Shown here: positions 1 to 64,000 of the stretch, piece after piece
Layout: every line of letters starts with the position of its first letter
How positions within the stretch are numbered: the stretch's first letter is position 1
Source: an uncultured Gammaproteobacteria bacterium
GTDB taxonomy: Bacteria; Patescibacteriota; Microgenomatia; UBA10105; UBA927
DNA length: 64,000 nucleotides
Assembly: GCA_964349125.1 (NCBI GenBank)
Contig: CAYGFH010000006.1
Coordinates: forward strand, 11,121-75,120
Direction: 5' to 3'
Notes under the pieces: model-generated
Told to the model about the DNA's origin: nothing
Database searches by the model: none
The model's input: the letters and a program-made list of their open reading frames with translations, nothing else
Translations under genes and position numbers: made by a program

Positions 1-1040
1 GGGGAACCAAGCGCCTGAGATGCTCCCTTGCGGATTGGAGACTTGTTTACCCGCGCGTAATCATATGAGAGCGTTGTGACGACATAGTCATATATCTCAC
101 GAGGCGTTTTGAGTCTGGTGGCAAGTTCTCTGATTTTTTCGTCTTCCACTTCCCAATACTTCATGGGTCTCGTGTATACCGATGCATCTATATCATTGCG
201 TGTGAATTCATCACGAGGGTGAAGCGAAATACTGATAGAGAGCACTGCCTGAATAGTGATTTTTTGTGATCCTCCGAGTTCATACTGTGCCAGCCAGTTG
301 CCGTCATCATCAGTCAACACTGTCTTTGGTTTCGGATCCAGAGAGATAAGGGAGACTTTTTGGTATGCGGTATCAGGGGGAAGCGCAATTTCCATTGTTT
401 TTCCCGTCACTGCTGGGTTATCCAAATAGTACGAAAGCTTCACATCGAACTGTTGTGTCTGGCCGTAGGCAGCGCTGATACCTCCTTTTACCATCTGCTC
501 TTTTGTCCACTTGTTACCCGCAGCTGGGGGTGGAGACATATATGCGTTCGGCCCGAATGTGGGAGGAACGGACAAAGAAACCGAGTAATCGGAAAGATCA
601 GCTCCATTTGCCACTCCCGGTATATTTATCTCCCATATCCCGCCATTTTGTTGGGCGATATCCGTATTTTCATAACGTAGGGAAAATCGTAGTGACTTAC
701 CAAGTCCTGCTACTTTTTCGTTAAATTGCAGTACGATGATTGTTTTACCATCGCTCTGGGTAATTTGTGGTTTGATAATCCCGCCATTGTCATAGGCTAT
801 TACATTTTTAATGTGCACCGAATCGATGATTATCGAATACTTTTGCGGGTATAGATTTGTGAGTTTGTTGGTCAGTGTGACAGTCTGGGTAACTATGGTT
901 ACGCCGCTGGGAGCGACCGCATACTGCACGTCATAATTCTCCATAAACTCACCGGCCGCGAGGACACGTGGAGCTAAAAAAAGCCCCGACAGCAGAGACA
1001 AGAACACGAACAATGACGTCGCTGTATGAAAGAATCTCAT
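1..1040 (-). CDS. secreted/cell-surface protein, partial (N-terminal part in window, continues beyond window start)
   Basis: Manual minus-strand translation from ATG at 1038-1040: MRFFHTATSLFVFLSLLSGLFLAPRVLAAGEF..., a signal-peptide-like hydrophobic N-terminus followed by beta-rich Thr/Val/Gln sequence. No in-frame stop down to position 1, so the ORF is open-ended and therefore absent from the supplied track. The plus-strand ORFs 360-680 and 503-724 are antisense artefacts of it. Confidence 0.55.
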   Translation of the reverse strand, partial: MRFFHTATSLFVFLSLLSGLFLAPRVLAAGEFMENYDVQYAVAPSGVTIVTQTVTLTNKLTNLYPQKYSIIIDSVHIKNVIAYDNGGIIKPQITQSDGKTIIVLQFNEKVAGLGKSLRFSLRYENTDIAQQNGGIWEINIPGVANGADLSDYSVSLSVPPTFGPNAYMSPPPAAGNKWTKEQMVKGGISAAYGQTQQFDVKLSYYLDNPAVTGKTMEIALPPDTAYQKVSLISLDPKPKTVLTDDDGNWLAQYELGGSQKITIQAVLSISISLHPRDEFTRNDIDASVYTRPMKYWEVEDEKIRELATRLKTPREIYDYVVTTLSYDYARVNKSPIRKGASQALGS

Positions 1041-1071
1041 TGTAATACGATACGCGGATGACGTGATGCTG

Positions 1072-4026
1072 TTATTTTAATATGTTTTTAAGGAATTGTC
1101 CTGTCGAGGAATTAGCAATTTTAGCGATATCCACCGGTGTTCCCGTAGCAATAACTCTCCCACCGCCATCTCCACCCTCCGGTCCCATATCTATGATCCA
1201 ATCAGCATTTTTGATGATATCGAGATTGTGTTCGATCACCACAACTGTGTTTCCCAACACAGTGAGTTTATGGAGGACATGAAGCAGTTTTTCCAAGTCA
1301 GCAAAATGAAGTCCCGTCGTTGGTTCATCAAGTATGTACATGGTATGTCCGGTTTGACGTCTGTGTAATTCAGTAGCAAGTTTCACACGCTGGGCTTCGC
1401 CTCCCGAAAGTGTTGTTGCCGGTTGTCCCAGATGCATATAGGATAATCCGACTTCTTTTATAACCGCTAATTTCTCTGACAAGAGCGGATGATGGCTAAA
1501 AAATGACACCGCTTCCTCGACGGTCATGTTGAGCACCTGGGCAATGTTTTTATCCCTATAGAGTACTTCAAGTGTTTCCGCATTATACCTGGATCCATGA
1601 CACACTTCGCATGTCACATACACATCGGACAAAAACTGCATCTCAATTTTTCGCTGTCCTTCCCCTTCGCACGCTTCGCACCGTCCGCCTTTGACGTTAA
1701 ATGAAAATCGTCCTGATTTATACCCCCGTGTGCGAGCTTCTGATGTCAGGGCGAACAAATCCCGGATCTGGGAAAATATACCGGTATAGGTGGCAGGATT
1801 GCTGCGGGGTGTTCTGCCTATAGGAGATTGATCTATAAGGATCGTCTTATCTATCTTTTCTGTGTTTTCAATGGAGTCATGAGCTCCAGGTCGTTCTTTC
1901 ACCAATGGATTAACCTTTTGTGCCAGAGCGCGGTAAAATGTCTCTACTATCAGCGTGGACTTCCCTGAACCGGATACTCCGGTGATACAGATAAATTTTC
2001 CGAGCGGGAATGTGACATCAATATGCTTCAGATTGTTTTCGCTGGCTCCGCGCAGTATTACGCTCCCTTTGTCCTCATCCTGTTTTACAGTGACTGAAGG
2101 ACGGTTTATCTTCTTTTTTTCCGTAATGTACGGACCGGTAATTGAGTGCTTGTTTGCCAACACTTCAGCGAGTGTTCCCTGGGCGATAATATTGCCGCCG
2201 TGCTCACCTGCGCCAGGACCAAAATCGACCAGATAATCAGATTCTTCCATCATCTCTTTATCATGCTCAACAACGATCACTGAGTTACCCAAATCTCGCA
2301 GTGCATGCAATGTTTTGATCAATTTCGTATTATCTCTCGGATGAAGCCCAATTGATGGCTCATCAAGCACGTACAGCACTCCTGACAATCCGGATCCTAT
2401 TTGAGATGCCAGCCGTATGCGCTGCGCTTCCCCTCCTGCCAGTGTTGCGGCGCTGCGGCCGAGTGAGAGATATTCAAGACCGACGCGCTCTAAAAATGTA
2501 AGCCGTGAGATAATTTCTTTTATAATCGGTTTTGACACCTGCTGTTCCTGAAAATTTGTAAGTGCACGATCTCCGGACTCCAGACTTTTCACCCAGACAA
2601 TGGCATCTGAGATAGACAGATCGGTGACATCAGCAATAGAGAACTTGTCTATCGTAACGGTAAGCGTATCCTTTTTCAGCCGTTTTCCATTGCAGGAGGG
2701 ACATGTCTCGCGGCGCATGTACTTCTCTATCTCGCCTCGCACGAACTCAGATTCAGTCTCAGATAATCGCTTTTTGAGTTCAGGAACAATGCCGATAAAT
2801 TGCTCTTCAATGGTGGTTTTTGCCCCGAACCGGTTTGTTCCTTCAACCCTATACTGTTTATCCCCTGTGCCATACAAAAGCACTTTCTTTTGTGCCTCGG
2901 TCATCTTATTGAGTGGTGCTCTCGGATTAATGCCATGATCTTCGGCAACCTTCATAACGACACGGGAGTACCAGGTGTCGTGCATGAATGTTCTGGCAAA
3001 TGGCAATATACCACCCTCAGTCATGGATAATTCTGGAGAGATAATAAGCTGTGCATCCACAGTGAGTACGGTACCGATACCACTACATTCCTCGCACGCA
3101 CCATGCGGAGAGTTAAACGAGAAAGAGCGTGGTTCAATTTCAGGAAGTGAGATATTACACACGGGACAGGCAAATTTTTCCGAAAATATGTGCTCGGATA
3201 ACTCTTTTGGTTTTTCTGGGAATACAAATCCCGCATCATTGACGACAACTCCTGTGACCAATCCATCCGACAGTGTCAGAGCCTGCTCAACGCTGTCGGC
3301 AACACGGGATCGCAGTTGGGTATACGGATCAGATGTCTCGGCTTTTCCGGTAAGTTTTTTCAGTTGCAATGCGTCTATGGTAAACCTGTCGATCACGGCA
3401 TCGACTGTGTGTTTATTTGTTTTAATAAGACCGATATCTTCATTTATGCCAAAAAAGTATCCGTCTACGCGTACCTGCCTATAGCCCTTTGTCCTAATAT
3501 TATCAAACAAATGTACAAACTCTCCTTTACGGTCTCTCACAATCGGAGACAGGATAAGCATCCGTACCATCTTTTTTCCGGAAGACAGTTCTGCTCGAGC
3601 CAATTCGAGTAATTGGTCTACTATCTGCTGCGGGGAGAGTCTGCTGACTTCACGTCCACAGATTGAACAATGAGGATGACCTACCCGAGCAAATAATAAC
3701 CTGAGATAATCATAGATTTCTGTAACTGTACCGACTGTCGATCTGGGGTTGTGTGATGTGGATTTCTGATCAATGGAAATACTGGGAGACAGCCCTTCGA
3801 TACTGTCCACATCTGGTTTATCCATAATGCCCAAAAATTGGCGCGCATACGAGGAAAGGGATTCGACATATCTTCGTTGTCCCTCAGCATATATCGTGTC
3901 AAATGCGAGAGATGATTTTCCGGAACCTGACACACCGGTAAATACCACCAGCTTATTTTTCGGCAATTCAAGCGAAATATTCTTCAGATTATGTTGTCTG
4001 GCACCTTTGATGATTAATGTATCCAT
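1072..4026 (-). CDS. uvrA: excinuclease ABC subunit A (UvrA)
   Basis: 984 aa. N-terminal [53 protein letters not shown] is the UvrA signature. It has two ABC ATPase modules (second Walker [11 protein letters not shown]) and zinc-finger cysteines (CPVC, CEAC). Confidence 0.95.
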
Positions 4027-4082
4027 AATAAACGCGAAAAACGCCCTCGGATGGTCCCGGGGCCATGGACATTATACCATGG

Positions 4083-6092
4083 CTATTTTGTAATCTTTGC
4101 AATATAGTCACGAATCTGTGCTGCAAGTTCGAAATCCAAATCTCGTCCTGCAGTCTTCATTTCACGGGTAAGAGTCTCAACAAATTTCTTCTTGTCTGAT
4201 GGCGTCATGCCATCGACGTGCTCCTGGTCGATTCCCAAGAGGTCAGAAACACGCGTTTCCTGCACCACTTCCCCCGGGTCGTGGTCAGTAAGCCTGTCAC
4301 GAATCGGTTTTTGAATGCTCGTAGGGGTAATACCATGTTTTGCGTTGTATGCAAGCTGAAATTCTCTCCGCCTTGTCACCTCAGCTATGGCGAATTTTAT
4401 GGAGTCAGTTTGCCGATCCGCATATAAAATAACTTTTCCCTCCTGATGCCTGGCAGCCCGACCCATGGTTTGTACCAAACTGGTGCGACTTCGTAAAAAT
4501 CCTTCTTTATCCGCATCGAGAATCGCGACAAGAGACACCTCAGGCAGATCCAAGCCTTCACGAAGTAGGTTGACTCCAACCACAACATCGTACATACCAC
4601 GCCTGAGATCGGCGAGTCTCTCCGTCCGCTCGAGTGTTTCTACATCTGAATGGAGGTACTGCACTTTGATGCTGTGCCCCATCAGATAGTCTGTCAGATC
4701 TTCCGCCATCTGTTTGGTCAATGTAGTCACGAGCACCCGCTCATGACGCGCGACACGAAGTTCAATTTCTTTATATAAATCGTCGATTTGCCCTTTGATC
4801 GGACGCACATCGACGAGAGGGTCTACCAATCCTGTGGGCCGAACAAGTTGTTCCACGACTTTACCCCGAGACAACTCGTAGTCGGCCGGTGTTGCAGATA
4901 CATAAATCGTCTGAGGCTGGACGCGCTCGAATTCTTCACTGCGCATGGGGCGGTTATCCAGTGCACTTGGGAGCCTGAATCCGTAATCAATAAGTGTTTG
5001 TTTACGGCTCCTGTCTCCGTTATACATACCGCGAATCTGCGGAACACTCATATGGGATTCATCAATTACCATGAGCCAATTGTCACCGGATGCGGCTTTA
5101 AAGTAATCCATCAGGGTAAATGGCGGATCTCCTGGTTTTCTGCCATCAAAATACCGTGAATAATTTTCGATGCCGTTTACATATCCCATTTCCTGGATCA
5201 TTTCCAAATCATATGTGACACGCTGTTGTATTCTCTGTGCCTCGATAAGTTTGTTTTGCTTTTTGAATTTTTTCACCTGGAGATCACGGTCTTTTTCTAT
5301 TTCTTGAAATACTTCCTTGTGTTCTTTGGGATCAGTCATGAAGTGCTTTGCAGGGTAAATAACAGTACCGGGCATTTCCGAGATAGTCTTTCCGGTTAAT
5401 GGGTCAATCTCAGAAAGTTCACGCACCAGGGTCCCCTCCATAACGATGCGGATAGAGGTATCTTTGTACGCTGGGAAGACGTCTATACTGTCACCACGCA
5501 CACGGAATGTACTGCGATGAAACCCGAAATCATTGCGCTCATACTGCATTTGGATAAGTCTCGCAAAAATACTCTCGCGGGAAAGATGCATACCGGTTTT
5601 AAGCTCCAATACGAAATTTCCGTATTCTTTGGGTGATCCGATGTTATATATACACGAAACGGAGGCAACGACAATCGTGTCACTTCGCGTCAGAATATTT
5701 GTGGTAGCGGCTAATCGCAATTTATCTATTTCATCATTTATCTGTGTTTCCTTTTCTATAAATGTATCGGTATGAGGGATATACGCTTCCGGCTGGTAAT
5801 AATCGTAGTAGGAAACGTAGTATGATACCGCATTGTTTGGAAAAAAATCACGAAATTCCTGATAGAGTTGTGCTGCGAGTGTCTTATTGTGGGAGATAAT
5901 GAGTGTTGGCCTCTGGATCTTTTGGATCACATTGGCGATTGTGTATGTCTTACCGCTTCCCGTCACACCCAACAGCACCTGCTCGTGCTCTCCTTTTTCG
6001 AGGTTAGAGCATAGAGCACTGATGGCCTCCGGCTGGTCACCCGTCGGTTTAAAATCGGCTTTGAGTTCAAAAGGATGAGTTGTATGTGTCAT
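4083..6092 (-). CDS. uvrB: excinuclease ABC subunit B (UvrB)
   Basis: 669 aa. It carries the helicase Walker A GVTGSGKT, the UvrB-typical [14 protein letters not shown] segment, and a C-terminal UvrA/UvrC-interaction coiled coil. It sits immediately upstream of uvrA on the same strand, so it is probably a uvrBA operon. Confidence 0.95.
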
Positions 6093-6124
6093 AGGAATAT
6101 AGCCTATTTTTATCTTACCTGTTC

Positions 6125-6190
6125 ATTCGGTTTTTATCAAATTTGAACGGTTTATATCTAGTTTGATCGGATTGACTGTTCGGTTTATAT
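6125..6190. promoter_or_regulatory. triple direct repeat (T/A)(T/A)CGGTTT(T)ATAT in the lexA / uvrBA divergent intergenic region; candidate operator
   Basis: Copies at 6125-6137 (ttcggtttttatc), 6146-6158 (aacggtttatatc) and 6178-6190 (ttcggtttatatt). An additional inverted repeat CGGGT-N6-ACCCG lies at 6223-6238, next to the lexA RBS GGAGG (6247-6251). The region lies between the divergent starts of uvrB (6092) and lexA (6257). Confidence 0.35.
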
Positions 6191-6256
6191 TTGCGATAGT
6201 ACAAATAATCATATCATAGTTTCGGGTAATATCACCCGTATATTTGGAGGATCACT

Positions 6257-6880
6257 ATGCCAGCAGTAGTCTATAATAAAGAGCGCCAGATACTTGAGTT
6301 TATCACACAATTTGTGCAGCGTTATGGCTACGCACCTACCCTCAAGGAAATAGGCGGAGCTTTGGGCATGCACTCTGTGGCAACCGTCCATGAACATCTT
6401 GATCGCCTCAGGATAAAAGGGTTTATCAAAAAGCTGGATGGCACCGCACGCGGTATAGAAGTAGTCACAGAAAAATTCAAATCCGGTAACAGTGGTACCT
6501 CAATAGAACTGCCTGTTCTGGGTTTTATTGCTGCTGGGTCTCCACTTGAGCCGTACACGGATCCCAATTTTTATATGTCTGTAGCCCCCGGCATGATTTC
6601 ATCAAATAAACCCAGCTATATTTTGCAGGTAAAGGGTACCTCCATGATCGATGATGGTATATTTGACGGTGACTTTGTCATAATCCAACACCAACAGGAC
6701 GCACAAAACGGGGACATTGTTGTTGCACTCTTGCCGAACGGACTCGCGACCCTGAAGAGAATTTATTTTGAAAAGGAGCGAATCAAGCTCATGCCCGCAA
6801 ACGCCACAATGTCACCGATTTTTACCACGCATGTGAAAATCCAGGGCAAATGTGTCGGTCTAATCCGCAAGTTCGTCTAA
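6257..6880 (+). CDS. lexA: LexA repressor (S24 peptidase family)
   Basis: 207 aa. It has an N-terminal winged-HTH (YAPTLKEIGGALGMHSVATVHEHLDRL) and a C-terminal S24 autoprotease domain (GTSMIDDGIFDGDFVII...DIVVAL). The RBS GGAGG is 6 nt upstream. It is divergent from uvrB. Confidence 0.85.
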   Translation: MPAVVYNKERQILEFITQFVQRYGYAPTLKEIGGALGMHSVATVHEHLDRLRIKGFIKKLDGTARGIEVVTEKFKSGNSGTSIELPVLGFIAAGSPLEPYTDPNFYMSVAPGMISSNKPSYILQVKGTSMIDDGIFDGDFVIIQHQQDAQNGDIVVALLPNGLATLKRIYFEKERIKLMPANATMSPIFTTHVKIQGKCVGLIRKFV

Positions 6881-6908
6881 TACTGGGTGAGTGTGATACA
6901 GTACACCT

Positions 6909-7637
6909 ATGAGGAAACTCTCTCTTGTCGCTACACCTATCGGGAACTTAGAAGACATCACAATTCGCGCTATAAAAACGCTATTTTCCGCAGACAGTAT
7001 CCTGTGTGAGGACACCCGGCGTGGGGGATTTCTGCTCCATGAACTGAATTCCAGGTATGGAGAACTCTTTGACCAGAATCCGAATTGGAAACCGTCGTTT
7101 ATCCCCTACTACGACGAAATTGAAGAAAAGAAACTTCCGGAACTAATCGGAATGCTGCAAGAGGGAAAGCATCTGGCTTTGATTAGTGATGCAGGAACAC
7201 CACTCATCAGTGATCCGGGGTATAGGCTGGTGCGTGAGTGTATGAAGCGCGATATTTTAGTGGAGAGTATACCGGGGGCATCTGCTGTAATGGCTGCGCT
7301 GACCTCGTCAGGGCTCCCAACATCATCGTTTCAATTTTTCGGGTATCCGCATGAAAAACAGGCTAAACGCATTAAACATTTTGAATCCTTGTTTCAATGT
7401 TTTAAAACATCAGAACACCCTGCGACAAATATTTATTATGTCGCTCCGCATAAATTACTTCAGACTCTCGAAGATATCAGGACTGTGTTTGGAGATATAG
7501 ACATTGTGTTGGCACGCGAACTTACCAAAGTGCATGAGCAGGTTTGGAAAGGTAACTCCTCAAAAGCGATTTCCGAATTTGCAGACCCGAAGGGTGAGTT
7601 CGTGCTACTGTTCGCGCTCGGGAAACCCAAAGAGTAA
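6909..7637 (+). CDS. rsmI: 16S rRNA (cytidine1402-2'-O)-methyltransferase RsmI (tetrapyrrole methylase fold)
   Basis: 242 aa. It begins MRKLSLVATPIGNLEDITIRAIKTLFSADSILCEDTRR, typical of RsmI/YraL. Confidence 0.85.
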   Translation: MRKLSLVATPIGNLEDITIRAIKTLFSADSILCEDTRRGGFLLHELNSRYGELFDQNPNWKPSFIPYYDEIEEKKLPELIGMLQEGKHLALISDAGTPLISDPGYRLVRECMKRDILVESIPGASAVMAALTSSGLPTSSFQFFGYPHEKQAKRIKHFESLFQCFKTSEHPATNIYYVAPHKLLQTLEDIRTVFGDIDIVLARELTKVHEQVWKGNSSKAISEFADPKGEFVLLFALGKPKE

Positions 7638-8810
7638 TTATAGGAGATAGACAAACCTGTGGATTTGCGGGAATACGTATTCATCAACATGAAAGTATCC
7701 TCTGGAAATCCCCGCAACTGTAAATTTTGTAAAAGGATTTGTATCACCCCGCTGCTTGACCAATGCATGAATTTTACCATGTCTCCCACCGTATGCACTC
7801 AAAACGCGGTACCCCATTCGTGTAAGCGTGGTATCAATCTCCGAGCGGTAGGGTGTACTGCTCGGATGGGCATAGAGCTCTGTAGAAATGTTCTCGATAT
7901 CAGGTGAATTTTGTGTTTCACCACTTTTGTATATGAAGGGGGTTTGAGGGATAAGCCGCAACAGCTTCTTGTTAGCTGCGAGCCATTGATGAGTGTCCTT
8001 TGATAATTTTCGCCTGTATCCATACTCAAGTGACTCCTGATAATATCCACTTACAAATGTGGTCATAGGCAGATCTACGGAAGAGTGGCTCGTCCCGGTA
8101 AGCAATATGCCAGAAACAGGAAGCAGATCCCATGCTTGCCTGAATACTTCAAACGGATCATATATAACATCTTCCACATTAATCATTGCTATCACATCAG
8201 GTCGCTTAAAATAACCTGATTTATATAGTTCGGTCAGGTGATGCGCATCTGCCTGGATATAGGTGGTACCGGGATGTTTATTGCCGAATCCCCTGTGATA
8301 TCTGTCGGACCATCTGCGGGTAAGATCCAAATCAATGACCGTTGGCCTAAATTGTAATGAATTTAAAGCGGCCATGCTCTGCAATTCTCTTCCCCATGAC
8401 CCCTCCTGTCCACCAATTTCAAGAAAGTGCACATCTGGTTTTTTTGATACCTCTTTGATTATCGATACGACATCCCGATTAAGTCGCTGCGACTCATCAT
8501 GTACTGAGTACTCAAACGGATAGGCAATCCCATTGGCTTTCATACCAGGAAAATCCATAGATTCTATGGCAGCAAGAGATCCCGCTAGATTAAATGCGTG
8601 CAGATAGGAGTAAGCATGCGCTGGTATAATAATTTGGGAGGATTCAGGCTGTCTGAGCGAATCGTCCTGTGACACTGAATATGTAGCACTATATTCCGGT
8701 CCTCTGGGAAACTCATACCCGAAAACACCTGGAGGACGTATCACCTGGATATTTGCAGAATTTGTAAACCGATCACCTCTCGCCGCAAATGGCTTTGCCC
8801 TCTCATGCAT
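7638..8810 (-). CDS. hypothetical protein with class I SAM-methyltransferase-like core and an N-terminal extension
   Basis: 390 aa. Methyltransferase-like motifs are present: FLEIGGQEGSWG (motif I-like), PTVIDLD, PDVIAMINVEDV, LLPVSGILL. The first ~125 aa do not resemble anything I recognise. It is convergent with rsmI with a 0-bp gap. Confidence 0.35.
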   Translation of the reverse strand: MHERAKPFAARGDRFTNSANIQVIRPPGVFGYEFPRGPEYSATYSVSQDDSLRQPESSQIIIPAHAYSYLHAFNLAGSLAAIESMDFPGMKANGIAYPFEYSVHDESQRLNRDVVSIIKEVSKKPDVHFLEIGGQEGSWGRELQSMAALNSLQFRPTVIDLDLTRRWSDRYHRGFGNKHPGTTYIQADAHHLTELYKSGYFKRPDVIAMINVEDVIYDPFEVFRQAWDLLPVSGILLTGTSHSSVDLPMTTFVSGYYQESLEYGYRRKLSKDTHQWLAANKKLLRLIPQTPFIYKSGETQNSPDIENISTELYAHPSSTPYRSEIDTTLTRMGYRVLSAYGGRHGKIHALVKQRGDTNPFTKFTVAGISRGYFHVDEYVFPQIHRFVYLL

Positions 8811-8866
8811 ACCGCGGTAGTATACAGAAAATGAGCTCCGAATACAACTATAGGCTTAATTCAGGG

Positions 8867-10603
8867 CTAATACTCTTCAAGAGTGGATGTATCACCTATC
8901 GGTTGACCTAACTCTTTGGCCTTCAGTATCCGACGCATGATCTTACCGCTTCGGGTTTTCGGAAGTTTGTCGATAAACTCGATTTCCCGAGGATACGCAT
9001 GTCCAGCCAAGTGCTTTTTGACAAAGTCGCCAAGTTCTTTTTTGAGGGCATCCTGCTCGGCTACTTCGGTATACTTTTTGGGGTTTCGAAGCACTACGAA
9101 TGCTTTGATAATCTCTCCCCGAAGATCATCCGGTTTTCCGATGACGCCTGCTTCCACCACTTCCGGGTGCTCTACCAGTGCTGATTCCACTTCAAACGGG
9201 CCAACCCGCTCACCAGATGTTTTAATCACATCATCAGCACGGCCTATGAACCAATAATACCCGTCCTCATCTTTCCATGCATGGTCGCCGGAGATATACC
9301 ATCCGTTCACAAAATATGATTTGTATTTTTCCTCGTTATTCCAGACCGTACGCATCATACTCGGCCACCCTGGTCGAAACGCCAGGTTTCCCTCAGTTTT
9401 ATCCGGGAGCAGATTACCTGCATCGTCCACGATTCCGGCCTCCAGTCCAGGGAATGGTTTACCCATAGCACCTATTTTTATATCCAGTGATGGGAAATTG
9501 ACCATCATATGACCACCGGTTTCTGTCTGCCACCATGTGTCATGGAATGCCAACCCAAACGCGCTTTGCCCCCAACGGATAGCTTCAGGATTGAGTGGTT
9601 CTCCGACGCTGCACAAATGGCGAAGTGATGACAGGTTATGCGCCTTCACCAAATCATCACCTTTGGCCATAAGCATGCGGATAGCAGTCGGCGCGGTATA
9701 CCAAACCGTAACCTTGTACTTTTCCAGAATTGAATACCACACATCCGTATCAAATCGCCCTGCGTGCACAACCATGGTAACTCCGAGCATCCAGGGGGAA
9801 AGGATACCGTACACGATACCTGTCACCCAACCCGGATCCGCTGTACACCAATAGACATCATCGGGATGCAGATCTAATACCCATTTTGCCGTTATATATT
9901 CGTGTACGGCACCTCCATGGGCATGTACCACACCTTTTGGTTTGCCTGTCGTTCCTGATGTATAGAGCATAAATGAGTAATCATCTGGCATCGTGTGCAC
10001 ACAGCTGAATCTGTCAGATTGTTTCGCTATGCCACCCAAAAATTCGGGGCTGTCAACAATGACGATATGCTCCAATTTAGGGAGTTTATCTTTTGCCATA
10101 GAGAGCCGTGCAGCAAGTTCTTTTGTGGTAAAGAGCACCTTGGCTTCACTGTTACTCAATCTATCTACCAGTGCCTGTTCCTGGAATGCACTAAATAGGC
10201 TTCCGGCGATAGCACCTACCTTGAGTATTCCCAGAAATGCACCGTAGAGTACCGGAATGCGAGGCAAAAACAAAAATACCCGATCACCCTTTACGACACC
10301 CAATGATGTCAGATAATTCGCGTATTGATTGGAAAGTCGTGCCATGTCACCAAATGTGTAGTGCGCAGTAGCTCCACCATCACCTTCCCAGTGGAGTGCA
10401 GTTTTGCTTTCAATGGGTGTACCCAAATGTCGGTCAACTGCGTTATACGCGAGGTTAATGCCGCCATCATCAAAGTAAGTAAGTTCTGATTTTATAGCTT
10501 CCCAGGGGTTTGTTTGAGCTGCTGTAGAGTAGTCCGCCATGTTTGGCTGTACTCGAAGTGCACTGGTATCTTTTTTGATGAACTCGGCAGGTTGTACATC
10601 CAT
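8867..10603 (-). CDS. acs: AMP-forming acetyl-CoA synthetase / acyl-CoA ligase
   Basis: 578 aa. It has the AMP-binding signature YTSGTTGKPKGV, an Acs-like WWQTETGG motif and a C-terminal conserved lysine region (KTRSGKIMRR). Confidence 0.8.
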   Translation of the reverse strand: MDVQPAEFIKKDTSALRVQPNMADYSTAAQTNPWEAIKSELTYFDDGGINLAYNAVDRHLGTPIESKTALHWEGDGGATAHYTFGDMARLSNQYANYLTSLGVVKGDRVFLFLPRIPVLYGAFLGILKVGAIAGSLFSAFQEQALVDRLSNSEAKVLFTTKELAARLSMAKDKLPKLEHIVIVDSPEFLGGIAKQSDRFSCVHTMPDDYSFMLYTSGTTGKPKGVVHAHGGAVHEYITAKWVLDLHPDDVYWCTADPGWVTGIVYGILSPWMLGVTMVVHAGRFDTDVWYSILEKYKVTVWYTAPTAIRMLMAKGDDLVKAHNLSSLRHLCSVGEPLNPEAIRWGQSAFGLAFHDTWWQTETGGHMMVNFPSLDIKIGAMGKPFPGLEAGIVDDAGNLLPDKTEGNLAFRPGWPSMMRTVWNNEEKYKSYFVNGWYISGDHAWKDEDGYYWFIGRADDVIKTSGERVGPFEVESALVEHPEVVEAGVIGKPDDLRGEIIKAFVVLRNPKKYTEVAEQDALKKELGDFVKKHLAGHAYPREIEFIDKLPKTRSGKIMRRILKAKELGQPIGDTSTLEEY

Positions 10604-10671
10604 ATAAATCTCCTTTATGTAAGTATATTTTTAGCGTACCATGATGACTCTTTCGCACGCAATAGGGGTAA

Positions 10672-11943
10672 TTATACTTTTGGAAAAAGCTCTGATTCTA
10701 TTTGGAGTAACCTGTTGTACTTACCTACCCGTTCTCCCCGTGCAGGCGCGCCAAATTTGACATAATCTGATTGTACGGCAACAGCCAAATCGGATATAAA
10801 CGTATCGTTCGTCTCTCCGCTTCTATGTGACACGATGCATTTGATATCATTTTTCTTTGCAATATCAACGACAGCCAAAAATTCGGAGAGTGAACCGATC
10901 TGATTCGGTTTTAGTAATACTGCACTGCACGCCTTTTTCTCGATCGCTTTTTTTAGACGTGCCGGGTTGGTGGTGAGTAAATCATCCCCGATAATCAGGA
11001 GTTCTCCGCCAAATTCACGGTTCAACTCTACCCACCCATCCCAATCATCCTCTCCGAGAGGATCTTCAAGAGTCAACAACCTGTATAATTTATGCATATC
11101 GGCTATGTATTTTATAAAGTCCGAAGTCCTGTATGGTACCGGACGGTCTTTAATTTGATACCCACGCTCACTTCTAAATGAGGATGCGGCAATATCTAAA
11201 CCAAAAAATATATCAACGCCAAACCTGTAGATACTCGAGCGGATCGTCTCTGTGAGAAGCTCCAATGGATCCATGTTTGTCGATAAGTTCGGTGCATATC
11301 CGCCTTCATCACCCGTAGAGTGCGCAGCTCCTCGTTTGATCAATTGTTGCTTGACCGCGTGGTATACCTCTACACCCATCTGAAGCGCATCACTGAACGA
11401 TTTACTGGTAGCCGGAACTATATGATATTCCTGGAAATCTAAATTACCGCCACCATGTTTGCCACCGTTTATAACGTTAAATGTGGGTGTCGGAATTCTA
11501 TTCATTGGGATCACGGTGCTCGCACTGGCAAGTTGATTCAGATATTTATACAGTGGCACTCGGGTATGTGCAGCCGCTGCAACTGCAACTGCCAGAGAAA
11601 CACCCAGAATGCTGTTTGCGCCGAGTGATGCTTTGTTTGGGGTACCATCCAAATCTACCATAGCCTTATCAATTGCACCTTGGTTTAAAGCGTCCATACC
11701 CTTAATTTTGGGATTGATGATGGTGTTTACATTTGAGACAGCTTTGAGCACCCCTTTGCCATCATAGCGTTTTGTATCATGGTCGCGCAGCTCAACAGCT
11801 TCATACGTGCCAACAGAAGCCCCGGATGGGACGGCAGCTATGCCACGATACCCGCTGTTTAAGATAACCTGTACCTCTACTGTCGGGTTACCCCGGGAAT
11901 CGAGTATCTCCCGCGCTATTGCACTATATATTTTTGAATCCAT
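10672..11943 (-). CDS. eno: enolase (phosphopyruvate hydratase)
   Basis: 423 aa. The N-terminus MDSKIYSAIAREILDSRGNPTVEVQV and a C-terminal enolase signature region (VSHRSGETNDTFISDLAVA) are present. Confidence 0.95.
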   Translation of the reverse strand: MDSKIYSAIAREILDSRGNPTVEVQVILNSGYRGIAAVPSGASVGTYEAVELRDHDTKRYDGKGVLKAVSNVNTIINPKIKGMDALNQGAIDKAMVDLDGTPNKASLGANSILGVSLAVAVAAAAHTRVPLYKYLNQLASASTVIPMNRIPTPTFNVINGGKHGGGNLDFQEYHIVPATSKSFSDALQMGVEVYHAVKQQLIKRGAAHSTGDEGGYAPNLSTNMDPLELLTETIRSSIYRFGVDIFFGLDIAASSFRSERGYQIKDRPVPYRTSDFIKYIADMHKLYRLLTLEDPLGEDDWDGWVELNREFGGELLIIGDDLLTTNPARLKKAIEKKACSAVLLKPNQIGSLSEFLAVVDIAKKNDIKCIVSHRSGETNDTFISDLAVAVQSDYVKFGAPARGERVGKYNRLLQIESELFPKV

Positions 11944-12022
11944 TCTTATTTTGGTGAAACGCTATCCGCTAAACGTAAATCGTAAGTTGAAAAACGATTA
12001 ACGATTCGCGTTTAACGTATAA

Positions 12023-14287
12023 CTACTTTCTACTCGCGTGCTTTTTTTCGGCCTGATATACGGTCTCTCTTACATGATCAATGGCATCAGGGTTTACCGA
12101 TACGCTTGTGATACCCCATGATACCAGCTTTTCCACCAGTTCAGGATAATCACTTGGAGCCTGACCGCACATGGATACCGTGACGCCACGCTTTACGCAG
12201 GTTTTCACAATATGTTCAAATGCCCACAGGACACTGGGATCCATTTCTGAAAAATCATGCGCGACCTCACTGTTATCCCGGTCTGTACCCAATATAAGCA
12301 TAGTCAAATCATTTGAGCCGATTGAGACTCCATCTATTCCGACATCAAGGAAATCGTTAAGCCTGATGACGTTTGTGGGAATCTCGCACATCAGCCATAG
12401 CTTGAATGATGGAGACCTGGTCATACCGTTTGCGGCAATAATCTTTTTCACATCCATGAGCTCTTTTGGCGTTCGCACAAAAGGGATCATCATATGAAGG
12501 TTTGTTAACCCCATATCATGACGTACCTTTTTAATGGCAGCCAGCTCCATTTCAAACACGCCCGCATCATGTGTGTATCTCGCAGCGCCGCGGAATCCTA
12601 ACATCGGGTTTGGTTCTTCCGGCTCAAATGCTTCTCCGCCCTTCAGATTTCTGTATTCATTTGTCTTGAAATCTGTCGTACGGTACACGACCGGCCGTGG
12701 ATTAAATGATTTGCAAAACACAGCAAGTTTTTCTGCCAGAGTATCGATAAATATATGCTCTTTATGATCATGGATGAGTTTTTTCGGGTGGGTCCCGATA
12801 TCAGCGATCATAAACTCAGCTCGAAGCAAACCGACACCATCAGCATTCAGTTTTGCAACTGTTGGAGCGCGACTTGGCTCCGCTAGGTTCACATACACAT
12901 GGGTAGCGGTTTTTTGGTGTTCTGGATTTATCACCTGCTTGGTTGCTTCCAACTTGGTAGGCATAACGGTACCTTTGTATATCTCGCCATTGGACCCGTT
13001 CACCGTCAGCACCATACCGTCTTTTAGCAACTTGCGTACGTCCTTTGCTCCTACCACAGCCGGAATACCAAGCTCGCGAGATACAATAGCCGCGTGTGAT
13101 GTCCTTCCTCCGCGTTCCGTGATAATCGCTATGGCCTTTTTCATAGCTGGAACGAAATCAGGATTTGTCTGCTCGGCAACCAATATATCTCCCGCTTTCA
13201 GAGTATGTATCTCTTTTGCACTTGATAGCATTTTGACAGGACCGGATGCCATACCGGGACTGGCGGGATCGCCCTTAGCAAAGACCTGCGCATGCACTTT
13301 TGCCTGCGGTTTAGCTGCATCTTTGCCGATTGTAGTAATCGGGCGGGTTTGCACAATGTACACTTCACCGCCTTCAATTGCCCATTCGCTATCCTGCGGG
13401 AAGAAGTAATGTTTCTCCAAATTTTTACTGAGTTTGGCAAGAGCGAGGATTTCATCATCCGTAAGCTTTGGTTTGCTTCCTTCTTTTTCAGTAAGAACAT
13501 GCTCGATATTGCCATCGCCTTTTCTCTCCATTACCTTTTCTTGCGTATGAGTCTCTCTGACAACCACGGTCATTGTTTTTTTATCAACTTCATAATGATC
13601 AGGTGTAACTGCTCCTTGAACGATCATCTCTCCTAATCCAAAAATTGCCTCAATGGTAACCCGATCCTTGTCGTTTGTTACAGGGTTAATGGAAAACATA
13701 ATTCCTGATTTTACCGATTCGACCATTTTCTGCACAGGAACAGCAATACCGACCTGGAAGTGGTCGAATTTATTGGTCTCACGGTAAAAAATTGCCCGTG
13801 CGGTAAACAGTGATGCCCACGCCTCTTTGACCATTTCGATAAGGTTAGCTTCACCTCGAACGTTCAGAAACGTTGCCTGTTGCCCCGCAAATGATGCACC
13901 GGGAAGATCCTCGGCTGTTGCGCTCGACCTCACTGCAACCAGCGCGTGCTTTATCTCACTCCCACTCAGCGTGAAATACGCCTTAATAATGTCATTGGCA
14001 ATTTCCTTTGGAAAGTCACTGCGAGTAATAATACGCTGAACTTTGAGTGCCGCTTTATCCAACGCTTGACTGTCTGAGACATCCAAGCCATAAAGAGTAT
14101 CCTGTATGCTTTTTCTGATATTTGCCTCTTCTAAAAATGTTCTGTAGGCGTGTACTGTGACAACAAAACCATTTGGTACAGGAAATCCGGCGCGGGTCAT
14201 TTCTCCCAAATTCGCACCCTTTCCTCCTACTGTGTTGCCGTCATGTTTGTCTATGTCTTTAAACCAGAGAACATTTTTGTTGCTCAT
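12023..14287 (-). CDS. ppsA: phosphoenolpyruvate synthase (PEP/pyruvate-binding, phospho-His and PEP-utilizing domains)
   Basis: 754 aa. It has the N-terminal ATP-grasp-like motif GGKGANLGEM and the central phosphohistidine domain GGRTSHAAIVSRELGIPAVVG. The size fits PpsA rather than PPDK. Confidence 0.85.
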   Translation of the reverse strand: MSNKNVLWFKDIDKHDGNTVGGKGANLGEMTRAGFPVPNGFVVTVHAYRTFLEEANIRKSIQDTLYGLDVSDSQALDKAALKVQRIITRSDFPKEIANDIIKAYFTLSGSEIKHALVAVRSSATAEDLPGASFAGQQATFLNVRGEANLIEMVKEAWASLFTARAIFYRETNKFDHFQVGIAVPVQKMVESVKSGIMFSINPVTNDKDRVTIEAIFGLGEMIVQGAVTPDHYEVDKKTMTVVVRETHTQEKVMERKGDGNIEHVLTEKEGSKPKLTDDEILALAKLSKNLEKHYFFPQDSEWAIEGGEVYIVQTRPITTIGKDAAKPQAKVHAQVFAKGDPASPGMASGPVKMLSSAKEIHTLKAGDILVAEQTNPDFVPAMKKAIAIITERGGRTSHAAIVSRELGIPAVVGAKDVRKLLKDGMVLTVNGSNGEIYKGTVMPTKLEATKQVINPEHQKTATHVYVNLAEPSRAPTVAKLNADGVGLLRAEFMIADIGTHPKKLIHDHKEHIFIDTLAEKLAVFCKSFNPRPVVYRTTDFKTNEYRNLKGGEAFEPEEPNPMLGFRGAARYTHDAGVFEMELAAIKKVRHDMGLTNLHMMIPFVRTPKELMDVKKIIAANGMTRSPSFKLWLMCEIPTNVIRLNDFLDVGIDGVSIGSNDLTMLILGTDRDNSEVAHDFSEMDPSVLWAFEHIVKTCVKRGVTVSMCGQAPSDYPELVEKLVSWGITSVSVNPDAIDHVRETVYQAEKKHASRK

Positions 14288-14436
14288 AGCGTATCCTCCT
14301 TAGGATTAAATCGGACGGTTTTTGAATCGTGAGTGACAACGAGTAGCGTAAGAAGAATATTGGACAGCATGAATCTAGTATGCAGAATAATTCATGAATC
14401 TGCAAGTAGTATGAATATCATGTGTGTGTCACACGA

Positions 14437-15513
14437 TCACTTTGCTGCGAGCTGCTCTTTGAAGTACGTTACCCATGGGATTGCCACAGGATCGTTATCG
14501 TACAACATGGCCATATAAAATGTCGTGAACCCTGACAGGGTAAACCCTTCCAAAACCTGCGCAAGTTTTGTCGGAGCATTAAGCTTCACCACATGTGTGG
14601 CTACCTGTTGCTTTTCCACGACTTCGCGGGTAATCTCAAATCGTTTTTGGATAGAGGAGCTATACAGATCACTGGTAAAAAAGACAAATACCCCGTTTGT
14701 ATGGAGAGTATCCGGCCGTTTCAGCCCTTCCATCAGATGATGGTTTAACTCTGATATATAGCGGTAGTCAGAAATCATCTTTGCCGTCTCATTTATCTGG
14801 TTGGCAAATCCGTTACCGAAGCCTTTCATAAACTCGGCGGTGATGATAAACGGGTGCTTATCCAGTAAATAGGTTGCCAGCTGTTTCGCAGGATTCCGAG
14901 TGGTTGGCACATCTGCTGTCATCGTTCTTGCCAATTCTTTCACATATGCTATAGCCTCTGATACTTCTTCATCTGTAACTTCGATAAGTTTCAGCGCTTT
15001 CAATATGCCCAAATGCCCCATCAGGAGGTATCCGCCACCAATACGTGGCTGACCACACGGGTTAAACTTTGGATCAAATACATACGACGGAATACCACGA
15101 TCCTTCATCATCTTGCCGATAGGACCGCCTTGCACAACGGCTGTCACCCGTGCCCCGCGCCTGAACGCATCTTCTGCGCACGCAATGACTTCTTCAGTCG
15201 TTCCTGAGAACGAGGATAGAATAACGAGAGTGTCACGGTCCACATAGTTCGGTAACGTGTAATCCTCCACAATTTCATATGGCTCAGCAATGCGATCACG
15301 AAACAGCTCTTTGATGGCTTTCGGTGTGAAGCGCGATCCTCCCATACCACAGACGACAATATTATAAATATTACTGTAGGAATCCGCGGGAAACTGTATA
15401 GCTGAACTTTCCTGCCATGCCTGTGTACACTGATCAGCAAACTGGGCTGTGGATCCCAATACGTCTTTCGGATCCAGCGCCTTCATGAGTGAAATATCGT
15501 CGAGTGTTTTCAT
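14437..15513 (-). CDS. bifunctional phosphoglucose/phosphomannose isomerase (SIS domain, archaeal type)
   Basis: 358 aa. It has a SIS-domain core (VVCGMGGSRFTPKAI). The size and architecture match PGI/PMI family enzymes. It is in an operon with phosphomannomutase. Confidence 0.65.
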   Translation of the reverse strand: MKTLDDISLMKALDPKDVLGSTAQFADQCTQAWQESSAIQFPADSYSNIYNIVVCGMGGSRFTPKAIKELFRDRIAEPYEIVEDYTLPNYVDRDTLVILSSFSGTTEEVIACAEDAFRRGARVTAVVQGGPIGKMMKDRGIPSYVFDPKFNPCGQPRIGGGYLLMGHLGILKALKLIEVTDEEVSEAIAYVKELARTMTADVPTTRNPAKQLATYLLDKHPFIITAEFMKGFGNGFANQINETAKMISDYRYISELNHHLMEGLKRPDTLHTNGVFVFFTSDLYSSSIQKRFEITREVVEKQQVATHVVKLNAPTKLAQVLEGFTLSGFTTFYMAMLYDNDPVAIPWVTYFKEQLAAK

Positions 15514-16871
15514 TTTAGGATTCCTCCTTTTGCAGTTACAACCGATACAAGCTCATCAGTACGCGTTTTCAGTACCTCATGAGTATCTGCCTCTACATTG
15601 AGCCTGAGCAGAGGTTCAGTTTTGCTGGAGCGTACGTTGATCCAGAAATCCTTATACCAAATGCTTAGACCATCTAGTTCATCAACACGATCGGCATCTT
15701 TGAAATGATCGCGGATTGTCTGCATAGTGTCTGGGATATCTGAAACAGCATAGTTGAGTTCACCGCTTGCTGGATACACATCCAGCTCACCAACTATTTC
15801 AGAAAACTTCCGGCCGTCATGAGAAATAAGAGATAACATCATAAGTGCCGTGAGCACTCCTGATTCAGAGTTGAAGAAGCCCCTATGGTAATAGTGACCA
15901 CTGTGCTCGCCGGCAAATATCGCGTGGAATTTGCGCATGAAGTTTTTCATAAAGCTGTGTCCCACCCGAACACGCTCATACTTCCCTCCATATTTTGCGA
16001 TTGTCTCAGGTACAACACGACCGCAGACGGCACTGTAGAGCACGTACTCACCAGGATGCTGTTTCAGGATGTGTCGTGCCATGATGGCCGTTACCAGTGT
16101 TCCTGATACGAATCTGCCCGTATTATCCACGAAAAATACACGATCGGCATCCCCATCGAAGGTAAGTCCGACATCAGCATTTACTTCCTTCATCTTAGCC
16201 ACCAGTGCCGCATTGTTTGTTTCAACTAATGGGTTTGGAGTATGGTTTGGAAATCGCCCATCCAATTCGAAAAACATGTTCGTCATCTTAAACGGAAGAC
16301 CTTCGAAAATTTTCGGTACTAATTTGCCAGCCATGCCGTTACCCGCATCAATCACAATATTGAGCGGTTTGAGTGACGGGATATCAATAAAAGAAAGTAC
16401 TTTTTCTTTCCACTCAGGAAACACATCAATGTGCGTTACAGTGCCGGGAATTGCAGCTGGGGCAGGAGGATCATCGTTTACCATTGCTTTAATTTCAGCC
16501 AATCCTGAATCACCGCTTACCGCAATTGGACCCTTGAGTACAATTTTCAGCCCATTGTAATTGGACGGATTATGAGATGCCGAAATCATGATAGACATAT
16601 CATAGTCACGGGTTCCAGATATGAAGTAGGAAATTTCAGTTCCTGTAAGGCCGGCATCAAATACGTCGACACCACACTGTGTGAATGCCGCGATAAGCCC
16701 ATCACGGATCTCTTCACCAGATAGACGCATGTCTCTGCAGATTGCCACTGTTTTTGGCTGGAATTTTTTTACAATGGCAAAACCGATTGCTTTGGCAACT
16801 GTGCCGTTTATCTGCTCCGGATAGGTACCGCGAACATCATAATCCTTGAACATAGAGAGATCTGTAATCAT
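15510..16871 (-). CDS. phosphomannomutase/phosphoglucomutase (alpha-D-phosphohexomutase)
   Basis: 453 aa. It has the active-site serine loop SASHNP and a GDGDADR metal-binding loop. Confidence 0.85.
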   Translation of the reverse strand: MITDLSMFKDYDVRGTYPEQINGTVAKAIGFAIVKKFQPKTVAICRDMRLSGEEIRDGLIAAFTQCGVDVFDAGLTGTEISYFISGTRDYDMSIMISASHNPSNYNGLKIVLKGPIAVSGDSGLAEIKAMVNDDPPAPAAIPGTVTHIDVFPEWKEKVLSFIDIPSLKPLNIVIDAGNGMAGKLVPKIFEGLPFKMTNMFFELDGRFPNHTPNPLVETNNAALVAKMKEVNADVGLTFDGDADRVFFVDNTGRFVSGTLVTAIMARHILKQHPGEYVLYSAVCGRVVPETIAKYGGKYERVRVGHSFMKNFMRKFHAIFAGEHSGHYYHRGFFNSESGVLTALMMLSLISHDGRKFSEIVGELDVYPASGELNYAVSDIPDTMQTIRDHFKDADRVDELDGLSIWYKDFWINVRSSKTEPLLRLNVEADTHEVLKTRTDELVSVVTAKGGILK

Positions 16872-17554
16872 AGGGAAATAAAAAATTGTTCGAGATGCTG
16901 CGCCATAGTAAATGGTGAAACACCTGTTTTTATACTGACTTCCGCATCATGCAATCTCGCATAGTGCACAAGAAGCTCACCCATCGTAAATGACTTGGTT
17001 TGTGTTGTCAACCGACTGAGCTGCCACGATGCAACACCCTCCGGCTTACCACCATCAGCTATCTGTATAAGTTGTCGGATACGTTTAACCACCAAAGAAA
17101 ACACAAGTTCCGGCGCTTCAGACTGTTGAATTTGGGAGAATATGGTCAAAAGCTGTTTGGCGTTACCAGCATGCATTCCGTCCAATAGTTGGAAAATAAG
17201 CACAGGCAATTTGAATAGTCGTACAGTGACGTCGCGACCAAGGTGTTTTAAAGGAGTGGCACCGATTTCTTTCTCTTCCCACAGAAGTATGTCTGTTGCG
17301 CTGTTTTTGGCAATAATCGTTGCCACCTGTTCGATCTTCTTTGGGAACTTGCCGATTTTCCCAAACAAGCGTTCAATGACTACAACCACGTCTCCGCCAA
17401 ACAATGATGTTGATTCAAGGGATTGTGTGAGATCAGTGAGTTCAATTGTTCTCCCGTCCAAAACACGTACTTCTTTCCCCTGCGCCTTTTCTTTCAGACG
17501 GGTAAGTTCATTTCTGGATGCCTCAATATAGTCGCCATGTAACAGAGTAATCAT
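16868..17554 (-). CDS. holA: putative DNA polymerase III delta subunit (HolA-like, short form)
   Basis: 228 aa. The N-terminus MITLLHGDY...[12 protein letters not shown] resembles short CPR-type HolA N-termini. It overlaps flanking genes by 4 bp, which indicates translational coupling. The assignment is tentative. Confidence 0.4.
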
Positions 17555-17973
17555 ACTGTCGAGAGTAGCCGTTTTGCCTCTTCTATGAGCGGGATCGCGC
17601 TATCCGGATACCCTATATCTATTGCCGCCTGATTTAGGGGAACCCATGTCGGCTCATGAATGCCTTCTTCTGCTTGACCTACTGGAGAGAGCGTTCCGTT
17701 ATACTGAAAGACAAAATAGTGCACTGTTTTATCTACCTGCCCATTTCGCGTATATATATAGTGAATGGGTGTAAGTTTCCCTAAATAAAGCAAACCATGC
17801 AATCCTACCTCTTCTGCTATCTCGCGCACTGCTGTTTCTTCCAGAGATTCATCGTCTTCAATTTTTCCCTTCGGGAATGTCCATACGCCATTCATATCCC
17901 GCACTCGAAGGACTTCCCACCCATTAGGTGTTTTTCTAAAAATAAGACCCCCCGCTGAAATTTCTGTTTTCAT
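17551..17973 (-). CDS. NUDIX hydrolase
   Basis: 140 aa. It has a Nudix box-like segment [23 protein letters not shown]. Confidence 0.7.
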
Positions 17974-17975
17974 AG

Positions 17976-19739
17976 TTATCTAAATTTCCACACCGATCCG
18001 AGTGTATCAGTATACACCAGCGGATACTGTTTCGTTAAGGCATTCGAATCACAAGGCCGAATATTTGGTATGGCAGAGTCTGAATAACATACGATATACG
18101 CAATGGAAGTTTCCTGTATACCGGCAGTACCTGAAAGCACTGCCTTCTGCACAACAAGAGCCGGGTCAGGGCTACCACCATATGTATATATATATTGCGT
18201 CCTGCCAGTATACGTCTTTATGCCTGCGATATTTATCGGATCGTATATTTCCCCATTCGTCAACACAATATCTCCGGGTTTCATATGTTCAGAGACTGCC
18301 TTCAGGAGTGGATGGTGTGCATAATCTACTATCCTGGCGAATACATCATTTTTTAACACAAAAAAATTTATAATACCTGAGATACACAAGAAAAAAATTA
18401 ACACATATGCCAGCATAGTCCGCCATACATACTTAAGCACAAACAATACGCAAAATGTCATGCATAACTTCCAGAGTATGAAAAACTTGTGATCATCAAA
18501 TACATTGCGAACACTGATATGAAAGACATTAGGAAGCGTAAAAAGGAGAAGCGAATATAACGCAAGCCATCTGAATTTTTTCCCGGAGTATAGGATCCCG
18601 AGTACAGAGATTGGTATCAGTAATCCCGTATTTCTGAACCAGAATGTAAACCATGATAGTACTGTAAGAGGGACTACAATAAAGCCTGGTGCAAATAGTA
18701 TTCCGCTTTGTGAATGCATGAGAATTTCTAATACCTTTGGGGCAGACACACCAATCGCCAGCAATAGTGTGGGAACACTGAGGCGTCGTGAAAGCACGAC
18801 GAGCAAACAGGCCGCTAGAAATACATGCACATGCCAGTAACAGAGAAACCCCAACACGATTCCATCAAATATTCTTCGACTTTTTGGAGTATACAAGCTG
18901 TACTTGAGATGCTCCGGTATAAACCAGAGAAATGCAGCGATCCCGAAGAGCAACTGTCGTTGATTCAGATACGTATTTAGATTCCAAAAAACCTCAAAAG
19001 AATCCGAATACCTATTCGTGTGATAGAGTGCAGAAAACCAACTGGCCGGATTGACATGTTCAGTTACAAACTGAAACCAAAGTAACGTTTGATCGGAAAA
19101 AAATATAATAACTCCGACACATGCAAATACCCAAGACCGCTTAATCGTATACGCGAACATATACACTGATGTGCCGATGCTCGCAAATGCAAGCGCGCTA
19201 ATGAGATTAAGTGCCAGGTCGATCCTCAAACCTAAATATTCCAACAACCCTGCGTAGAAATGAGTCAAAAAGTAATAAGACCCACCTGATTGTGAAAAAA
19301 ACGGTATAGTAGCTGGATAATTATTCCCGAGAGAGAATGATCGAATAAATGGAATATGAGCTCCGAAATCCATATACGTATTGGACGATACTAACAGGCT
19401 ATTCGAGGTCGTGTCGTATGAGAATGAGTGGGCAAATATATACCAGCCAAACATCGCCATCGCCAGGTATACTGTGACTTCTCTACTCGAAAGATGGATC
19501 GGCCATCTCTGTCGGGTTGCTATCTGATACCCGTATATGAAACTTAGAACTACCATATAACACAACAGCGACACGGCAAGATCATGAGTGATATACGACG
19601 TCAGTATAAAGAGAGGAGTAAGTGATAGAATCGAACCAAGTATATAGAAATACCCCAGTCCATTTCGAACTTTGCCTAATAATCCAAGTATTAGCACACC
19701 ATTGAAGCAAACACTCACCAAAAAAAGTAGCGCAAGCAT
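17976..19739 (-). CDS. polytopic integral membrane protein, possible GT-C fold glycosyltransferase
   Basis: 587 aa. The N-terminal ~460 aa are extremely hydrophobic with more than 10 predicted TM segments, and there is a ~120-aa C-terminal soluble domain. This is the ArnT/PMT-like architecture. There is no specific motif I can verify. Confidence 0.4.
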
Positions 19740-19743
19740 ACAA

Positions 19744-20925
19744 TTATGTCTTTGGCAATAAATATCGTCTCCCCTTCAATTTGTCAGGTAGTAAACTTTC
19801 GTTTGTGTACATCTCATATCCTTTGCCGTATTCCAAGTTTTTCATCAGTTTGGTCGGAGCATTTCGAATCATAAGTGGTATGGGGAGGTTTCCAAACTGC
19901 TTAACATCGGCAAGGGCCGCAAAATATGCATCATATGCACTTCTATCTTTCTTGGCGGTACACAGATACACAACCCCGTGCGCCAAACTGATTTGTGCTT
20001 CAGGATACCCGATTTTATTGCAGGCATCAAAGACCGCATTGGCGACCACCAGTGCCGTAGGCTGTGCAACACCAATGTCTTCAGAGGCAAAAATAACCAT
20101 GCGCCTCGCAATAAAGAGAGGATCCTCTCCCGCAGATGTCATACGCGCCAGATAGTAGAGGGCCGCATCAGTATTGCTTGCGCGCATTGATTTGATGAAA
20201 GCGCTAATTGTATTGTAGTGTTCCTCCCCCGACTGATCATACTGGAGCATTTTTCTCTGTGCTGCATCTTCCATGTGTTGAACTGTGATCGTGTTTTTTC
20301 CTGCAAATTGAGCGGCAATTTCCAAAATGTTATAGAGACTGCGTCCATCTCCATTGGCAGCCTCACGCAAAAATGCCTTTGCAGTGTCTTCTATCTTCAT
20401 ACCCAAATGCGATACGCCCCGATCAATAAGCAGATCCAACTCTTCATCAGTTAGTTGCTTGACCACTACTACACGGCAACGGGAAAGAAGTGGAGCTATG
20501 ACTTCAAATGACGGATTTTCCGTCGTGGCACCTATAAATATGACTGTCCCCTTTTCCACATGCGGCAGCAGGGCATCTTGCTGCGCCTTGGTAAATCTAT
20601 GTATCTCATCCAGAAAAAATACCGTTTTTTTTCCCTGCGCCAGTCGATTTTCTGATTCTTTGATAATACGGCGAACATCCGCGAGTGTCGACGTGACGGC
20701 ACTGTGTGATTCAAAATGCGCAGCGGTGATTGTCGCCACCAACTCAGCAAGCGTCGTTTTTCCCACACCCGGCGGCCCCCAAAAAATCATCGACGGCAAA
20801 AATCCCGTGGATAAAAATTTACGCAGTATGCCGTCTTTTCCGACCAGATGCGACTGCCCTATCACCTCATCGAGTGTTTTTGGACGTAGCTGTTGAGCAA
20901 GTGGTTTGAGAACAGGATTATACAT
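19744..20925 (-). CDS. rarA: replication-associated recombination protein A (RarA/MgsA AAA+ ATPase)
   Basis: 393 aa. It has the Walker A motif GPPGVGKTTLA, a Walker B FFLDEIHRF, and a C-terminal MgsA helical domain. Confidence 0.9.
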   Translation of the reverse strand: MYNPVLKPLAQQLRPKTLDEVIGQSHLVGKDGILRKFLSTGFLPSMIFWGPPGVGKTTLAELVATITAAHFESHSAVTSTLADVRRIIKESENRLAQGKKTVFFLDEIHRFTKAQQDALLPHVEKGTVIFIGATTENPSFEVIAPLLSRCRVVVVKQLTDEELDLLIDRGVSHLGMKIEDTAKAFLREAANGDGRSLYNILEIAAQFAGKNTITVQHMEDAAQRKMLQYDQSGEEHYNTISAFIKSMRASNTDAALYYLARMTSAGEDPLFIARRMVIFASEDIGVAQPTALVVANAVFDACNKIGYPEAQISLAHGVVYLCTAKKDRSAYDAYFAALADVKQFGNLPIPLMIRNAPTKLMKNLEYGKGYEMYTNESLLPDKLKGRRYLLPKT

Positions 20926-21556
20926 TTAAATCATAAAAATAATCATCGGTATTATGCTGTTGTTTTTGCACGTTTTTAATTCGCCTGATTCGTTTAAACG
21001 TTTGCTCAATCTCAGCTAATAGCATTTTATCTTCGGTTCCAAAGGGTCCAAAGTACACCTTGCCACCATGCTTTGTGATACGCAACAACTCATCAAGTGC
21101 ATACATGTGTTCTGTCCACCCATTACTGTAATACCAGCTTGCATAAATGTCGAATGTCGCATCAAACGATCCATTTTTAAACGGAAGCTCAGGGCTTAAG
21201 CCGGCCAGTAAATTTTTCTTGTATTCAATCGGTCCTTTTCTAAACGTGTACATAGAAAAGGCCGGATTTATACTGCATACACGAAGGTCGCGTCGAATGT
21301 CGTGAACTTCTCGTGCAAATGCGGCGTATACACATCCAACATCACATACTATGCCATTTTGGGGAATTGGGGAAAGCATTTCCTTCATCGACTCATATCC
21401 CATAAACTCGTTGCGTGGCGTTCCATCCTGTTGTATTTGCGGTATCCTCGCTAACAGTAACTTTTCACTCGCATACCCCTGACCCACTGGCAGTATCTCG
21501 CTCATGACGTAATTATATCCCATAATACTATTATTACAAAACATTAAATTCTTCAT
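20918..21556 (-). CDS. putative class I SAM-dependent methyltransferase
   Basis: 212 aa. The IVCDVGCVYAAF glycine-rich loop is consistent with methyltransferase motif I. It lies between dinB and rarA with 4-8 bp overlaps. Confidence 0.45.
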   Translation of the reverse strand: MKNLMFCNNSIMGYNYVMSEILPVGQGYASEKLLLARIPQIQQDGTPRNEFMGYESMKEMLSPIPQNGIVCDVGCVYAAFAREVHDIRRDLRVCSINPAFSMYTFRKGPIEYKKNLLAGLSPELPFKNGSFDATFDIYASWYYSNGWTEHMYALDELLRITKHGGKVYFGPFGTEDKMLLAEIEQTFKRIRRIKNVQKQQHNTDDYFYDLNV

Positions 21557-22860
21557 ATGCTCGCTTTTCCAAACGCGATCCTGTCCATGACTTTTTGACT
21601 GGAATCTATCATACGAGCAGGTACGATAGTATACTTCCCATATTTTTCCGATAACTGGTCAATAGTGCGTGTCACACATTCTTTTTTCACATCGTACTCC
21701 AAAAGTGATTGTTGCGTATACAAATCCCGTGTTAACTTGCCACACGTCACCCCCAGTATTCGAATGGGCAGGTCAGGTGCACTCAAAAGAAGAGACTTGC
21801 TGTATGAAAAAAAATCTGCGTCAGCGTACAGTGGTCCTGCCAATTGTTTTTGTGTATGCCAAAAATCAGAGTAACTACTATACATGGCCGAAACACCGAT
21901 GCTGTGAGCCATACATCCTGCGGCTCGAAGCCTGCTGCCCATTTTTACCACCAATTGAGACAACACCTGCCAAAGTTTGGGATCAGACGGAGGCAGTGCT
22001 CTGCCTAGCGCATGGGAATGCCCGAATGATTTTTGCTCAGAGGCACTCACACCCGCACCAAATGAGGTATACCGTGATCCATCTTCGTACCCGTGAAGGC
22101 GCATCCACCAGTGACGTCCGACTATAGAATGAAGGGCACGCTCCAGTGTCTTTGCATCAGACATGAGCAAGGACATTGGCGTATAAATACCACCAATCCG
22201 CAGACGTGTGGCAACTCCGGTTTTAATGCCGCAAAAATCCTCAAGCCGCATTGTAGAAAATGTTTTTGCAATCGTCTTCCCGGTGATCATATCCAGTCCG
22301 TCCGGCTTGTGGAGCCCTGAGGCGATTTTAGATAAATATCGATTGGGAGCAATCCCTATAGACACCGTGATCCACTCTCCTATTTCGCGGCGTATGCGTT
22401 GTTTTATCTCTCTGGCTATCAGGAGCATGGCATGTTCTGTCTTTTCATGCTCAGTTGCGTCCGGAGCAGACATGATTCGCATCTGGGTGTCCAATCGTGG
22501 CGTCTGTGCAAAATCCACAACCATTTCATCTATGGATTCCACACGTACGTTGCACGAATAGGATTCAAGGATTGCCAGAAGCGCACGGTTTATGTATCTG
22601 TATTTATTTGGATCAGGAGCAAGCACCTCGACAAATGGGCACCGTGCCTTCGCCTCACTCACCCGCATACCTGTGTCTATGCCTATTGCCTTGGCTTCCC
22701 GCGAAGCGGCGAGGATACACCCATGGTCTTCCGCATAGGCAGCAACAACCGTCGGTTTCCCACGCAGTCGTGGATTCGCCTGCTGTTCAATCGTCGCGAA
22801 ACAGGAATTGATATCAATATGCATGATGGTAGGAGGAGATGGATTAAAACATATATTCAT
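21553..22860 (-). CDS. dinB: Y-family DNA polymerase (DNA polymerase IV / DinB-ImpB-UmuC family)
   Basis: 435 aa. The N-terminal motif MHIDINSCFATIEQQANPRLRGKPTVV contains the catalytic aspartate, and a little-finger domain follows. The true start is probably the internal Met at about 22824 (MHIDI...). Confidence 0.9.
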   Translation of the reverse strand: MNICFNPSPPTIMHIDINSCFATIEQQANPRLRGKPTVVAAYAEDHGCILAASREAKAIGIDTGMRVSEAKARCPFVEVLAPDPNKYRYINRALLAILESYSCNVRVESIDEMVVDFAQTPRLDTQMRIMSAPDATEHEKTEHAMLLIAREIKQRIRREIGEWITVSIGIAPNRYLSKIASGLHKPDGLDMITGKTIAKTFSTMRLEDFCGIKTGVATRLRIGGIYTPMSLLMSDAKTLERALHSIVGRHWWMRLHGYEDGSRYTSFGAGVSASEQKSFGHSHALGRALPPSDPKLWQVLSQLVVKMGSRLRAAGCMAHSIGVSAMYSSYSDFWHTQKQLAGPLYADADFFSYSKSLLLSAPDLPIRILGVTCGKLTRDLYTQQSLLEYDVKKECVTRTIDQLSEKYGKYTIVPARMIDSSQKVMDRIAFGKASI

Positions 22861-22937
22861 GTCATTGCGAGCGATAGCGAAGCAATCTTATTTCATCGTA
22901 ACCGGATTGCCACGTCGCTTACGCTCCTCGCAATGAC
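22861..22937. repeat. ~77-bp imperfect palindromic element with perfect 11-bp terminal inverted repeats (GTCATTGCGAG / CTCGCAATGAC), abutting the dinB start
   Basis: Left arm 22861-22871, right arm 22927-22937. The inner arms are also partly complementary (AGCGAAGCAATC versus RC AGCGACGTGGCAATCC). Confidence 0.5.
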
Positions 22938-22946
22938 AACCAGCAT

Positions 22947-23195
22947 TTACCCATCAATTTCCAACAATTTCCACGAGAGTGTTTCTGTATTGAAACGCAA
23001 CTTAAACTGCATAGTGCCGTCGGTCACCTGGAACATATGAAGTAATACTCGCCCCTCACGGACGGTGTGATGGAGTCCGATTTTTATCATCATGTAGCGC
23101 ACTCCCCGCCAGTGTACCACCCACGGATAGGCCACTTTTTTCACATGATTAGACAATAAATCTACCGAAACTGATTCATCTATTGTTGTAACCAT
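22947..23195 (-). CDS. small hypothetical protein upstream of dinB (possible YolD-like polymerase accessory)
   Basis: 82 aa, co-directional with dinB and immediately 5' of it. The beta-rich C-terminus (IKIGLHHTVREGRVLLHMFQVTDGTMQFKLRF) could form a small barrel like YolD/UmuD'-type partners. This is position-based inference only. Confidence 0.3.
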   Translation of the reverse strand: MVTTIDESVSVDLLSNHVKKVAYPWVVHWRGVRYMMIKIGLHHTVREGRVLLHMFQVTDGTMQFKLRFNTETLSWKLLEIDG

Positions 23196-23412
23196 AATAT
23201 CTTTATATAAAAATTAACCCGAATGTATCTATTGCATTCAGTTTTGCATACCGACTCTGAAAAACAAATCTAAATTAGATAGATATATACTAAGAAAACG
23301 TATGTTTCATCGAAGTTTTCTCAGTGCATATGTATCATAAAATACCCGAATAAAATTATAATAGATCGAAAATAATACGAACAATATCAAATACTGTATA
23401 CTATTATTCCGT

Positions 23413-24120
23413 ATGAAGTCGAAGGCGCTGAAATTTTCCCTTATCATCCCTGTATACAATGAATCACGATATATAAGACCGTTATTAAGATCTATACGGG
23501 CATCGTCAGAACAGCCGTCAGAGATTATATTCTGTGACAATAATTCGACAGATGACACACGCATCCAAATTCAAAAGCACAAACACCGACTACCTATTTC
23601 AATACTCACAGAAAAACAAAAAGGCATCCTCCCAACAGTCGAACGGCTATGGAAACATGCCGCTAGAGATTTGATAGGTAAAATAGATGCGGATTGTATA
23701 CTTCCGAAACACTGGATCCGAAATGCAATACGACATTTTAACGGGTCGCCAAATCTGGATGCGTGTACCGGACCAATCGTGAGTTCTGATGGAAACATGT
23801 TTATACGAACAGCTGTTTCAGTGGGATATATTGTAGGAGTGCCTGTATTTTTCACACTAAAAGGAGATATGCCGGTCTATGGACCGAACGGAGTGTTTCG
23901 CAAAACAACGCTCAAAAAAATTCAGGGGTACGCATGGCATACCAATGATCTGGATGACCATATTATAAGCAGAAAATTGACACAACATCACTGTAAAGTT
24001 AGTTGGTACCCTGACATGTATATGTTTCACTCCACCCGTAGATTTCAGCAACGACCGATGGCTGCACTTGAAGCGGTTCTTTCCTTATTTCGCTCTGATT
24101 ACTATAATGAGAGACAATAA
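23413..24120 (+). CDS. glycosyltransferase family 2
   Basis: 235 aa. The N-terminus FSLIIPVYNESRYIRPLL...IIFCDNNSTDDT shows the GT-A DXD region. Confidence 0.8.
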   Translation: MKSKALKFSLIIPVYNESRYIRPLLRSIRASSEQPSEIIFCDNNSTDDTRIQIQKHKHRLPISILTEKQKGILPTVERLWKHAARDLIGKIDADCILPKHWIRNAIRHFNGSPNLDACTGPIVSSDGNMFIRTAVSVGYIVGVPVFFTLKGDMPVYGPNGVFRKTTLKKIQGYAWHTNDLDDHIISRKLTQHHCKVSWYPDMYMFHSTRRFQQRPMAALEAVLSLFRSDYYNERQ

Positions 24121-24121
24121 T

Positions 24122-24697
24122 ATGGCACAAAAGAAAAAATCAGGATATTTGGAAGTGATTGCTGGCCCCATGTACTGCGGAAAAACGGAAGAACTCATCC
24201 GCCAGGTAAAACGTGCAAGCATTGGGAAAAAGAAAGTACAAGTGTTTAAGCATGCTATAGATACCCGATACGGCAAGGACAAAAAGGTATATTCCCACGC
24301 TGGACTTAGCTTCAAATCGCACCTGATCACGGAAGCGTCTCAAATACTGAAGAAACTCCATAAAAACACCCAGATCGTCGCTATAGATGAGGCCCAGTGG
24401 TTTGGGCAGGACCTGATTCCGATAGTGAGTGAATTGGTGGAAAAAGGGCTGCGCGTTATGGTGGCAGGACTTGCCATGACGTATGACAGACAACCATTCG
24501 CCCCGATGCCAACGCTTATGGCAATGGCTGACAATGTGACCAAACTATCTGCAGTGTGCCAAATATGTGGGGATGATGCTGTGTTTCATAAAAGAATCGT
24601 AAAAGCAGCTGGAATCAACGCGCTGGATGCAGATCCTGCACTGGTCGGAAGATCAGATGCCTATGAAGCTCGATGCAGGCGGTGTTTTAGTAAATAA
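24122..24697 (+). CDS. tdk: thymidine kinase
   Basis: Start taken at the internal Met (MAQKKKSGYLEVIAGPMYCGKTEEL) rather than the track start at 24068, which overlaps the upstream GT2. It has the P-loop GPMYCGKT, VAIDEAQWF, and C-terminal zinc ribbon cysteines (CQICG...CRRC). Confidence 0.9.
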   Translation: MAQKKKSGYLEVIAGPMYCGKTEELIRQVKRASIGKKKVQVFKHAIDTRYGKDKKVYSHAGLSFKSHLITEASQILKKLHKNTQIVAIDEAQWFGQDLIPIVSELVEKGLRVMVAGLAMTYDRQPFAPMPTLMAMADNVTKLSAVCQICGDDAVFHKRIVKAAGINALDADPALVGRSDAYEARCRRCFSK

Positions 24698-24708
24698 CTG
24701 AGAAAGAA

Positions 24709-24981
24709 TTATTTAGAAGATATTGGAACAATTGCCTCCAACTCTTCACATAGCCGCTTAGCTTTCTCTTTATCGTGATGGCCTTGAATTTGAGATAGGA
24801 CAGCTGATATTTGCCTGAATTTTTGAGTTTGCTCATCATCTGAATACAGATGAAGTAGATTAGCTCGCTGTTTTGCACCGGTGATGACTTCTGACCAACA
24901 ACCCCCATCACCCCATTCTTCCCCGACCTGTTCGGCCTGAGAAATAATATCCCCCGGATTCACTGGCTGTTGTTCATTCAT
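24709..24981 (-). CDS. small hypothetical protein
   Basis: 90-aa acidic ORF convergent with tdk. It has no recognisable motif. Confidence 0.3.
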   Translation of the reverse strand: MNEQQPVNPGDIISQAEQVGEEWGDGGCWSEVITGAKQRANLLHLYSDDEQTQKFRQISAVLSQIQGHHDKEKAKRLCEELEAIVPISSK

Positions 24982-25051
24982 GCTGAGTATTATATCAAAG
25001 TTACCAGTTATATTTTCTCACGAAATTTGGTAAAATAGACCTTGTTTCCTA

Positions 25052-25125
25052 GCCCCCATCGTCTAGCGGCCTAGGACAACGGGTTTTCAGCCCGTGAATC
25101 GCCGGTTCGAATCCGGCTGGGGGTA
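25052..25125 (+). tRNA. tRNA-Glu (anticodon TTC)
   Basis: GCCCCCATCGTCTAGCGGCCTAGGACAACGGGTTTTCAGCCCGTGAATCGCCGGTTCGAATCCGGCTGGGGGTA folds as a cloverleaf. The acceptor is GCCCCCA/TGGGGGT (G1-U72), the anticodon stem is ACGGG/CCCGT with loop TTTTCAG (anticodon TTC), and the T arm is GCCGG-TTCGAAT-CCGGC. It closely resembles bacterial tRNA-Glu. CCA is not encoded. Confidence 0.9.
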
Positions 25126-25135
25126 CAAGCGAAAA

Positions 25136-25163
25136 AGTCCTGCATTTGGCGGGACTTTTTTTG
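25136..25163 (+). terminator. probable intrinsic terminator after tRNA-Glu
   Basis: AGTCCtgcatttggcGGGACT hairpin followed by TTTTTTT (25157-25163). Confidence 0.5.
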
Positions 25164-25240
25164 GTTATATCCTCACCAAAATCAAAAAGTCTAACTATTT
25201 AGTAATTTATATTAAAACTCGATCTTCCGACAATTATGTT

Positions 25241-25993
25241 CTATGTGAACGAGTTAAAAACAATATTACTATAATTTCCCCAATTAGCATCAGACAGGAA
25301 AAATTCGCCAGCTGAGCGCAGAATTGCGTCTGTTAATTTTGGAGCCGGGCAGCGCTTCATTACATCATATGTCGCATTAGTCAAAATGCCGGAGTGTTGA
25401 AAAGTTCCAAATTGTTCAATAAACCGGGTTCTGATTTCATTTGGGGACTCAGCGATTTCATATCGTGAAACAGCTGAAAGTATTGCAGAATAGGAATTGT
25501 ATGTTTTGTCAAAACGTGTCGCTATATGTGCTAGATCCCTTCCGTATATAATGCCAGCGGCCGATAATACAAGAAACGGATTATATAAATTTTTATTTCC
25601 ATATGATATTCCTTGAGCAATTTCATGTGTATCATCACGGCCAAAAGCATTCTTCAGTTCTAAAAGAATTGACTCCGGAGTTCTTGAAAGTACGAGCTCC
25701 CAGAAATGTTCACTATTTAACCCTTGAACTGATCCGACAATGTTCGGAAATCGGACAAATGTTGGACACCCATAGGGAGTGATGCCGTGTCTTTCGTCAT
25801 CTGATGAATTGAAAAAAGGTTTTGCACCCGGTCTCGCCGTTCCCCCTGGTCCATCCCAATACACTCTCTCAGCATTTTTATATACTGATGGAGTGCAGAG
25901 AATTTCTGATATTGCTGGGTAAATGTACTCCTCCGCTTCAGCACTAACTCCCAAAGAGAACTCCCGTACACGCTGGTAAATACTTTCGGACAT
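25241..25993 (-). CDS. hypothetical protein (250 aa), function unknown
   Basis: Long ORF with no motif I recognise. It has a soluble composition. It lies next to tRNA-Glu at the edge of a block of small membrane protein genes. Confidence 0.45.
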   Translation of the reverse strand: MSESIYQRVREFSLGVSAEAEEYIYPAISEILCTPSVYKNAERVYWDGPGGTARPGAKPFFNSSDDERHGITPYGCPTFVRFPNIVGSVQGLNSEHFWELVLSRTPESILLELKNAFGRDDTHEIAQGISYGNKNLYNPFLVLSAAGIIYGRDLAHIATRFDKTYNSYSAILSAVSRYEIAESPNEIRTRFIEQFGTFQHSGILTNATYDVMKRCPAPKLTDAILRSAGEFFLSDANWGNYSNIVFNSFT

Positions 25994-26324
25994 ATTTCTA
26001 TGATTATACCAGAAATAGGCTTATAGTTTATATATTAATCACGACAAGAACGATGAGTAAACATATATTTTTTACATTTTCCAACGATTACAATCGTATA
26101 TTTGAATTTGGTAAGATTGGGGCACAAACAAGAAAGTGACACTTATCGGCGAAATTGACAATCCCAAAAAATAGTCAGATCAGAGCTTACGGGCGCTTAT
26201 AGATACCGCACTGAATTGCCTAGTGCTTCGCTTCTCCGAATTTGGCGAATCGATATATGTATAACCACGCATACTTTGGTATGTAAACACCCGATTCGCG
26301 AGAACTGTCACGCGGAGGTATAGA

Positions 26325-26355
26325 TACAAAAAACCGGCGATGGCCGGAATTTTGT
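26325..26355 (-). terminator. intrinsic terminator (bidirectional-type hairpin) downstream of the YtxH-like gene
   Basis: AAAAAA-CCGGC-gatg-GCCGG-AATTTTGT: a GC stem flanked by an A-tract and a T-tract, 28 bp downstream of the 26383 stop on the minus strand. Confidence 0.6.
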
Positions 26356-26382
26356 ACTCACTCATATCCGTGAGATTGTATG

Positions 26383-26667
26383 TTATGTCTTGTTTTCGAT
26401 CTTGTCTTTCACCATTTCCTTTACCTTTTCGATTTTCTTTGCACTCTTTTCCACAACCGGCGATTTCTTTACAGAATCAACGGCATCCTCTATTTTTTCT
26501 TTCACACCATCTACTGCTTCACTCACTTTCTTCTGATTCTTCTTGTCACTCATAACGATGGCTGCTGCAACTGCTACACCTCCTGCAATTGCTCCCGCAA
26601 TTCCTGCGACGACCGGATTCACACCACCTTCTTTCTTTGCATCTTTTTTCATTGATGTATCTGTCAT
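26383..26667 (-). CDS. YtxH-like small stress protein (Gly-zipper helix plus Lys/Glu-rich coiled tail)
   Basis: 94 aa. It has a VVAGIAGAIAGGVAVAAAIVM Gly-zipper segment followed by a highly charged KK/E-rich tail. Confidence 0.4.
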   Translation of the reverse strand: MTDTSMKKDAKKEGGVNPVVAGIAGAIAGGVAVAAAIVMSDKKNQKKVSEAVDGVKEKIEDAVDSVKKSPVVEKSAKKIEKVKEMVKDKIENKT

Positions 26668-26726
26668 ATGTATTTCACCTCCCTGCTCTATGAATCAGAG
26701 ACCAGCGTACTGGCTCTGGCTTACTA

Positions 26727-26990
26727 TTATGAATGTCTCAGTAATCTCCCGAGATAGATGACGATGATAGCTCCTATCACTGCTACACCCATGCTGTTCA
26801 CATTAAATCCTGTTACGCCCGCCTGACCAACTAACCCCATGAGATACCCACCAACTATTGCGCCAATGACGCCCAGTACGATATCCCGTAGAGTGCCCTG
26901 CTGTGAATTGGTTTTCATGATGACAGATGCGATCCACCCTGCAATTGCTCCAAATATAATCCAAAGTACTATACCCATATATGTATTCAC
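26727..26990 (-). CDS. GlsB/YeaQ/YmgE family stress-response membrane protein
   Basis: 87 aa. It has repeated GxxxG-type helices (IFGAIAGWIASVIM, VIGAIVGGYLMGL, VIGAIIVIYLGRLL) characteristic of this family. Confidence 0.7.
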   Translation of the reverse strand: MNTYMGIVLWIIFGAIAGWIASVIMKTNSQQGTLRDIVLGVIGAIVGGYLMGLVGQAGVTGFNVNSMGVAVIGAIIVIYLGRLLRHS

Positions 26991-27032
26991 CTCGTTTCTA
27001 TAGTTAAAAAATTTTGTTACTATGCCTCACTG

Positions 27033-27251
27033 TTATTTTTCCTGTGTCACATTTACGTCAATCTTTTCTGGGATTACAATCTTTGTTTCCGGTAGAGTAA
27101 TCTGCGCCGGACCTATTTGCCTTAGCATCGGCAAACCAAAAAATATAAAGACCATAACCATGCCAAGTAATAGGATGAATCCAATTAAAAAATTGGTTCC
27201 GACATGATCATTTTCCTGACTTGGATTGTTTACTACTGTTGTCATATGCAT
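27033..27251 (-). CDS. small single-TM membrane protein
   Basis: 72 aa with a central hydrophobic helix FLIGFILLLGMVMVFIFFGLPML. Confidence 0.35.
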   Translation of the reverse strand: MHMTTVVNNPSQENDHVGTNFLIGFILLLGMVMVFIFFGLPMLRQIGPAQITLPETKIVIPEKIDVNVTQEK

Positions 27252-27275
27252 TCACCTCCTTAATAGATGCTACTG

Positions 27276-27731
27276 TTACTGGTTATCGACGTTCTGCTCC
27301 ACTTCTCCCTGATTGGTGGGCTTCACAATCTGAAACAAAGAGACCATTCCGTATGCAACTACCGCATATACTCCCATGGCAATCAGTGTGGACCACTCAG
27401 CAACGGAACCGCCGGATACTGAAGTCCCCAGAATTCCCAGAAACGGCGTCGCAAACGGGCTACTTAGCGTATATATAAAATCGACAAAGCCACTATATGG
27501 ATTTGCACTTATAAGCTTGAGAACAATTCGAAATGCTAGCAATATTTCTATGACACCAAGTATGTACCAGATAATCTGGTATGTCCGAAATATCGCTTTT
27601 TTGGTCTCGTATTCTTTCTGCGGTGAACCTGTATCTACCTGCGGCGTCATCACCCGTGTCTTTCGTATAACCTGTGCGGGAGCCTCTGACGATACTGTCG
27701 TCACTTCCTGGACTTCGGTTTGTTGTGTCAT
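27276..27731 (-). CDS. YggT-family membrane protein with N-terminal soluble extension
   Basis: 151 aa. The C-terminal ~90 aa have two TM helices and a YGGT-like motif (RIVLKLISANPYSGFVDFIYTLSSPFATPFLGIL). Confidence 0.45.
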   Translation of the reverse strand: MTQQTEVQEVTTVSSEAPAQVIRKTRVMTPQVDTGSPQKEYETKKAIFRTYQIIWYILGVIEILLAFRIVLKLISANPYSGFVDFIYTLSSPFATPFLGILGTSVSGGSVAEWSTLIAMGVYAVVAYGMVSLFQIVKPTNQGEVEQNVDNQ

Positions 27732-27843
27732 AACTGCCTCCTTTACTCGTCAGGGGATTATTCCTGAACCTTGTTTATATACAGTGGTTCATGTGTATCT
27801 GATGCATCGCGAGGCATTGCGAATACACCGTATTCTGTGGGGA

Positions 27844-28161
27844 TTACCGGAGATTTCCTACCGGTTTTATATCTTTTATGGCTTTTCGATGTGATCGCGC
27901 ATCAGACGCGACCGTACTTTTTCCAATAGTGGCGTTAGGACGAAATGAAATGTTTACGCGATTGTCAGAGTGTTTTTCTATATATGGCGCATATGCATCC
28001 AACGCTTTTTCGACTACCTCTGATATAGTCAAACCATCCAACGCACCCCGCACCTTTGCACGAGTCACAAGCTCGTGATCAACAAAAGCTGTTAATCTGT
28101 GTTTCTTAGATTTGCCTATTTGTTTCATATAGATTTTTGCTTCACTATCTACACTGTACAC
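27844..28161 (-). CDS. putative ribbon-helix-helix (CopG/Arc-like) DNA-binding protein
   Basis: 105 aa. The segment HRLTAFVDHELVTRAKVRGALDGLTISEVVEKALDAY matches the beta-strand/helix/helix pattern of RHH regulators. It lies upstream of the small membrane protein cluster on the same strand. Confidence 0.4.
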   Translation of the reverse strand: MYSVDSEAKIYMKQIGKSKKHRLTAFVDHELVTRAKVRGALDGLTISEVVEKALDAYAPYIEKHSDNRVNISFRPNATIGKSTVASDARSHRKAIKDIKPVGNLR

Positions 28162-28178
28162 CTATTACATATCATTGT

Positions 28179-28207
28179 CAAATTGCATATTGTTGTATAA
28201 ATTGCAT
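28179..28207. promoter_or_regulatory. direct repeat AAATTGCAT x2 (20-bp spacing) in the divergent promoter region between the RHH gene and the 28238 gene; candidate operator
   Basis: caAATTGCATattgttgtataAATTGCATtac at 28179-28210. Confidence 0.3.
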
Positions 28208-28237
28208 TACTACATATATATGCACTTGTAAACGATA

Positions 28238-28651
28238 ATGAGTATAGACTGCGGCTTTGTTCGTTGCTATAAACGTAAATTATTTACATTTGACTTCGGT
28301 GAATTTCGATGCAATAATTCGGCTGATATGTCAGATACTAAAAACACATCAAACAGCACCAAAGGGGTAATCACTTTTCTCTTATTATTATGTGTTTATC
28401 CTATCGGTATAATCGTCATGTGGTATTGGACTGCATGGGAAAAATGGGTTAAATGGATGGTGACTGTTCCATTTATATTGGTTATTCTGGGTGGAGTGTT
28501 TGTGGGACTAACTCAGTCACTTAATCTGAATGCACAGGTGAAAAAAGGCGCCTGCACAAAACAGTGCGAAAATTCACAGCTCAGAGAGACCTGTATGGAT
28601 CAGTGTATGGGAAGCTTAAACGCGCCTCCGCCGGGATATGAACCACGGTAA
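28238..28651 (+). CDS. small membrane protein with Cys-rich C-terminal tail
   Basis: 137 aa; the start may be the internal Met at 28328. It has two TM helices, then a C-x3-C...C-x3-C tail (CTKQCENSQLRETCMDQCMGS). Confidence 0.35.
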   Translation: MSIDCGFVRCYKRKLFTFDFGEFRCNNSADMSDTKNTSNSTKGVITFLLLLCVYPIGIIVMWYWTAWEKWVKWMVTVPFILVILGGVFVGLTQSLNLNAQVKKGACTKQCENSQLRETCMDQCMGSLNAPPPGYEPR

Positions 28652-28679
28652 GTTCTTGCACTATTCGGGATTGGATAGT

Positions 28680-29753
28680 TTACTTCTTAAATCCCTGTAA
28701 TGCTTTCTTCACAAACTGTCCGAACTTGCGGTCTTTTCTTCTTTTCTCCAATTCAGTCAACTCATAAAAATCAGACTCTTTCTTTAACTTTTGATAATTA
28801 GTGTATCGTTGTTTATCTAAGGATTTACCACGCACAGCCTGCAGCACTGCGCACCCCGGCTCTCCTGTGTGCGTACAATCAGAAAATTTGCAGTTTGATG
28901 CCAACAGACGTATTTCATCGAACACGGTTTCCAACCCTGTCTCTGAGGATGGTATACCTACTTCTCTGGTACCAGGGGTATCTATCAGTAATCCGCCGTT
29001 TTTCAGAACATATATTTCCCGTGCTGTAGTCGTATGTTTACCCCTCCCCAAGGATGCACTTATTTCCCGCGTCCGTATATCATCTTGCCCAAGCAGCACA
29101 TTTATGAGTGAAGATTTCCCGACACCGGATGATCCGAGAAAACAGTATGTCTTTCCTCTTTCAATATATGATGCGAGGTTATATATTCCCTGTTTTGTGA
29201 CTGTGCTAGTCGAAATAACATCAACAGATACAAATCTGTTTCTGATTTGAGTAACCCTGAGATTCAGTTGCTCGTCTGATATCAAATCAACCTTATTGAG
29301 TATAATAGTAGGTGTAATCCCCCCATCTCTTGCCAGTACCAGAAACCGTTCAAATCGGTTCAGGTTATAATCCCGATCCATTGATTCTGTTATAAACGCA
29401 ATATCAATATTAGCGGCAATTAACTGATTCTCCTGTTTATTGCTATATTTTTTCTTTAGTGTGGTTTTTCTGGGAAGAATGCCGCGAATAATGGCCTTGT
29501 TTTGCTCGAGTTTCGAGATAGCCACCCAATCTCCCACAGCAGGATAATCGTCTCTTGATAGCGCGGTATATTTATGTTTTCCGGTGATTGTAGCAAAGTA
29601 GTCTCCCTGTGCATTCCTGACGCTATACGCTCCTCTATGCTCCGCTATCACTCTGGCTACTTCATAATCGAAAAAACCTAGATTCTTTCGCGCTGATTCG
29701 AAAAATTCGCTATATCCTAAGTCTTCAAGAGATGATTCTATAGACATACTCAT
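28680..29753 (-). CDS. rsgA: ribosome small-subunit-dependent GTPase A (RsgA/YjeQ)
   Basis: 357 aa. It has an OB-fold N-terminus and a circularly permuted GTPase (NKVDL...FLGSSGVGKSSLIN). A C-terminal zinc finger CKFSDCTHTGEPGC is present. Confidence 0.9.
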   Translation of the reverse strand: MSMSIESSLEDLGYSEFFESARKNLGFFDYEVARVIAEHRGAYSVRNAQGDYFATITGKHKYTALSRDDYPAVGDWVAISKLEQNKAIIRGILPRKTTLKKKYSNKQENQLIAANIDIAFITESMDRDYNLNRFERFLVLARDGGITPTIILNKVDLISDEQLNLRVTQIRNRFVSVDVISTSTVTKQGIYNLASYIERGKTYCFLGSSGVGKSSLINVLLGQDDIRTREISASLGRGKHTTTAREIYVLKNGGLLIDTPGTREVGIPSSETGLETVFDEIRLLASNCKFSDCTHTGEPGCAVLQAVRGKSLDKQRYTNYQKLKKESDFYELTELEKRRKDRKFGQFVKKALQGFKK

Positions 29754-29827
29754 TACCCAAAGTATAGCAGGTGCTGCTCCTCCAATTATATTTGATACCA
29801 GTAATCACTGCTCCCAATGGAAAATAA

Positions 29828-30973
29828 CTATGGAAGAGATTGACTATCTGTTATATACGTATACAACATGTCGGCAAAGAATTTGTTGCCAGTAGATGAA
29901 AGGTGTTTCCAAATTTCAGGACTAGATTCTTGCGAATCCAAATTAAACATGCTAGCAGATATTGTGGCCCCTGCATATCTATCTTGTTCCACAATTTTTT
30001 TCTCTATACCATCGATACGATTTGATATAAATATTTCGTGTACATCGATATATTCTATTCCGATATTTTCTAAGGCTGATTTCAAATTAGTATACAATTC
30101 AATAGTATCGGGATGTTTCATCAGAACGCCTTGGTTAGGAGCCATTACCAGTATTAAGCGTATATTATACTGAGCGCAGAATTCCATCATCTGTTGAATG
30201 AGGAGTCTTAATTTATCTTGTGCAAATTGCGTTTTTTTTGTTGGCGAATTATATGCAATTCGGACGAGATTTATATGCTGTATATGATTAAGCAAAAAAT
30301 TTCCTGGGCGACTATTTACAATCGACACGGGCAAATATTGGAGTAATTGCCGGACTATATACATTCCATTAATCCATCCCGGTATCTGTATTAGTCTATT
30401 TTGAAAAGGTATAAACAGGGGGAAATAAACCATATCATTTATGTCATTAATGTAGAGCGTCCAAATAAGCATGTATGGCTTTATCCCGTAGGTATTTACT
30501 ATTACATCCTTAAAATACAAGTATTCTTGGTCAGGACCATAGCTCCGGGTACCAGCATTTATAACTGTATAATCAGATAACCGTTGAGATAAGTGATACG
30601 GATATGTTTCATAATTATTCACGCTGTCTCCCCAGGTAGTAGAATCACCTAGCGTAAGTAAAATTTTCTTTTTCGTATCGGTTGCAATCTTTGTGTCACT
30701 AGATTGCAGACGAAAACCATATGCATCGGTAATATCTGGAACATTTGGTTTTGATCTATATATCAACCTTGCATCAGATATAAATTCATGTTTATTTGTA
30801 ATGACGCTATTTGTTTCATCGCCTTCTAACCCTAACACCCATGACCATTGCAATCTCTGTTTCGCATACTGTGTGGATAGCAGATACCAATCCAGAGCAA
30901 ACCACAATACCACAGAGAAAACGGCGATACTTACAACAGAGAGAAGTAATTTATATATAATCTGGAGCCTCAT
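29828..30973 (-). CDS. membrane-anchored SGNH/GDSL-family hydrolase
   Basis: 381 aa. It has an N-terminal TM helix and the block I motif LTLGDSTTWG (GDS(x)xxG). Confidence 0.55.
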   Translation of the reverse strand: MRLQIIYKLLLSVVSIAVFSVVLWFALDWYLLSTQYAKQRLQWSWVLGLEGDETNSVITNKHEFISDARLIYRSKPNVPDITDAYGFRLQSSDTKIATDTKKKILLTLGDSTTWGDSVNNYETYPYHLSQRLSDYTVINAGTRSYGPDQEYLYFKDVIVNTYGIKPYMLIWTLYINDINDMVYFPLFIPFQNRLIQIPGWINGMYIVRQLLQYLPVSIVNSRPGNFLLNHIQHINLVRIAYNSPTKKTQFAQDKLRLLIQQMMEFCAQYNIRLILVMAPNQGVLMKHPDTIELYTNLKSALENIGIEYIDVHEIFISNRIDGIEKKIVEQDRYAGATISASMFNLDSQESSPEIWKHLSSTGNKFFADMLYTYITDSQSLP

Positions 30974-31712
30974 ATATTGTGAGAATTATTTTTGTTATGT
31001 ATATGTTGTTATCGTCTCGCCATAACGCCGAAACACAAGATACCCACAGTATAAGTAATATATATATATTTGAAAAGAAGCTCCCACCCTATCACAGGGC
31101 GCGAACACTTCCTGTATGCCCTGTGAGGCATGCGCCCTTATCGAATAAATTACTAGTATTCTTGCAGAAAATTTCAGTTTACTTCATGAATTGCAAAGTC
31201 AAACATCAAAGCAATATAGTTATAAGGATAAAAACATCTACAGAATTAGTTCAAATTCTTTGCGAGGAAGATTACTGTTTTTTCCCAAGCATCTTTGATT
31301 TCTTTGGTGCGTAGTTTTCGCCAGACGGGTTTGCAAAGGCAGTTCCACTCCGTATCAAATATGAATATCATGTGTGACCCTCAGTGCGGTCAATGAAGCA
31401 TCAAATTCCTTTACTCTTTCATGAGTCATTACAACTTCAGAGTATTCTCAGGCTTTTTGAGGCATGACAAAATACCCGTTCGTCACAGGAAAGTAGGATA
31501 CATCATCGGTCTACTCAATCCGCGTCCGGAAGCCGGTGACCATGGCATCTATTTTTTCTGTATCTGAAATTTTGGTGCCATCGAGCTAAAAAGTAGGTAC
31601 ACCAGGTAATAAGGATACCGATCAAATACATAATGGGAGAAAATTTTGCAATCATAGTAATCCACTAGTGTGAAACATAGATCACAAAAGTCAAATCAGG
31701 AAGTAGACGTAT

Positions 31713-32303
31713 TTATTTGGATGCAAAAATAAGCGTCCAGGCAAACGGTGTATATACACGCTGTATAGATAACCCAGCGCTTCTTAACAAGGTAACGATT
31801 GCATATGATGACCAATGATTAATATGTTCTGGATGGTTACCAAATGTACGTGGATATTTTCCTCGCAGAAAATTTGCGATTTGAAAATACGGCTCATTTG
31901 GGACGGAAACAAGTATGTGTTTTTTAGACACACGGCGTATTTCTGCTATAGCTTTCTCCGGATGTTCCAAATGCTCCAGCACTTCAGAACAGATAACCAG
32001 ATCAAACGCCGATTCCGGAAACGGGAGGGAATATATCGATGCCTTTGCAATTCGAAGTGTTGGCGCTGTTTTTTCGGCCAATGCTATGGCTTCTTCTGAA
32101 TAATCTATTCCTGACATTGTCGCTTTAATACCTGCCTTGGTAAGCTGTGTCAGAGTAAATCCTTCGCCACAGCCTGCATCAAGAATTGTCTTGGGATTAG
32201 CAAGGCGGACACACTCGATTAGTCTCCTGTTAAATCGCGACAAAAGATACCGCTGTATAGGATTGCTATTGGTATGCTTCGCGTAATTTGTAGTTACTTT
32301 CAT
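31713..32303 (-). CDS. class I SAM-dependent methyltransferase (type 11)
   Basis: 196 aa. It has motif I ILDAGCGEGFTL, motif II DLVICSEVLEHL and HILVSVPN. Confidence 0.75.
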   Translation of the reverse strand: MKVTTNYAKHTNSNPIQRYLLSRFNRRLIECVRLANPKTILDAGCGEGFTLTQLTKAGIKATMSGIDYSEEAIALAEKTAPTLRIAKASIYSLPFPESAFDLVICSEVLEHLEHPEKAIAEIRRVSKKHILVSVPNEPYFQIANFLRGKYPRTFGNHPEHINHWSSYAIVTLLRSAGLSIQRVYTPFAWTLIFASK

Positions 32304-32304
32304 A

Positions 32305-33846
32305 ATGAGGTCATCACCGATTCTTGTATGTCAATCGCCTCTACTTCACAGTGAATCGATCAATTATAATATACCCGTGGGAAAAACACTGACGGAATTC
32401 GTGAAACGACATTGGGATACTATTATCCTTACACTGCTGATCTCCGTGTATACCGTTGTTCTGGCAACGCTGTCTGTACGCCGACATAATGCATTCGCAT
32501 CCCTCTTTGATTTGGCGAATATGGATCAGACGCTGTGGTATACGCTCAACGGACATTTTTTTCAATTCAGACTTCCCGACGATTTTGTATCCCGATTTTC
32601 CGTACACGCCGATATCCTACTCATACTGTTATCTCCCCTGTATATCATTTGGAATGATGTCCGGGCGCTTCTTGTATCCTCATCATTTTTTCTGGCTTTG
32701 GGTGCAATACCTGTATTTCTGCTGTCCCGAACGCTGTTGGGGAGGAAGATACCTGCACTTATACTTGCGCTTGCGTACCTGCTTAATCCCGGTGTGCAGT
32801 GGACAAATATATATGACTTTCATGCGGTTTCTCTCGCTATCCCACTACTGCTTGCAGCATTTTATTGTGCCCATGCGAAACGGTGGCGTTGGTACGCAGT
32901 CTGGACAATATTGGCCATTCTGACTAAAGAAGATATATCCCTGAATATCGCGATGATGGGACTTATGATAGCGCTGGTGTATAAAGAACGCGTGGTCGGG
33001 GTTATCACATTTCTCTTAGGTATCGCCTGGTTTTTTAGTATGGTGACCGTTGTCATGCCGTATTTCAGCCCAAACAACATCCACTGGGCGTTGGATAAAA
33101 TGACGGGAAGTGTGGAGAACCCATTAGCACAAACCATCTCCCGGTATACTGATCCACGCGTACTCATCTCCACGTTTATCACCAACCCAAAGACGATCGA
33201 GTATTATACACTCCTCCTGAAGCAATTTGCCTATGTACCCATCTTGGGATTGCCATGGTTGCTATTGGGAGCACCCGCTTTAGCCATAAATGTAATACGT
33301 GACACCACATCCATCACATTTCATTACGACAGCGGTGTAATTCCTGCTCTAGTGATTGCAACAATATACGGTTTCTACTATCTCAAGAGGATTTTGATGT
33401 TGATTCCACTTCAAAAATCATTGCGTGTTGGTGTAATGACCGTATTTATGCTTTTGTTTATTACCGCAGTATCCAGAGTGAATTATCATTACAGCCCACT
33501 TCCTACCACGCCATCATGTTCCTGTTATATCTATAACGTCACGGATGAGGACCGTGAATTTGAAAAGAAATTGCAGTCAATCCCGAAAGACGCATCGATC
33601 ACGGCATCTCTCGAGATTCGTCCGCATGTAAGCCATCGGGAGCTTGCGTTCACACTCCCTAGTGCCACAGAGTCCGCTACGTATATTGCCATGATTACGC
33701 AAAACAGAATTATCAGTGATTACGATGAAAAAACGTATGAGAAGGAATTAATCGCCGATTTAAAGTCCAAACCGGACCAGTTTGAGATACTCCATGCCAG
33801 TGAACATTTCTACTTATTTAAACGAAGACTGCAAGTTGATCTGTGA
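32305..33846 (+). CDS. DUF2079-like polytopic membrane protein (first gene of glycosylation operon)
   Basis: 513 aa, multi-TM. The segment FDLANMDQTLWYTLNGHFF resembles the conserved N-terminal region of DUF2079 proteins. It overlaps the next gene by 4 bp (ATGA). Confidence 0.45.
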   Translation: MRSSPILVCQSPLLHSESINYNIPVGKTLTEFVKRHWDTIILTLLISVYTVVLATLSVRRHNAFASLFDLANMDQTLWYTLNGHFFQFRLPDDFVSRFSVHADILLILLSPLYIIWNDVRALLVSSSFFLALGAIPVFLLSRTLLGRKIPALILALAYLLNPGVQWTNIYDFHAVSLAIPLLLAAFYCAHAKRWRWYAVWTILAILTKEDISLNIAMMGLMIALVYKERVVGVITFLLGIAWFFSMVTVVMPYFSPNNIHWALDKMTGSVENPLAQTISRYTDPRVLISTFITNPKTIEYYTLLLKQFAYVPILGLPWLLLGAPALAINVIRDTTSITFHYDSGVIPALVIATIYGFYYLKRILMLIPLQKSLRVGVMTVFMLLFITAVSRVNYHYSPLPTTPSCSCYIYNVTDEDREFEKKLQSIPKDASITASLEIRPHVSHRELAFTLPSATESATYIAMITQNRIISDYDEKTYEKELIADLKSKPDQFEILHASEHFYLFKRRLQVDL

Positions 33847-34334
33847 AGATAGATAACAATATAACGAAAAATATACTGGTAAAACATGAACGTATCTGCT
33901 ATAACCATCATATGGCAAGTGCAATTGAGACAATCTTCTACAAGAATAAACCTGCAGCTATCATTGCCAGAGGCTCAGTTGCAGTTGACGGCATTAAATT
34001 CATAACAGACCCCGATAACGCACTCCAGGTTGGGTTTCACCAGCGACCAAAGGGTATGAAACTTGAGCCCCATGTACATACGATGGAAAAACCGATCATT
34101 ATTGAGGAAATTCAGGAAGTACTTATGGTTATGTCCGGTTCAGTCCGACTTACAGTGTATGCGCATACCGGTGAGGTGTTAGGCAAGAGAATACTCAAAG
34201 CAAACGATAGCGTGCTGTTACTGCGTGAAGGACACCAGATCGAATACTTGGAAGATACACGAATGTTTGAAGTAAAACAAGGTCCATACCCGGGTGTGAA
34301 AAACGCAAAAATATATCTAAACAAAAAATCATAA
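33843..34334 (+). CDS. cupin-fold protein, possible WxcM/FdtA-like sugar 3,4-ketoisomerase
   Basis: 163 aa. His-containing beta strands (HQRPKGMKLEPHVHT, VLMVMSGSVRLTVY) are typical of small cupins. The context is decisive: it is translationally coupled with a DegT aminotransferase. Confidence 0.45.
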   Translation: MKIDNNITKNILVKHERICYNHHMASAIETIFYKNKPAAIIARGSVAVDGIKFITDPDNALQVGFHQRPKGMKLEPHVHTMEKPIIIEEIQEVLMVMSGSVRLTVYAHTGEVLGKRILKANDSVLLLREGHQIEYLEDTRMFEVKQGPYPGVKNAKIYLNKKS

Positions 34335-34338
34335 CACC

Positions 34339-35445
34339 ATGATCCCGGTCAACGAACCACTCATAGCACCAAATGCTCTCCCCTACGTGAAGGATTGTAT
34401 TGAGACCGGCTGGATTTCCTCATCAGGCAAATATATAGAGCAGTTTGAATCCGCATTCGCAAAGTATCTGGATGTAGCATATGCCACCACCACAACCAAC
34501 GGAACGACAGCACTTCACCTGGCGCTGGCTGCGCTCGATATACAAAAGGGTGACGAAATTATCGTTCCAGACTTGACGATTATCTCCTGCGGGCTGGCTC
34601 CCCTCTACATGGGCGCTACACCAGTATTTGTTGATGTCGATCCCAGAACCGGAAATATTGATCCTACACTCATTGAGAAACATATTACGAAAAAAACAAA
34701 AGCTATTATGGTAGTACACCTCTACGGTCACGCGGCAGATATGGATCCTATCATGGAGATTGCCAGACGACATAACCTACACGTAGTGGAAGATGCCGCG
34801 GAGGCACACGGCGCACTGTACAAAGGGAAAAAAGTCGGCGGTATCGGGGATATCGGCTGTTTCAGTTTTTATGGAAATAAGATAGTGACAACAGGCGAAG
34901 GCGGCATGGTAGTGACCAACAACAAATCCCTCTATGAGCATGCCAAGGTGCTCAAAGACCTCGCGCACAGTCCCGCTAAGCGGTTTTACCACGAAGAAGT
35001 TGGATTTAATTTCCGTATGACAAACATGCAGGCAGCTCTTGGATTGGCACAATTGGAGCAGATAAATACCTATCTCAAGATAAAAATGCATATGGCTGAA
35101 CAATATACAAAGCAGCTTTCAGATATCAAGTGTCTGGAACTCCCTATTCAGGAATCCTGGGCCACAAATGTCTATTGGATGTACGCACTTCTTGTTAAAA
35201 AAGACGCGAATGTTAATCGGGATACGCTGCGAAAAAAACTGAAAGAATCTGGTATTGACACCAGAGACTACTTTGTACCGCTCCATAGACAACCTGTGTT
35301 CGTGTCACTGGGGCTTAGCAAAAAGGCATCCTATCCTGTCAGTGATGATCTGTCCGATCGCGGTTTTTACCTCCCGTCGGGACTCGCCATAACAGATGAA
35401 CAAATCCGGCAGGTCACAACGGTGCTGCATACTTTACTACCATGA
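34339..35445 (+). CDS. DegT/DnrJ/EryC1/StrS family sugar aminotransferase (PLP-dependent)
   Basis: 368 aa. The N-terminus IPVNEPLIAPNALPYVKDCIETGWISSSGKYIEQFE is the canonical start of this family. A lysine-containing FSFYGNKIVTTGEGG block is present. Confidence 0.9.
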   Translation: MIPVNEPLIAPNALPYVKDCIETGWISSSGKYIEQFESAFAKYLDVAYATTTTNGTTALHLALAALDIQKGDEIIVPDLTIISCGLAPLYMGATPVFVDVDPRTGNIDPTLIEKHITKKTKAIMVVHLYGHAADMDPIMEIARRHNLHVVEDAAEAHGALYKGKKVGGIGDIGCFSFYGNKIVTTGEGGMVVTNNKSLYEHAKVLKDLAHSPAKRFYHEEVGFNFRMTNMQAALGLAQLEQINTYLKIKMHMAEQYTKQLSDIKCLELPIQESWATNVYWMYALLVKKDANVNRDTLRKKLKESGIDTRDYFVPLHRQPVFVSLGLSKKASYPVSDDLSDRGFYLPSGLAITDEQIRQVTTVLHTLLP

Positions 35446-36191
35446 GCGCGGTTTCCGTGATTCTCCCAACATTTAACGAAGCAGGAAATATACCTCTCCT
35501 TCTTGCATCACTGCACAGGCAAGTCAGAAACCTCAAGGAAATACTGATAGTCGATGATAACTCACCAGATAACACAGCAGTAATAGCCAAAAAATGGGCT
35601 GCTGATCATGCTAAACATGTATCAGTGCGTGTTATATTGAGGCGGTCAGATAACGGACTCACACAGAGTATCAGCGAAGGCATACGTCAGGCAAAAGGGA
35701 CAATAATAGTATGGATGGACGCGGATTTTTCCCATCCACCGGAGGTGATTAACACTCTCGTTGCACAGATTGAAAATGGCTTCGATATAGCCGTCGCCTC
35801 ACGCTTCATACGGGGAGGAAAGTCCAAACTCGCACGCGATGAAACCGAATCCAAAGCCGCAATCGTTCTAAGCTCACTGGCAAACCGCATAATGCAGTAC
35901 GTGTTTCAGGTATCGTTTCACGATTTTACCAGCGGATTTATAGCCGTACGGAAACAGTGCGTAAGAGCTATTCCGCTTACCGGATCGTACGGCGAATATT
36001 TTATTGATTTTATTATACGTGCACTTGCCAAGGGATACACAGTCGTCGAGCTGCCGTATGTATCACCATCCAGACTCCATGGGGCCTCAAAAACAGCACC
36101 CTCATTCGGTATACTGCTTCGCAGGGTACGTCAGTACGGTGGTACTATTATCAGACTGCTATGGGAAAAATACATAACGCACACGCTATAA
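35442..36191 (+). CDS. GT2 polyprenyl-phosphate sugar transferase (DPM1/GtrB/ArnC-like)
   Basis: 249 aa. VSVILPTFNEAGNI...ILIVDDNSPDNT...VWMDADFSHPP is the DPM1-like GT-A signature. Confidence 0.8.
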   Translation: MSAVSVILPTFNEAGNIPLLLASLHRQVRNLKEILIVDDNSPDNTAVIAKKWAADHAKHVSVRVILRRSDNGLTQSISEGIRQAKGTIIVWMDADFSHPPEVINTLVAQIENGFDIAVASRFIRGGKSKLARDETESKAAIVLSSLANRIMQYVFQVSFHDFTSGFIAVRKQCVRAIPLTGSYGEYFIDFIIRALAKGYTVVELPYVSPSRLHGASKTAPSFGILLRRVRQYGGTIIRLLWEKYITHTL

Positions 36192-36766
36192 CATACAGGG
36201 AGATTACCCATTCCGAAATCCCCACTGCTTCCAAACTGCATGAGAAGGTATTGGAAAGCACAGGTTCTCTCATTGGACAACCGTATGTACAGGCACTATA
36301 TAGTGATTTGCTATCCAATACTCCGGATACTATGGTGATGGGAGCATTCAACGGAAATTCTCTTGTCGGACTGGTGAGCGCATCCCGATCTGTTACTGCA
36401 ACAGACTCAGTTGTATCTGCGCATTTGTTTGAACTTCTTCCCCGGATAATCATCTCTGGACTCAAAGGTCATATTTCACCCATAGAAATTTTGACCCGTC
36501 GGTCCTTACATGCGTATGTGAAAACACTCATGAAACCTGATGATGTATATATTCACACGCTGTTCACCGATCCGGCGCACAGGAGATGTGGGATAGCATC
36601 CGCCCTGGTTGGTGAAATACAAAAACGCATGGGTGCATCGTATATCTATGTAGATACCCGAAAATCAAACAACACTGCCCTCTCGTCCTATACGCATATG
36701 GGCTTTGAGATGGTAAAAGAGATAGGCAATGCGGTGTTACTGAGGTCCGTGGTTCGTACACAGTAA
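36161..36766 (+). CDS. GNAT family N-acetyltransferase
   Basis: 201 aa. Motif A is HTLFTDPAHRRCGIASALVGEIQKRM. There is a 31-bp overlap with the upstream GT2. Confidence 0.7.
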   Translation: MGKIHNAHAITYREITHSEIPTASKLHEKVLESTGSLIGQPYVQALYSDLLSNTPDTMVMGAFNGNSLVGLVSASRSVTATDSVVSAHLFELLPRIIISGLKGHISPIEILTRRSLHAYVKTLMKPDDVYIHTLFTDPAHRRCGIASALVGEIQKRMGASYIYVDTRKSNNTALSSYTHMGFEMVKEIGNAVLLRSVVRTQ

Positions 36767-36777
36767 ACACGACCCTT

Positions 36778-38469
36778 GTGTTCCCTGTCACTTTGGCATT
36801 AAATACATTCATGTATTCACGACTTGTTGCCGCTATCAGGCAAAAACGCACGATCCAATTGTTCGTGCTTTTTATCCTAATACTGCAGCTGGGACAATAC
36901 ATGTTTCTCTACACGAGAGCAAACAGAATCACACCGACAGGTCATGTGCATACAATTGAGAATGTTGATGCCTACTACCCGGATGTTATCCGCCAAGCAA
37001 AGATGGGTGCATGGGCACATACGTATTCACTTACCACCGAGCCAACTTCCCCGATTTACACCTATTTATTTTTCATTGCTGCCGGAAAAGTAGCGGCACT
37101 CGGTGATATTGATCCCGTGATTATGTATGAAATAACTCGTGTAACGGGTGGAATTGCCGTGATACTGACCACGTATTGGCTTATATCACTGTTGTTTCCT
37201 ATTTCTTTACAATTTCCTGCATTGTGCTTTGCACTTATGCTTGAAACGGGCCCAGAGTGGAGCCGCATGTTTTCGGCGGCGCCGTGGCACTGGACAGCTG
37301 CACTTCCCCCGCAGGCTGTTATCGCCCGGCATTTCGGATTACCGCATCACACGTGGAGTGAAGCATTCGGGCTCGCACTTTTAGCTGTCGTGATCATTGA
37401 AATGAAGAAACGGACCTGGTACATGCCGCTTGGTCTGCTGTTTTTTTCCATTTGCGGACCGCTTATTAATCCGACATATTTTTTGATACTAATCAGCTGC
37501 GTGTTTCCAATCTGGATACTGTACTCGTACAAAATCGGGACGATAAGCACAGCGCTCATTCCAATAGTATTTTCTACCGTAGGCGTCTTGTGTGCTGGAT
37601 TGTTTACCAAATCGCAATTTCTCGTGGGACCGCCGTGGAATGCGGTTATTGCATCTGAAAAATCCTGGTGGACAACTGAATATATCCTCACTCCTTTTAT
37701 ACAGTCGTTTGGGTTGTATTACCCGTTTGTTGTGGTCTTGTTCATTCTGATACCTATGACATGGAGGCATTGGTCGCGGTCTATGCGCCAGATATTTTTT
37801 CTGTCACTTGGGTGGAGTTTTTTGCCAGTAGGGCTCATATACATTTCCGCGCTTCCCTGGGTACCGCTGGTTAATGGTCGCATAGCGTCTGATCTCACTC
37901 CAGTTCCTATAGCACTGCTGTCCACACTTGCCTTCTATGCTGTGACGAGAATGCAGTATGGCATGAGTGTGGCTCGCATCGTGTTGTGTGTGGTACTCGG
38001 AATCACTGTGGGTATTTCCGGAATTCTATCCGTACGATACCATGCGCTCACCATTGAAGATCAGAATGCGTCCATTCAGCATAAAGGAAATAGCTTTACA
38101 CTCTATCCGACAATCGCGCTTTGGGAAGGAATGATGGAACTAAAGAAACTCCCGCCTTGGAGCCATGTCATGATATTGCCTCGTATGGGTGATATCCTCA
38201 TGGCGTATATGCCTATTCATGTCTATCAGGGACAGCCGCATGATGGCGATGTGGATTGGCTGGAACGTCGCGGTGTATCTCATCGTTTTTACACTGGAGA
38301 GATGTCCAGAGAAGAATTAAAAGCGGTCTTTACCTACAATAACATTTCGTATGTGTTCGTGGGTCCCGAGGAAAAGTATCCGCGGGTAACAAAAGAATTT
38401 TACCCGGATATCCTGACAGTTATCTTTTCTAATGATGAGGTGACGATTTATAAAGTTACTGGCCTGTGA
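36778..38469 (+). CDS. GT-C fold membrane glycosyltransferase (ArnT/PMT-like), terminal gene of glycosylation operon
   Basis: 563 aa. It has about 11 TM helices over the first ~430 aa, then a soluble C-terminal domain. The architecture matches GT39/GT83 lipid-linked-sugar transferases. Confidence 0.45.
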   Translation: MFPVTLALNTFMYSRLVAAIRQKRTIQLFVLFILILQLGQYMFLYTRANRITPTGHVHTIENVDAYYPDVIRQAKMGAWAHTYSLTTEPTSPIYTYLFFIAAGKVAALGDIDPVIMYEITRVTGGIAVILTTYWLISLLFPISLQFPALCFALMLETGPEWSRMFSAAPWHWTAALPPQAVIARHFGLPHHTWSEAFGLALLAVVIIEMKKRTWYMPLGLLFFSICGPLINPTYFLILISCVFPIWILYSYKIGTISTALIPIVFSTVGVLCAGLFTKSQFLVGPPWNAVIASEKSWWTTEYILTPFIQSFGLYYPFVVVLFILIPMTWRHWSRSMRQIFFLSLGWSFLPVGLIYISALPWVPLVNGRIASDLTPVPIALLSTLAFYAVTRMQYGMSVARIVLCVVLGITVGISGILSVRYHALTIEDQNASIQHKGNSFTLYPTIALWEGMMELKKLPPWSHVMILPRMGDILMAYMPIHVYQGQPHDGDVDWLERRGVSHRFYTGEMSREELKAVFTYNNISYVFVGPEEKYPRVTKEFYPDILTVIFSNDEVTIYKVTGL

Positions 38470-38488
38470 ACTGAGAGACAGGTACACA

Positions 38489-38992
38489 TCATTCTATGCC
38501 CAAATCCGTTGGGGTAAACGCCAGTGGCAGAATGCTCTTGAGTGATGTGATGCTATGAATGTGTGCATCGGGGTCCGCCAAGACGATGAGTGCATTATCT
38601 GCATGCTCCGCGATAATCTGACGGCACCTCCCGCAGGGAGCACTTGTCCCAGCATGCGAGACTGCGACGGCTTTGATAAACCGGCGCCCGGATCTGGCTA
38701 TTTCCCCGCCAATGATCGCACTCGTGATAGCAGATTCTTCCGCGTGGTCTGTCTCAGAATAACTTGCTCGCTCAGCGTTGACTCCGGTATATACTTTGCC
38801 TGACGTAGTGAGGATGGCAACACCCACGTGATACTTGGAATACGGAGCATATGAATTTGTGCGGATATCACGGGCATCCATTGCAAGCTGCTCTATCATC
38901 TCGGTCCCAATGGTTGCAGCAGCTTCTTCAATCCAAACAGATTCGTGCAAAAAATCCTGTACCGTTGGCATCCAAATAGGAAGTGTTTTCAT
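38489..38992 (-). CDS. cdd: cytidine deaminase
   Basis: It has the zinc-binding motifs HAEESAI and PCGRCRQ. The true start is probably an internal Met (about 130 aa). Confidence 0.8.
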   Translation of the reverse strand: MKTLPIWMPTVQDFLHESVWIEEAAATIGTEMIEQLAMDARDIRTNSYAPYSKYHVGVAILTTSGKVYTGVNAERASYSETDHAEESAITSAIIGGEIARSGRRFIKAVAVSHAGTSAPCGRCRQIIAEHADNALIVLADPDAHIHSITSLKSILPLAFTPTDLGIE

Positions 38993-39046
38993 ATACGCAC
39001 ATCATAATAGATTACACCTCAAAACGCGATAGATTACTTGTCGCCG

Positions 39047-42000
39047 TTATGCGATATTGTGGTCGCGCTTAAACCATTCGTAATATACGACTGGGATAAA
39101 CAGCAGCATGATGGTGCTTGCAATCAGAAGTCCGGAAATGATGGCACCTCCTAATCCCTGCCAGAGGGCACTGGCGAGTGTAACAGGCAGTAATCCGAAT
39201 ACTGTACAGAGTTTCGTCAGAATGATCGGTTCCATGCGGCTGGTGCCGGCGTCTGTAATTGCTTCGGTGAAGGGCATACCTTCCTTGAGGTTCATATTTA
39301 TCTTATCCACGATAAACATCGAGTTAGTCACAACGATACCAAAGAGGGATAATACGCCAATCAGTGCCGGGAATGACAGCGGTGTCCCGGTCAGCGCAAA
39401 AACGAAAAACACACTGGAAACCGCAAGCGGAATCACGAGTAACACGAGAACAGCTTGCCTGTACGACTGAAATTGCACAACCATAGTGACGAGAATCAGT
39501 ATGAATGCCAGTACCATTGCCTGCAGGATAGACTGTACAGACTTTCGGTTTTCGTCATTTACACCGCCTGTTTTCCAGCCGTACCCATTTTCCATTTTCA
39601 TATTTGTGGCGAATTTCTCAAGCTCTGCATTTTTTTGTGTCGTATTAAATCCTGCACGTACCGACGCCGATACCGTAATAGTTCGTTTCCCGCCCTCGCG
39701 GGTTATGGCCGTTGGATTTGATGCAGTGCGTATGGTTCCCAATCCGAGAATTGGCACATTTCCTTGTGTTGTCGGAATCATAATTGCTCCGATGGTATCT
39801 GGGGATTTTGTACCTCCCGCAAATGAAAACACAATGTCCTTTTTATCTTTGATACTGGTATCAAACTTAGCATCAGACAGGGTAAAACCACTGGCAAACG
39901 ACCGAAGCCATAGTGCGACACTGTCAGGAGTCAGACCATATTGATTCAGCTTCTTCTGGTCGGGCACAAATACAAGCTTGCTGGTTCCCGTTTTTACGCT
40001 TTTTTGCACATCACCTACGCCCTGCTGTGTTCCCAGATATGACACAAGCGTATCTGCATACCTGTTCAGTTTTGTCAGGTCATCCCCATATAACTGCATT
40101 TGTAAATCACTCCCTGCTGGAGGACCGCCTGATACTTCTACTATCGATACTTTCCCTTTTGTGTATTGCGCATACTCTTCCCGAAGTTCTTCAGCAATCT
40201 GTATCGATGATTTCTTGCGATCTTCTTTTTCTTTCAGATGGATTGTAAACCCGGCTATAGAATCTCCGGAGCTCCCGCCACGTGCTCCCATCCCGGAGCC
40301 AACCGAAAGTGTAACAAAATCTGATTCGGGTATATGACGGAGTTCTTCAAGTAACTGAAGTGACTCTGCGGAAGTTGTCGTCACATTGGTTCCGAGCGGA
40401 TATTCCACATTTAGATAGAGCGTTGTGCTGTCATCCTTCGGAAAGAATTCATTCTTCACAAACCCCATAGGAAGTAAAGCAAATGCCCACACAGCATAAA
40501 AAACAATTGCAAACAGCACAAATCGTCTGGATTTTTTGGAGTGCAATATCTTGGTGATAAGCCAGTGATACTTTTTCGCTATAACATCTATATCAATCAT
40601 GCCGTGATCGATATACTGGGAAATTCTCGGCCAGTATGACTGTATTCTTTTGTGACCTCGTATTCGGGTAGCAAGCAGCACTGACAACACTCCATATGTT
40701 CTCCTGACGACAAATAGCAGTATGAGATACAGCATGGCGATGAGCGGGAACAGTGGATTTGCTTTGAATACCGAGAGAAACACTGCACTGATCAGAATAA
40801 TGCCAACTACTTTGCCAAACACTTTAATGCGCTCTGCAATTTCCGGTTTTAGGATCACAATCATAAACGGCAATGTTATAAGAACCGCAATGGCAGTGGA
40901 TGAGATCATAGTGACAGTCACGACGACCGGTATAGGTTTAATAAATTCGCCAATAATACCGCTTGCCAGAAGGAGTGGTACGAATGACCAGATCGTGGTA
41001 ATCGTTGTTGACCAAATTGGCACAATTGTATCACGCCAGACTATGCGCCCCGTTTGCTGTGGAGTGAATTTCTTGGTCTTGAAATAACTCGTCATAGCGG
41101 ACACGACAACTATGGTATCGTCCACCAGAAGTCCTAGCGCCAACAGAAATGCAAACATGGAAAGAAAGTTAATGGACATGCCGATGACCCGCATAAACAC
41201 AAAGGCAGCCAAAAATGTGAGTGGAACAGTGAGCGATGCGATAATAGCCTGCCTCAGGCCCAAAAAGACAAACAGACAGGCAAACACGAGAAGGATCGTC
41301 GAACGGAATTCTCCGAGCAGTTCAAAGAATTGATCATCAATTTCTTTTGCCGCATTGGTAATCGTGGTAACCGCGTACGTTGTGCCATAGGGAGCGAGAG
41401 TTTCTGTTACAGTTTTTTCCACTACGGAAGCTGCTTCATCGATATTTGCGCTTCCTGATTTGTGAACACTAAATGTGACAACCCTACGCGGATGTGTCTC
41501 TTTGCTGGCTTCGAATGCCGACCGTTGGCTATGGGCGGACTGCTCTCTGACAATCGCGATATCCCCCAGTGACACTGTTGATTGGCCCACACGAATGGTC
41601 AGGTTTCGGATATCTGATATTGACGTGATTTGAGGATCAATCGCCAGAGAGAATGTGTTTCCCGATGTCTCTACTGTCCCTGCCGGGTAGGATACGATAG
41701 ACGATCGGATCTGGGACGAAAGAAGCGCAGGGTGTATCCCGTATTGTCGTATAGCCTCGGGTCGTACTTCCACGGCAATTTCCTGCTTTTCAAATCCACT
41801 CACTATAACACGATCAACCTTTGGAGTATTCTCTATATTCTTTTTAAGAAGTTCTGCCATACGCATGAGACTCGGTACATCCGGTGCCGAAAGGGCAAAC
41901 GTCCATATCGGCTCGTCTTCAAAATCCAACGCCTTTACCTGAGGTGTGAGTGCATCCTTTGGAAGGCCTGATGTGGCATCTACAGCTGACTGTACATCTG

Positions 42001-42385
42001 CCTTGGCTTTGTCCTGCGTGACACTGGAAAGAAATTGCAGCGTGATTGCAGATACATTATCAAGAGATGTGGACGTAAGGGTATCTATGCCTGCAATATT
42101 TTGCAGACTTTTCTCAAGCGGGATTGTCACGAGTGATTCCACATCAGAGGGAGATGCTCCAGGGAGTGCCGTAATTACTGTAACAATGGAAATTTTTATC
42201 TCGGGATTTAGTCTGCGCGGGATAGAGAGATAACTCACAAATCCCAAAAACAATATAGCAATCACCGAGAGAATGACAATGCGCATGTTGGAAATGTAGT
42301 TCCAGATTGCATCACCTGTTAGTTTGGCATCATAGGTTATGCGCTCGAAATATGATCCGTGATTGTGCGTTTTAGGTGCCTTCAT
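39047..42385 (-). CDS. RND superfamily efflux transporter permease (AcrB/HAE-like)
   Basis: 1112 aa. It has the 12-TM duplicated architecture with two large extracytoplasmic loops, typical of RND pumps. Confidence 0.9.
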   Translation of the reverse strand: MKAPKTHNHGSYFERITYDAKLTGDAIWNYISNMRIVILSVIAILFLGFVSYLSIPRRLNPEIKISIVTVITALPGASPSDVESLVTIPLEKSLQNIAGIDTLTSTSLDNVSAITLQFLSSVTQDKAKADVQSAVDATSGLPKDALTPQVKALDFEDEPIWTFALSAPDVPSLMRMAELLKKNIENTPKVDRVIVSGFEKQEIAVEVRPEAIRQYGIHPALLSSQIRSSIVSYPAGTVETSGNTFSLAIDPQITSISDIRNLTIRVGQSTVSLGDIAIVREQSAHSQRSAFEASKETHPRRVVTFSVHKSGSANIDEAASVVEKTVTETLAPYGTTYAVTTITNAAKEIDDQFFELLGEFRSTILLVFACLFVFLGLRQAIIASLTVPLTFLAAFVFMRVIGMSINFLSMFAFLLALGLLVDDTIVVVSAMTSYFKTKKFTPQQTGRIVWRDTIVPIWSTTITTIWSFVPLLLASGIIGEFIKPIPVVVTVTMISSTAIAVLITLPFMIVILKPEIAERIKVFGKVVGIILISAVFLSVFKANPLFPLIAMLYLILLFVVRRTYGVLSVLLATRIRGHKRIQSYWPRISQYIDHGMIDIDVIAKKYHWLITKILHSKKSRRFVLFAIVFYAVWAFALLPMGFVKNEFFPKDDSTTLYLNVEYPLGTNVTTTSAESLQLLEELRHIPESDFVTLSVGSGMGARGGSSGDSIAGFTIHLKEKEDRKKSSIQIAEELREEYAQYTKGKVSIVEVSGGPPAGSDLQMQLYGDDLTKLNRYADTLVSYLGTQQGVGDVQKSVKTGTSKLVFVPDQKKLNQYGLTPDSVALWLRSFASGFTLSDAKFDTSIKDKKDIVFSFAGGTKSPDTIGAIMIPTTQGNVPILGLGTIRTASNPTAITREGGKRTITVSASVRAGFNTTQKNAELEKFATNMKMENGYGWKTGGVNDENRKSVQSILQAMVLAFILILVTMVVQFQSYRQAVLVLLVIPLAVSSVFFVFALTGTPLSFPALIGVLSLFGIVVTNSMFIVDKINMNLKEGMPFTEAITDAGTSRMEPIILTKLCTVFGLLPVTLASALWQGLGGAIISGLLIASTIMLLFIPVVYYEWFKRDHNIA

Positions 42386-42390
42386 AGAGA

Positions 42391-43851
42391 TTATTCGATG
42401 TTCACAGATTCATCACTGACCACAGCTCGGCTTGTAATGATATGCGATTCTTTGGATAAGCCTGATAATACCTCGACATACTGACCAAATACCTGGCCTA
42501 GCTTCACCGGTATACTTTTTACTACATACGCTCCCGTTCCAGATGGCGTAGCCACGTAGACATAACTCTCCGTCGCGGTCTGATATAGAGCATCAATCGG
42601 CACAAACGGAACTGCACTCATGGATGCCTTGGCTCCAAGGGAAACCTGCACCGACACCGTTGAACCACTGGCAAAGAGAGATTCTTTCTCACTCGGTACA
42701 CTAAAGACTACACTGTAGAGAGCGCCATCGGTCGGCTGTGTGGATATGTACCTGGGCAAAAGGTCCAGGTATTCCATTCCGACGGTAACAGTACTCGGCT
42801 CAATACGAGATATATTTTTCGCTGTAGCTTCAGGGACTAAAAGCACAATCGATGAAGTCTTTTTGACACCTGTGATGGTCGCAAGTACTGTTCCGGAGCT
42901 CACATTCATTCCGGGAGTCACGTTCACCCGTTCTACTGTTCCTGCAAACGGAGATGCAGGAAACATAAGGCTTTCAGAAATCTGGGCAACTCCCAGGTTG
43001 AGTTTTGCTAATTCCCTGTTTAGATCCAGTGATTTTTCCTGGATGGCTAACTGTGCGATGGTGAGGTCATGCTGCTTATTGGATAACTGCGTGGGAGCAT
43101 TATCACTGCCTACCTGATATTCAGCATTTGCCACGGCGACGCGCAGTGAATTAATGGCTGATTGTGCACCAGATTGCCCCTGTTTTGACTGCAGGATAAG
43201 GCTGTCATTTGCGCCACCCACATTGGTGGACTCCAGATACGCGATTTGCGACACCAACGAATCGACAATTTGTTGATTGAGTGTTAACAGATTTTTGGTA
43301 TCACTTATAGAGTTATTCGTGATATTCCGAGTATCCCCCGCTTGTTTCTGCACACTATCGGCAATTTCTCTTTGCCTGACTATCAAATCTTTTTGTGCAT
43401 CGTACGTACTGTTGACGAATTCATAATTCTTTTGAGCAATTTGCCGTGTAACACTCGGAAGTGTTCCGCCCTGATAGTTTGTTGAAAGCCACATAAGGGC
43501 TGTGCCGCGATGCACCTGGGCTCCTTCAGTTACGTACACCTGCTGCACAACTCCTGAAGTTTGGGCGATAATTTTGACGACACCGCTCGTTTCGACCTGG
43601 GCCGTCATAGTGACACGAGGGGCTGTGCCCACATTGTACACAGACACCACTTTAGGACTTACCGATTTTTTCTCTGTTTTTGTCTTTGGCTTTGATAGCA
43701 CAGATCCGACGAGTATACTGAGAAATAAAACGCCCAACACGCCAAAAAATGCGTATGCCGGATAGGTAATGATCGTCCGTGTAACACGTTTATACAGTGA
43801 TCGGGTTACTGTATGCGCCTGTGCGTATGACTGTTTCAGAATTTTTTTCAT
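42391..43851 (-). CDS. efflux adaptor / membrane fusion protein (HlyD family)
   Basis: 486 aa. It has an N-terminal TM anchor, a barrel-sandwich/coiled-coil region and a beta-barrel C-terminus. It is immediately upstream of the RND gene. Confidence 0.7.
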   Translation of the reverse strand: MKKILKQSYAQAHTVTRSLYKRVTRTIITYPAYAFFGVLGVLFLSILVGSVLSKPKTKTEKKSVSPKVVSVYNVGTAPRVTMTAQVETSGVVKIIAQTSGVVQQVYVTEGAQVHRGTALMWLSTNYQGGTLPSVTRQIAQKNYEFVNSTYDAQKDLIVRQREIADSVQKQAGDTRNITNNSISDTKNLLTLNQQIVDSLVSQIAYLESTNVGGANDSLILQSKQGQSGAQSAINSLRVAVANAEYQVGSDNAPTQLSNKQHDLTIAQLAIQEKSLDLNRELAKLNLGVAQISESLMFPASPFAGTVERVNVTPGMNVSSGTVLATITGVKKTSSIVLLVPEATAKNISRIEPSTVTVGMEYLDLLPRYISTQPTDGALYSVVFSVPSEKESLFASGSTVSVQVSLGAKASMSAVPFVPIDALYQTATESYVYVATPSGTGAYVVKSIPVKLGQVFGQYVEVLSGLSKESHIITSRAVVSDESVNIE

Positions 43852-43855
43852 AGTG

Positions 43856-44296
43856 TTACTCCAATCTGATCTTACCGACCAAGGTTTCTACAAGGCGCGC
43901 CTGCGCATTTGTGAGTCCGAGCGTATGACTGCCACCTCCCCCGGACATAGTTTTTTTTATACAACACAACTGATTCTTGCCATCCTCCGTGATGTCTATG
44001 ACATGAGCGCGCTTATCTGCAGATTCAATACGCTGCAGATATCCCAATTTTTCCAGTTCCGATATTTTACTTGTTGCCGCGGACACTTTAATACTGAGCA
44101 ATTCGGCGATATCCGATACTGACTGTCGCTTCATCGAGACAAGACGTAGAATAATGCTCTGACTCATCACATCGCTGTTATGCGTTTTTACTAAAGCCTG
44201 TAGCTTTTTCCCAAACAAATACAGCTTGACGAGCAGTGAGAACTCATAGTCTTGCATAAGAGGCTGTATACTACGATAATCGTAGTACTTTGTCAA
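43856..44296 (-). CDS. MarR family transcriptional regulator
   Basis: 146 aa. It has the winged HTH QSIILRLVSMKRQSVSDIAELLSIKVSAATSKISELEKLGYLQR. Confidence 0.7.
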   Translation of the reverse strand: MTKYYDYRSIQPLMQDYEFSLLVKLYLFGKKLQALVKTHNSDVMSQSIILRLVSMKRQSVSDIAELLSIKVSAATSKISELEKLGYLQRIESADKRAHVIDITEDGKNQLCCIKKTMSGGGGSHTLGLTNAQARLVETLVGKIRLE

Positions 44297-44313
44297 TAGA
44301 AGGGATCACTACG

Positions 44314-45252
44314 CTAGGGCAGTTGCTCCAGAGCGCACCCATGATGTTGTACCGCTTTCACTGCGCGTTTTATAGCCGCAACAAGTGGGTCTAACATATC
44401 GTGCCGCAAGAGCGCATCCACAATCATTGGTCCTACATATAATAGATCCTGGGTGAGTAGTACAGGACTGATATCGACGCCACGGTTTAGATATGCGATA
44501 AGTGGCCCGGCGATCGTCGGTACCAACCAAGCAAGCCTGACAAAGTACGCGCTTTTTCGCAGTTCGAATCCTAACACTGACGAGAGTATGTTGGATTCTA
44601 CAGTCAAATACGGTTTTCCATGAAGTTTGCTGTCTATATCCTGCTCGGTTTTCGCGACTGCCAGAGCGAGGGTGCTAACGAGCAGTGCTGTTATCCCGGC
44701 GTCTGTAGACATCCATTCCGGCAATCCATGAGACACTGACGCCACTGCGACAAGCCCAATTAATGGCTTTGTTGCCAGCTCTCCAACAGTGAGACGAGCC
44801 ACCACAGATTCCAGTATATTTTTTGCTGTATCTGGGTGTTCATGTAGTATGTATGTAAGTGAATCCACGAGGGTACGCACTTGGGGATCCTTATGCATAT
44901 GCCCTAGATCTTTCCACATGGATATTGTGTGTTTTGCCCTCAGTATAGGGTTTTTTGAAACAGCCACATGTCCGTTTGTAGACTGATGGTCGCCTGTAAG
45001 CACTCCATGAAACTCACGGGCAACTGCTTGAATTTCTTTGGCAGTATCTCCAAATGCATCTGACAGTATTGTCTCATGTTCAGACAGAAACGCATCAAAT
45101 GTGGGAACTGTTTCCCCGCTTTGCGATACGAATTCGTAGGCGACCAGGCAATTCAACGCGAGCTGCAAAATATCCGCATCTGAGGCGTGTGTATGAACCA
45201 CGTGAACGAATTCACGTTTTGCATGGGCACTGTACACAGATTCCCGTTCCAT
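44314..45252 (-). CDS. hypothetical protein, leader gene of MarR-MFP-RND operon
   Basis: The track ORF (to 45402) overlaps the Nudix gene, so I trimmed the start to the internal Met MERESVYS. The C-terminal half has hydrophobic helices. There is no recognisable motif. Confidence 0.35.
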   Translation of the reverse strand: MERESVYSAHAKREFVHVVHTHASDADILQLALNCLVAYEFVSQSGETVPTFDAFLSEHETILSDAFGDTAKEIQAVAREFHGVLTGDHQSTNGHVAVSKNPILRAKHTISMWKDLGHMHKDPQVRTLVDSLTYILHEHPDTAKNILESVVARLTVGELATKPLIGLVAVASVSHGLPEWMSTDAGITALLVSTLALAVAKTEQDIDSKLHGKPYLTVESNILSSVLGFELRKSAYFVRLAWLVPTIAGPLIAYLNRGVDISPVLLTQDLLYVGPMIVDALLRHDMLDPLVAAIKRAVKAVQHHGCALEQLP

Positions 45253-45298
45253 CCCGAGATTATAGGCTATTTTTGTTAGAAGTCGCAACCTGCCATGT

Positions 45299-45715
45299 CT
45301 ATGCAATGATCGCGTCAGCGTGCAACTGATGTAGAAGCAACACAACAGCAGGGGCAGTCTCTGGCATAGCACGATACGACTCCAGAGTAACAAATTGTAC
45401 ATCCGCTATCTCCCCTGAAGCGCGGATAGATCCATCATACGATCCCATAAAGCAGTGGAGCTCCACAAACACACCTTCAGGCTCGCCATATGCCTGTGCC
45501 ACAAACACGCCATAGAGAGAGAGTGACGACTGGTCAAGTGAGATTGAGAGTTCCTCTGACAATTCGCGACATACCGCTTCTATATGGGACTCACCGGTCT
45601 CAATCTTTCCACCCGGCAGGTAAAACGCGCGCTTATTCCGGGACCGGACAAGCAGAAGTTTCGAATCTTTGATAATGCAAAAGGCTGCGGCGACGAACCG
45701 TTGAGTCTCTGGCAT
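45299..45715 (-). CDS. NUDIX hydrolase
   Basis: 138 aa. It has the Nudix box GGKIETGESHIEAVCRELSEELSI. Confidence 0.75.
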   Translation of the reverse strand: MPETQRFVAAAFCIIKDSKLLLVRSRNKRAFYLPGGKIETGESHIEAVCRELSEELSISLDQSSLSLYGVFVAQAYGEPEGVFVELHCFMGSYDGSIRASGEIADVQFVTLESYRAMPETAPAVVLLLHQLHADAIIA

Positions 45716-46654
45716 TTAGGATGTGGGATTAAACGAGCGGTACTTTGCCACTTCATCTTTGTTTCCCATGGCGATCGGTACACGCTGATCGTGTTTCACA
45801 GGCGTGAGATCAAGAGGATCATTCATACCGCTTGTAGCATCCCCACCTGCTGTTTTCATCAGAAACGACAATGGCGCTACTTCATAGAGCAAACGTAGTT
45901 TTCCACTCGTATGCTTTTGATCAGCAGGATAGATAAATATGCCGCCTTTGAGCAGTGTGCGATGAATATCACCGACCATTGACCCTACATACCGTGTAGA
46001 GTATCCGCCTTCCTGTTTGATGGCAGTCACATAATTTTTCTCCGCCTCGTGAAACAGTTCCCAGTTTCCTTCGTTTATGGCATAGTATTTCTTTTCTCCA
46101 ACTCTGATGTTTTCGTACGAAAGAACAAACGTCTGTCTGTCAGGGTCAAAGGTAAACCCGTTTACCTTTCCTGCCGCCGCATAGAAAAACATCATGCTAG
46201 CGCTATAGAGGACATATCCTGATGCCACCAGTGTCGAACCCTTTTGGAGAATACTGTCAGCTTTTGGATACAAGCCGAATATAGTACCTATCGGCAAATT
46301 GGTGTCTATGTTCGATGAGCCATCCACAGGATCATGCGTGAGTGTATAGATACCCGTGCCATTTCCTGATACTTTAGGCTCGGCAAGCTCTTCAGAACCC
46401 ACAGCATGGATAGCAGGACAGGCAAGTAACGCATTGGTCAGTTGGTTATTTGCGTATTCATCGAGTTTCTGTACGTTTTCACCATACGCGTTAACTCCAC
46501 CGGAATCACCCTCCTGATTCAGTAGCCCGTTTCGCTGGACTTTATGATTTATATCCTTCGCGAAATTTTCAAGCACTTCAATGACCTGGAAAAACGGTTC
46601 ACCCAGATCTGCATTGTTTGCTTTTACGAAATCTTTGAGAGTGATTTTATCCAT
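45716..46654 (-). CDS. fbp: fructose-1,6-bisphosphatase class 1
   Basis: The metal-binding motif DPVDGSSNID and the C-terminal GGIFIYP region are present. The start is set to the internal Met MDKITLKDF to avoid overlap with the aldolase gene. Confidence 0.85.
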   Translation of the reverse strand: MDKITLKDFVKANNADLGEPFFQVIEVLENFAKDINHKVQRNGLLNQEGDSGGVNAYGENVQKLDEYANNQLTNALLACPAIHAVGSEELAEPKVSGNGTGIYTLTHDPVDGSSNIDTNLPIGTIFGLYPKADSILQKGSTLVASGYVLYSASMMFFYAAAGKVNGFTFDPDRQTFVLSYENIRVGEKKYYAINEGNWELFHEAEKNYVTAIKQEGGYSTRYVGSMVGDIHRTLLKGGIFIYPADQKHTSGKLRLLYEVAPLSFLMKTAGGDATSGMNDPLDLTPVKHDQRVPIAMGNKDEVAKYRSFNPTS

Positions 46655-46655
46655 A

Positions 46656-47570
46656 TTACTTTTCTCCTTTATATAATGCGTATGCATCATCAACTGATAC
46701 CAAATCGTACGTCAGAGCCGACACTGCGTTTGCAAACCGCACAGCCTCATCAATTGGTTTTTGATGAATATTGCGTCCTGTCGCATTACCTGATGTACCT
46801 GATGTGTGGAGTTGATCATGTAATGTTTGCAAGAAGTCACGCACTTCGACGCTGCCGCCACCCGCGCAGATAAGTTTTGTCCTGCCCGCTGCGACAACCG
46901 CTTCTTTGAGCGCAACTGCCCGGTCGCCTTCTGCCGGCTTTGGATAGTTTACCTTTGTGAAATCCGCACCCAAACATCCGGCAACTCCGGCTGCGCCTGC
47001 CACTAAGTGCGGATCTTTTTCATCCGCGAGCGCCTTCCCCCGTGGGTACATCCAGAGCACTGACATGAGTCCGTGCTGGTGTGCGTTAAACACAGCCTGT
47101 GCCGCTTCATGCAGCATTTCCCCCTCATACTCGCTGCCTGAATATACGGTATATCCGATTCCAACAATCTTAAGACCGCTGGAATTTTTAAACCTGAGCA
47201 CATCGTCAACGGTGTACCAACTGTGACTTCTGGGATCCTGCTGGTCTTTTTTCACCAAATTTGTTTTGGAGTTAAGTTTTACCAGATACGGGACATCACG
47301 GTAATCATGTCCATATCGTGCGATAAGTCCCATTTGTGTGGCAAACACACCTATTTTTGCTCGCGACGCGATACGAAACAGGTGTTCCCCATCCGCATCA
47401 TCTGAGGCGATTCCTTCCCCGTAAAAATCTTTGTTCATGTGCTCTACTTTTTGGTCACCGGCAAATAACATGAGTCGGCCTGTTCCGTGGGTAGCAAGCT
47501 CCATATTACGATCAAAATCGCCTCTTTTTTCTTCCGGAACATCTAATGGGGTCACAAATTTATCGCTCAT
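46656..47570 (-). CDS. class I fructose-bisphosphate aldolase (DhnA/FbaB archaeal type)
   Basis: 304 aa. The TIM-barrel DhnA family pattern is present (LKIVGIGYTVYSGSEYE, Schiff-base lysine region VNYPK). Confidence 0.75.
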   Translation of the reverse strand: MSDKFVTPLDVPEEKRGDFDRNMELATHGTGRLMLFAGDQKVEHMNKDFYGEGIASDDADGEHLFRIASRAKIGVFATQMGLIARYGHDYRDVPYLVKLNSKTNLVKKDQQDPRSHSWYTVDDVLRFKNSSGLKIVGIGYTVYSGSEYEGEMLHEAAQAVFNAHQHGLMSVLWMYPRGKALADEKDPHLVAGAAGVAGCLGADFTKVNYPKPAEGDRAVALKEAVVAAGRTKLICAGGGSVEVRDFLQTLHDQLHTSGTSGNATGRNIHQKPIDEAVRFANAVSALTYDLVSVDDAYALYKGEK

Positions 47571-47658
47571 AGGTATCTCCTTCTATAATTAAACGGTTGG
47601 TACAGAAATTCCCGTTAATATATTCAGCATACACTATTTTTAAACAGTCAACAACGTA

Positions 47659-48045
47659 TTATTTCCCTGATTTTTTTGTTCTCTTTGAAGCTAACAATTC
47701 TTCGAGATGCACAAGCGTCTTGTCAAGGCGATGAATTTCTTTTTTTTCATCTTCAAACAAATGCTTTGCGATTGTGGTAAACAAATAAAATACAAGTCCT
47801 ACTCCGAAAAGCACATAGAATATCGTAAAGACCTTAGCCCCAGTTGTTATCGGATGCATATCACCATACCCAATTGTGGTTAGTGTTATGACACTAAAGT
47901 ATACAGAATCAAGTGGCGTCCATCCTTCCAAATGATGGTATACAACTGATCCAACGATAACGATACCCAAAAAAATTCCCATTGCTCTCAAAACATCGCG
48001 ATCAAGCGTTCGTGCTTTTTTGATTATGCCAATAAATGCCTTCAT
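47659..48045 (-). CDS. minimal two-TM potassium channel
   Basis: 128 aa. It has the K+ selectivity filter TTIGYGD between two TM helices. There is no cytoplasmic gating domain. Confidence 0.8.
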
Positions 48046-48123
48046 AATAGTATGTTTAGAAAAAGTAGTGTATCACACAATCTACTTGTTGCAAGAGATA
48101 TAACGTAGTTCTACACTGGATAT

Positions 48124-48456
48124 ATGAAATTAAATATTCGATTGTTGTACCTGTATTTGTTTTCGTTTATCGGATTGCTTGTTGTGGTAATTGGTGGTAT
48201 CAGGCTGGTTGATTTAGGGCTCAAGGTCTACGTGTTTCAGGGAGCAGATCAGTATATGATTAGTAAGCCGATGATCGATGGACCGAAAATTGCTTCTGAG
48301 GAAGCAAAAATGCAGGCTCAATTTGAGAGGGATCAACAAATTGAAATGATCAGAAACAGACAACGCGAATTTTCCGGTGCCATCGCTATGGTGCTTGTCG
48401 GACTCCCGCTGTACCTGTACCATTGGAAAAAAATTCAATCTCAAAAAAACGGATAG
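48124..48456 (+). CDS. small two-TM membrane protein
   Basis: 110 aa with an N-terminal hydrophobic helix and a second helix near the C-terminus. Confidence 0.35.
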   Translation: MKLNIRLLYLYLFSFIGLLVVVIGGIRLVDLGLKVYVFQGADQYMISKPMIDGPKIASEEAKMQAQFERDQQIEMIRNRQREFSGAIAMVLVGLPLYLYHWKKIQSQKNG

Positions 48457-49608
48457 CTAGACAATCGTATCGGACGCGAATTTCAATATCTCCTTTGCGC
48501 GGATGCTCCAATCGATCGAACGGGCAAATTTCAGCGCGTCTGCTTGGAGTCTTTTGTATACTGCATTGTCATCCAACAGTTGTTCAATAGCATTGACAAA
48601 TCGATCCGTATCCCCGATGGGAACTTTTAGGACGCCCAGCTCTCGCCGCATCGAGGGTAAATCATAAATAACACCGGGTATCCGGCAGGCAAGTGCCTCA
48701 TCCAATGCAATATTTCCCGTGTCAAAGCGTGATGCAGAGATAAACATGCTACTCGATTTAAGCACCTGGATTTTTTGTGCGCCATCCAACACTCCCAAGA
48801 ACGCGACTGAGTCTCCAAGACCTAGTTCGATAACCTGTTGCCGTAGTACGTTCTCCAGTGGTCCTCCTCCGATAATCGCCAAGGTTCGCGAGGTGTCATG
48901 ATCATGCACAGTTTTCCATATGCGGATGAGCTCTGGTATACACTTTTGCGGCTTGAATCTGCCGACAAATACGGCCGTGTATTTGATGTTCCCTGCAGGT
49001 ATAGAGGTAAAAAAATTCATATCCACACCACCATCTACCGCATGTACGCGCGACGGCAACAGGTGAGTAAGGCTGATAAGCTCTGTAGCATCATACGTAG
49101 AAGAGGTCAGTACAAACCCGTTCGACCACTTTAAAAGTTGCACAACAATTGCCTCATGTATCCAAAAAAAGAACCCTATCACCGCACCGCCAGAATATCC
49201 TCCCCCAAAATATCGTTTAGTATACACGTACATAGACGTGAGAAATACTCGGGAGCGACTCCTCAGGTACATGATGTAAGCCGGAATACTGTCCGGCAGA
49301 AAAAACGAAGAAGCAAAATAGATATCCGCGGGGATTTTAGGAGTACATATCGCATAGAGCGATGCGAGTACGGTTTTTATGAAAATAGCGGCTTCGTATC
49401 CTAACGTGTCATATATAGCAAATGGCCAGACGCGAATATTCTCTTTGGGAAATCCATGCGACTGACAATACCTGGCACAAGATTCTGTTGTGAGTATAGT
49501 GACTATGTGTCCCTCACGACTCCAACGTTTCGCACATTCAATAAATATGGTATCTCCGCCTGTAGGGGTATTTGTGTGAAAGGCAATGTTGCAGATAACA
49601 ATTTTCAT
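48457..49608 (-). CDS. glycosyltransferase family 4 (GT-B)
   Basis: 383 aa. GT-B motifs are present, including the C-terminal E-x7-E-like region (FDTGNIALDEALACRIP). Confidence 0.65.
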   Translation of the reverse strand: MKIVICNIAFHTNTPTGGDTIFIECAKRWSREGHIVTILTTESCARYCQSHGFPKENIRVWPFAIYDTLGYEAAIFIKTVLASLYAICTPKIPADIYFASSFFLPDSIPAYIMYLRSRSRVFLTSMYVYTKRYFGGGYSGGAVIGFFFWIHEAIVVQLLKWSNGFVLTSSTYDATELISLTHLLPSRVHAVDGGVDMNFFTSIPAGNIKYTAVFVGRFKPQKCIPELIRIWKTVHDHDTSRTLAIIGGGPLENVLRQQVIELGLGDSVAFLGVLDGAQKIQVLKSSSMFISASRFDTGNIALDEALACRIPGVIYDLPSMRRELGVLKVPIGDTDRFVNAIEQLLDDNAVYKRLQADALKFARSIDWSIRAKEILKFASDTIV

Positions 49609-50600
49609 GGCGTAAATACGTCGTGTTCCCTACGGAAATCATCACCCATCAGGTACCCGCTCCCACCTACACAGTGGATCGTGTTGCCCATTGCTGTTGC
49701 AGTTAATGCATACCGTGCTACCGGTAAATTTGTACACCGAGTCCACGAGTCGGTTTTTGGATTATACGCGTGTATTTCGCCGGACACCGCCCATCCCTGT
49801 TCTCCGCCTACTATATAAAGGGTATCACCTATAGTCGCTGCGGCCAATCCGCTGACTTCATACGGCAATGGCGCTCTGGATTCCCACGTATCTGTCTCGG
49901 GATCGTACACTTCGTGTGTTGTCAGATTGTCAAACCGTGTCCCGGCGTAACCGCCCACTATATGTATTTTCCCTTGCACTACTGCGCCGGCTATATGCTC
50001 TCTGGCAGTGGGCATTGGCCGTTTCGTCTCCCAGGTATTTGTCTTGGTATCATATACTTCGACGACATTTACCGGCCGTTTATTTACACCACCACCAATT
50101 GCGTAAATTTTTGAGCCAATGGAAACTGCAACATGCGCGCCACGTGCAGTCGGCATGGGCGACAATTCGCTCCACACATTCTGCGCCGGATCATATCTGT
50201 ACATACAGCGCTGTGGAATAATGCGAATCCAATTCCCTCCTACCACATACACTCGACCGTCAACCGTTACAGCTGCAGTATGGTGAATTCCCTTTGGATA
50301 CGGCGCAACTGTCCTCCATGTTTTCGTTTGTGCCGAATATACCTCCACGAGGTTCGTGGGAAACCAAACTGAAGGCAACCATATGCCTCCCACTATATAT
50401 AGATCGCTTCCAGCTGCAGCTGCGGCGAATTCGTATCGGTAAGATGGTAGAGGACTGGCTGGTGATAAACTGCCCGCGAGCTTTGCCAGTTTCAGATTGG
50501 AGCCCTTTAGAATTCGATTGGGTTTGTATTTACGTTCGATGAACGATAGAAGTACTGCAAATGGGAATAGGAGTAATCGATGAAATGGAGACAGACTCAT
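49605..50600 (-). CDS. Kelch-repeat beta-propeller protein with N-terminal signal/anchor
   Basis: 331 aa. It has six repeats of the hydrophobic-GG Kelch pattern (LYIVGG, VYVVGG, IYAIGGG, IHIVGGY, LYIVGG, IHCVGG). Confidence 0.7.
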   Translation of the reverse strand: MSLSPFHRLLLFPFAVLLSFIERKYKPNRILKGSNLKLAKLAGSLSPASPLPSYRYEFAAAAAGSDLYIVGGIWLPSVWFPTNLVEVYSAQTKTWRTVAPYPKGIHHTAAVTVDGRVYVVGGNWIRIIPQRCMYRYDPAQNVWSELSPMPTARGAHVAVSIGSKIYAIGGGVNKRPVNVVEVYDTKTNTWETKRPMPTAREHIAGAVVQGKIHIVGGYAGTRFDNLTTHEVYDPETDTWESRAPLPYEVSGLAAATIGDTLYIVGGEQGWAVSGEIHAYNPKTDSWTRCTNLPVARYALTATAMGNTIHCVGGSGYLMGDDFRREHDVFTP

Positions 50601-51454
50601 ACGGGTAATGATAGCAAATCAAGAACGATGGTATCTTGGGTAAACCGCAGACACTGGCCCGCAAGCGCATTGCCAAACTCAATGGCACGTTTAGGATCAT
50701 GAAATTTCCCATGCGAATAGATGTAACCCGCACTGAAAATATCTCCTGCACCGATACTGCTTACAATGTCGCCAGTCGCAACCGGGTTCGTGGGCACTTC
50801 AGTCACATTTGCTCCCGAAAAGAGGGTAGCCCCGCGTTCTGCCTGGGTCATAACGACATGCACCGCGTTTTGTGATGCCCATGAGGACGCTACTGTACGA
50901 GTGTCGGAGTAATCAGCATCAGATACGATTACCGTGTCTACCAACGGGATGATTTCTGTGTCTTCAACAAATTCCCGAATTTGCACGGTGTTGTCTGCAT
51001 CAAACTGTCTGAAATATCCCTGAGGGAGGAGCGTAATCTCTGTGTTCCACTTTTTCAGTGATGCGATTTGCTTGATATATGACGGCGAGAAATTCGGAGC
51101 AAGCGGTGCAACACATATGGCGTCTGCTGCCCTAATTATTTGAGTGACAGCGTCGTCAATAACGATAGGCTTGGCATCAGTGTGATTCAGACATCGCTGT
51201 GTACGAATTCCCTGCACGATTGTATTTTCATATGTCATGGTTTCGCCCGGAAATGGAGATTCAGGATAAAATCTTGACATGCCCATGTATGGGATAAAGT
51301 CCCTGCCGTATGGGGCGATAATCGTCACATTACAATCAGGTAACTGTGAGAATATCCTGTGCATGAACATTGCGGGTGACCCTGCGCCAACAAATGTGCC
51401 GGACTCAGAGGTGTTGCGGTCGATACATACATGACCAAAGATCGCGATCTTCAT
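50597..51454 (-). CDS. PfkB-family carbohydrate kinase
   Basis: 285 aa. It has the C-terminal signature GAGDIFSAGYIY and an anion hole. Confidence 0.75.
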   Translation of the reverse strand: MKIAIFGHVCIDRNTSESGTFVGAGSPAMFMHRIFSQLPDCNVTIIAPYGRDFIPYMGMSRFYPESPFPGETMTYENTIVQGIRTQRCLNHTDAKPIVIDDAVTQIIRAADAICVAPLAPNFSPSYIKQIASLKKWNTEITLLPQGYFRQFDADNTVQIREFVEDTEIIPLVDTVIVSDADYSDTRTVASSWASQNAVHVVMTQAERGATLFSGANVTEVPTNPVATGDIVSSIGAGDIFSAGYIYSHGKFHDPKRAIEFGNALAGQCLRFTQDTIVLDLLSLPV

Positions 51455-52689
51455 ACCCTAATGGTATCATAAACCGACTCGATTCGTGTGGCCACTGTGC
51501 TCCAGGATAAATCGGAGACACTTTTTTGTAATTTCGCGCCAACCTCAGCTCGAACACTCGGAGACAACAGGAGAAATTCTATCTGTTCGGCCAGTAGTAG
51601 CGGATTATTCACCGATGTTATCAACTTTCCATGTTCATCATCAATAAGTCCCGAAATACCAGCCGCATTGGTTGTTATCACCGGTACTGAGCAGGCCATG
51701 GCCTCAAGCGCTGCCATACCAAAGGATTCGTAATGGGAAGGCATGACGACCATTGTCGCAGCGTTATAGTAATATAATAATTCTTCCTGAGTTTTTTTCC
51801 CGGCAAACGACACGGTGGCCTGCAGATTAAGTACACTGCGAATAGTATTCAGTGACTGTAGTGTTTTTGACCAGCTGGGAAGCGGCTGAGATATATCGCC
51901 TCCCGCTATGCAAAGCGTGACCGGGATGGTCGGGTTTCGTTTTGTCACAATTTTCATAGCATACATGAGCATGTCTATTCCCTTCAGAGGCTCAATGCGA
52001 CCGACAAACAGGATCATTTGCTGATTTGCGGGAACTCCTACGCGCGATTTTGACTCGAGTGGATCCATGGAATGGAATGTCAGCGGATTAACGCCAGGTG
52101 GTATAACCTGAACCTTGGTCACATCAGCATCATACAGATACTGCAGGTAATCCTTATCGCTTTGGCTGGTTGCTAGTATTGCGTGCGCTTCACGGCACAA
52201 CTGTAATTCCGCAGTAATTCGAGATACATCCTCTTTTTCGGATTCATCACGCGCCACCAGATTTTTCATAAGCGCGAGGGTATGGAATGACATGACAGTA
52301 GGAATAGCTTTTCCGAATAGTGTGGTAAGATTTGACGCAATAAGACCGGACAAATAGTAATGCGCATGAATGACATCCGGTAAAGTCTTCTCTGTGTCAT
52401 AGAATTCATGGACCCCACTGGAAAAATCATCAATGTACTGCATCACATCTTTTTTCGAAATATGTGACTGCGGACCTGCGACGACGTGAATCACACGAAA
52501 TCCCGGGACGACGGTTACGACGGGAATGTTATCCGCTTCCTGGCTCCGGGTGAACACATCGACCTGGACACCGTTTGCCGCAAGTGCCTTCCCAATTTCC
52601 AGGACGTACACATTCATACCTCCTGATTCTTTCCCCTCCTGGCTCGCCAGCGGGCATGTGTGGTACGAAATCATGGCAACGCGTTTCAT
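51451..52689 (-). CDS. glycosyltransferase family 4 (MshA / sucrose-phosphate-synthase-like)
   Basis: 412 aa. The N-terminal ISYHTCPLASQEGKESGGMNVYVLEIGKALAANG is typical of MshA-like GT4 enzymes. Confidence 0.75.
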   Translation of the reverse strand: MKRVAMISYHTCPLASQEGKESGGMNVYVLEIGKALAANGVQVDVFTRSQEADNIPVVTVVPGFRVIHVVAGPQSHISKKDVMQYIDDFSSGVHEFYDTEKTLPDVIHAHYYLSGLIASNLTTLFGKAIPTVMSFHTLALMKNLVARDESEKEDVSRITAELQLCREAHAILATSQSDKDYLQYLYDADVTKVQVIPPGVNPLTFHSMDPLESKSRVGVPANQQMILFVGRIEPLKGIDMLMYAMKIVTKRNPTIPVTLCIAGGDISQPLPSWSKTLQSLNTIRSVLNLQATVSFAGKKTQEELLYYYNAATMVVMPSHYESFGMAALEAMACSVPVITTNAAGISGLIDDEHGKLITSVNNPLLLAEQIEFLLLSPSVRAEVGAKLQKSVSDLSWSTVATRIESVYDTIRV

Positions 52690-52694
52690 AGGTA

Positions 52695-53084
52695 TTAGGA
52701 GGATATGGCGCCCGAGCGAGCGGAAATGAGCGATTGAACCTGTTTGACCAGCTCGGAATTTTCAACGGTACATTTTGTGATAAACCGGGTGGCGCCCCTC
52801 CTGTATGCATCTTTTTCCCGGGTTGAATCAGAAATATTGGTAAGCATTATGACAGGAATATCTTTTGTATCTGCGTGGAAATGCAGTGTATCCAACGCCT
52901 CGAGACCATTCACCTTTGGCATAAACAAATCCATCAAAATAATATCCGGGCGAAAGTACACTGCTGCTTCATGGCAATTTTCGCCGCTTTTTAGCTTAAA
53001 TACTTCAAATCCTTCCTGGATAAACAACCGTTCATACATGCGGGATTCTTCTTCGTCATCTTCCACTAAGAGTAATTTAGACAT
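52695..53084 (-). CDS. orphan response-regulator receiver domain protein (CheY-like)
   Basis: Start set to MSKLLLVEDDE. It has the acidic pocket EDD, the phospho-acceptor in ILMDLFMPK and the conserved K in TKC. Confidence 0.8.
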   Translation of the reverse strand: MSKLLLVEDDEEESRMYERLFIQEGFEVFKLKSGENCHEAAVYFRPDIILMDLFMPKVNGLEALDTLHFHADTKDIPVIMLTNISDSTREKDAYRRGATRFITKCTVENSELVKQVQSLISARSGAISS

Positions 53085-53100
53085 AGTGTGATTGTAAGCT

Positions 53101-53487
53101 TTAGGCTTTTGGCACAGAATATGCAGCAATTATATCAGTAATCTGTTGCATAAGATGCGCATTCTCCACATTGCTTTTGGTTAGAAATGCTGCGGCGCCA
53201 CGCTTACGTGCTTCGTTTGCGTAGTGATCATCTGAGAGGTTCGTTAATACAAGTACGGGTATCTGCCGTGTAGTAGGATCAAAACGCAATACGTCAAGCG
53301 TATCAAATCCGTTCATCTTGGGCATCATGATATCCAATACTATTATCTGCGGTTTATATTCCAACGCTTTCGCATGGCATTCAAGCCCATTGGGTAGTGC
53401 AAGTACGTCAAATCCGTGTTTGGTGAATAGGCTTACGTAGAGGCGTGATTCCAATTCATCATCTTCGACCAGCAGGATTTTATTCAT
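53101..53487 (-). CDS. orphan response-regulator receiver domain protein (paralog of the adjacent gene)
   Basis: Start set to MNKILLVEDDE. It is about 45% identical to its neighbour across the receiver fold. Confidence 0.8.
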   Translation of the reverse strand: MNKILLVEDDELESRLYVSLFTKHGFDVLALPNGLECHAKALEYKPQIIVLDIMMPKMNGFDTLDVLRFDPTTRQIPVLVLTNLSDDHYANEARKRGAAAFLTKSNVENAHLMQQITDIIAAYSVPKA

Positions 53488-53640
53488 ACCACATAACATA
53501 ATAGCACTTGTTGCAACTGAGTTGAAAGCGCTCACGCAACCTCACGAACCACACGTATTTTGTGTATCGCCACCACATGCGGCGTACTGTTGGAACAAAG
53601 ATCTTGATTTATTTGGTGTTTCACTTTACAGTAGTACTCT

Positions 53641-54114
53641 ATGGACAATACAACAGATCAAACTCAAACAGCGAATGATGCAGAAATAGTAATTGACGTA
53701 CCGGGGACAGATCCGGGAGCCGCACAGGTCATGCTTGACCTTGAGCAGCTTATAAAAACCAATGTAGCAAACATTGACCGGGGTAAGGCGGAACTCAAAA
53801 AACTTCGCGAAATGGAAAATAGTGCGCTTGAAAATGACGAAACGTACAGGCTCCACAATGAGGAAGCAAAAAAAGCCGCCAAGCAAAAAAGTGCAACAAA
53901 AGCACAGATTATGCAGCTTCCTGCTAACAAGCAACTTGCCGACAAGATAAGGGGCATTGCAGAAGATATTAAAGAAGCTGACGGCGCGCTGTCTGATTAT
54001 CTCAGGGAATACGGCAGGATGAGTGGAACCAATGAGATTGAGACTGAAGACGGCCAGATTCGGGAAATTGTGTACCTTGCAAAATTGATCAAGAAATCCA
54101 ACCGGCAAGGGTAA
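53641..54114 (+). CDS. hypothetical acidic coiled-coil protein
   Basis: 157 aa, Lys/Glu-rich and predicted helical. It lies directly upstream of truB. Confidence 0.4.
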   Translation: MDNTTDQTQTANDAEIVIDVPGTDPGAAQVMLDLEQLIKTNVANIDRGKAELKKLREMENSALENDETYRLHNEEAKKAAKQKSATKAQIMQLPANKQLADKIRGIAEDIKEADGALSDYLREYGRMSGTNEIETEDGQIREIVYLAKLIKKSNRQG

Positions 54115-54882
54115 ATGAAACCGTTTATTCTCCTAAATAAACCACAGGGCATGACGCCACTGGCAGCTATTGAACTGTATAGGCAGCGCAATCCGGAGTA
54201 TGCGTCCGTGTCGTTGGGTGTCGCAGGGCGGCTTGACCCAATGGCAGATGGTCTCCTGTTGGTCCTCATCGGTGATGAAAATAAAAAGAGACACGCCTAC
54301 GAGGTTTTTCCAAAAACATATACTATGGATATCCTGTTTGGCTATTCCAGTGATTCACACGACTTACTTGGCCTGGTAAACGAGATGAAAGACACGTCAG
54401 CTCTTACTCGTCAGGCGGTAGAATCCGCTGTGACAGAACTGCCCGATTCATTTGAACAGGAATACCCTATATATAGCTCAAAACCCGTACAGGGAAAGCC
54501 ACTCTATTGGTGGGCAAGAAATGGAAAAATTCACGAAATAACTTTGCCAAAAAAACGTGTACACATCCAGCAAAAAATAGTTACATCGTGGAAAATAATA
54601 GATTCTGCAGAACTACTGGCGGTACTGACTCAAAAAATACAACAAGTCACCGGAGATTTCAGACAAAAGGAAATTATAACCAAATGGGAAGAGGTGCTAA
54701 GCACTCGCACAGGACAGGTATGGCCTATTGCAACCGTATCAGTCACCTGCTCATCCGGCACTTATATGAGAGGATTAGCTCATATGATCGGCCGGACTGT
54801 GCTGACCGGAGCACTGGCATTTTCCATCACACGGACGCACATCGGACCACACAAGCTTGATGAAGCAACACAATGTATATGA
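54115..54882 (+). CDS. truB: tRNA pseudouridine(55) synthase TruB
   Basis: 255 aa. It has the catalytic motif GVAGRLDPMADGLL. Confidence 0.9.
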   Translation: MKPFILLNKPQGMTPLAAIELYRQRNPEYASVSLGVAGRLDPMADGLLLVLIGDENKKRHAYEVFPKTYTMDILFGYSSDSHDLLGLVNEMKDTSALTRQAVESAVTELPDSFEQEYPIYSSKPVQGKPLYWWARNGKIHEITLPKKRVHIQQKIVTSWKIIDSAELLAVLTQKIQQVTGDFRQKEIITKWEEVLSTRTGQVWPIATVSVTCSSGTYMRGLAHMIGRTVLTGALAFSITRTHIGPHKLDEATQCI

Positions 54883-55661
54883 AACGTGTCTTTTATATCA
54901 TATTTGGAGTCACGGCAATCACCGGCATATTATCGCTTATTGGTCTGCGAGCCGTTCAAAAAGAGATAGTGACACCGGTAAATTCCCCGTCACCAACGAG
55001 TATCGAGCAGCCTCAATCACCTATGTTGACGGTGGATGACAATGGACACACGATCGCGTATGTGATTCAACTGTCGCCACCCAAAAATGTATCGCTCTAC
55101 TCTAACCTCGATACGGCTACGGCATCATCACTCGCAAGGGAAAAGCATTCATGCAGATCATTGGTAAACGCCGGATTTTATACGAAAGAAATGACACATC
55201 TTGGGAGGTTTAGTGGCACAGATGGCGAGTATAGTGGAGCCATAGAAAGTACTCTTTTGGACGGATTCCTATCGATAGATAGCACATACCGCGCAAGAAT
55301 TGGTTTTGATGAACCGAATGCCGGGAATCAGATTGTACTGCAAAGCGGGCCGATAATCAGACAAAACGGGTCCATACGACCGCTTAGACTTATCGAAGAT
55401 AAGTTCGCAAGAAGAATCATAGCCGGTGTGACAAATTCGGGAGAACTACTATTTATGGCTCTCTATTTCCCTGACCAGGAATACTCAGGACCACTATTGG
55501 CTCGTGTGCCCTCAATTTTAGAAAAAATTGCTCAAAAGGAGCGTTTAGAGATTATTGATGCAATCAATCTTGACGGCGGCAGCGCATCGGCCTTTATACA
55601 GGATACTGTCGCTCTCACAGAGCTTAATCCTGTCGGTGGATTTTTTTGTATACGGCAATAA
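54873..55661 (+). CDS. phosphodiester glycosidase family protein (DUF2233)
   Basis: 262 aa. It has an N-terminal TM/signal and a C-terminal INLDGGSASAF motif typical of the family. Confidence 0.55.
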   Translation: MYMKRVFYIIFGVTAITGILSLIGLRAVQKEIVTPVNSPSPTSIEQPQSPMLTVDDNGHTIAYVIQLSPPKNVSLYSNLDTATASSLAREKHSCRSLVNAGFYTKEMTHLGRFSGTDGEYSGAIESTLLDGFLSIDSTYRARIGFDEPNAGNQIVLQSGPIIRQNGSIRPLRLIEDKFARRIIAGVTNSGELLFMALYFPDQEYSGPLLARVPSILEKIAQKERLEIIDAINLDGGSASAFIQDTVALTELNPVGGFFCIRQ

Positions 55662-55750
55662 GAAAACGATAACTTCAGAAACCGAGTGAGTTGCATTTTT
55701 GTCTGATATCTATACAATGGATTAATACTGTTTGTGTGTAGCCTGCAATC

Positions 55751-58285
55751 ATGGATCCATCACTTATTTTCTCAAAAGGTCTCACCAGTGTAAAAGCGCA
55801 GGAGCTTTTACACAAATATGGACCCAATGAGATAGCGGAAGTCCGAAAATTCACACTGTTAAAATCCTTCATCAGCCAGTTTGATAATGTCTTAACGTAT
55901 TTGCTTATGGCGGCAGGATTGGTTGCACTGTTGATGGGCGAATCTGTGGACAGTTTTTTTATTTTCCTCATTGTCACACTGAACGCTTTTTTTGGACTCT
56001 ATCAGGAATTCAAGGCGGAAAAAGCATTGTCACAGCTTAAGAAACTCACAAGCACAGTGGTGCGTGTTATTCGAGATAACAAAGAAGTACAGTTGGATAG
56101 CCGTATGCTGGTTCCAGGCGATATAATCTACCTGGACGAGGGAACAAAAGTACCGGCCGACTGTGTGATACTGGACTCTAAGCACTTGGAGGTAAATGAA
56201 GCATCACTCACCGGTGAATCACTCCCGGTCGTGAAGCAACGTTCAGATGAACTGTTTGCCGGAACAGTCATTGCCAGAGGCCGCGCGCATGCACAGGCAG
56301 TGAAAACGGGAGAATCCACTAAATTCGGCCTCATCGCAAAAACACTCTCTACCATAAAAGAGGGTAAAACACCACTCCAGAAAAAATTGGAGATATTTAC
56401 TAAGCAGGTTGGGTTCATCGGCATATTGGCATCTGTTACTGTGTTCGTTTTGTCATTCATCCAGGAAAAAACGCTGCTTGAGAGCTTTTTGTTCGCCATA
56501 AGCCTTGCGGTTGCAGCTGTACCTGAAGGGCTCCCGGCTGTTATGACCATAACCCTGGCAATTGGCGTTGAGCGGATGGCAAAGAAGGGTGCAATTGTAC
56601 GTAAGCTTAATTCTATAGAAGCGCTTGGTTCTGTCACCTTGGTGGCTACAGATAAAACGGGAACACTCACCACCAATCAGATGCGTGTGAAAAAGATTTA
56701 TGTTGATAATGCTGTATATGATATTGATTCTCCGCCAAAACTCACGAATAGTGCGTTTGAACAACTTTCCAGAAACGGTATCCTCTGTTCAACCGCCTCA
56801 CTCGTGGAAAAGACAGATAGTGACGGCTTCGATGTTATTGGCGATGCCACAGAAGGGGCGCTGCTTATCATGGCGCATGATGTTGGGATGATGCCTGTTG
56901 ATACAAAAAGAGCGTGGCAAATACTGGATGAAAAATCATTTGATGCCGTAACAAAGCGGATGTCAGTCGTAGTCTCGCAGGATAAAAAAAAGTTGGTTTA
57001 CACAAAGGGCGCACCTGAATCGATCCTGTCTATTTGTTCTCATGTGATGACCCGAGGGAAAAACATTGTATTGGATACAAAGAGAAAACAGGCAATTGAG
57101 AAAGAATTTGAACGATTTGCCAGACAGGGACTTCGCATGATTGCACTTTCGTACAAGGAACATCACGGAAAATCCATAGAATCTGATCAGATTTTCATAG
57201 GGTTCGTTGGTATCGCGGATCCGATTCGAAGTGGTGTCCGTGAAGCTGTTCTTAAGGCGCATGCTGCCGGAATTAACGTTGTCATGATAACCGGTGATAG
57301 CCCACTGACAGCGAAAGTAATTGCATCTGAGGCTGGCATTGCTGTAAAAGATGACGATATACTGACAGGACAACAGCTGGATGACTATTCTAACAATGAA
57401 CTAATCCCATTACTGAAGAAAACAACTGTATTTGCCCGCACCTCCCCGCAGCATAAATACAGACTGGTACAGCTGTTCCAATCTCTTGGAAATGTTGTGG
57501 CAGTCACTGGCGACGGTGTGAACGATGCATTGGCACTTAAACAGGCGGATGTTGGTGTTGCCATGGGGATCACTGGCACTGATGTTGCCAAAGAAACGGC
57601 GCACATCATATTAACGGATGATAATTTCGCCACCCTCATCGGAGCTATCGAACAGGGCAGAAATATATTCAAACATATAAAGAATGCTATCAAGTACCTC
57701 CTTGCATGCAACATGGGAGAAGTCATCTACATCGTGACTGCCGTCATTTTTCATTTGCCTGTGCTTACCCCGCTGCAACTTCTGTATATAAACCTTGTCA
57801 CAGACGGGCTACCCGCCATCTCACTCGCCTTCTCACCAAATGATGGGAATGTCATGAAAGAATTACCCCGCCGTGTTATGACTATTCTGGATCATCTGGA
57901 TTATCGCTATATAATCATGGTTGGTATCGCAACTGCAGTGTTGTCATACGTATCTATTTTTTCATTCGATGCGATCGCAGAGCCACTGTTGGTCTCTACT
58001 ATATTGTTTACAACCATAATCGTGATCCAGCAATTCATTCTTGCAGATCTATGGCTATCACATAAACCGATTTTTGGGTCGCTTCGTTATTTTGCCAGGC
58101 CAATTTTTATCATCGGATTTTTATTTCCTTTCGTGCTGCATCCATTTGTTATCTATACCCCATTTTTCCAGCACGTGTTTAATCTGACTGCGCTTAATTT
58201 TTCCCACATTGTCGTAACGATCTTTTCATCTCTGATGATCTTTGTGCCTATCGTATTGTTTCGAAAACACTACCTCCCAAGATAA
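55751..58285 (+). CDS. cation-transporting P-type ATPase (P2-type, Ca2+-ATPase-like)
   Basis: 844 aa. It has the phosphorylation motif DKTGTLT and the hinge TGDGVNDALALKQADVGVAMG, plus about 10 TM helices. Confidence 0.9.
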   Translation: MDPSLIFSKGLTSVKAQELLHKYGPNEIAEVRKFTLLKSFISQFDNVLTYLLMAAGLVALLMGESVDSFFIFLIVTLNAFFGLYQEFKAEKALSQLKKLTSTVVRVIRDNKEVQLDSRMLVPGDIIYLDEGTKVPADCVILDSKHLEVNEASLTGESLPVVKQRSDELFAGTVIARGRAHAQAVKTGESTKFGLIAKTLSTIKEGKTPLQKKLEIFTKQVGFIGILASVTVFVLSFIQEKTLLESFLFAISLAVAAVPEGLPAVMTITLAIGVERMAKKGAIVRKLNSIEALGSVTLVATDKTGTLTTNQMRVKKIYVDNAVYDIDSPPKLTNSAFEQLSRNGILCSTASLVEKTDSDGFDVIGDATEGALLIMAHDVGMMPVDTKRAWQILDEKSFDAVTKRMSVVVSQDKKKLVYTKGAPESILSICSHVMTRGKNIVLDTKRKQAIEKEFERFARQGLRMIALSYKEHHGKSIESDQIFIGFVGIADPIRSGVREAVLKAHAAGINVVMITGDSPLTAKVIASEAGIAVKDDDILTGQQLDDYSNNELIPLLKKTTVFARTSPQHKYRLVQLFQSLGNVVAVTGDGVNDALALKQADVGVAMGITGTDVAKETAHIILTDDNFATLIGAIEQGRNIFKHIKNAIKYLLACNMGEVIYIVTAVIFHLPVLTPLQLLYINLVTDGLPAISLAFSPNDGNVMKELPRRVMTILDHLDYRYIIMVGIATAVLSYVSIFSFDAIAEPLLVSTILFTTIIVIQQFILADLWLSHKPIFGSLRYFARPIFIIGFLFPFVLHPFVIYTPFFQHVFNLTALNFSHIVVTIFSSLMIFVPIVLFRKHYLPR

Positions 58286-58396
58286 GTTGCCTGTAATAGT
58301 AAACAGCCCCTTGAGATTTCCTGCATACGCGTGATACGCTAGTTGCAGTCTCAGAAAATTTGAGAAAAATACTATACCACAGTTTACTGTCCAAAC

Positions 58397-60331
58397 ATGG
58401 TAACTACAAAACGATCAAAAGAAAATCCGCTATTTTACCCAACCAAAGACAACGCATGGGAAGCCGAAGCTGCATTTAACGGCTCTGTTATCAAAGAGGG
58501 GTCCACCTACTACATGTCGTACCGCGCACTCTCGGTAGAACACCTCTACGAAGATAAACGGCTCAAGCTCTCAACAATAGGAATAGCTGAAAGCGGCGAT
58601 GGCATACACTTTAAACGCAGAAGACAACTGTTGGGACCCCGTGAATCCTGGGAAAAATACGGTTGCGAAGATCCCCGCGTCACTAAGTTCGAGGGTAAAT
58701 ACTATATTTTCTATACAGCCCTGTCTGCCTGGCCGCCAAATAAAGACAGTATAAAAGTCGGCGTCGCCGTCACCAGTTCGCTGGATCATATTGATGAGAG
58801 ACATTTGGTCACACCGTTTAACGCAAAGGCCATGTGCTTGTTCCCTGAGCGGATTAACGGAAAGATAGTGGTAGTGTTTACCGCACATACGGACAGTCCT
58901 CCAGCAAAAATTTGCATCGCATACCTCGACACTATTGAACAACTGTGGGACGACACGTATTGGCATGCATGGCACAAGGATATAGACAGTCACACTATAT
59001 CGATATACCACACCAAAGATGATCATCTTGAAGTCGGAGCAGTACCTGTAAAAACTGACGCGGGATGGATATTGGTATTTAGTTATATCGAAAAATATTT
59101 TCATGGCAACGAGCGAATCTTCCGAATCGATGCAGCGCTGCTGGACAGTACAAACCCACAGAAACTGATTGGCCAGACGTTGGATCCTCTCCTGGTACCC
59201 GAAGAACAGTACGAACTGTACGGTATCGTGCCCAATGTGATTTTTCCATCAGGTGCAATCATTGAAGAGGGACAATTCCACATCTACTACAGTTCATGCG
59301 ATGCAACGATTTGCCGGGCAAGCATCACGCTTAATGATTTGCTCGATGAGCTCAAACATAATCCGATCGTAAATCCGCACCATAAAAAACCGGAGATGAT
59401 GGCCAGGTTTGAAGGCAACCCGATCATATCCCCCATACCGGAACATTCATGGGAATCCAAATATACGTTTAACGCCGGAGCAATTTATGTGGGTGACAAG
59501 ATACATATCCTCTACCGCGCAATGGGAGATGATGATACATCCGTATTGGGGTACGCAAGTTCCACGGATGGACTGCATATAGATGAACGGCTTCTGGAAC
59601 CGGTATATACACCTCGTGAAGGATTTGAAATCAAACATAATCCCGGATTTTCCGGGTGTGAAGATCCGCGTATAACCCGGATAGATGACACCATTTATAT
59701 GTGCTATACAGCATATGATGGTATCAATAATCCGCGTATCGGTTTATCGTCCATTAGTGTACCCGATTTTGTAGAACGCAAGTGGAATTGGACACGACCA
59801 AAACTTATCAGTGCCCCTGGCATGGATAATAAAGACAGCTGTATCATGCCGCAAAAAATAAACGGTAATTATGTGGTACTGCACCGACTACCACCCTGTA
59901 TTTGGATTGATTTTGTCACGGACCTCGAATTCGATGATAACCATTGGCTGGGTGGACATCCCCTCCTCACACCGCGCGTAAATTCCTGGGATAATCTGAA
60001 GATCGGATTAAACGGCCCGCCGGAAAAGACCGAGGACGGATGGCTGCTTCTCTACCACGGTGTTTCAAAGGAAGATGTAAAATATCGAATGGGAGCCGCG
60101 TTACTCGATTTGGATAACCCATCGAAAGTTATCGCGAGACTCCATAACCCGATTTTGGAGCCGCTTACCTGGTATGAAAATGAAGGGTATCGGGCGGGCA
60201 CCGTATTTTCCAATGGACAGGTCATAAAAGATGGCATACTGTACATTTATTACGGAGGCGCCGATAAATATACCGCAGTCGCGACAACTCCTGTGGACAC
60301 CATCCTCACTGCGCTCAAAAAAGGAAAGTAA
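58397..60331 (+). CDS. tandem two-domain GH130-family glycoside phosphorylase/hydrolase
   Basis: 644 aa. It consists of two homologous ~320-aa halves, each with a G-C-E-D-P-R motif (GCEDPRVTKF at ~aa 90, GCEDPRITRI at ~aa 415) and YTA(L/Y) blocks typical of the GH130 beta-propeller. Confidence 0.65.
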   Translation: MVTTKRSKENPLFYPTKDNAWEAEAAFNGSVIKEGSTYYMSYRALSVEHLYEDKRLKLSTIGIAESGDGIHFKRRRQLLGPRESWEKYGCEDPRVTKFEGKYYIFYTALSAWPPNKDSIKVGVAVTSSLDHIDERHLVTPFNAKAMCLFPERINGKIVVVFTAHTDSPPAKICIAYLDTIEQLWDDTYWHAWHKDIDSHTISIYHTKDDHLEVGAVPVKTDAGWILVFSYIEKYFHGNERIFRIDAALLDSTNPQKLIGQTLDPLLVPEEQYELYGIVPNVIFPSGAIIEEGQFHIYYSSCDATICRASITLNDLLDELKHNPIVNPHHKKPEMMARFEGNPIISPIPEHSWESKYTFNAGAIYVGDKIHILYRAMGDDDTSVLGYASSTDGLHIDERLLEPVYTPREGFEIKHNPGFSGCEDPRITRIDDTIYMCYTAYDGINNPRIGLSSISVPDFVERKWNWTRPKLISAPGMDNKDSCIMPQKINGNYVVLHRLPPCIWIDFVTDLEFDDNHWLGGHPLLTPRVNSWDNLKIGLNGPPEKTEDGWLLLYHGVSKEDVKYRMGAALLDLDNPSKVIARLHNPILEPLTWYENEGYRAGTVFSNGQVIKDGILYIYYGGADKYTAVATTPVDTILTALKKGK

Positions 60332-60340
60332 TAGAAATCG

Positions 60341-61111
60341 CTACCAGTTTATAATCCCGATTGTGGCAGCTGCTCGAAGACCTGCAACGTATCCGTCCTT
60401 TTGGGTTCGCAACTCGAGAGATGTCTGTCTAAGAAGTGCAGGAACCAGGGGTAAAAATTCAACAGTGGTCATGTCTCTGAAATACTCTGGTTTAAAATCA
60501 TTAGTCCTCCACCAGAGAATACCATCAATCGATTTGGCATCCCGTGTGAGTGCGTGAATTTTATGTGTATCTTCCGGAACATGCTCTCTAATCATCCGAC
60601 AAACCAGTTTACGTATGTACTTTGGTACACGGGTTATCCCGGTGTTGTCTTGTTCAATTTCTTGCGCAATTAATTCTCCATGCAGCATATCCAACTCATC
60701 ATTTGATCGCCGCGCATCATGATACGACGCGAACCATCCTGCAGCCTCGATAAAGTGCGATGGGACGATGCGACCTCTCGCTTGCTCAAGTAATAATTTT
60801 GGGATCAATAATGTTCCTACATTGGCGCCATGCTCACGTTGATGATGGATTATACCCGGCTTATTGATTGGCATAATACTTTTTGCGGGAGCAAAATGCA
60901 TAAAAAAACCTATATCGGGTAGCACTGGAATTTCAGTACGGATACGGTGCACTACTTCATCGACTGAAGGTAATCTCCTTAATAGTTCCCCGGGCACCTT
61001 TTCCCCAACTCGTAAGTTGAGAGCCTTTGCAATCTCTGGATTACTCATAGCTGACGTATTGTACCAAAATAGTGCGTATTGATCGATTATTTTACTATTG
61101 TGCAATTCCAA
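60341..61111 (-). CDS. hypothetical protein (256 aa)
   Basis: No confident family assignment. It contains the His-rich stretch IIHHQREHGANVG. Confidence 0.35.
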   Translation of the reverse strand: MELHNSKIIDQYALFWYNTSAMSNPEIAKALNLRVGEKVPGELLRRLPSVDEVVHRIRTEIPVLPDIGFFMHFAPAKSIMPINKPGIIHHQREHGANVGTLLIPKLLLEQARGRIVPSHFIEAAGWFASYHDARRSNDELDMLHGELIAQEIEQDNTGITRVPKYIRKLVCRMIREHVPEDTHKIHALTRDAKSIDGILWWRTNDFKPEYFRDMTTVEFLPLVPALLRQTSLELRTQKDGYVAGLRAAATIGIINW

Positions 61112-61202
61112 AATTCACACTACTCTTCGTACAGAGGCCTCGTCTCCGACCAATAGGATTATAGAAATATAAAAACTTTATCGTGTATACTAATATATAC
61201 AT

Positions 61203-62375
61203 ATGACACGTTCGCATCCGTCTTTACTAAAAAGCATTCAGTTGGCGGCGGCAACTATCGTCCTAGCTACTCTCGGGGTAGCACTTATTGCAAATGGGAA
61301 AACTTCGACTGATGTACGATCGCGCGCTGCAAATCCAGTTATTGTGGACTCAGCCGTCTGCCCGTCGCCTCCTGCATTCACAGGGACTCAACCAATCGCT
61401 GCATATCAGTTTACCTATCCTGCAATCATACGGTCTGCAGACAATACTTCATGGCGTATGTTTACCGGTGGAATAGCATCACGTATGCCACTATCAATTC
61501 GGCAGCAAGACCAGAGAAGTCTGATTCGATTCCCCGATTCACAGGAAGAGATTTGGATGTCAACGTCCAAAGACCTCGCAAATTGGTCACTTCCGAAATT
61601 TTCATTCCGAATGCTACCAGAAACTCAGATTGCATTTCAACAGAACAAATTGTACAAGGATATATATCCGAATAGTTTTTCTGGCAAGTGTACACAGCTT
61701 GGAAATTCACTCTGTAATGTACAGATAAATGATCCATCGGTTGTCCGGTACAATGGCTCACTCTATTTATATTTCACAATGCTTGAAAATTATAGATGGT
61801 ACGACGGCACTTATGGTGTACTTGGATCAAGCGGTCCGCAGAATCCCACTGAACAAAACCGTCATTCTATTGGTCTGGCTGTCAGCGGTGATGATGGGAA
61901 AAATTGGGCATTTGTCGGGAAAATTATCCCTGAACACCCGACAGATAGTGATGGGAAATCTGTTTTGGGTGCATGGGCACCATCAGCTATCGTTATTGGG
62001 GATAGAGTGGATGTTTATTTCCATGACGCCTTAGGAACACAGCAATATGTGGCACAGCTTAAGGGTGGTGTATCAATTCAGAAACTTGAACGTCTGAACA
62101 AGAGCGATTCAGTATATAGGGTGAATATGGATATCATCCGGTCCGGAAACCTCTTCGAAGCCACATTCAATGACGCCTCATTTAATATAGTGAGAACATA
62201 TTTTAGTGGTCCCCAGGATTTTGGGAAGCTATGCAATACCAAAATAATTGTTCCCGCTGATGCCACGCACAAATGGCCGACACCACATCAGGTAATTGAT
62301 GGGGACAAAGTTCATCTGTTCTTTTGGCAACTTGAGAATCCTTCGTCAATTCATCATTGGGTGAGAGCCAGATAA
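61203..62375 (+). CDS. secreted beta-propeller protein with BNR/Asp-box (glycosidase-like)
   Basis: 390 aa. It has an N-terminal signal/anchor (LAAATIVLATLGVALIA) and the Asp-box SGDDGKNW. Confidence 0.5.
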   Translation: MTRSHPSLLKSIQLAAATIVLATLGVALIANGKTSTDVRSRAANPVIVDSAVCPSPPAFTGTQPIAAYQFTYPAIIRSADNTSWRMFTGGIASRMPLSIRQQDQRSLIRFPDSQEEIWMSTSKDLANWSLPKFSFRMLPETQIAFQQNKLYKDIYPNSFSGKCTQLGNSLCNVQINDPSVVRYNGSLYLYFTMLENYRWYDGTYGVLGSSGPQNPTEQNRHSIGLAVSGDDGKNWAFVGKIIPEHPTDSDGKSVLGAWAPSAIVIGDRVDVYFHDALGTQQYVAQLKGGVSIQKLERLNKSDSVYRVNMDIIRSGNLFEATFNDASFNIVRTYFSGPQDFGKLCNTKIIVPADATHKWPTPHQVIDGDKVHLFFWQLENPSSIHHWVRAR

Positions 62376-62468
62376 GGCTATCATCACTCTATTGAGAGTA
62401 TTGTAATCAACAGACATACCATCCTATACACTCTTTAGGTACACGTGAACCGTATGCGTTCTCACATA

Positions 62469-62544
62469 CCACCTCGGAGGTGGCGACAATTTATAAAAAT
62501 ATGGGAAAATTCAGATTCGTTTTTCACAACCACCTCGGAGGTGG
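62469..62544. repeat. two copies of palindrome CCACCTCGGAGGTGG (62469-62483 and 62530-62544) in a convergent intergenic region; probable terminator hairpins
   Basis: Both copies lie within a longer shared context (cacaTAccacctcggaggtggc / cacaAccacctcggaggtggc). They are located between the stops of 61203-62375(+) and 62552-63148(-). Confidence 0.5.
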
Positions 62545-62551
62545 CAATGAA

Positions 62552-63148
62552 TTAGGTGCAAACACCATCTGCCCATAACCCTCTTTTTTGTTCGCGTGCA
62601 ATTTTTTCCGCCGCCTTAAACTCCTCCTGATAGTGGTAGGGCTTACTCTGATACGTGTATTCGTGTGCGTATCCTTCACGAATCAGCAGTTCGTTAATAT
62701 GGGTTCCGTCTTGCAAAAAAACATACCGTAGAGCTCTGTTATATTTGTCCACATCTCCCTGAGTAGGGTCTGATTTCAGTATCACTGTTTGACCGGCCAA
62801 TAATTCGGTTGTTTTAGCCGATGCCTCTTTACCGAAGCACTGCACTGCGCGTCGGGGATCCACCGTTTCGGGTGTATCTACACCGATCATTCTAACCGTA
62901 ACTTTATTTCCGTTATAGTTACCTGTTATAGTATCGCCGTCGACAACTCTCGTAACTATTAATTCTCCACTCCCTGAAGAAATCTGAGAAAATTCCAGTT
63001 TCACCGGCGACTGGGAAATTCGCGGAGAGTCACTTACCACAAGAGTTGATGAACCGGGAATAGTATCCCCGAAGAGATATCCCAGAAAAAATAACATGAT
63101 GACTATCCCATATCTGACGTATTTTTTTCGAGAAGCCATACTAATCAT
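62552..63148 (-). CDS. thermonuclease (staphylococcal nuclease homologue, SNase-like)
   Basis: 198 aa. It has an N-terminal signal/anchor and the SNc catalytic region VVDGDTI...RMIGVDTPE...YNRALRYV. Confidence 0.8.
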   Translation of the reverse strand: MISMASRKKYVRYGIVIMLFFLGYLFGDTIPGSSTLVVSDSPRISQSPVKLEFSQISSGSGELIVTRVVDGDTITGNYNGNKVTVRMIGVDTPETVDPRRAVQCFGKEASAKTTELLAGQTVILKSDPTQGDVDKYNRALRYVFLQDGTHINELLIREGYAHEYTYQSKPYHYQEEFKAAEKIAREQKRGLWADGVCT

Positions 63149-63163
63149 AGCGGGTATATTGAT

Positions 63164-63820
63164 CTACGATCCGTACTCGGGGCAGAGATCCCCCAAGGGA
63201 CAATTATCACAGGTGTGTTGCCTCGCTACGCATTTGTGCCGTCCATGAAGAGTGAGCAGTTGTCCGAATTTGATCCATGCGTCTTTCGGAAGCAGTTCCA
63301 TAAGTTCCGCTTCGATTTTGACCGGATCCTTCTGTGTTGAAAGACCCAGACGATTCGACATGCGGATGCCGTGTGTGTCAATAACAATTCCCGATGCAAT
63401 ACCAAACGCACTTCCCAATACAACATTGGCCGTTTTGCGGGCCACTCCCGGTAGTGCATCCAGTTCTTCCATGGTTTTTGGCACTTCCCCACCGTACGTA
63501 TGTATAATCATGTTTGCGGAAGCGACAATATTTTTGGATTTGTTGAAATGGAAGTTTACTTTGGATACTTCACGGTCCACATCAGCAACATCAGCACGGG
63601 CTATATCCTGCATGGTTGGAAATTTTGCAAACAGTCCCGGTGTCACCGTATTGACGAGCTTATCGGTAGCCTGCGCTGATAGAATCACTGCCACCAATAA
63701 TTCCCAGGGGGACGTATAATTGAGCTCTACAACGGGATTGGGATTGTCAGCCAAAAGCCGTTTATAAATTTCCAACGCTTTTTCTTTTTTTGTCATATTT
63801 TTTGTAGTATACCACACCAA
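63164..63820 (-). CDS. nth: endonuclease III (Nth)
   Basis: It has the HhH-GPD motif LPGVARKTANVVL and the 4Fe-4S cluster C-x6-C-x2-C-x5-C (CVARQHTCDNCPLGDLC). The track start is a TTG; ATG at MTKKEK (63796) is the more likely start. Confidence 0.9.
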   Translation of the reverse strand: MVWYTTKNMTKKEKALEIYKRLLADNPNPVVELNYTSPWELLVAVILSAQATDKLVNTVTPGLFAKFPTMQDIARADVADVDREVSKVNFHFNKSKNIVASANMIIHTYGGEVPKTMEELDALPGVARKTANVVLGSAFGIASGIVIDTHGIRMSNRLGLSTQKDPVKIEAELMELLPKDAWIKFGQLLTLHGRHKCVARQHTCDNCPLGDLCPEYGS

Positions 63821-63834
63821 AGTAATGTGCCAGA

Positions 63835-64000
63835 TCAGCGAGACCGTTTAATTTGTTCCGTGGATGTATTCATACGATCCAGTATACGTCCGGATTCAGA
63901 TGGCGATGCGAACCTGGCCACTCCATAGGAATCGATGATGATTGGGAAAAAGTTAACATCGGTAAGGGTAGTACCGGTAAATGTATACCTCCCCAATACT
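63835..64000 (-). CDS. partial ORF (C-terminal 54 codons of a gene continuing beyond the window end)
   Basis: Manual minus-strand frame is open from 64000 down to a TGA at 63835-63837 (…GRYTFTGTTLTDVNFFPIIIDSYGVARFASPSESGRILDRMNTSTEQIKRSR*). There is no motif. Confidence 0.25.
   Translation of the reverse strand, partial: VLGRYTFTGTTLTDVNFFPIIIDSYGVARFASPSESGRILDRMNTSTEQIKRSR

Follow-up and report, generated by a model that had tools for sequence, protein, structure and literature searches.

The repeats in the 164-bp region (6093-6256) that separates the divergent lexA (plus strand) and uvrB (minus strand) genes are very probably LexA operators (SOS boxes) of the direct-repeat type of Patescibacteria, as judged by sequence comparison. 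The conserved unit was TTCGG(G/T)T followed by a T-rich tail; it supplies the first half of TTCG-N7-TT(C/T)G, a direct repeat whose half-sites start 11 bp apart. The region contains three conserved copies, designated sites a, b and c, all in the orientation of lexA. The proposal in the initial annotation that a repeat in this region could be the LexA operator of the lineage was supported by the comparison, with its anatomy revised. Throughout, 'the window' refers to the whole 64-kb stretch of DNA that was analysed.

The initially described divergence of lexA and uvrB-uvrA from the 164-bp region was borne out by the ORF coordinates and the Pfam assignments (Table 1). The LexA translation contains a winged HTH, an Ala-Gly cleavage site (FIAAGSP), a catalytic Ser in GTSM and a Lys in LKR. 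Based on these features, the LexA of the window is classed as a canonical cleavable repressor. Homologues with 64-98% identity were found in Candidatus Gottesmanbacteria and other Patescibacteria genome bins. Those with 42-56% identity belonged to Levy-, Uhr-, Nomura-, Berkel- and Saccharibacteria and to some Acidobacteriota, the nearest Acidobacteriota LexA among the homologues recovered being ~45% identical. On this basis the window is assigned to a CPR bacterium within the Gottesmanbacteria clade. A recognition helix pattern, S-x-(A/S)-T-(V/I)-H/Y-x-H, was common to the Patescibacteria LexA proteins aligned.

Table 1. Positions of the genes, putative LexA boxes and promoter elements in the window
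Feature	Position	Strand	Details
uvrA	1072-4026	-	Downstream of uvrB; Pfam UvrA domains
uvrB	4083-6092	-	Start codon ATG 6090..6092; from the ORF list; Pfam UvrB_inter/UvrB/UVR
Site a, putative LexA box	6125-6141	+	ATTCGGTTTTTATCAAA; core TTCGG 6126-6130; uvrB-proximal; 14.9 bits
Copy a' (middle copy of the initial annotation)	6146-6157	+	AACGGTTTATAT; AACGG; 0.3 bits
lexA promoter, -35 hexamer	6172-6177	+	TTGACT; promoter scan; TTGACA conserved in 51 orthologues
Site b, putative LexA box	6178-6194	+	GTTCGGTTTATATTTGC; 16.9 bits
lexA promoter, -10 hexamer	6195-6200	+	GATAGT; AATACT in orthologues; promoter scan
Site c, putative LexA box	6220-6236	+	TTTCGGGTAATATCACC; core TTCGG 6221-6225; lexA 5' leader; 10.0 bits
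Inverted repeat CGGGT-N6-ACCCG	6223-6238	+	Core of site c serves as its left arm
lexA	6257-6880	+	207 aa; Pfam PF01726 (LexA_DNA_bind) and PF00717 (Peptidase_S24)
Putative LexA-controlled operon	19744-23195	-	Small ORF, Y-family polymerase, methyltransferase, MgsA/RarA
MgsA/RarA	19744-20925	-	Pfam MgsA_C
Methyltransferase	20918-21556	-	Pfam Methyltransf_11
Y-family polymerase	21553-22860	-	Pfam IMS and IMS_C; the only translesion-polymerase operon of the window
82-aa DUF6504-like ORF	22947-23195	-	DUF6504 weakly matched by 5/14 small-ORF orthologues
Putative LexA box	23208-23224	-	ATTCGGGTTAATTTTTA; 18.1 bits; directly upstream of the small ORF; fits TTCGGKTWWWWT
Putative LexA box	23335-23351	-	ATTCGGGTATTTTATGA; 19.9 bits, best match of the window; fits TTCGGKTWWWWT
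Putative LexA box	23366-23382	-	GTTCGTATTATTTTCGA; perfect TTCG-N7-TTCG; 10.2 bits

The region had initially been described as carrying a single conspicuous motif, WWCGGTTT(T)ATAT, in three direct copies offset by 21 and 32 bp. These copies were located on the plus strand at 6126, 6146 and 6179, giving measured offsets of 20 and 33 bp. The repetition itself was far above chance, with four matches to WWCGGTTTWWAT in the window (both strands), three of them in the lexA/uvrB region, against 0.25 expected. The three copies were not, however, the conserved ones. Missed initially was another conserved copy, TTCGGGTAATAT at 6221-6232. The first copy and the middle one (a') belong to a 20-nt tandem duplication (6128-6147 / 6148-6167, repeat family D1, 80% identity). 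In the closest relative (L001), copy a' reads ACTGGTTTAGAT, with ACTGG at the core, and most orthologues had no counterpart. Given this reading and the score of 0.3 bits, the conserved set was taken to be a, b and c. Copy a' is probably a lineage-specific degenerate duplicate that is weak or non-functional.

The promoter scan identified the lexA promoter as TTGACT-17-GATAGT with a TG upstream of the -10 hexamer. The 17-nt spacer is exactly site b, which overlaps the RNA polymerase binding elements. Site b corresponds to TTCG-N7-TTTG, one mismatch from TTCG-N7-TTCG; compared with GTTC-N7-GTTC it has two mismatches, reading GTTC-N7-ATTT. As its second half overlaps the TG of the extended -10, part of the conservation of this half could reflect promoter constraint. 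Assuming that transcription starts ~7 nt past the -10 hexamer, site c begins at ~+14. For uvrB, a candidate promoter on the minus strand (TTGATA 6140-6135, 17 nt, TAAGAT 6117-6112) has site a in its spacer; it scored 9/12 against the consensus, and the orthologues showed no clear common -35/-10. The second half-site was weak at both site a (TCAA) and site c (TCAC).

Motif discovery was run upstream of lexA in 51 orthologous regions of the Gottesmanbacteria clade, of which 200 nt upstream were used for the counts. De novo EM on the orthologous regions, with the window excluded, returned ATTGACAGTTCGGTTATT, which consists of the -35 hexamer and the motif. The EM yielded the motif and the promoter hexamers only, and no other conserved repeated element that would fit a LexA box. 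Far from being absent from orthologous lexA promoters, the motif was present in essentially all 51, with its orientation and positions kept. TTCGG had 122 plus-strand and three minus-strand occurrences (~12 expected per strand), and TTCGG[GT]T had 92 and one, respectively (2 expected); as the orthologous loci are mutually related, these counts are not independent events and P-values derived from them overstate independence. Each locus carried two to four copies of TTCGG(G/T)T with its T-rich tail, in the orientation of lexA. A counterpart of site b was found in the promoter spacer of every one of the 51 orthologues, with the consensus TTGACAgTTCGGgTatttTTtGgAATACT.

The layout was equally stereotyped, with site a adjoining the uvrB start codon, site b in the lexA promoter spacer and site c in the lexA leader. 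Of the loci, 24 had a and b 53-54 bp apart and five had them 64-66 bp apart; for b and c the distance was 42 bp (21 loci), 41-43 bp (five) or 63-64 bp (four). These spacings are near whole helical turns, and the changes between lineages amount to about one or two turns. The flanking intergenic sequence had diverged considerably among these loci, whose LexA proteins are 64-98% identical, while sites a, b and c were kept. A chance repeat, or a functionless duplication that arose recently in tandem within this AT-rich intergenic stretch, therefore has a negligible probability as the source of the three sites: it is refuted for them by their conservation in position, orientation and sequence within diverged surroundings, and the counts are far above the shuffled expectation. 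Such an origin can account for copy a' only, where the 20-nt tandem duplication is lineage-specific and the resulting copy is low-scoring and unconserved.

The architecture of the element was examined from the distances between TTCG and TT[CT]G. In each of three separate sequence sets, the lag profile peaked sharply at 11 bp and nowhere else, with lag-11 anchors in 40 of 153 cases for Gottesmanbacteria lexA, 12 of 34 for other Patescibacteria lexA and nine of 29 for polymerase-operon regions. This peak points to a direct repeat of 11-bp period. The half-sites are tandem and not inverted, as seen from the strand bias of 122 to 3, the lack of a palindromic partner and the occurrence of TTCG...TTCG in relatives. 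Many sites carry such a second half, among them TTCGGGTTAATTTCGG and TTCGGTTAATTTTCGT in Gottesmanbacteria.

In other Patescibacteria, the lexA promoters of Uhr-, Berkel-, Nomura-, Sacchari- and Levybacteria-like loci carried GTTC-N7-GTTC or TTCG(G)-N6/7-TTCG(G). The repeats were TTCGGGTATTATTCG, TTCGGGTTATGTTCG and GTTCGTGAATATTTCG in Levybacteria-like loci, GTTCTATTTTTGTTC and GTTCGGTTTTTGTTCGG in Uhrbacteria, TTCGTTTTTTGTTCG in Berkelbacteria, TTCGGTTTTCTTTCGG, TTCGGTTTTTTTTCGG and GTTCGGAGTGTGTTCGG in Saccharibacteria, and TTCGTAATATTTTCG in Nomurabacteria, with literal GTTC-N7-GTTC occurring in Uhrbacteria-like loci. Nearly all of these direct repeats lie in or beside the -35/-10 elements of lexA. 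In Gottesmanbacteria, the second half is TTTTG, TTTC or simply T-rich, so that the two halves are not both GTTC. For this reason the Gottesmanbacteria box is regarded as a degenerate variant and not as a literal member of the GTTC-N7-GTTC type; the second half-site is read as having decayed in this clade. Along the LexA phylogeny, the motif shifts gradually from GTTC-N7-GTTC to TTCGG-N6-TTTTG.

No palindromic LexA box of the Cheo (CGAAC-N4-GTTCG), E. coli (CTGT-N8-ACAG) or Verrucomicrobia types was found across 6093-6256 with up to two mismatches, so the absence of the first two, noted initially, holds even at this tolerance. A GTTCA...TGAAC pair is indeed present (6121-6148), with a spacing of N18 and not N19 as first given. 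The lack of a palindromic box of any known LexA type would be expected if the motif belonged to another DNA-damage or stress regulator and the LexA of this lineage bound something else, and some bacteria are known from the literature to run damage regulons with non-LexA regulators. Autoregulation is the hallmark by which LexA boxes are identified. Three observations nevertheless make ownership by another regulator very unlikely: the lexA promoter itself carries the motif across the clade, the sequence of the motif drifts step by step with the phylogeny of LexA, and documented LexA boxes share its arrangement as an 11-bp direct repeat. The EM also offered no alternative conserved repeated element in these promoters to which LexA might bind instead.

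The window was then scanned with a 17-nt matrix built from 110 orthologous lexA-region sites, with the window itself excluded. The two best matches window-wide were not at lexA but upstream of the polymerase operon, where three putative boxes fall within a 217-bp region preceding the four genes. The pattern TTCGGKTWWWWT had exactly five matches in 64 kb (0.39 expected), three at lexA/uvrB and two at the polymerase operon. Among intergenic matrix matches of at least 8 bits, seven of eight were at DNA-repair genes, with gene boundaries mapped approximately and intergenic sequence totalling 4.7 kb. The evidence for a regulon thus spans the two SOS-type loci of the window, lexA/uvrB and the polymerase operon; recA, ruvAB and nrd were not found within the 64 kb.

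For metagenomic relatives of the polymerase (40-65% identity) with an upstream small ORF, the motif preceded the small ORF, often within the spacer of a TTGACT-type promoter. It was oriented with the gene in all but one of these (L116, minus strand), and full TTCG-N7-TTCG was present at five (L087, L098, L111, L116 and L117). In more distant polymerase relatives (~33% identity), the motif was absent.

Several other matches were rejected as LexA boxes. A match at the uvrB/uvrA junction (4023-4039, 10.7 bits) had no counterpart in the orthologues and was treated as chance. Matches of at least 12 bits at 10903, 18993, 40324 and 50964 lie inside long ORFs, three of them Pfam-assigned (enolase, AcrB and PfkB) and one (ORF 17976-19739) without a Pfam assignment; ~3 such matches are expected by chance. 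The match at 23154 corresponds to codons for a conserved ESVSV peptide of the small ORF. Matches downstream of lexA in L017 and L023 correspond to Phe/Gly-rich codons of a membrane-protein ORF that appeared DedA-like by eye.

The position of site b inside the promoter spacer, abutting the extended -10 TG, and of site c in the transcribed leader, near the start codon in many orthologues, would also suit a spacer or UP-like promoter element, or a signal in the lexA 5' UTR that acts through RNA structure or on translation. The motif is, however, confined to two DNA-repair intergenic regions of a window with ~4.7 kb of intergenic sequence and ~60 genes, which argues against a general promoter feature. 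For uvrB, site a is antisense, which rules out that a and c are one RNA element. The CGGGT-N6-ACCCG inverted repeat of the initial annotation, which together with the T-rich sequence was flagged as terminator-like by a scan, is present but incidental: its left arm belongs to site c, and the right-hand partner is unconserved, being absent in the closest relative (L001) and in other orthologues. The predicted fold of this leader was unremarkable (dG -8.8, z -0.7). Across 31 loci, the folds of the lexA leader showed no conserved structure and none unusually stable relative to shuffles, and no Rfam match was obtained for 6050-6300 at E <= 1. A promoter or leader feature is accordingly considered extremely unlikely as the explanation of the motif.

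Taking the repeats as LexA operators, we infer that LexA would bind and repress at these boxes as follows. Each operator would span ~15 bp, with a strong first half, (G/T)TTCGG, and a degenerate second half, TT(C/T)G or T-rich, 11 bp downstream. It would accept one LexA dimer in a head-to-tail arrangement, a mode suggested for the alphaproteobacterial GTTC-N7-GTTC box. LexA on site b would exclude RNA polymerase from the lexA promoter, giving autoregulation, and a further obstacle, LexA on site c in the leader (~+14 to +30), would block promoter clearance. The promoter or leader of uvrB, on the opposite strand, overlaps site a, and LexA bound there would repress uvrBA. The operon of the small ORF, Y-family polymerase and MgsA would be repressed likewise by its own boxes. 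Upon DNA damage, RecA filaments would induce LexA to cleave itself between Ala and Gly, releasing all three transcription units from repression.

A more far-reaching reading, considered rather unlikely, is that the box of Gottesmanbacteria has become effectively asymmetric (one strong half-site, TTCGG(G/T)T, with a T-rich tail) and that repression depends on the three co-oriented boxes across the divergent lexA/uvrB region. In its favour, the conserved spacings, which change in steps of about whole helical turns, suggest that LexA dimers could sit on one face of the helix and cooperate or form a higher-order complex. To our knowledge, such a cooperative or higher-order mode is undescribed for LexA with direct-repeat boxes. 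As a side possibility of this reading, the divergent glycosyltransferase/thymidine-kinase genes may also come under SOS control via the shared intergenic region.

As putative direct-repeat operators for LexA, the sites can be compared with several known systems. In Bacillus subtilis, LexA (DinR) controls lexA and uvrBA through the Cheo box, CGAAC-N4-GTTCG. The regulon logic is alike, with lexA autoregulated and uvrBA and a Y-family polymerase under LexA, here as a prediction, and the GAAC/GTTC tetranucleotide is related; the Cheo box, however, is palindromic with a 4-bp spacer, whereas the half-sites of the window are tandem. The closer match is GTTC-N7-GTTC, the documented LexA box of Alphaproteobacteria (Caulobacter, Rhodobacter and Sinorhizobium), also reported for Acidobacterium capsulatum. 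Shared with the alphaproteobacterial box are the direct repeat, the 11-bp half-site period, the overlapping half-site (G)TTC(G), and the location in the lexA promoter and at repair genes. The differences are the CPR host, the extended first half, fixed as TTCGG(G/T)T in Gottesmanbacteria, and the decayed second half. The Balneolaeota LexA box, TTACACATATTTTWTACATA, which was validated by EMSA (PMC7739468), is likewise a direct repeat, but its half-site sequence is unrelated and its spacing different.

Direct-repeat recognition by LexA has also been reported for Patescibacteria: PMC7739468 counts the SOS study of Sanchez-Osuna, Barbe and Erill 2017 (Environ Microbiol 19:3465) among the cases in which LexA came to recognise a direct repeat. 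To the extent given there, that motif and the present one share the superphylum, the regulator, the comparative-genomics logic and the direct repeat, and the citation matches the repeats found here across Patescibacteria lexA promoters. Since direct-repeat boxes are already known, the motif does not constitute a novel type of LexA box. It is most likely a local, clade-specific version of the known direct-repeat box, distinguished by its degenerate second half and its conserved three-box layout.

No new regulatory principle is put forward, since both direct-repeat LexA boxes and an SOS network in Patescibacteria were described before. The analysis supplies a scannable SOS box for Gottesmanbacteria, an uncultured CPR lineage, together with a first sketch of the predicted regulon in this group, comprising lexA, uvrBA and the operon of the DUF6504-like ORF, Y-family polymerase, methyltransferase and MgsA. 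It also traces the drift of the putative LexA box within one superphylum, from GTTC-N7-GTTC to TTCGG with a degenerate second half, and may aid the annotation of damage-inducible genes in metagenome-assembled CPR genomes.

Many genome-bin records, for example the relatives' loci L001-L003 and L006-L009, are titled 'uncultured Gammaproteobacteria bacterium'. The LexA proteins encoded in records so titled were 75-98% identical to the Gottesmanbacteria LexA of the window, with the same uvrB-lexA synteny, and these labels look wrong. On the 3' side of lexA the gene order varied: in the window an rsmI-like TP_methylase gene comes straight after lexA; in the relatives' loci L017, L018 and L023 (about 3630-4370), a gene for a putative DedA-family membrane protein, convergent to lexA, is inserted between the two.

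Some close relatives carried insertions of 100-140 nt with strong inverted repeats in the lexA leader, 3' of the predicted LexA boxes. The leader of L001, the closest relative, gave a fold with dG -42.7 and z -2.4. For L027 and L033, about 165 nt separate the lexA promoter from the start codon, and the leaders contain CCAGGTAGT...ACTACCTGG. Such insertions could represent a small mobile element, or else a leader that folds into a structure. Among the nearest non-CPR relatives of LexA (L073, L078 and L079; Acidobacteriota/Thermoanaerobaculia), CTTTCGCCTACTTACGCTTGACTTTCGCCCTATTACCGCC was conserved 5' of lexA and includes TTCG-N7-ACGC and TTCG-N7-ACCG around the -35 element, a possible sign that these Acidobacteriota have a direct-repeat box of a related type.

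Within the 56-nt uvrB-uvrA junction, TTTCGCGTTTATTATGG matches the motif at 10.7 bits and shares bases with the start codon of uvrA. As it was not conserved at the same position in orthologous loci, it is probably a chance match rather than a LexA box. The only gathering-level Rfam match in the window was a tRNA gene. Stretches of 300-400 bp with no ORF of at least 75 aa were seen at 1-359, 681-1071, 25994-26382, 26991-27375, 31315-31712 and 45403-45715.

Coordinates of the features described (window positions unless stated)
Feature	Position	Strand	Location
Motif match	4023-4039	-	uvrB-uvrA junction
TP_methylase gene	6909-7637		after lexA
MgsA/RarA AAA+ protein gene	19744-20925	-	3' of Y-family polymerase
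Methyltransferase gene	20918-21556	-	3' of Y-family polymerase
Conserved small ORF (~80 aa)	22947-23195	-	immediately 5' of Y-family polymerase, downstream of predicted LexA boxes
Perfect TTCG-N7-TTCG box	23366-23382		5' of glycosyltransferase gene, opposite strand
Family-2 glycosyltransferase gene	23413-24120	+	divergent from polymerase operon
Thymidine kinase gene	24068-24697	+	divergent from polymerase operon
tRNA gene	25052-25125	+	
L001 leader insertion	about 2860-3000 (L001)		lexA leader

Orthologues of the small ORF ahead of the Y-family polymerase were present in L082-L085, L087, L088, L090, L091, L093, L098, L106, L111, L116 and L117, with the protein consensus ..NESVSV..W.GR.Y.I.K.GLHH..R.G..L.HIFSV....FKL.F.TE.L.W.LLE..DG. 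The window protein had no significant match in Pfam or NCBIfam; DUF6504 was matched weakly by 5 of the 14 orthologues (best E 0.0035). The product of the small ORF may act as an accessory to the translesion polymerase. The methyltransferase and MgsA/RarA ORFs (19744-21556) come after the polymerase ORF, with overlapping or abutting ends; the two may be co-transcribed with the polymerase and would therefore belong to the putative SOS operon. Since the perfect box lies 31-47 nt from the glycosyltransferase start codon, LexA influence could also extend to the glycosyltransferase/thymidine kinase pair. If so, this would tie SOS control to nucleotide salvage.

Follow-up and report, generated by a model that had tools for sequence, protein, structure and literature searches.

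A candidate imuB-C-dinB translesion module with a REP-type doublet at its gene junction in a Gottesmanbacteria-like bacterium

The window, that is, the whole stretch of 64,000 nucleotides that was analysed, most probably contains an imuB-C-dinB translesion module of a Gottesmanbacteria-like (CPR) bacterium, in which a REP-type doublet sits as an inserted, tolerated hairpin that modulates the coupling of the two genes. The locus is a new example of known things and not a new dinB switch. The analysis corrects the annotation on three points: the start codon of dinB, the identity of the small protein encoded upstream of it and the nature of the palindrome between the two genes.

The small protein, the operon and the start of dinB

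The promoter region, the module and the genes that follow it are listed in the direction of transcription.

23336-23381, minus strand: conserved promoter region of the imuB-C/dinB operon, with TTCGTATTATTTTCG (23367-23381) and TTCGGGTATTTTATG (23336-23350) arranged like a direct repeat
23196-23335, minus strand: lineage-specific segment of about 125 nt from the promoter motif to the ATG of the small ORF, recognized by comparison with the related loci L096/L098
22947-23195, minus strand: gene of an 82-aa stand-alone ImuB-C-like (DUF6504-related) protein, assigned from homologues, an AF2 model and hhalign
21553-22860, minus strand: dinB, Y-family polymerase of 435 aa (Pfam IMS/IMS_C; NCBIfam Pol IV models)
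20918-21556, minus strand: class I methyltransferase-like gene (Pfam Methyltransf_11), overlapping dinB by 4 nt
19744-20925, minus strand: rarA/mgsA AAA+ ATPase gene (Pfam MgsA_C, AAA_assoc_2, AAA), overlapping the methyltransferase gene by 8 nt

The initial annotation had pointed to a small beta-rich ORF on the same strand directly upstream of dinB, and this ORF turned out to be a genuine, conserved and syntenic gene of the accessory type. Its 82-aa product has 45 close homologues at 60-85% identity and 633 cluster representatives; W75, the C-terminal Trp, is invariant in the family, and R30, R46 and R49 are at least 90% conserved. The AF2 model (pLDDT 96.4) is all-beta with seven beta-strands. 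The synteny that had been put forward for checking holds in most of the related Gottesmanbacteria-like (CPR) loci (about 70 of 80), where the small gene lies directly upstream of dinB and usually overlaps it. The suggested kinship with YolD or UmuD' was not borne out: neither PF08863 nor Peptidase_S24 was among the Pfam matches of 46 family members at E <= 1, there was no PDB profile match, and a Foldseek search against the PDB returned none (best E 0.34).

[quoted passage not shown] The family profile aligned in hhalign with the small protein of the Geobacter pSD lexA-orf-dinB locus over its full length (81 columns, 95% probability, E 3.7e-8). P0189, which the family profile retrieved at E 4.7e-12, matched the same Geobacter locus by tblastn at E 1e-8 and passed the gathering cut-off of Pfam DUF6504 (25.4 bits against 24.2), a domain that we infer to be equivalent to ImuB-C. 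Weak, sub-threshold DUF6504 matches were present in 22 of 46 family members (best E 0.0012), while the window protein itself reached no Pfam threshold and had no DUF6504 match at E <= 0.1. By these profile and intermediate-sequence links, the 82-aa protein is assigned to the stand-alone ImuB-C family, and small proteins of this kind are proposed to be recruiters or partners of Y-family polymerases.

Alignment of the regions upstream of the small ORFs revealed the arrangement TTGAC-N12-14-TTCGGGTATATTTTGG. Related loci totalling 526 kb contain 51 copies of the promoter motif when at most one mismatch is allowed, 48 of them no more than 160 nt upstream of the small ORF. A copy with one mismatch was also seen at the start of uvrA. 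In L096/L098, a relative that is 80% identical, the motif stands 8 nt before the ATG; the window carries the additional lineage-specific segment, which ends in a degenerate second copy of the motif (23209-23223) and contains an imperfect inverted repeat (23223-23288). As judged from these alignments, the conserved cis-element of the operon is the promoter motif upstream of the small gene, rather than the palindrome.

dinB, the methyltransferase gene and rarA had been read as one operon of DNA-damage genes. The layout is indeed operon-like, the overlaps of 4 and 8 nt fit a single transcription unit, and rarA is syntenic with dinB in relatives, but a damage function of the methyltransferase gene did not stand up, as the gene is absent from the operon of relatives. 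It is missing between dinB and rarA in L096, L099, L101 and L102 and is best described, from this distribution, as a lineage-specific insert. The string of genes on the same strand extends well past these three. Shine-Dalgarno sites are rare in this genome, and the operon genes overlap.

The Met at MHIDI had been considered the more likely start of dinB, a view that the relatives contradict. The extension MNICFNPSPPTI (22825-22860), which precedes MHIDI, contains a segment FNPxPPT(I/V) that is conserved as protein in 43 relatives, and across these the nine codons upstream of MHIDI have codon-position entropies of 0.85, 0.44 and 1.50 bits. Some relatives, moreover, have no Met at the MHIDI position. 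Because the upstream codons show coding conservation and some relatives lack this Met, we place the predicted start of dinB at ATG 22860, with FNPxPPT(I/V) as a clade-specific N-terminal extension.

The palindrome as a copy of a cross-phylum repeat

The sequence between the two genes was resolved into the following parts.

22939-22946, minus strand: spacer of 8 nt from the stop codon of the small gene (TAA, 22947-22949) to the foot of the hairpin
22860-22938: interrupted palindrome of 79 bp between the imuB-C-like small gene and dinB
22905-22938, minus strand: REP-like unit A, long form, TGTC-ATTGCGA-[GGAGC-GTAA-GCGAC]-GTG-GCAAT-CC
22888-22904, no strand: variable central loop of the doublet, unconserved in the family alignment
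22860-22887, plus strand: REP-like unit B, short form, TGTC-ATTGCGA-[GC-GATA-GC]-GAA-GCAAT-C

A palindrome of about 77 bp with 11-bp termini had been reported here; the palindrome is real, but those termini and that length are contained in perfect 12-bp arms (TGTCATTGCGAG/CTCGCAATGACA, at 22860-22871 and 22927-22938, 55 nt apart) and 79 bp. It ends, as had been seen, exactly at the annotated ATG of dinB: its final base, the last base of unit B on the mRNA strand, is the A of ATG 22860, 36 nt upstream of the second in-frame ATG (22824). The anticipated stable RNA stem was confirmed by folding (-33.9 kcal/mol, z = -4.8; none of 200 shuffles reached this), and as DNA the element folds at -23 kcal/mol (z = -6.0).

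By our own estimate, which allowed spacings up to 150, about 0.6 inverted repeats of 12 bp are expected in 64 kb, and such a repeat alone is marginally beyond chance; what marks the palindrome as non-random is its inner pairing and its exact match to a large repeat family. That a dimeric repressor of dinB uses the palindrome as its operator on the DNA, or that the inverted repeat arose by chance, is barely conceivable. The perfect arms and the modest rarity of one such repeat would speak for this, but hundreds of unrelated genomes and viruses contain the same termini and inner GCAATC blocks, the position is between coding regions and downstream of the operon promoter, the conserved cis-motif lies in another part of the operon, and the fold z-scores exclude chance. 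Both forms of this reading are effectively refuted.

The element's exact termini are present in 92 stretches from viruses and more than 120 from genomes, and the family with identical 11-bp ends includes members in CPR, Chloroflexota, Planctomycetota, Cyanobacteria and viral contigs. Its units share the plan tag - ATTGCGA - variable mini-hairpin (GCGNAGC/GCGNNAGC type) - GNN - GCAAT - CC, which can be written as the pattern (C/T)GTCATTGCGA...GCAATC. In 214 of 231 copies, C or T precedes GTC; the window has TGTC at both ends, and the flanking bases are C..G in 141 and T..A in 37 of the 231. Each stem starts with the five Watson-Crick pairs of ATTGC/GCAAT, followed by tandem G.A pairs and a GC-clamped GNA/GNNA loop or a longer, variable hairpin. 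Complete hairpins make up 114 of the 141 distinct cores, with 39 different stems and mainly GNA loops; the commonest cores are GCGAAGC, GCGCAGC, GCGGAGC and GCGTAGC, and the core of unit A includes GCGTAAGC, which is a mini-hairpin motif of the GCGNNAGC form. The tail has the consensus GCAATCCAG, which fits CCA, and the window units, with CCG and CTT, fit it in part. Nearest-neighbour folding of single REP units was no better than that of shuffles, and the hairpin nature of each unit therefore rests on covariation in the family and on published mini-hairpin chemistry. Taken together, these alignments identify the palindrome as one predicted copy of a widespread cross-phylum repeat, an inverted pair of CGTC/TGTC-tagged REP-like units.

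Miniature repeat copies of the MITE kind had been suspected. The element is a miniature repeat with many copies elsewhere, but the 64-kb window holds no second one: no further units were found there with up to two mismatches, nor any other long interrupted palindrome. An Rfam covariance-model scan gave nothing overlapping the element even at E <= 10, and a literature search with its sequence returned unrelated papers only, apparently primer matches. A MITE of a DDE transposon was rejected on its flanks, which by eye show no consistent direct repeat that could be a target-site duplication and add one base to the palindrome (C..G or T..A). No transposase-like neighbour recurred across the 212 family loci; the only recurrent neighbours were apparent phage structural genes, as judged from their sequences. 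The family appears to spread, or to have once spread, as a single-stranded-DNA hairpin substrate in a REP/HUH-type manner, and in this genome the repeat appears to be a rare, essentially fixed relic. The element does not resemble an intrinsic terminator, as the stem is followed on its 3' side by UGAAUAUA (8 nt) and not by a U-tract, and the promoter and terminator scan called no terminator at the element.

Copies of the family lie mainly downstream of genes, with a median distance of 27 nt from stop codon to element and 18 of 47 within 15 nt; in a crude survey of gene context, 47 were tandem, 24 convergent and 5 divergent. Together with the start of the stem 8 nt past the stop codon of the small gene, this preference speaks for the element being a 3' hairpin of the small-gene message (a partial terminator, an mRNA stabiliser or a ribosome-stalling REP) that gives a high ratio of ImuB-C to DinB, a role that REPs have in some operons of E. 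coli. REPs of E. coli affect the stability of the upstream mRNA, and also translation when they lie within about 15 nt of the stop codon, which counts in the same direction. REPs, according to PMC3733652, are mostly downstream of coding regions and act as RNA elements. We nevertheless regard this role as rather unlikely: the lack of a U-tract and the silent terminator scan tell against it, and complete termination would silence dinB and at least seven further downstream genes, since none has an evident promoter of its own.

The junction in relatives and the coupling of the two genes

An overlap of the two genes is seen in most relatives, 11 nt being its commonest length (ATGGATTTTAA), and the palindrome is therefore a derived insertion. 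Its full form is found at the junction in the window/L103 and in L101/L224, half of it in L096-98 (L096 keeps one arm only), and none in L099, L102 and most others. Three sublineages, with small proteins of 72-80% identity, have kept the element or its 5' half at one site, its interior having diverged. Inspected by eye, the left flanks in L096 and L101 look homologous, a sign that they may go back to a single insertion. In the window lineage, the insertion supplied the small gene with a new stop codon and dinB with a new ATG. L268 carries an independent insertion, and L262 an in-frame copy inside dinB, where the doublet is read through. No convincing units were found outside the imuB-C/dinB module in 546 kb of the relatives' loci; all three independent insertions in these relatives fall within it (roughly p = 0.02), and a purely neutral view leaves this clustering unexplained. 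Possibly, the module is a preferred target of the cross-phylum mini-hairpin repeat; no general association of the family with dinB emerged from a test of 212 loci, of which 1 had it nearby. In other lineages with enlarged spacers, hairpins of unrelated sequence span the spacer; the enlarged spacers of L099 and L243 show no significant structure.

These relatives also bear on the idea of a conserved dinB regulator or operator, raised in the initial annotation, which had the stem sequester the translation start region. The idea is not supported, given the absence of the element from most relatives, whose genes overlap, its membership in a cross-phylum repeat family and the conserved motif lying upstream of the small ORF. 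A related and distinctly unlikely reading is that of a selected, dinB-specific RNA regulator, occluding the start region and opening in response to ribosomes, temperature, a protein or an RNase as the signal, which would uncouple the polymerase from the small protein. The very stable stem with the AUG at its 3' foot, the lack of a Shine-Dalgarno or promoter-like sequence for dinB, the retention of the element or its 5' half at one site despite divergence of the interior, and the unrelated spacer-spanning hairpins of other lineages would all agree with such a regulator. So would the purine-rich arm coming first in all three independent CPR events, but this is not meaningful, because the family has no bias of arm orientation relative to transcription (11 vs 17). 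Most relatives have no spacer at all, those of L099 and L243 are not significantly structured, L096 has a single arm, the sequence is that of a generic repeat, and any palindrome inserted into an overlapping junction automatically spans stop to start.

We favour instead a tolerated, coupling-modulating insertion. A 79-bp REP-like doublet would have entered the formerly overlapping imuB-C/dinB junction in the window's lineage, and in the operon mRNA its stem of about -34 kcal/mol would set the stop codon of the small gene, 8 nt upstream of the hairpin foot, beside the AUG of dinB. Since Shine-Dalgarno sites are rare and the operon genes are coupled by overlap, dinB translation probably still depends on ribosomes that finish the small gene. 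The hairpin would lower or tune this coupling rather than switch it, and any damage-responsive control would act through the conserved motif in the promoter region ahead of the small gene. A more specific version, which we think unlikely, is that the junction tolerates only those insertions that fold so that stop and AUG stay adjacent, the REP doublet and the unrelated hairpins both acting as a bridge that preserves and tunes re-initiation. If true, such a bridge would allow genes that overlap and are coupled to withstand insertions.

The locus would extend the ImuB-C-DinB translesion module to CPR bacteria, with a clade-specific N-terminal segment of DinB, and its very specific promoter motif may mark a LexA-independent damage regulon. 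The repeat, for its part, represents a CGTC-type REP family with GCGNAGC mini-hairpin cores whose identical termini are common to many phyla and to viruses, and this uniformity raises the question of which enzyme or process maintains it.

Comparison with known systems

Like the ImuB-C of Geobacter, which was described as mostly beta-strand with a conserved C-terminal Trp and basic residues (PMC3765255), the window protein is small (about 80-100 aa in the two cases), mostly beta-strand and conserved at a C-terminal Trp and basic residues, and its gene, too, immediately precedes that of an active DinB-type polymerase, often with an overlap. In contrast to the Geobacter operon, the window locus has no adjacent lexA and carries a clade-specific promoter motif instead; DinB of the window clade has the extra N-terminal FNPxPPT segment, and the window protein itself stays below the Pfam DUF6504 threshold. 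The host is a CPR bacterium, a group named in neither PMC3765255 nor PMC6511836. With YolD (YqjX) and UmuD' the locus shares a gene for a small beta-rich protein just upstream of a Y-family polymerase, but no similarity of sequence or fold was detected, and the partner here is DinB-type where theirs is UmuC-type.

The closest counterparts of the repeat are the CGTC REPs (Di Nocera et al., 2013, PMC3733652), among which that paper counts Neisseria dRS3 and Rickettsia RPE-4/RPE-6. As far as they are described there, the two share a 5' CGTC/TGTC tag, a stem starting with AT and a CCA-type tail; both are mostly inverted dimers able to fold as a larger hairpin, lie between tandem or convergent genes, with some copies in frame within genes, including repair genes, and have no dedicated transposase associated with them. 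The resemblance to the four CGTC REP families is one of described traits, and the sequence of the element does not appear in the text or supplements of PMC3733652. The stem of 8-9 bp and loop of 4-5 nt given there are not literally matched by the composite stem seen here. The present family also occurs in phyla beyond the five listed in that paper, and where many genomic copies are usual for REPs, one doublet was found in 64 kb.

REPINs, which RAYT (HUH Y1) transposases mobilise (Bertels and Rainey, 2011, PMC3116915), are likewise two inverted REP units around a short spacer that form one long hairpin, with a conserved tetranucleotide adjoining the hairpin foot. The tag, however, is (C/T)GTC here and not GTAG, no transposase-like neighbour recurred in the 212 family loci, and the copy number is very low. 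REPIN/RAYT pairs are specific to lineages, in contrast to the cross-phylum conservation of the present sequence. The cores of the units, finally, correspond to the mini-hairpin DNA d(GCGNAGC)/d(GCGNNAGC) of Hirao and colleagues (reviewed in PMC13037366), with GCGTAAGC and GCGATAGC in the window units as exact GCGNNAGC motifs; the natural examples given there are a phage promoter and sites at which single-strand replication is initiated, whereas here the mini-hairpins are part of dispersed repeats.

An ImuB-C-like gene and its operon

The locus is largely explained as an imuB-C-dinB module interrupted by a single copy of a repeat. The features of the window referred to below are:

23367-23381, minus strand: partner repeat upstream of the conserved motif
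23336-23350, minus strand: conserved motif, putative promoter
23209-23223, minus strand: degenerate copy of the motif
22947-23195, minus strand: small gene, 82 aa, characterized by homologues, profile and AlphaFold model
22860-22938, minus strand: interrupted palindrome with perfect 12-bp termini (TGTCATTGCGAG/CTCGCAATGACA)
21553-22860, minus strand: Y-family polymerase gene dinB, first in-frame ATG at 22860
20918-21556: methyltransferase gene, lineage-specific insert
17976-19739: gene of a 587-aa membrane protein without Pfam match, lineage-specific insert
4024-4038, minus strand: one-mismatch copy of the motif, overlapping the uvrA start codon

The small ORF has 45 close homologues (60-85% identity), the named ones all from Candidatus Gottesmanbacteria, and a profile search with its family reported 633 cluster representatives, every one of ~80-110 aa. 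W29, G40, H42, G48, H53, D59 and W75 are invariant in the alignment and R30, R46 and R49 are conserved, while the AlphaFold model is confident (pLDDT 96.4) and all-beta, with seven strands. The window protein matched nothing in Pfam, NCBIfam or the PDB profiles, and Foldseek with its model found nothing significant in PDB or BFVD; these searches likewise revealed no similarity to YolD or UmuD, the families to which the initial annotation had likened it. A Pfam scan of all 46 family members gave weak DUF6504 matches in 22, and one protein retrieved by the family profile (P0189, E 4.7e-12) lay above the DUF6504 gathering score. P0189 matches an 84-aa gene of the Geobacter anodireducens plasmid pSD, which is flanked by lexA and dinB genes and shares 4 nt with the start of dinB, and the window-family profile aligns with the pSD protein over its full length (hhalign probability 95%, E 3.7e-8). 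[quoted passage not shown] As described, the ImuB-C domain consists mostly of beta-strands, has basic residues and a C-terminal tryptophan that are conserved, and is paired most often with DinB. It was proposed to recognize damaged DNA and recruit polymerases (PMC3765255); the published traits of the domain all hold for the window protein. By these comparisons the small ORF is a genuine gene with an ImuB-C-like, not YolD/UmuD-like, predicted product, so that the earlier idea of a polymerase accessory protein held for the kind of protein but not for its family. In pSD the lexA-imuB-C-dinB cassette (L304, 3371-5462) has a dinB frame that looks split into two ORFs (288 and 128 aa); the PLSDB gene table, which is incomplete, lists no dinB CDS there.

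Upstream of the small gene the relatives carry the motif TTGAC-N12-14-TTCGGGTATATTTTGG, often accompanied by a similar repeat farther from the gene. It is highly specific: of its 51 occurrences with at most one mismatch in the 526 kb of related loci, 48 lie no more than 160 nt ahead of the small gene. The motif is a candidate damage-regulon element, perhaps the promoter or operator of a damage regulon independent of LexA in this clade. Within window 1072-6092, uvrB (4083-6092) and uvrA (1072-4026) stand in tandem on the minus strand, and a perfect extended -10 box (TGGTATAAT) lies ~45 nt upstream of uvrA.

Downstream, the methyltransferase gene overlaps dinB by 4 nt and rarA by 8 nt, in line with the operon proposed initially. 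That proposal also counted the methyltransferase among the DNA-damage genes, a role for which there is no sign. The same strand continues after rarA with the genes of the 587-aa membrane protein and a NUDIX protein, a holA-like gene, pgm and pgi. As rarA directly follows dinB in the relatives, within a conserved string dinB-rarA-NUDIX-holA-like-pgm-pgi, the methyltransferase and membrane-protein genes are lineage-specific inserts.

The dinB start and the insertion at the junction

The small gene directly precedes dinB in ~70 of the 88 loci of relatives, which bears out the suspected pairing. The clade's DinB proteins share a conserved N-terminal segment, M(D/E)FNPxPPT(I/V), before MH(I/V)D, and its mean entropy of 0.85/0.44/1.50 bits at codon positions 1/2/3 (43 distinct sequences) is a coding signature. 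ATG 22860, the sole start codon upstream of FNP in the window, is thus the predicted dinB start. The second in-frame ATG, 36 nt downstream at MHIDI and favored initially, lies too far downstream, several relatives having no Met at that position; one automatic gene call on the same contig (a 423-aa dinB) also starts too far downstream.

The palindrome begins 8 nt past the end of the 82-aa ORF, and its final base is the A of ATG 22860. Its folding energy is -33.9 kcal/mol for RNA (z -4.8) and -23 kcal/mol for DNA (z -6.0); none of 200 shuffles was as good, and no Rfam family matched. The initial description of the ORF, the palindrome and its end at the ATG was therefore correct.

The dinB ATG of most relatives falls within the 3' end of the small gene, with a spacer that is most often -11 nt (ATGGATTTTAA), while -4, -8, -14 and -17 are seen as well, and thus the 86-nt spacer of the window is derived. 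Comparison by eye with the overlapping junctions suggests that a block of ~100 nt was inserted in the window lineage, bringing with it the palindrome, a new stop codon (TAA) of the small gene and a new dinB ATG. Among the relatives' loci the element is distributed as follows:

Window and L103 contig: full-length element
L101 and L224: full-length element, right end degenerate
L096-98: left unit alone remaining

It is absent from L099, L102 and nearly all more distant relatives, and the left flanks of the three groups look homologous on visual comparison, which points to one common event. The other junction of the small gene was also altered: a segment of ~125 nt between the promoter motif and the ATG (23196-23335), absent from the 80%-identical L096/L098, has the degenerate motif copy at its end and an imperfect inverted repeat (23223-23288) within it, so both junctions took insertions in the window lineage. 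A separate insertion of the same family occupies the same junction in L268, whose small protein is only 49% identical and whose flanks and promoter type differ. In another relative (L262, 10740-10811) a doublet of the family lies in-frame within dinB; the ORF is intact and reads through it, with ~25 residues (LSLRDRSDGEAISRDRHAPSGLAMT) in a polymerase loop. The three independent insertions in these relatives all fall within the imuB-C/dinB module (p about 0.02), and the family at large shows no general link to dinB.

Of 46 crude gene calls (whole window, ~46 long ORFs), only 7 follow a Shine-Dalgarno-like sequence, and many first genes have a -10-like box (TATACT/TATAAT-like) 7-15 nt before the ATG, suggesting leaderless or very short-leader mRNAs; within operons, genes overlap by 4-8 nt. 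Since dinB has neither a Shine-Dalgarno site nor a -10-like box upstream, its translation most likely depends on ribosomes that finish the small gene. The insertion places stop and start 86 nt apart, and the hairpin would set both at the two sides of the stem foot. We infer that the insertion was tolerated and that it reduces or tunes the coupling of the two genes; it may also stabilize the upstream message, and we do not think that the element is a switch. Selection for keeping stop and start together is compatible with the enlarged spacers of other lineages (L102, L225, L230, L235, L238, L262 and L293), in which long hairpins of unrelated sequence, mostly AT-rich, run from stop to start (z about -2.5 to -7; L225 weaker, z -1.0), but such hairpins are equally expected if palindromic mini-elements simply are what inserts there. 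Neither L099 nor L243 has significant structure in its enlarged spacer, and with the half element of L096 they show that a hairpin is not obligatory.

A family of CGTC-type REP-like units

Viral contigs and genomes were scanned with the pattern GTCATTGCGAG-N30-60-CTCGCAATGAC. It was found in 92 stretches of viral contigs and, as a lower bound, in more than 120 stretches of genomes; by estimate, chance alone would give well below one. The matches listed include Alphaproteobacteria (Bradyrhizobium, sphingomonads, Rickettsiales), Gamma- and Deltaproteobacteria, Bacteroidota, Chloroflexota, Planctomycetota, Cyanobacteria, and CPR Berkelbacteria and Saccharibacteria; Helicobacter canis prophages carry the repeat too. 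Its termini are identical from phylum to phylum. The palindrome thus belongs to a repeat with many copies elsewhere, as had been suspected, but the 64-kb window holds a single one. Two viral contigs (L057 3052-3440 and L094 4415-4803) carry three tandem doublets at ~156-bp spacing, resembling a BIME-type cluster, and L033, L044 and L064 have three copies each within 14 kb.

The arms of 215 unique copies follow the plan (C/T)GTC - ATTGCGA - variable core - GNN - GCAAT - CC(AG). The core is GCGNAGC with all four N in the short form (in GCGNAGCG, N is A 66, C 63, G 27 and T 25 times) and a variable hairpin in the long form. Complete hairpins, G.A pairs allowed, are formed by 114 of 141 distinct cores vs 21.5% of shuffled cores, with 39 different stems and loops mainly GAA, GCA, GTA and GGA. 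GCGNAGC and GCGNNAGC are 'mini-hairpin DNA' motifs of extraordinary stability (PMC13037366), and such motifs occur in both window units (GCGTAAGC and GCGATAGC). Arm orientation relative to transcription is unbiased (11 vs 17), which argues against a strand-specific RNA function of the family as a whole.

Compared with the CGTC-tagged REPs (Di Nocera et al. 2013, PMC3733652), the family differs in its literal stem and loop sizes, and the very low copy number in the window and the absence of an energetic signal for single units under nearest-neighbor rules fit poorly. However, the tag, the AT-initial stem, the CCA-type tail, the inverted-dimer arrangement and the in-frame intragenic copies are common to both, and the family likewise lies between tandem (47) or convergent (24) rather than divergent (5) genes, with no recurrent transposase found beside its members. 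The kind of module and the kind of repeat are thus both already known, and imuB-C-dinB is newly seen in CPR bacteria.

Follow-up and report, generated by a model that had tools for sequence, protein, structure and literature searches.

Do the six open reading frames at positions 32305-38469 of the window, the whole stretch of 64,000 nucleotides analysed here, encode one pathway of lipid-carrier amino-sugar glycosylation, and which of their products belong to it? The initial annotation had described six head-to-tail, translationally coupled genes with Gtr/Arn-like logic. The ORF listing does contain the six frames, all on the same strand (Table 1). What was established directly is the family and fold of the proteins, the order of the genes and their co-conservation. 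On these grounds we consider it probable, at about 0.62, that five of the genes (cupin, DegT, GT2, GNAT and GT-C) form a cassette that loads an N-acetylated amino-deoxy sugar on a lipid carrier for surface attachment.

Table 1. Features of the glycosylation locus, in window coordinates.
Feature	Position	Strand	Remarks
SAM-dependent methyltransferase, 196 aa	31713..32303	-	Pfam Methyltransf_11/23/25; divergent from DUF2079
DUF2079 polytopic membrane protein, predicted GT-C fold	32305..33846	+	PF09852; likely start GTG 32377 (489 aa)
WbuC-like cupin, 140 aa	33912..34334	+	Opens the conserved cassette; TIGR04366 family matches
DegT PLP-dependent sugar aminotransferase, 368 aa	34339..35445	+	PF01041; perosamine-synthase/LegC clade
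Short DPM1/ArnC-class GT2, 249 aa, no TM segment	35442..36191	+	PF00535; predicted polyprenyl-phosphate glycosyltransferase
GNAT acyltransferase, 201 aa	36161..36766	+	PF00583; putative N-acetyltransferase of an amino sugar
GT-C-fold glycosyltransferase, 552 aa	36811..38469	+	Predicted fold; maximal ORF from GTG 36778

Translational coupling of all six genes was overstated. The DegT/GT2 junction is a true ATGA overlap, GT2 and GNAT overlap by 31 nt, and a 4-nt gap separates cupin and DegT; these junctions are tight, but the remaining ones are gaps of 44–65 nt. Judged by gene calls and by the N-termini of homologues, the cupin begins at ATG 33912, 65 nt after DUF2079, and the 552-aa GT-C at ATG 36811, 44 nt after GNAT. 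The DUF2079/cupin "overlap" is a GTGA that is present only with a cupin start at GTG 33843. For DUF2079, whose homologues are 480-495 aa long and whose model has pLDDT below 50 at residues 1-16, GTG 32377 is most likely the start. Since the homologue-based starts lie further 3', the 513 aa and 563 aa given earlier for the two membrane proteins are maximal ORF sizes.

The GT2 is the enzyme by which a sugar would reach the lipid carrier. Its assignment as DPM1/GtrB/ArnC-like was upheld by the profile search against Glycos_transf_2 (115 bits, E 4e-33) and by alignment with Pyrococcus Dol-P-Man synthase 5mlz, the top PDB match (E 5e-31, 35% identity), which covers the whole catalytic domain. The DDxSPD, MDADFSHPPE (DAD..HPPE signature) and SGF..RK motifs align with 5mlz, as do the acceptor-side motifs of Dol-P-Man synthase; ArnC structures come next, at about 1e-13. 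The top NCBIfam matches (ArnC, AglJ, Dol-P-hexose transferase and PpgS) are all polyprenyl-phosphate transferases. The protein is thus predicted from its sequence to be a polyprenyl-phosphate glycosyltransferase. No membrane-spanning segment was found along its length.

The last gene had been called an ArnT/PMT-like GT-C. Its predicted structure bears out the GT-C fold; the ArnT/PMT part did not hold by sequence profile, there being no match in Pfam or NCBIfam, and the protein belongs to a large family that lacks a curated model in either collection. The prediction gives it about 11 TM helices and, on the outer side, a C-terminal alpha/beta domain resembling that of archaeal AglB. STT3, AglB and PglB are among its top fold matches, and ArnT is also among the fold matches. 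The membrane topology that we infer draws on K/R-rich N-termini, on conserved motifs in loops predicted to face outward and on the AglB-like C-terminal domain. The candidate catalytic Asp, D53, is not universal: about 21 of 25 close homologues retain it.

There is another possible interpretation of these two proteins. The cassette might only make a nucleotide amino sugar, the GT2 elongating a glycan in the cytoplasm and the GT-C acting as an oligosaccharyltransferase, a ligase or a polymerase-like enzyme on a polyprenyl-diphosphate glycan. The AglB-like domain and the oligosaccharyltransferase fold matches agree with this, as do the absence of TM helices from the GT2 and the lack of a flippase for a monosaccharide-P-lipid: no gene of the GtrA, SMR, MATE or Wzx type occurs in the operon, and none was detectable in the window. 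The kinship of the GT2 with Dol-P-Man synthase and the other polyprenyl-phosphate transferases, however, argues against it. Moreover, no PglC/WecA-type phosphoglycosyltransferase, Wzx or Wzy was found in the locus or in the flanks covered by locus L001, roughly 5 kb on the upstream and 10 kb on the downstream side, and where the C-terminal domain begins the alignment did not reveal the WWDYG motif of oligosaccharyltransferases. We regard this interpretation as improbable.

Taken to its full model, the initial annotation also bears on the sugar chemistry and on DUF2079: an FdtA-type 3,4-ketoisomerase (the cupin) would feed a 3-aminotransferase, and DUF2079 would be a non-catalytic, acceptor-specific partner of a single GT-C in one coupled six-gene operon. 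The single strand and short spacers fit this model, as does the cupin, which keeps an HxH motif and has a size that we take to be that of FdtA. At locus L020 the order of a 4,6-dehydratase-like SDR, cupin, DegT and acyltransferase mimics RmlB-FdtA-FdtB-FdtC. The profile searches, however, pointed elsewhere. The cupin of the window had no Pfam match and no FdtA/WxcM match, and scored 33 bits against the NCBIfam WbuC model TIGR04366, below the cut-off of 42. That model was matched by 27/27 members of the cupin family (best E 7e-10), whereas none of the 27 matched Pfam FdtA/dTDP_sugar_isom at E<=1. A PDB search with the family profile found nothing. The FdtA-type assignment is accordingly not supported, nor is the isomerase step, the cupin being WbuC-like. 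The family has a conserved FEVKQGPYPG motif and invariant H44, H55, H57, Q69, E70 and H109. The cupin may modify a keto-sugar, and epimerisation or isomerisation is conceivable.

The aminotransferase assignment was confirmed by the DegT_DnrJ_EryC1 profile (404 bits, E 9e-121) and by 44% identity to Caulobacter GDP-perosamine synthase 3bn1 (363 columns, E 2e-95); the GNK active-site lysine motif is retained. The best NCBIfam match is the LegC family TIGR04181 (362 bits, below the cut-off of 420); perosamine synthase scores 323 bits, against 240 bits for QdtB. By these scores DegT is closer to C4 aminotransferases than to QdtB, contrary to the 3-amino model. Our best guess for the sugar, a weak one, is a GDP-linked 4-acetamido-4,6-dideoxyhexose of the N-acetyl-perosamine or bacillosamine type; sugar and nucleotide are guesses because no protein attains an NCBIfam equivalog cut-off.

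The membership of DUF2079 in PF09852 is secure (184 bits, cut-off 28), but its proposed role as acceptor-specific accessory was not supported. In the predicted structure the GT-C fold is complete, and its first outer loop carries an invariant Asp. The gene adjoins the cassette in three related genomes, which had spoken for a partnership, but the cassette lacks it at L019 and L020, and one homologue with 59% identity is found by itself amid housekeeping genes. We read DUF2079 as a second GT-C transferase in its own right and not as an obligate cassette partner; it may act on a different acceptor or position with the same lipid-linked donor. Together with the spacing after DUF2079, these facts make the six-gene model as first proposed less probable still than assembly in the cytoplasm. 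The divergent methyltransferase/DUF2079 pair is kept at L013 and L021; beyond the closest relatives the two genes do not adjoin the cassette. Other class-I methyltransferases adjoin the cassette or the GT-C at L015, L012 and on a JGI 141-kb contig; the methyltransferase is probably an accessory that methylates the sugar or glycan.

The five-gene cassette was further analyzed across homologous loci. The cupin-DegT-GT2-GNAT order, with its ATGA and 31-34-nt overlaps, recurs at L013, L019, L020 and on the JGI contig; in all, co-conservation with the same order and overlaps holds in at least five metagenomic loci besides that of the window. The orthologous DegT lies directly downstream of the cupin in every one of these neighbourhoods and at L021, which is cut off within DegT. 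At L019, L020 and on the JGI contig, both the DegT/GT2 and the GT2/GNAT overlaps are kept while the flanks differ completely. The 552-aa GT-C follows the cassette in five genomes, including L013, L019 and L020. More distant GT-C homologues (44-54% identity; L014, L015, L018 and L012) still have at least one of DegT, a short GT2 and an acyltransferase beside them. Of the order first proposed, the block from cupin to GNAT, often with GT-C next, was thus recovered, but DUF2079 was not part of it beyond the closest relatives.

The GNAT assignment stands (PF00583, E 3e-10), with weak PDB matches to AAC(3)-I and RimI. The protein evolves fast: its identity is 25-33% where that of DegT is still about 75%. 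Among GNATs, PseH and WecD act on nucleotide amino sugars. Here the enzyme would be the N-acetyltransferase of the amino sugar; the family is generic, and the substrate could differ from a sugar. A GNAT in place of a left-handed beta-helix (LbH) enzyme had been considered unusual, a weak point given that an LbH (hexapeptide-repeat) acyltransferase occupies the same place in more distant relatives, at L014 and L015. That the genes are chance neighbours in a compact CPR genome, the GNAT and cupin serving unrelated small-molecule metabolism, agrees with the lack of specific annotation for these two and with GT-C homologues at L016 and L017 that have no sugar genes beside them, but is very unlikely given an order and overlap lengths that persist between wholly different flanks and an LbH enzyme beside DegT where the GNAT is missing.

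The cassette reading can be put as a series of steps, in which substrates, order, topology and acceptor follow homology and gene order. A 4,6-dehydratase encoded elsewhere in the genome would supply a nucleotide-activated 4-keto-6-deoxyhexose. As initially noted, the window has no dehydratase or nucleotidyltransferase: a Pfam scan of most ORFs of at least 150 aa and a whole-window tblastn with such enzymes from related loci agree. The orthologous cupin at L020 is immediately preceded by a LegB-like 4,6-dehydratase (TIGR04180, 200 bits) together with a GFO/IDH/MocA oxidoreductase. The Per/LegC-like DegT would aminate the keto sugar, most likely at C4, and the GNAT would acetylate the amine. The GT2, peripheral to the membrane, would move the sugar onto polyprenyl phosphate at the inner face; a separate protein would flip the product, and the 552-aa GT-C would transfer the sugar outside to a putative envelope acceptor.

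Gtr-type extracytoplasmic glycosylation has three components: the polyprenyl-P-sugar synthase GtrB, the flippase GtrA and a GT-C, Gtr* (PMC11127046). The present locus likewise places a DPM1/GtrB-class GT2 beside a GT-C-fold transferase, and implies as donor a monosaccharide on polyprenyl monophosphate that is used on the outer side of the membrane. It differs in the lack of a flippase gene and of GtrB's C-terminal TM helices, in the prior tailoring of the sugar by an aminotransferase and an acyltransferase of the same operon, and in a GT-C outside the modelled families with a second one alongside. CsbB/GtcA/YfhO and GacI/GacL are Gram-positive equivalents of Gtr. The Arn system for lipid A L-Ara4N (ArnB, ArnC, ArnA, ArnD, ArnT, ArnE/F) shares a DegT aminotransferase, N-acylation, a polyprenyl-P GT2 and a GT-C in one operon, and ArnC and ArnT turn up in the sequence and fold matches. 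The cassette proteins, however, fall below the Arn equivalog cut-offs (203 of 631 bits for ArnB, 72 of 529 bits for ArnC), ArnA-type formyltransferase/decarboxylase, ArnD deformylase and ArnE/F are lacking, the acyl group comes from a GNAT, and the host is a CPR bacterium. Of the Gtr/Arn-like logic, the co-conserved aminotransferase, N-acetyltransferase, GT2 and GT-C stood, and the ketoisomerase step fell.

Short TM-less DPM1-like GT2s with GT-C transfer are known from the mycobacterial polyprenyl-P-GalNAc system PpgS (Rv3631)/Rv3779 and from Francisella FlmF2/NaxD/FlmK. There too a polyprenyl-P N-acetyl-amino sugar is made and moved by a GT-C to a non-LPS wall polymer, but those systems start from UDP-GalNAc that is already available and employ a deacetylase, whereas here DegT and GNAT would build the amino sugar and no deacetylase is present. 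The GDP-perosamine and legionaminic-acid pathways (GMD or LegB, Per or LegC, PerB or LegH) resemble the locus in the relatives of DegT, in the dehydratase before the L020 cassette and in the N-acetyltransferase that follows DegT. They differ in using an LbH acetyltransferase and in passing the product to a cytoplasmic Leloir transferase or a sialic-acid-type synthase and not to a polyprenyl-P GT2; the WbuC-like cupin is an extra component here.

Homologues carry the names Gottesmanbacteria, Microgenomates and Patescibacteria, which supports the CPR-like host initially suggested. To our knowledge, CPR genomes lack lipid A synthesis; in such a host lipid A would drop out as acceptor in favour of a surface protein or of a polymer that belongs to the wall or has a lipid anchor. 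The logic of the cassette is already known; its transferase comes from a family beyond the coverage of Pfam and NCBIfam.

On the forward strand of the window, six consecutive open reading frames run from 32305 to 38469. The reading of this locus with the best support, from protein families, folds and synteny, is a lipid-carrier glycosylation cassette of the Gtr/Arn-like kind, in which genes for a cupin, a DegT aminotransferase, a GT2, a GNAT and a 552-aa GT-C protein follow a DUF2079 gene. Four of the six family assignments in the initial annotation (DUF2079, DegT, GT2 and GNAT) stood in the profile searches; the type assigned to the cupin and the ArnT/PMT-like nature of the sixth protein did not.

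The soluble enzymes gave the clearest assignments. The third protein matched DegT_DnrJ_EryC1 with an E-value of 9e-121. Aligned with the GDP-perosamine synthase of Caulobacter (E 2e-95), it shows 44% identity in 363 columns and retains the GNK motif of the active-site lysine; among the NCBIfam models the LegC family came first (TIGR04181, 362 bits, below the cut-off of 420). The fourth protein matched Glycos_transf_2 (E 4e-33), and its best NCBIfam matches (ArnC, AglJ, Dol-P-hexose transferase and PpgS) are all polyprenyl-phosphate transferases. It shares 35% identity with the catalytic domain of the Dol-P-Man synthase of Pyrococcus (5mlz; E 5e-31), the motifs DDxSPD, MDADFSHPPE and SGF..RK being aligned, and the ArnC structures came next among the PDB matches at about 1e-13. 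This GT2 has 249 residues and stops after the catalytic and interface region, with no transmembrane helix. The fifth protein is a GNAT of generic type, the PDB matches of which, AAC(3)-I and RimI, were weak. Since the DegT protein and the GT2 are both close to GDP-sugar enzymes, the best, though weak, guess for the sugar is a GDP-linked 4-acetamido-4,6-dideoxyhexose.

The cupin had been taken for a ketoisomerase of the FdtA/WxcM type. None of 27 aligned members of its family, however, matched the FdtA profile (PF05523) of the FdtA/QdtA/WxcM 3,4-ketoisomerase cupins or the dTDP-sugar-isomerase models at E<=1, and the protein itself had no Pfam match. It scored 33 bits against the WbuC cupin model TIGR04366, below the curated cut-off of 42, and all 27 members matched that model (best E 7e-10). 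The cupin belongs to a subfamily related to WbuC and is not a certified member of it. The family is small, with about 32 proteins; six of its residues are invariant (H44, H55, H57, Q69, E70, H109), and the tail sequence FEVKQGPYPG is conserved. Its profile found nothing in the PDB, even at E<=10; PDB matches obtained with the single sequence were spurious and fell on toxin repeats. The papers found on WbuC name it only as a gene next to mcr-9 or blaCTX-M.

The 552-aa protein had no match in Pfam (E<=0.01) or NCBIfam, and the PMT_2/ArnT-type assignment was abandoned because the PF13231 and PF02366 profiles did not match it. Of 63 sampled members of the wider family, none matched PMT_2 or PMT and none gave a credible match to any other Pfam family; the only matches, three in all, were borderline, each concerned a single member, and they fell on unrelated families. 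The predicted structure has a multi-pass transmembrane core and a long first outer loop, and is superposable on known GT-C structures. The helix pattern and the charge distribution point to about 11 transmembrane helices, with the N-terminus inside and a C-terminal domain outside. Conserved motifs lie in the predicted outer loops (D53-x-Y-Y56..R61-Q, PHH179-180, EKSWW283-287 and NGR355-357). The candidate catalytic residue D53 is not invariant, being Asp or Glu in only about 21 of 25 close homologues; Y56 and R61 downstream of it are invariant, and in the wider family a D-Y motif forms the consensus.

A word-index search with this protein found only 26 relatives. No Pfam domain was present in any of them, and those with a name come from Gottesmanbacteria. 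The family proved to be large when its profile was run against 1.84 billion cluster representatives, of which 2585 matched at E<=1e-3, 1007 of them also at E<=1e-10; among the matches listed, most were full-length, at about 540 aa. The few named members are annotated as 'hypothetical protein' and come from Patescibacteria or Microgenomates. Scans of representative genomes and of JGI metagenomes for the close family supplied five loci each, and a literature search on GT-C enzymes in Patescibacteria found nothing relevant. An HMM search of the window for further paralogues of either GT-C protein or of the cupin found none. Three or four paralogues of the 552-aa family can stand in tandem arrays, and the metagenomic loci L014, L018 and L020 contain several wider-family paralogues. 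A further subfamily, of about 545 aa, is common to these three loci, where it adjoins RmlD-like reductases and nucleotidyltransferases. The arrays, together with this subfamily, suggest multi-step assembly of a glycan outside the membrane.

The first gene encodes a DUF2079 protein (PF09852, 184 bits, cut-off 28.2, E 7e-54, profile positions 5-411 of 459). Its structural model shows a GT-C fold, in the first outer loop of which an Asp is conserved. A kinship of DUF2079 with the 552-aa family was rejected (hhalign probability 0.6%). The locus therefore has two unrelated enzymes of GT-C fold, and not, as had been suggested, one GT-C with DUF2079 as its accessory. DUF2079 would be a second GT-C transferase, added to the locus in this lineage. 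The family is abundant in Patescibacteria, and some members are fused to PF03706 (LPG_synthase_TM, flippase-like); these fusions hint that the DUF2079 family of GT-C proteins may be linked to flipping of lipid-bound substrates. No paper mentioning DUF2079 was found in a literature search.

Translational coupling by 4-bp overlaps was borne out in part. The ATGA overlap between the DegT and GT2 genes is present, whereas that between DUF2079 and the cupin needs a GTG start that has no homologue support. Homologues place the cupin start at ATG 33912, leaving a gap of 65 nt in which there is one weak promoter-like site, and the start of the 552-aa GT-C at ATG 36811, leaving a gap of 44 nt. Direct reading of the junctions gave a spacing of 4 nt between cupin and DegT and an overlap of 31 nt between GT2 and GNAT. 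The start of DUF2079 is probably GTG 32377, judging from its relatives (480-495 aa) and from the model, in which residues 1-16 have a pLDDT below 50. This start gives a divergent spacer of 73 nt to the upstream methyltransferase gene, compared with 73 nt in the metagenomic locus L021 and 53 nt in L013. At 32303-32305, the methyltransferase start codon and the first ATG of the DUF2079 frame lie 1 nt apart on opposite strands, and an over-extended DUF2079 frame with its real start at GTG 32377 is the most likely cause of this spacing. Scanning the locus for promoters and terminators was uninformative, because it gave fewer matches than shuffled sequences did.

The expectation that these genes are conserved together was upheld for the cassette. 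The cupin-DegT-GT2-GNAT block is found again, in unchanged order and with the ATGA overlap and an overlap of 31-34 nt, in L013, L019, L020 and a JGI contig of 141 kb. In the first three of these the 552-aa GT-C comes after the block, with 80%, 63% and 57% identity to the window protein, respectively. In L021, the DUF2079 protein of which is 73% identical to that of the window, only the cupin and DegT genes are visible, because the locus is cut off within DegT. The window, L013 and L021 are the only cases in which DUF2079 and the divergent methyltransferase stand beside the cassette; in L019 their place upstream is taken by RNase HII, and another DUF2079 homologue (59% identical) stands alone among housekeeping genes. 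A class-I methyltransferase recurs, which suggests methylation of the sugar or of the glycan. In L020, genes for a GFO/IDH/MocA oxidoreductase and a LegB-like 4,6-dehydratase (TIGR04180, 200 bits) lie immediately upstream of the cupin. More distant GT-C homologues (44-54% identity) in L014 and L015 adjoin DegT, a short GT2 and an LbH acyltransferase, and one in L018 adjoins DegT, a CDP-glucose-type nucleotidyltransferase and an RmlD-like reductase; those in L016 and L017 have no sugar genes nearby.

Several genes around the locus are listed in the table below, with family members from other loci. Between the SGNH esterase and methyltransferase genes, about 740 nt (30974-31712) contain no credible ORF and have a GC content of about 37%, the minimum of the window; this interval had no Rfam match, even at a permissive threshold. 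The esterase-like gene is not conserved in L013. The RND pump genes lie immediately downstream of the cassette, a synteny kept in L013 and L019, and such a tripartite-style pump is here found in a presumed monoderm CPR genome. The Kelch-containing operon is a candidate for another surface-glycan locus with an unusual component. The N-terminal part (about 350 aa) of the GH130 protein has no family assignment. The 235-aa GT2 is followed by an overlapping ORF of 209 aa. The stretch with the 587-aa ORF differs from the rest of the window in a lower GC content (0.41) and a strongly positive AT skew (+0.14).

Features elsewhere in the window, and relatives of the two GT-C proteins in other sequences
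Sequence	Feature	Coordinates	Strand	Remark
Window	587-aa ORF	17976-19739	-	no Pfam match
Window	second short GT2, 235 aa	23413-24120	+	9 kb upstream of locus
Window	membrane-anchored SGNH/GDSL esterase-like protein, 381 aa	29828-30973	-	weak match to LA_2486 family
Window	RND-type pump (ACR_tran, 1112 aa), membrane-fusion protein (486 aa), MarR regulator	39047-44300	-	
Window	operon: GT4, 331-aa Kelch-repeat beta-propeller, PfkB-type sugar kinase, second GT4	48457-52689	-	
Window	644-aa protein	58397-60331	+	C-terminal half GH130 (mannoside phosphorylase, E 6e-92)
L014	552-aa family paralogues	8313-13500, 16502-18256		
L018	552-aa family paralogues	721-2388		
L020	552-aa family paralogues	2712-4349		
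Several Patescibacteria	DUF2079-PF03706 fusions, ~770-795 aa			P0078, P0079, P0098, P0100, P0106, P0113, P0118, P0123

Some functions of a complete pathway would lie outside the locus. As the initial annotation had stated, the window contains no dehydratase or nucleotidyltransferase, and tblastn with the L020 and L018 enzymes detected neither these nor an oxidoreductase. Among the genes called between about 5 kb upstream and 10 kb downstream of the locus, no flippase of the GtrA, SMR or MATE Pfam families was found, and a crude hydropathy screen of the window revealed no small multi-transmembrane ORF of the GtrA type.

Extracytoplasmic glycosylation has been described as a three-component process, with a polyprenyl-phosphate sugar synthase, a dedicated flippase and a GT-C (PMC11127046). 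The cassette shares with this scheme the predicted synthase, a DPM1/GtrB-class GT2, and the GT-C, but has no flippase gene. Like the Arn system, it couples an aminotransferase, acylation, a GT2 and a GT-C. It fails, however, all equivalog tests (203 of 631 bits for ArnB, NF008658; 72 of 529 bits for ArnC, NF007986), and the ArnA formyltransferase/decarboxylase, the ArnD deformylase and ArnE/F were absent from the scanned proteins of the locus and the window. The mycobacterial PpgS/Rv3779 system has a short GT2 with no transmembrane helix, which the GT2 of the cassette resembles in both respects, PpgS being also among its NCBIfam matches. Three points stand out: a large GT-C family that is centred on the CPR and lacks a curated model, the fold-based functional class of DUF2079, and the conserved pathway context of the WbuC-like cupin.

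On the lipid-carrier reading, a nucleotide 4-keto-6-deoxyhexose supplied from elsewhere in the genome would be aminated by the Per/LegC-like enzyme and N-acetylated by the GNAT. The DPM1-like GT2 would then load the sugar onto polyprenyl phosphate, some other protein would flip the lipid-linked sugar, and the 552-aa GT-C would transfer it to an envelope acceptor outside the membrane. The substrates, the order of the steps, the topology and the acceptor in this scheme are those that we infer.

We put at roughly three in ten the probability of a broader reading, in which the 552-aa protein would be the founder of a large family of GT-C proteins with its centre in CPR/Microgenomates. This family comprises more than 1000 clusters at 50% identity, and the searches found it covered by neither Pfam nor NCBIfam nor the literature. 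On the broader reading, the cassette with this GT-C would place a polyprenyl-phosphate-delivered 4-acetamido-4,6-dideoxyhexose on the CPR surface. The WbuC-like cupin would act as a nucleotide-sugar tailoring enzyme, and the GT2, having no transmembrane helix, may dock on either GT-C, which would replace an anchor or a flippase. To our knowledge, such donor chemistry, with a polyprenyl-phosphate 4-acetamido-4,6-dideoxyhexose, has not been described for DPM1-type synthases. If this reading is true, the WbuC-like cupin obtains its first functional context, that of nucleotide-sugar tailoring.

The known paradigm of lipid-carrier glycosylation is unchanged by these results. The WbuC-type cupins gain a conserved pathway context, and the widespread DUF2079 family gains a fold-based functional class, that of a predicted GT-C glycosyltransferase. 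The CPR/Patescibacteria are mostly uncultured and attached to host cells, and their surface chemistry is almost unknown. The conserved compact cassette would place a tailored amino sugar outside such a cell and, together with the apparently large unannotated GT-C family, provides concrete, testable candidates for glycosylation of the CPR envelope.
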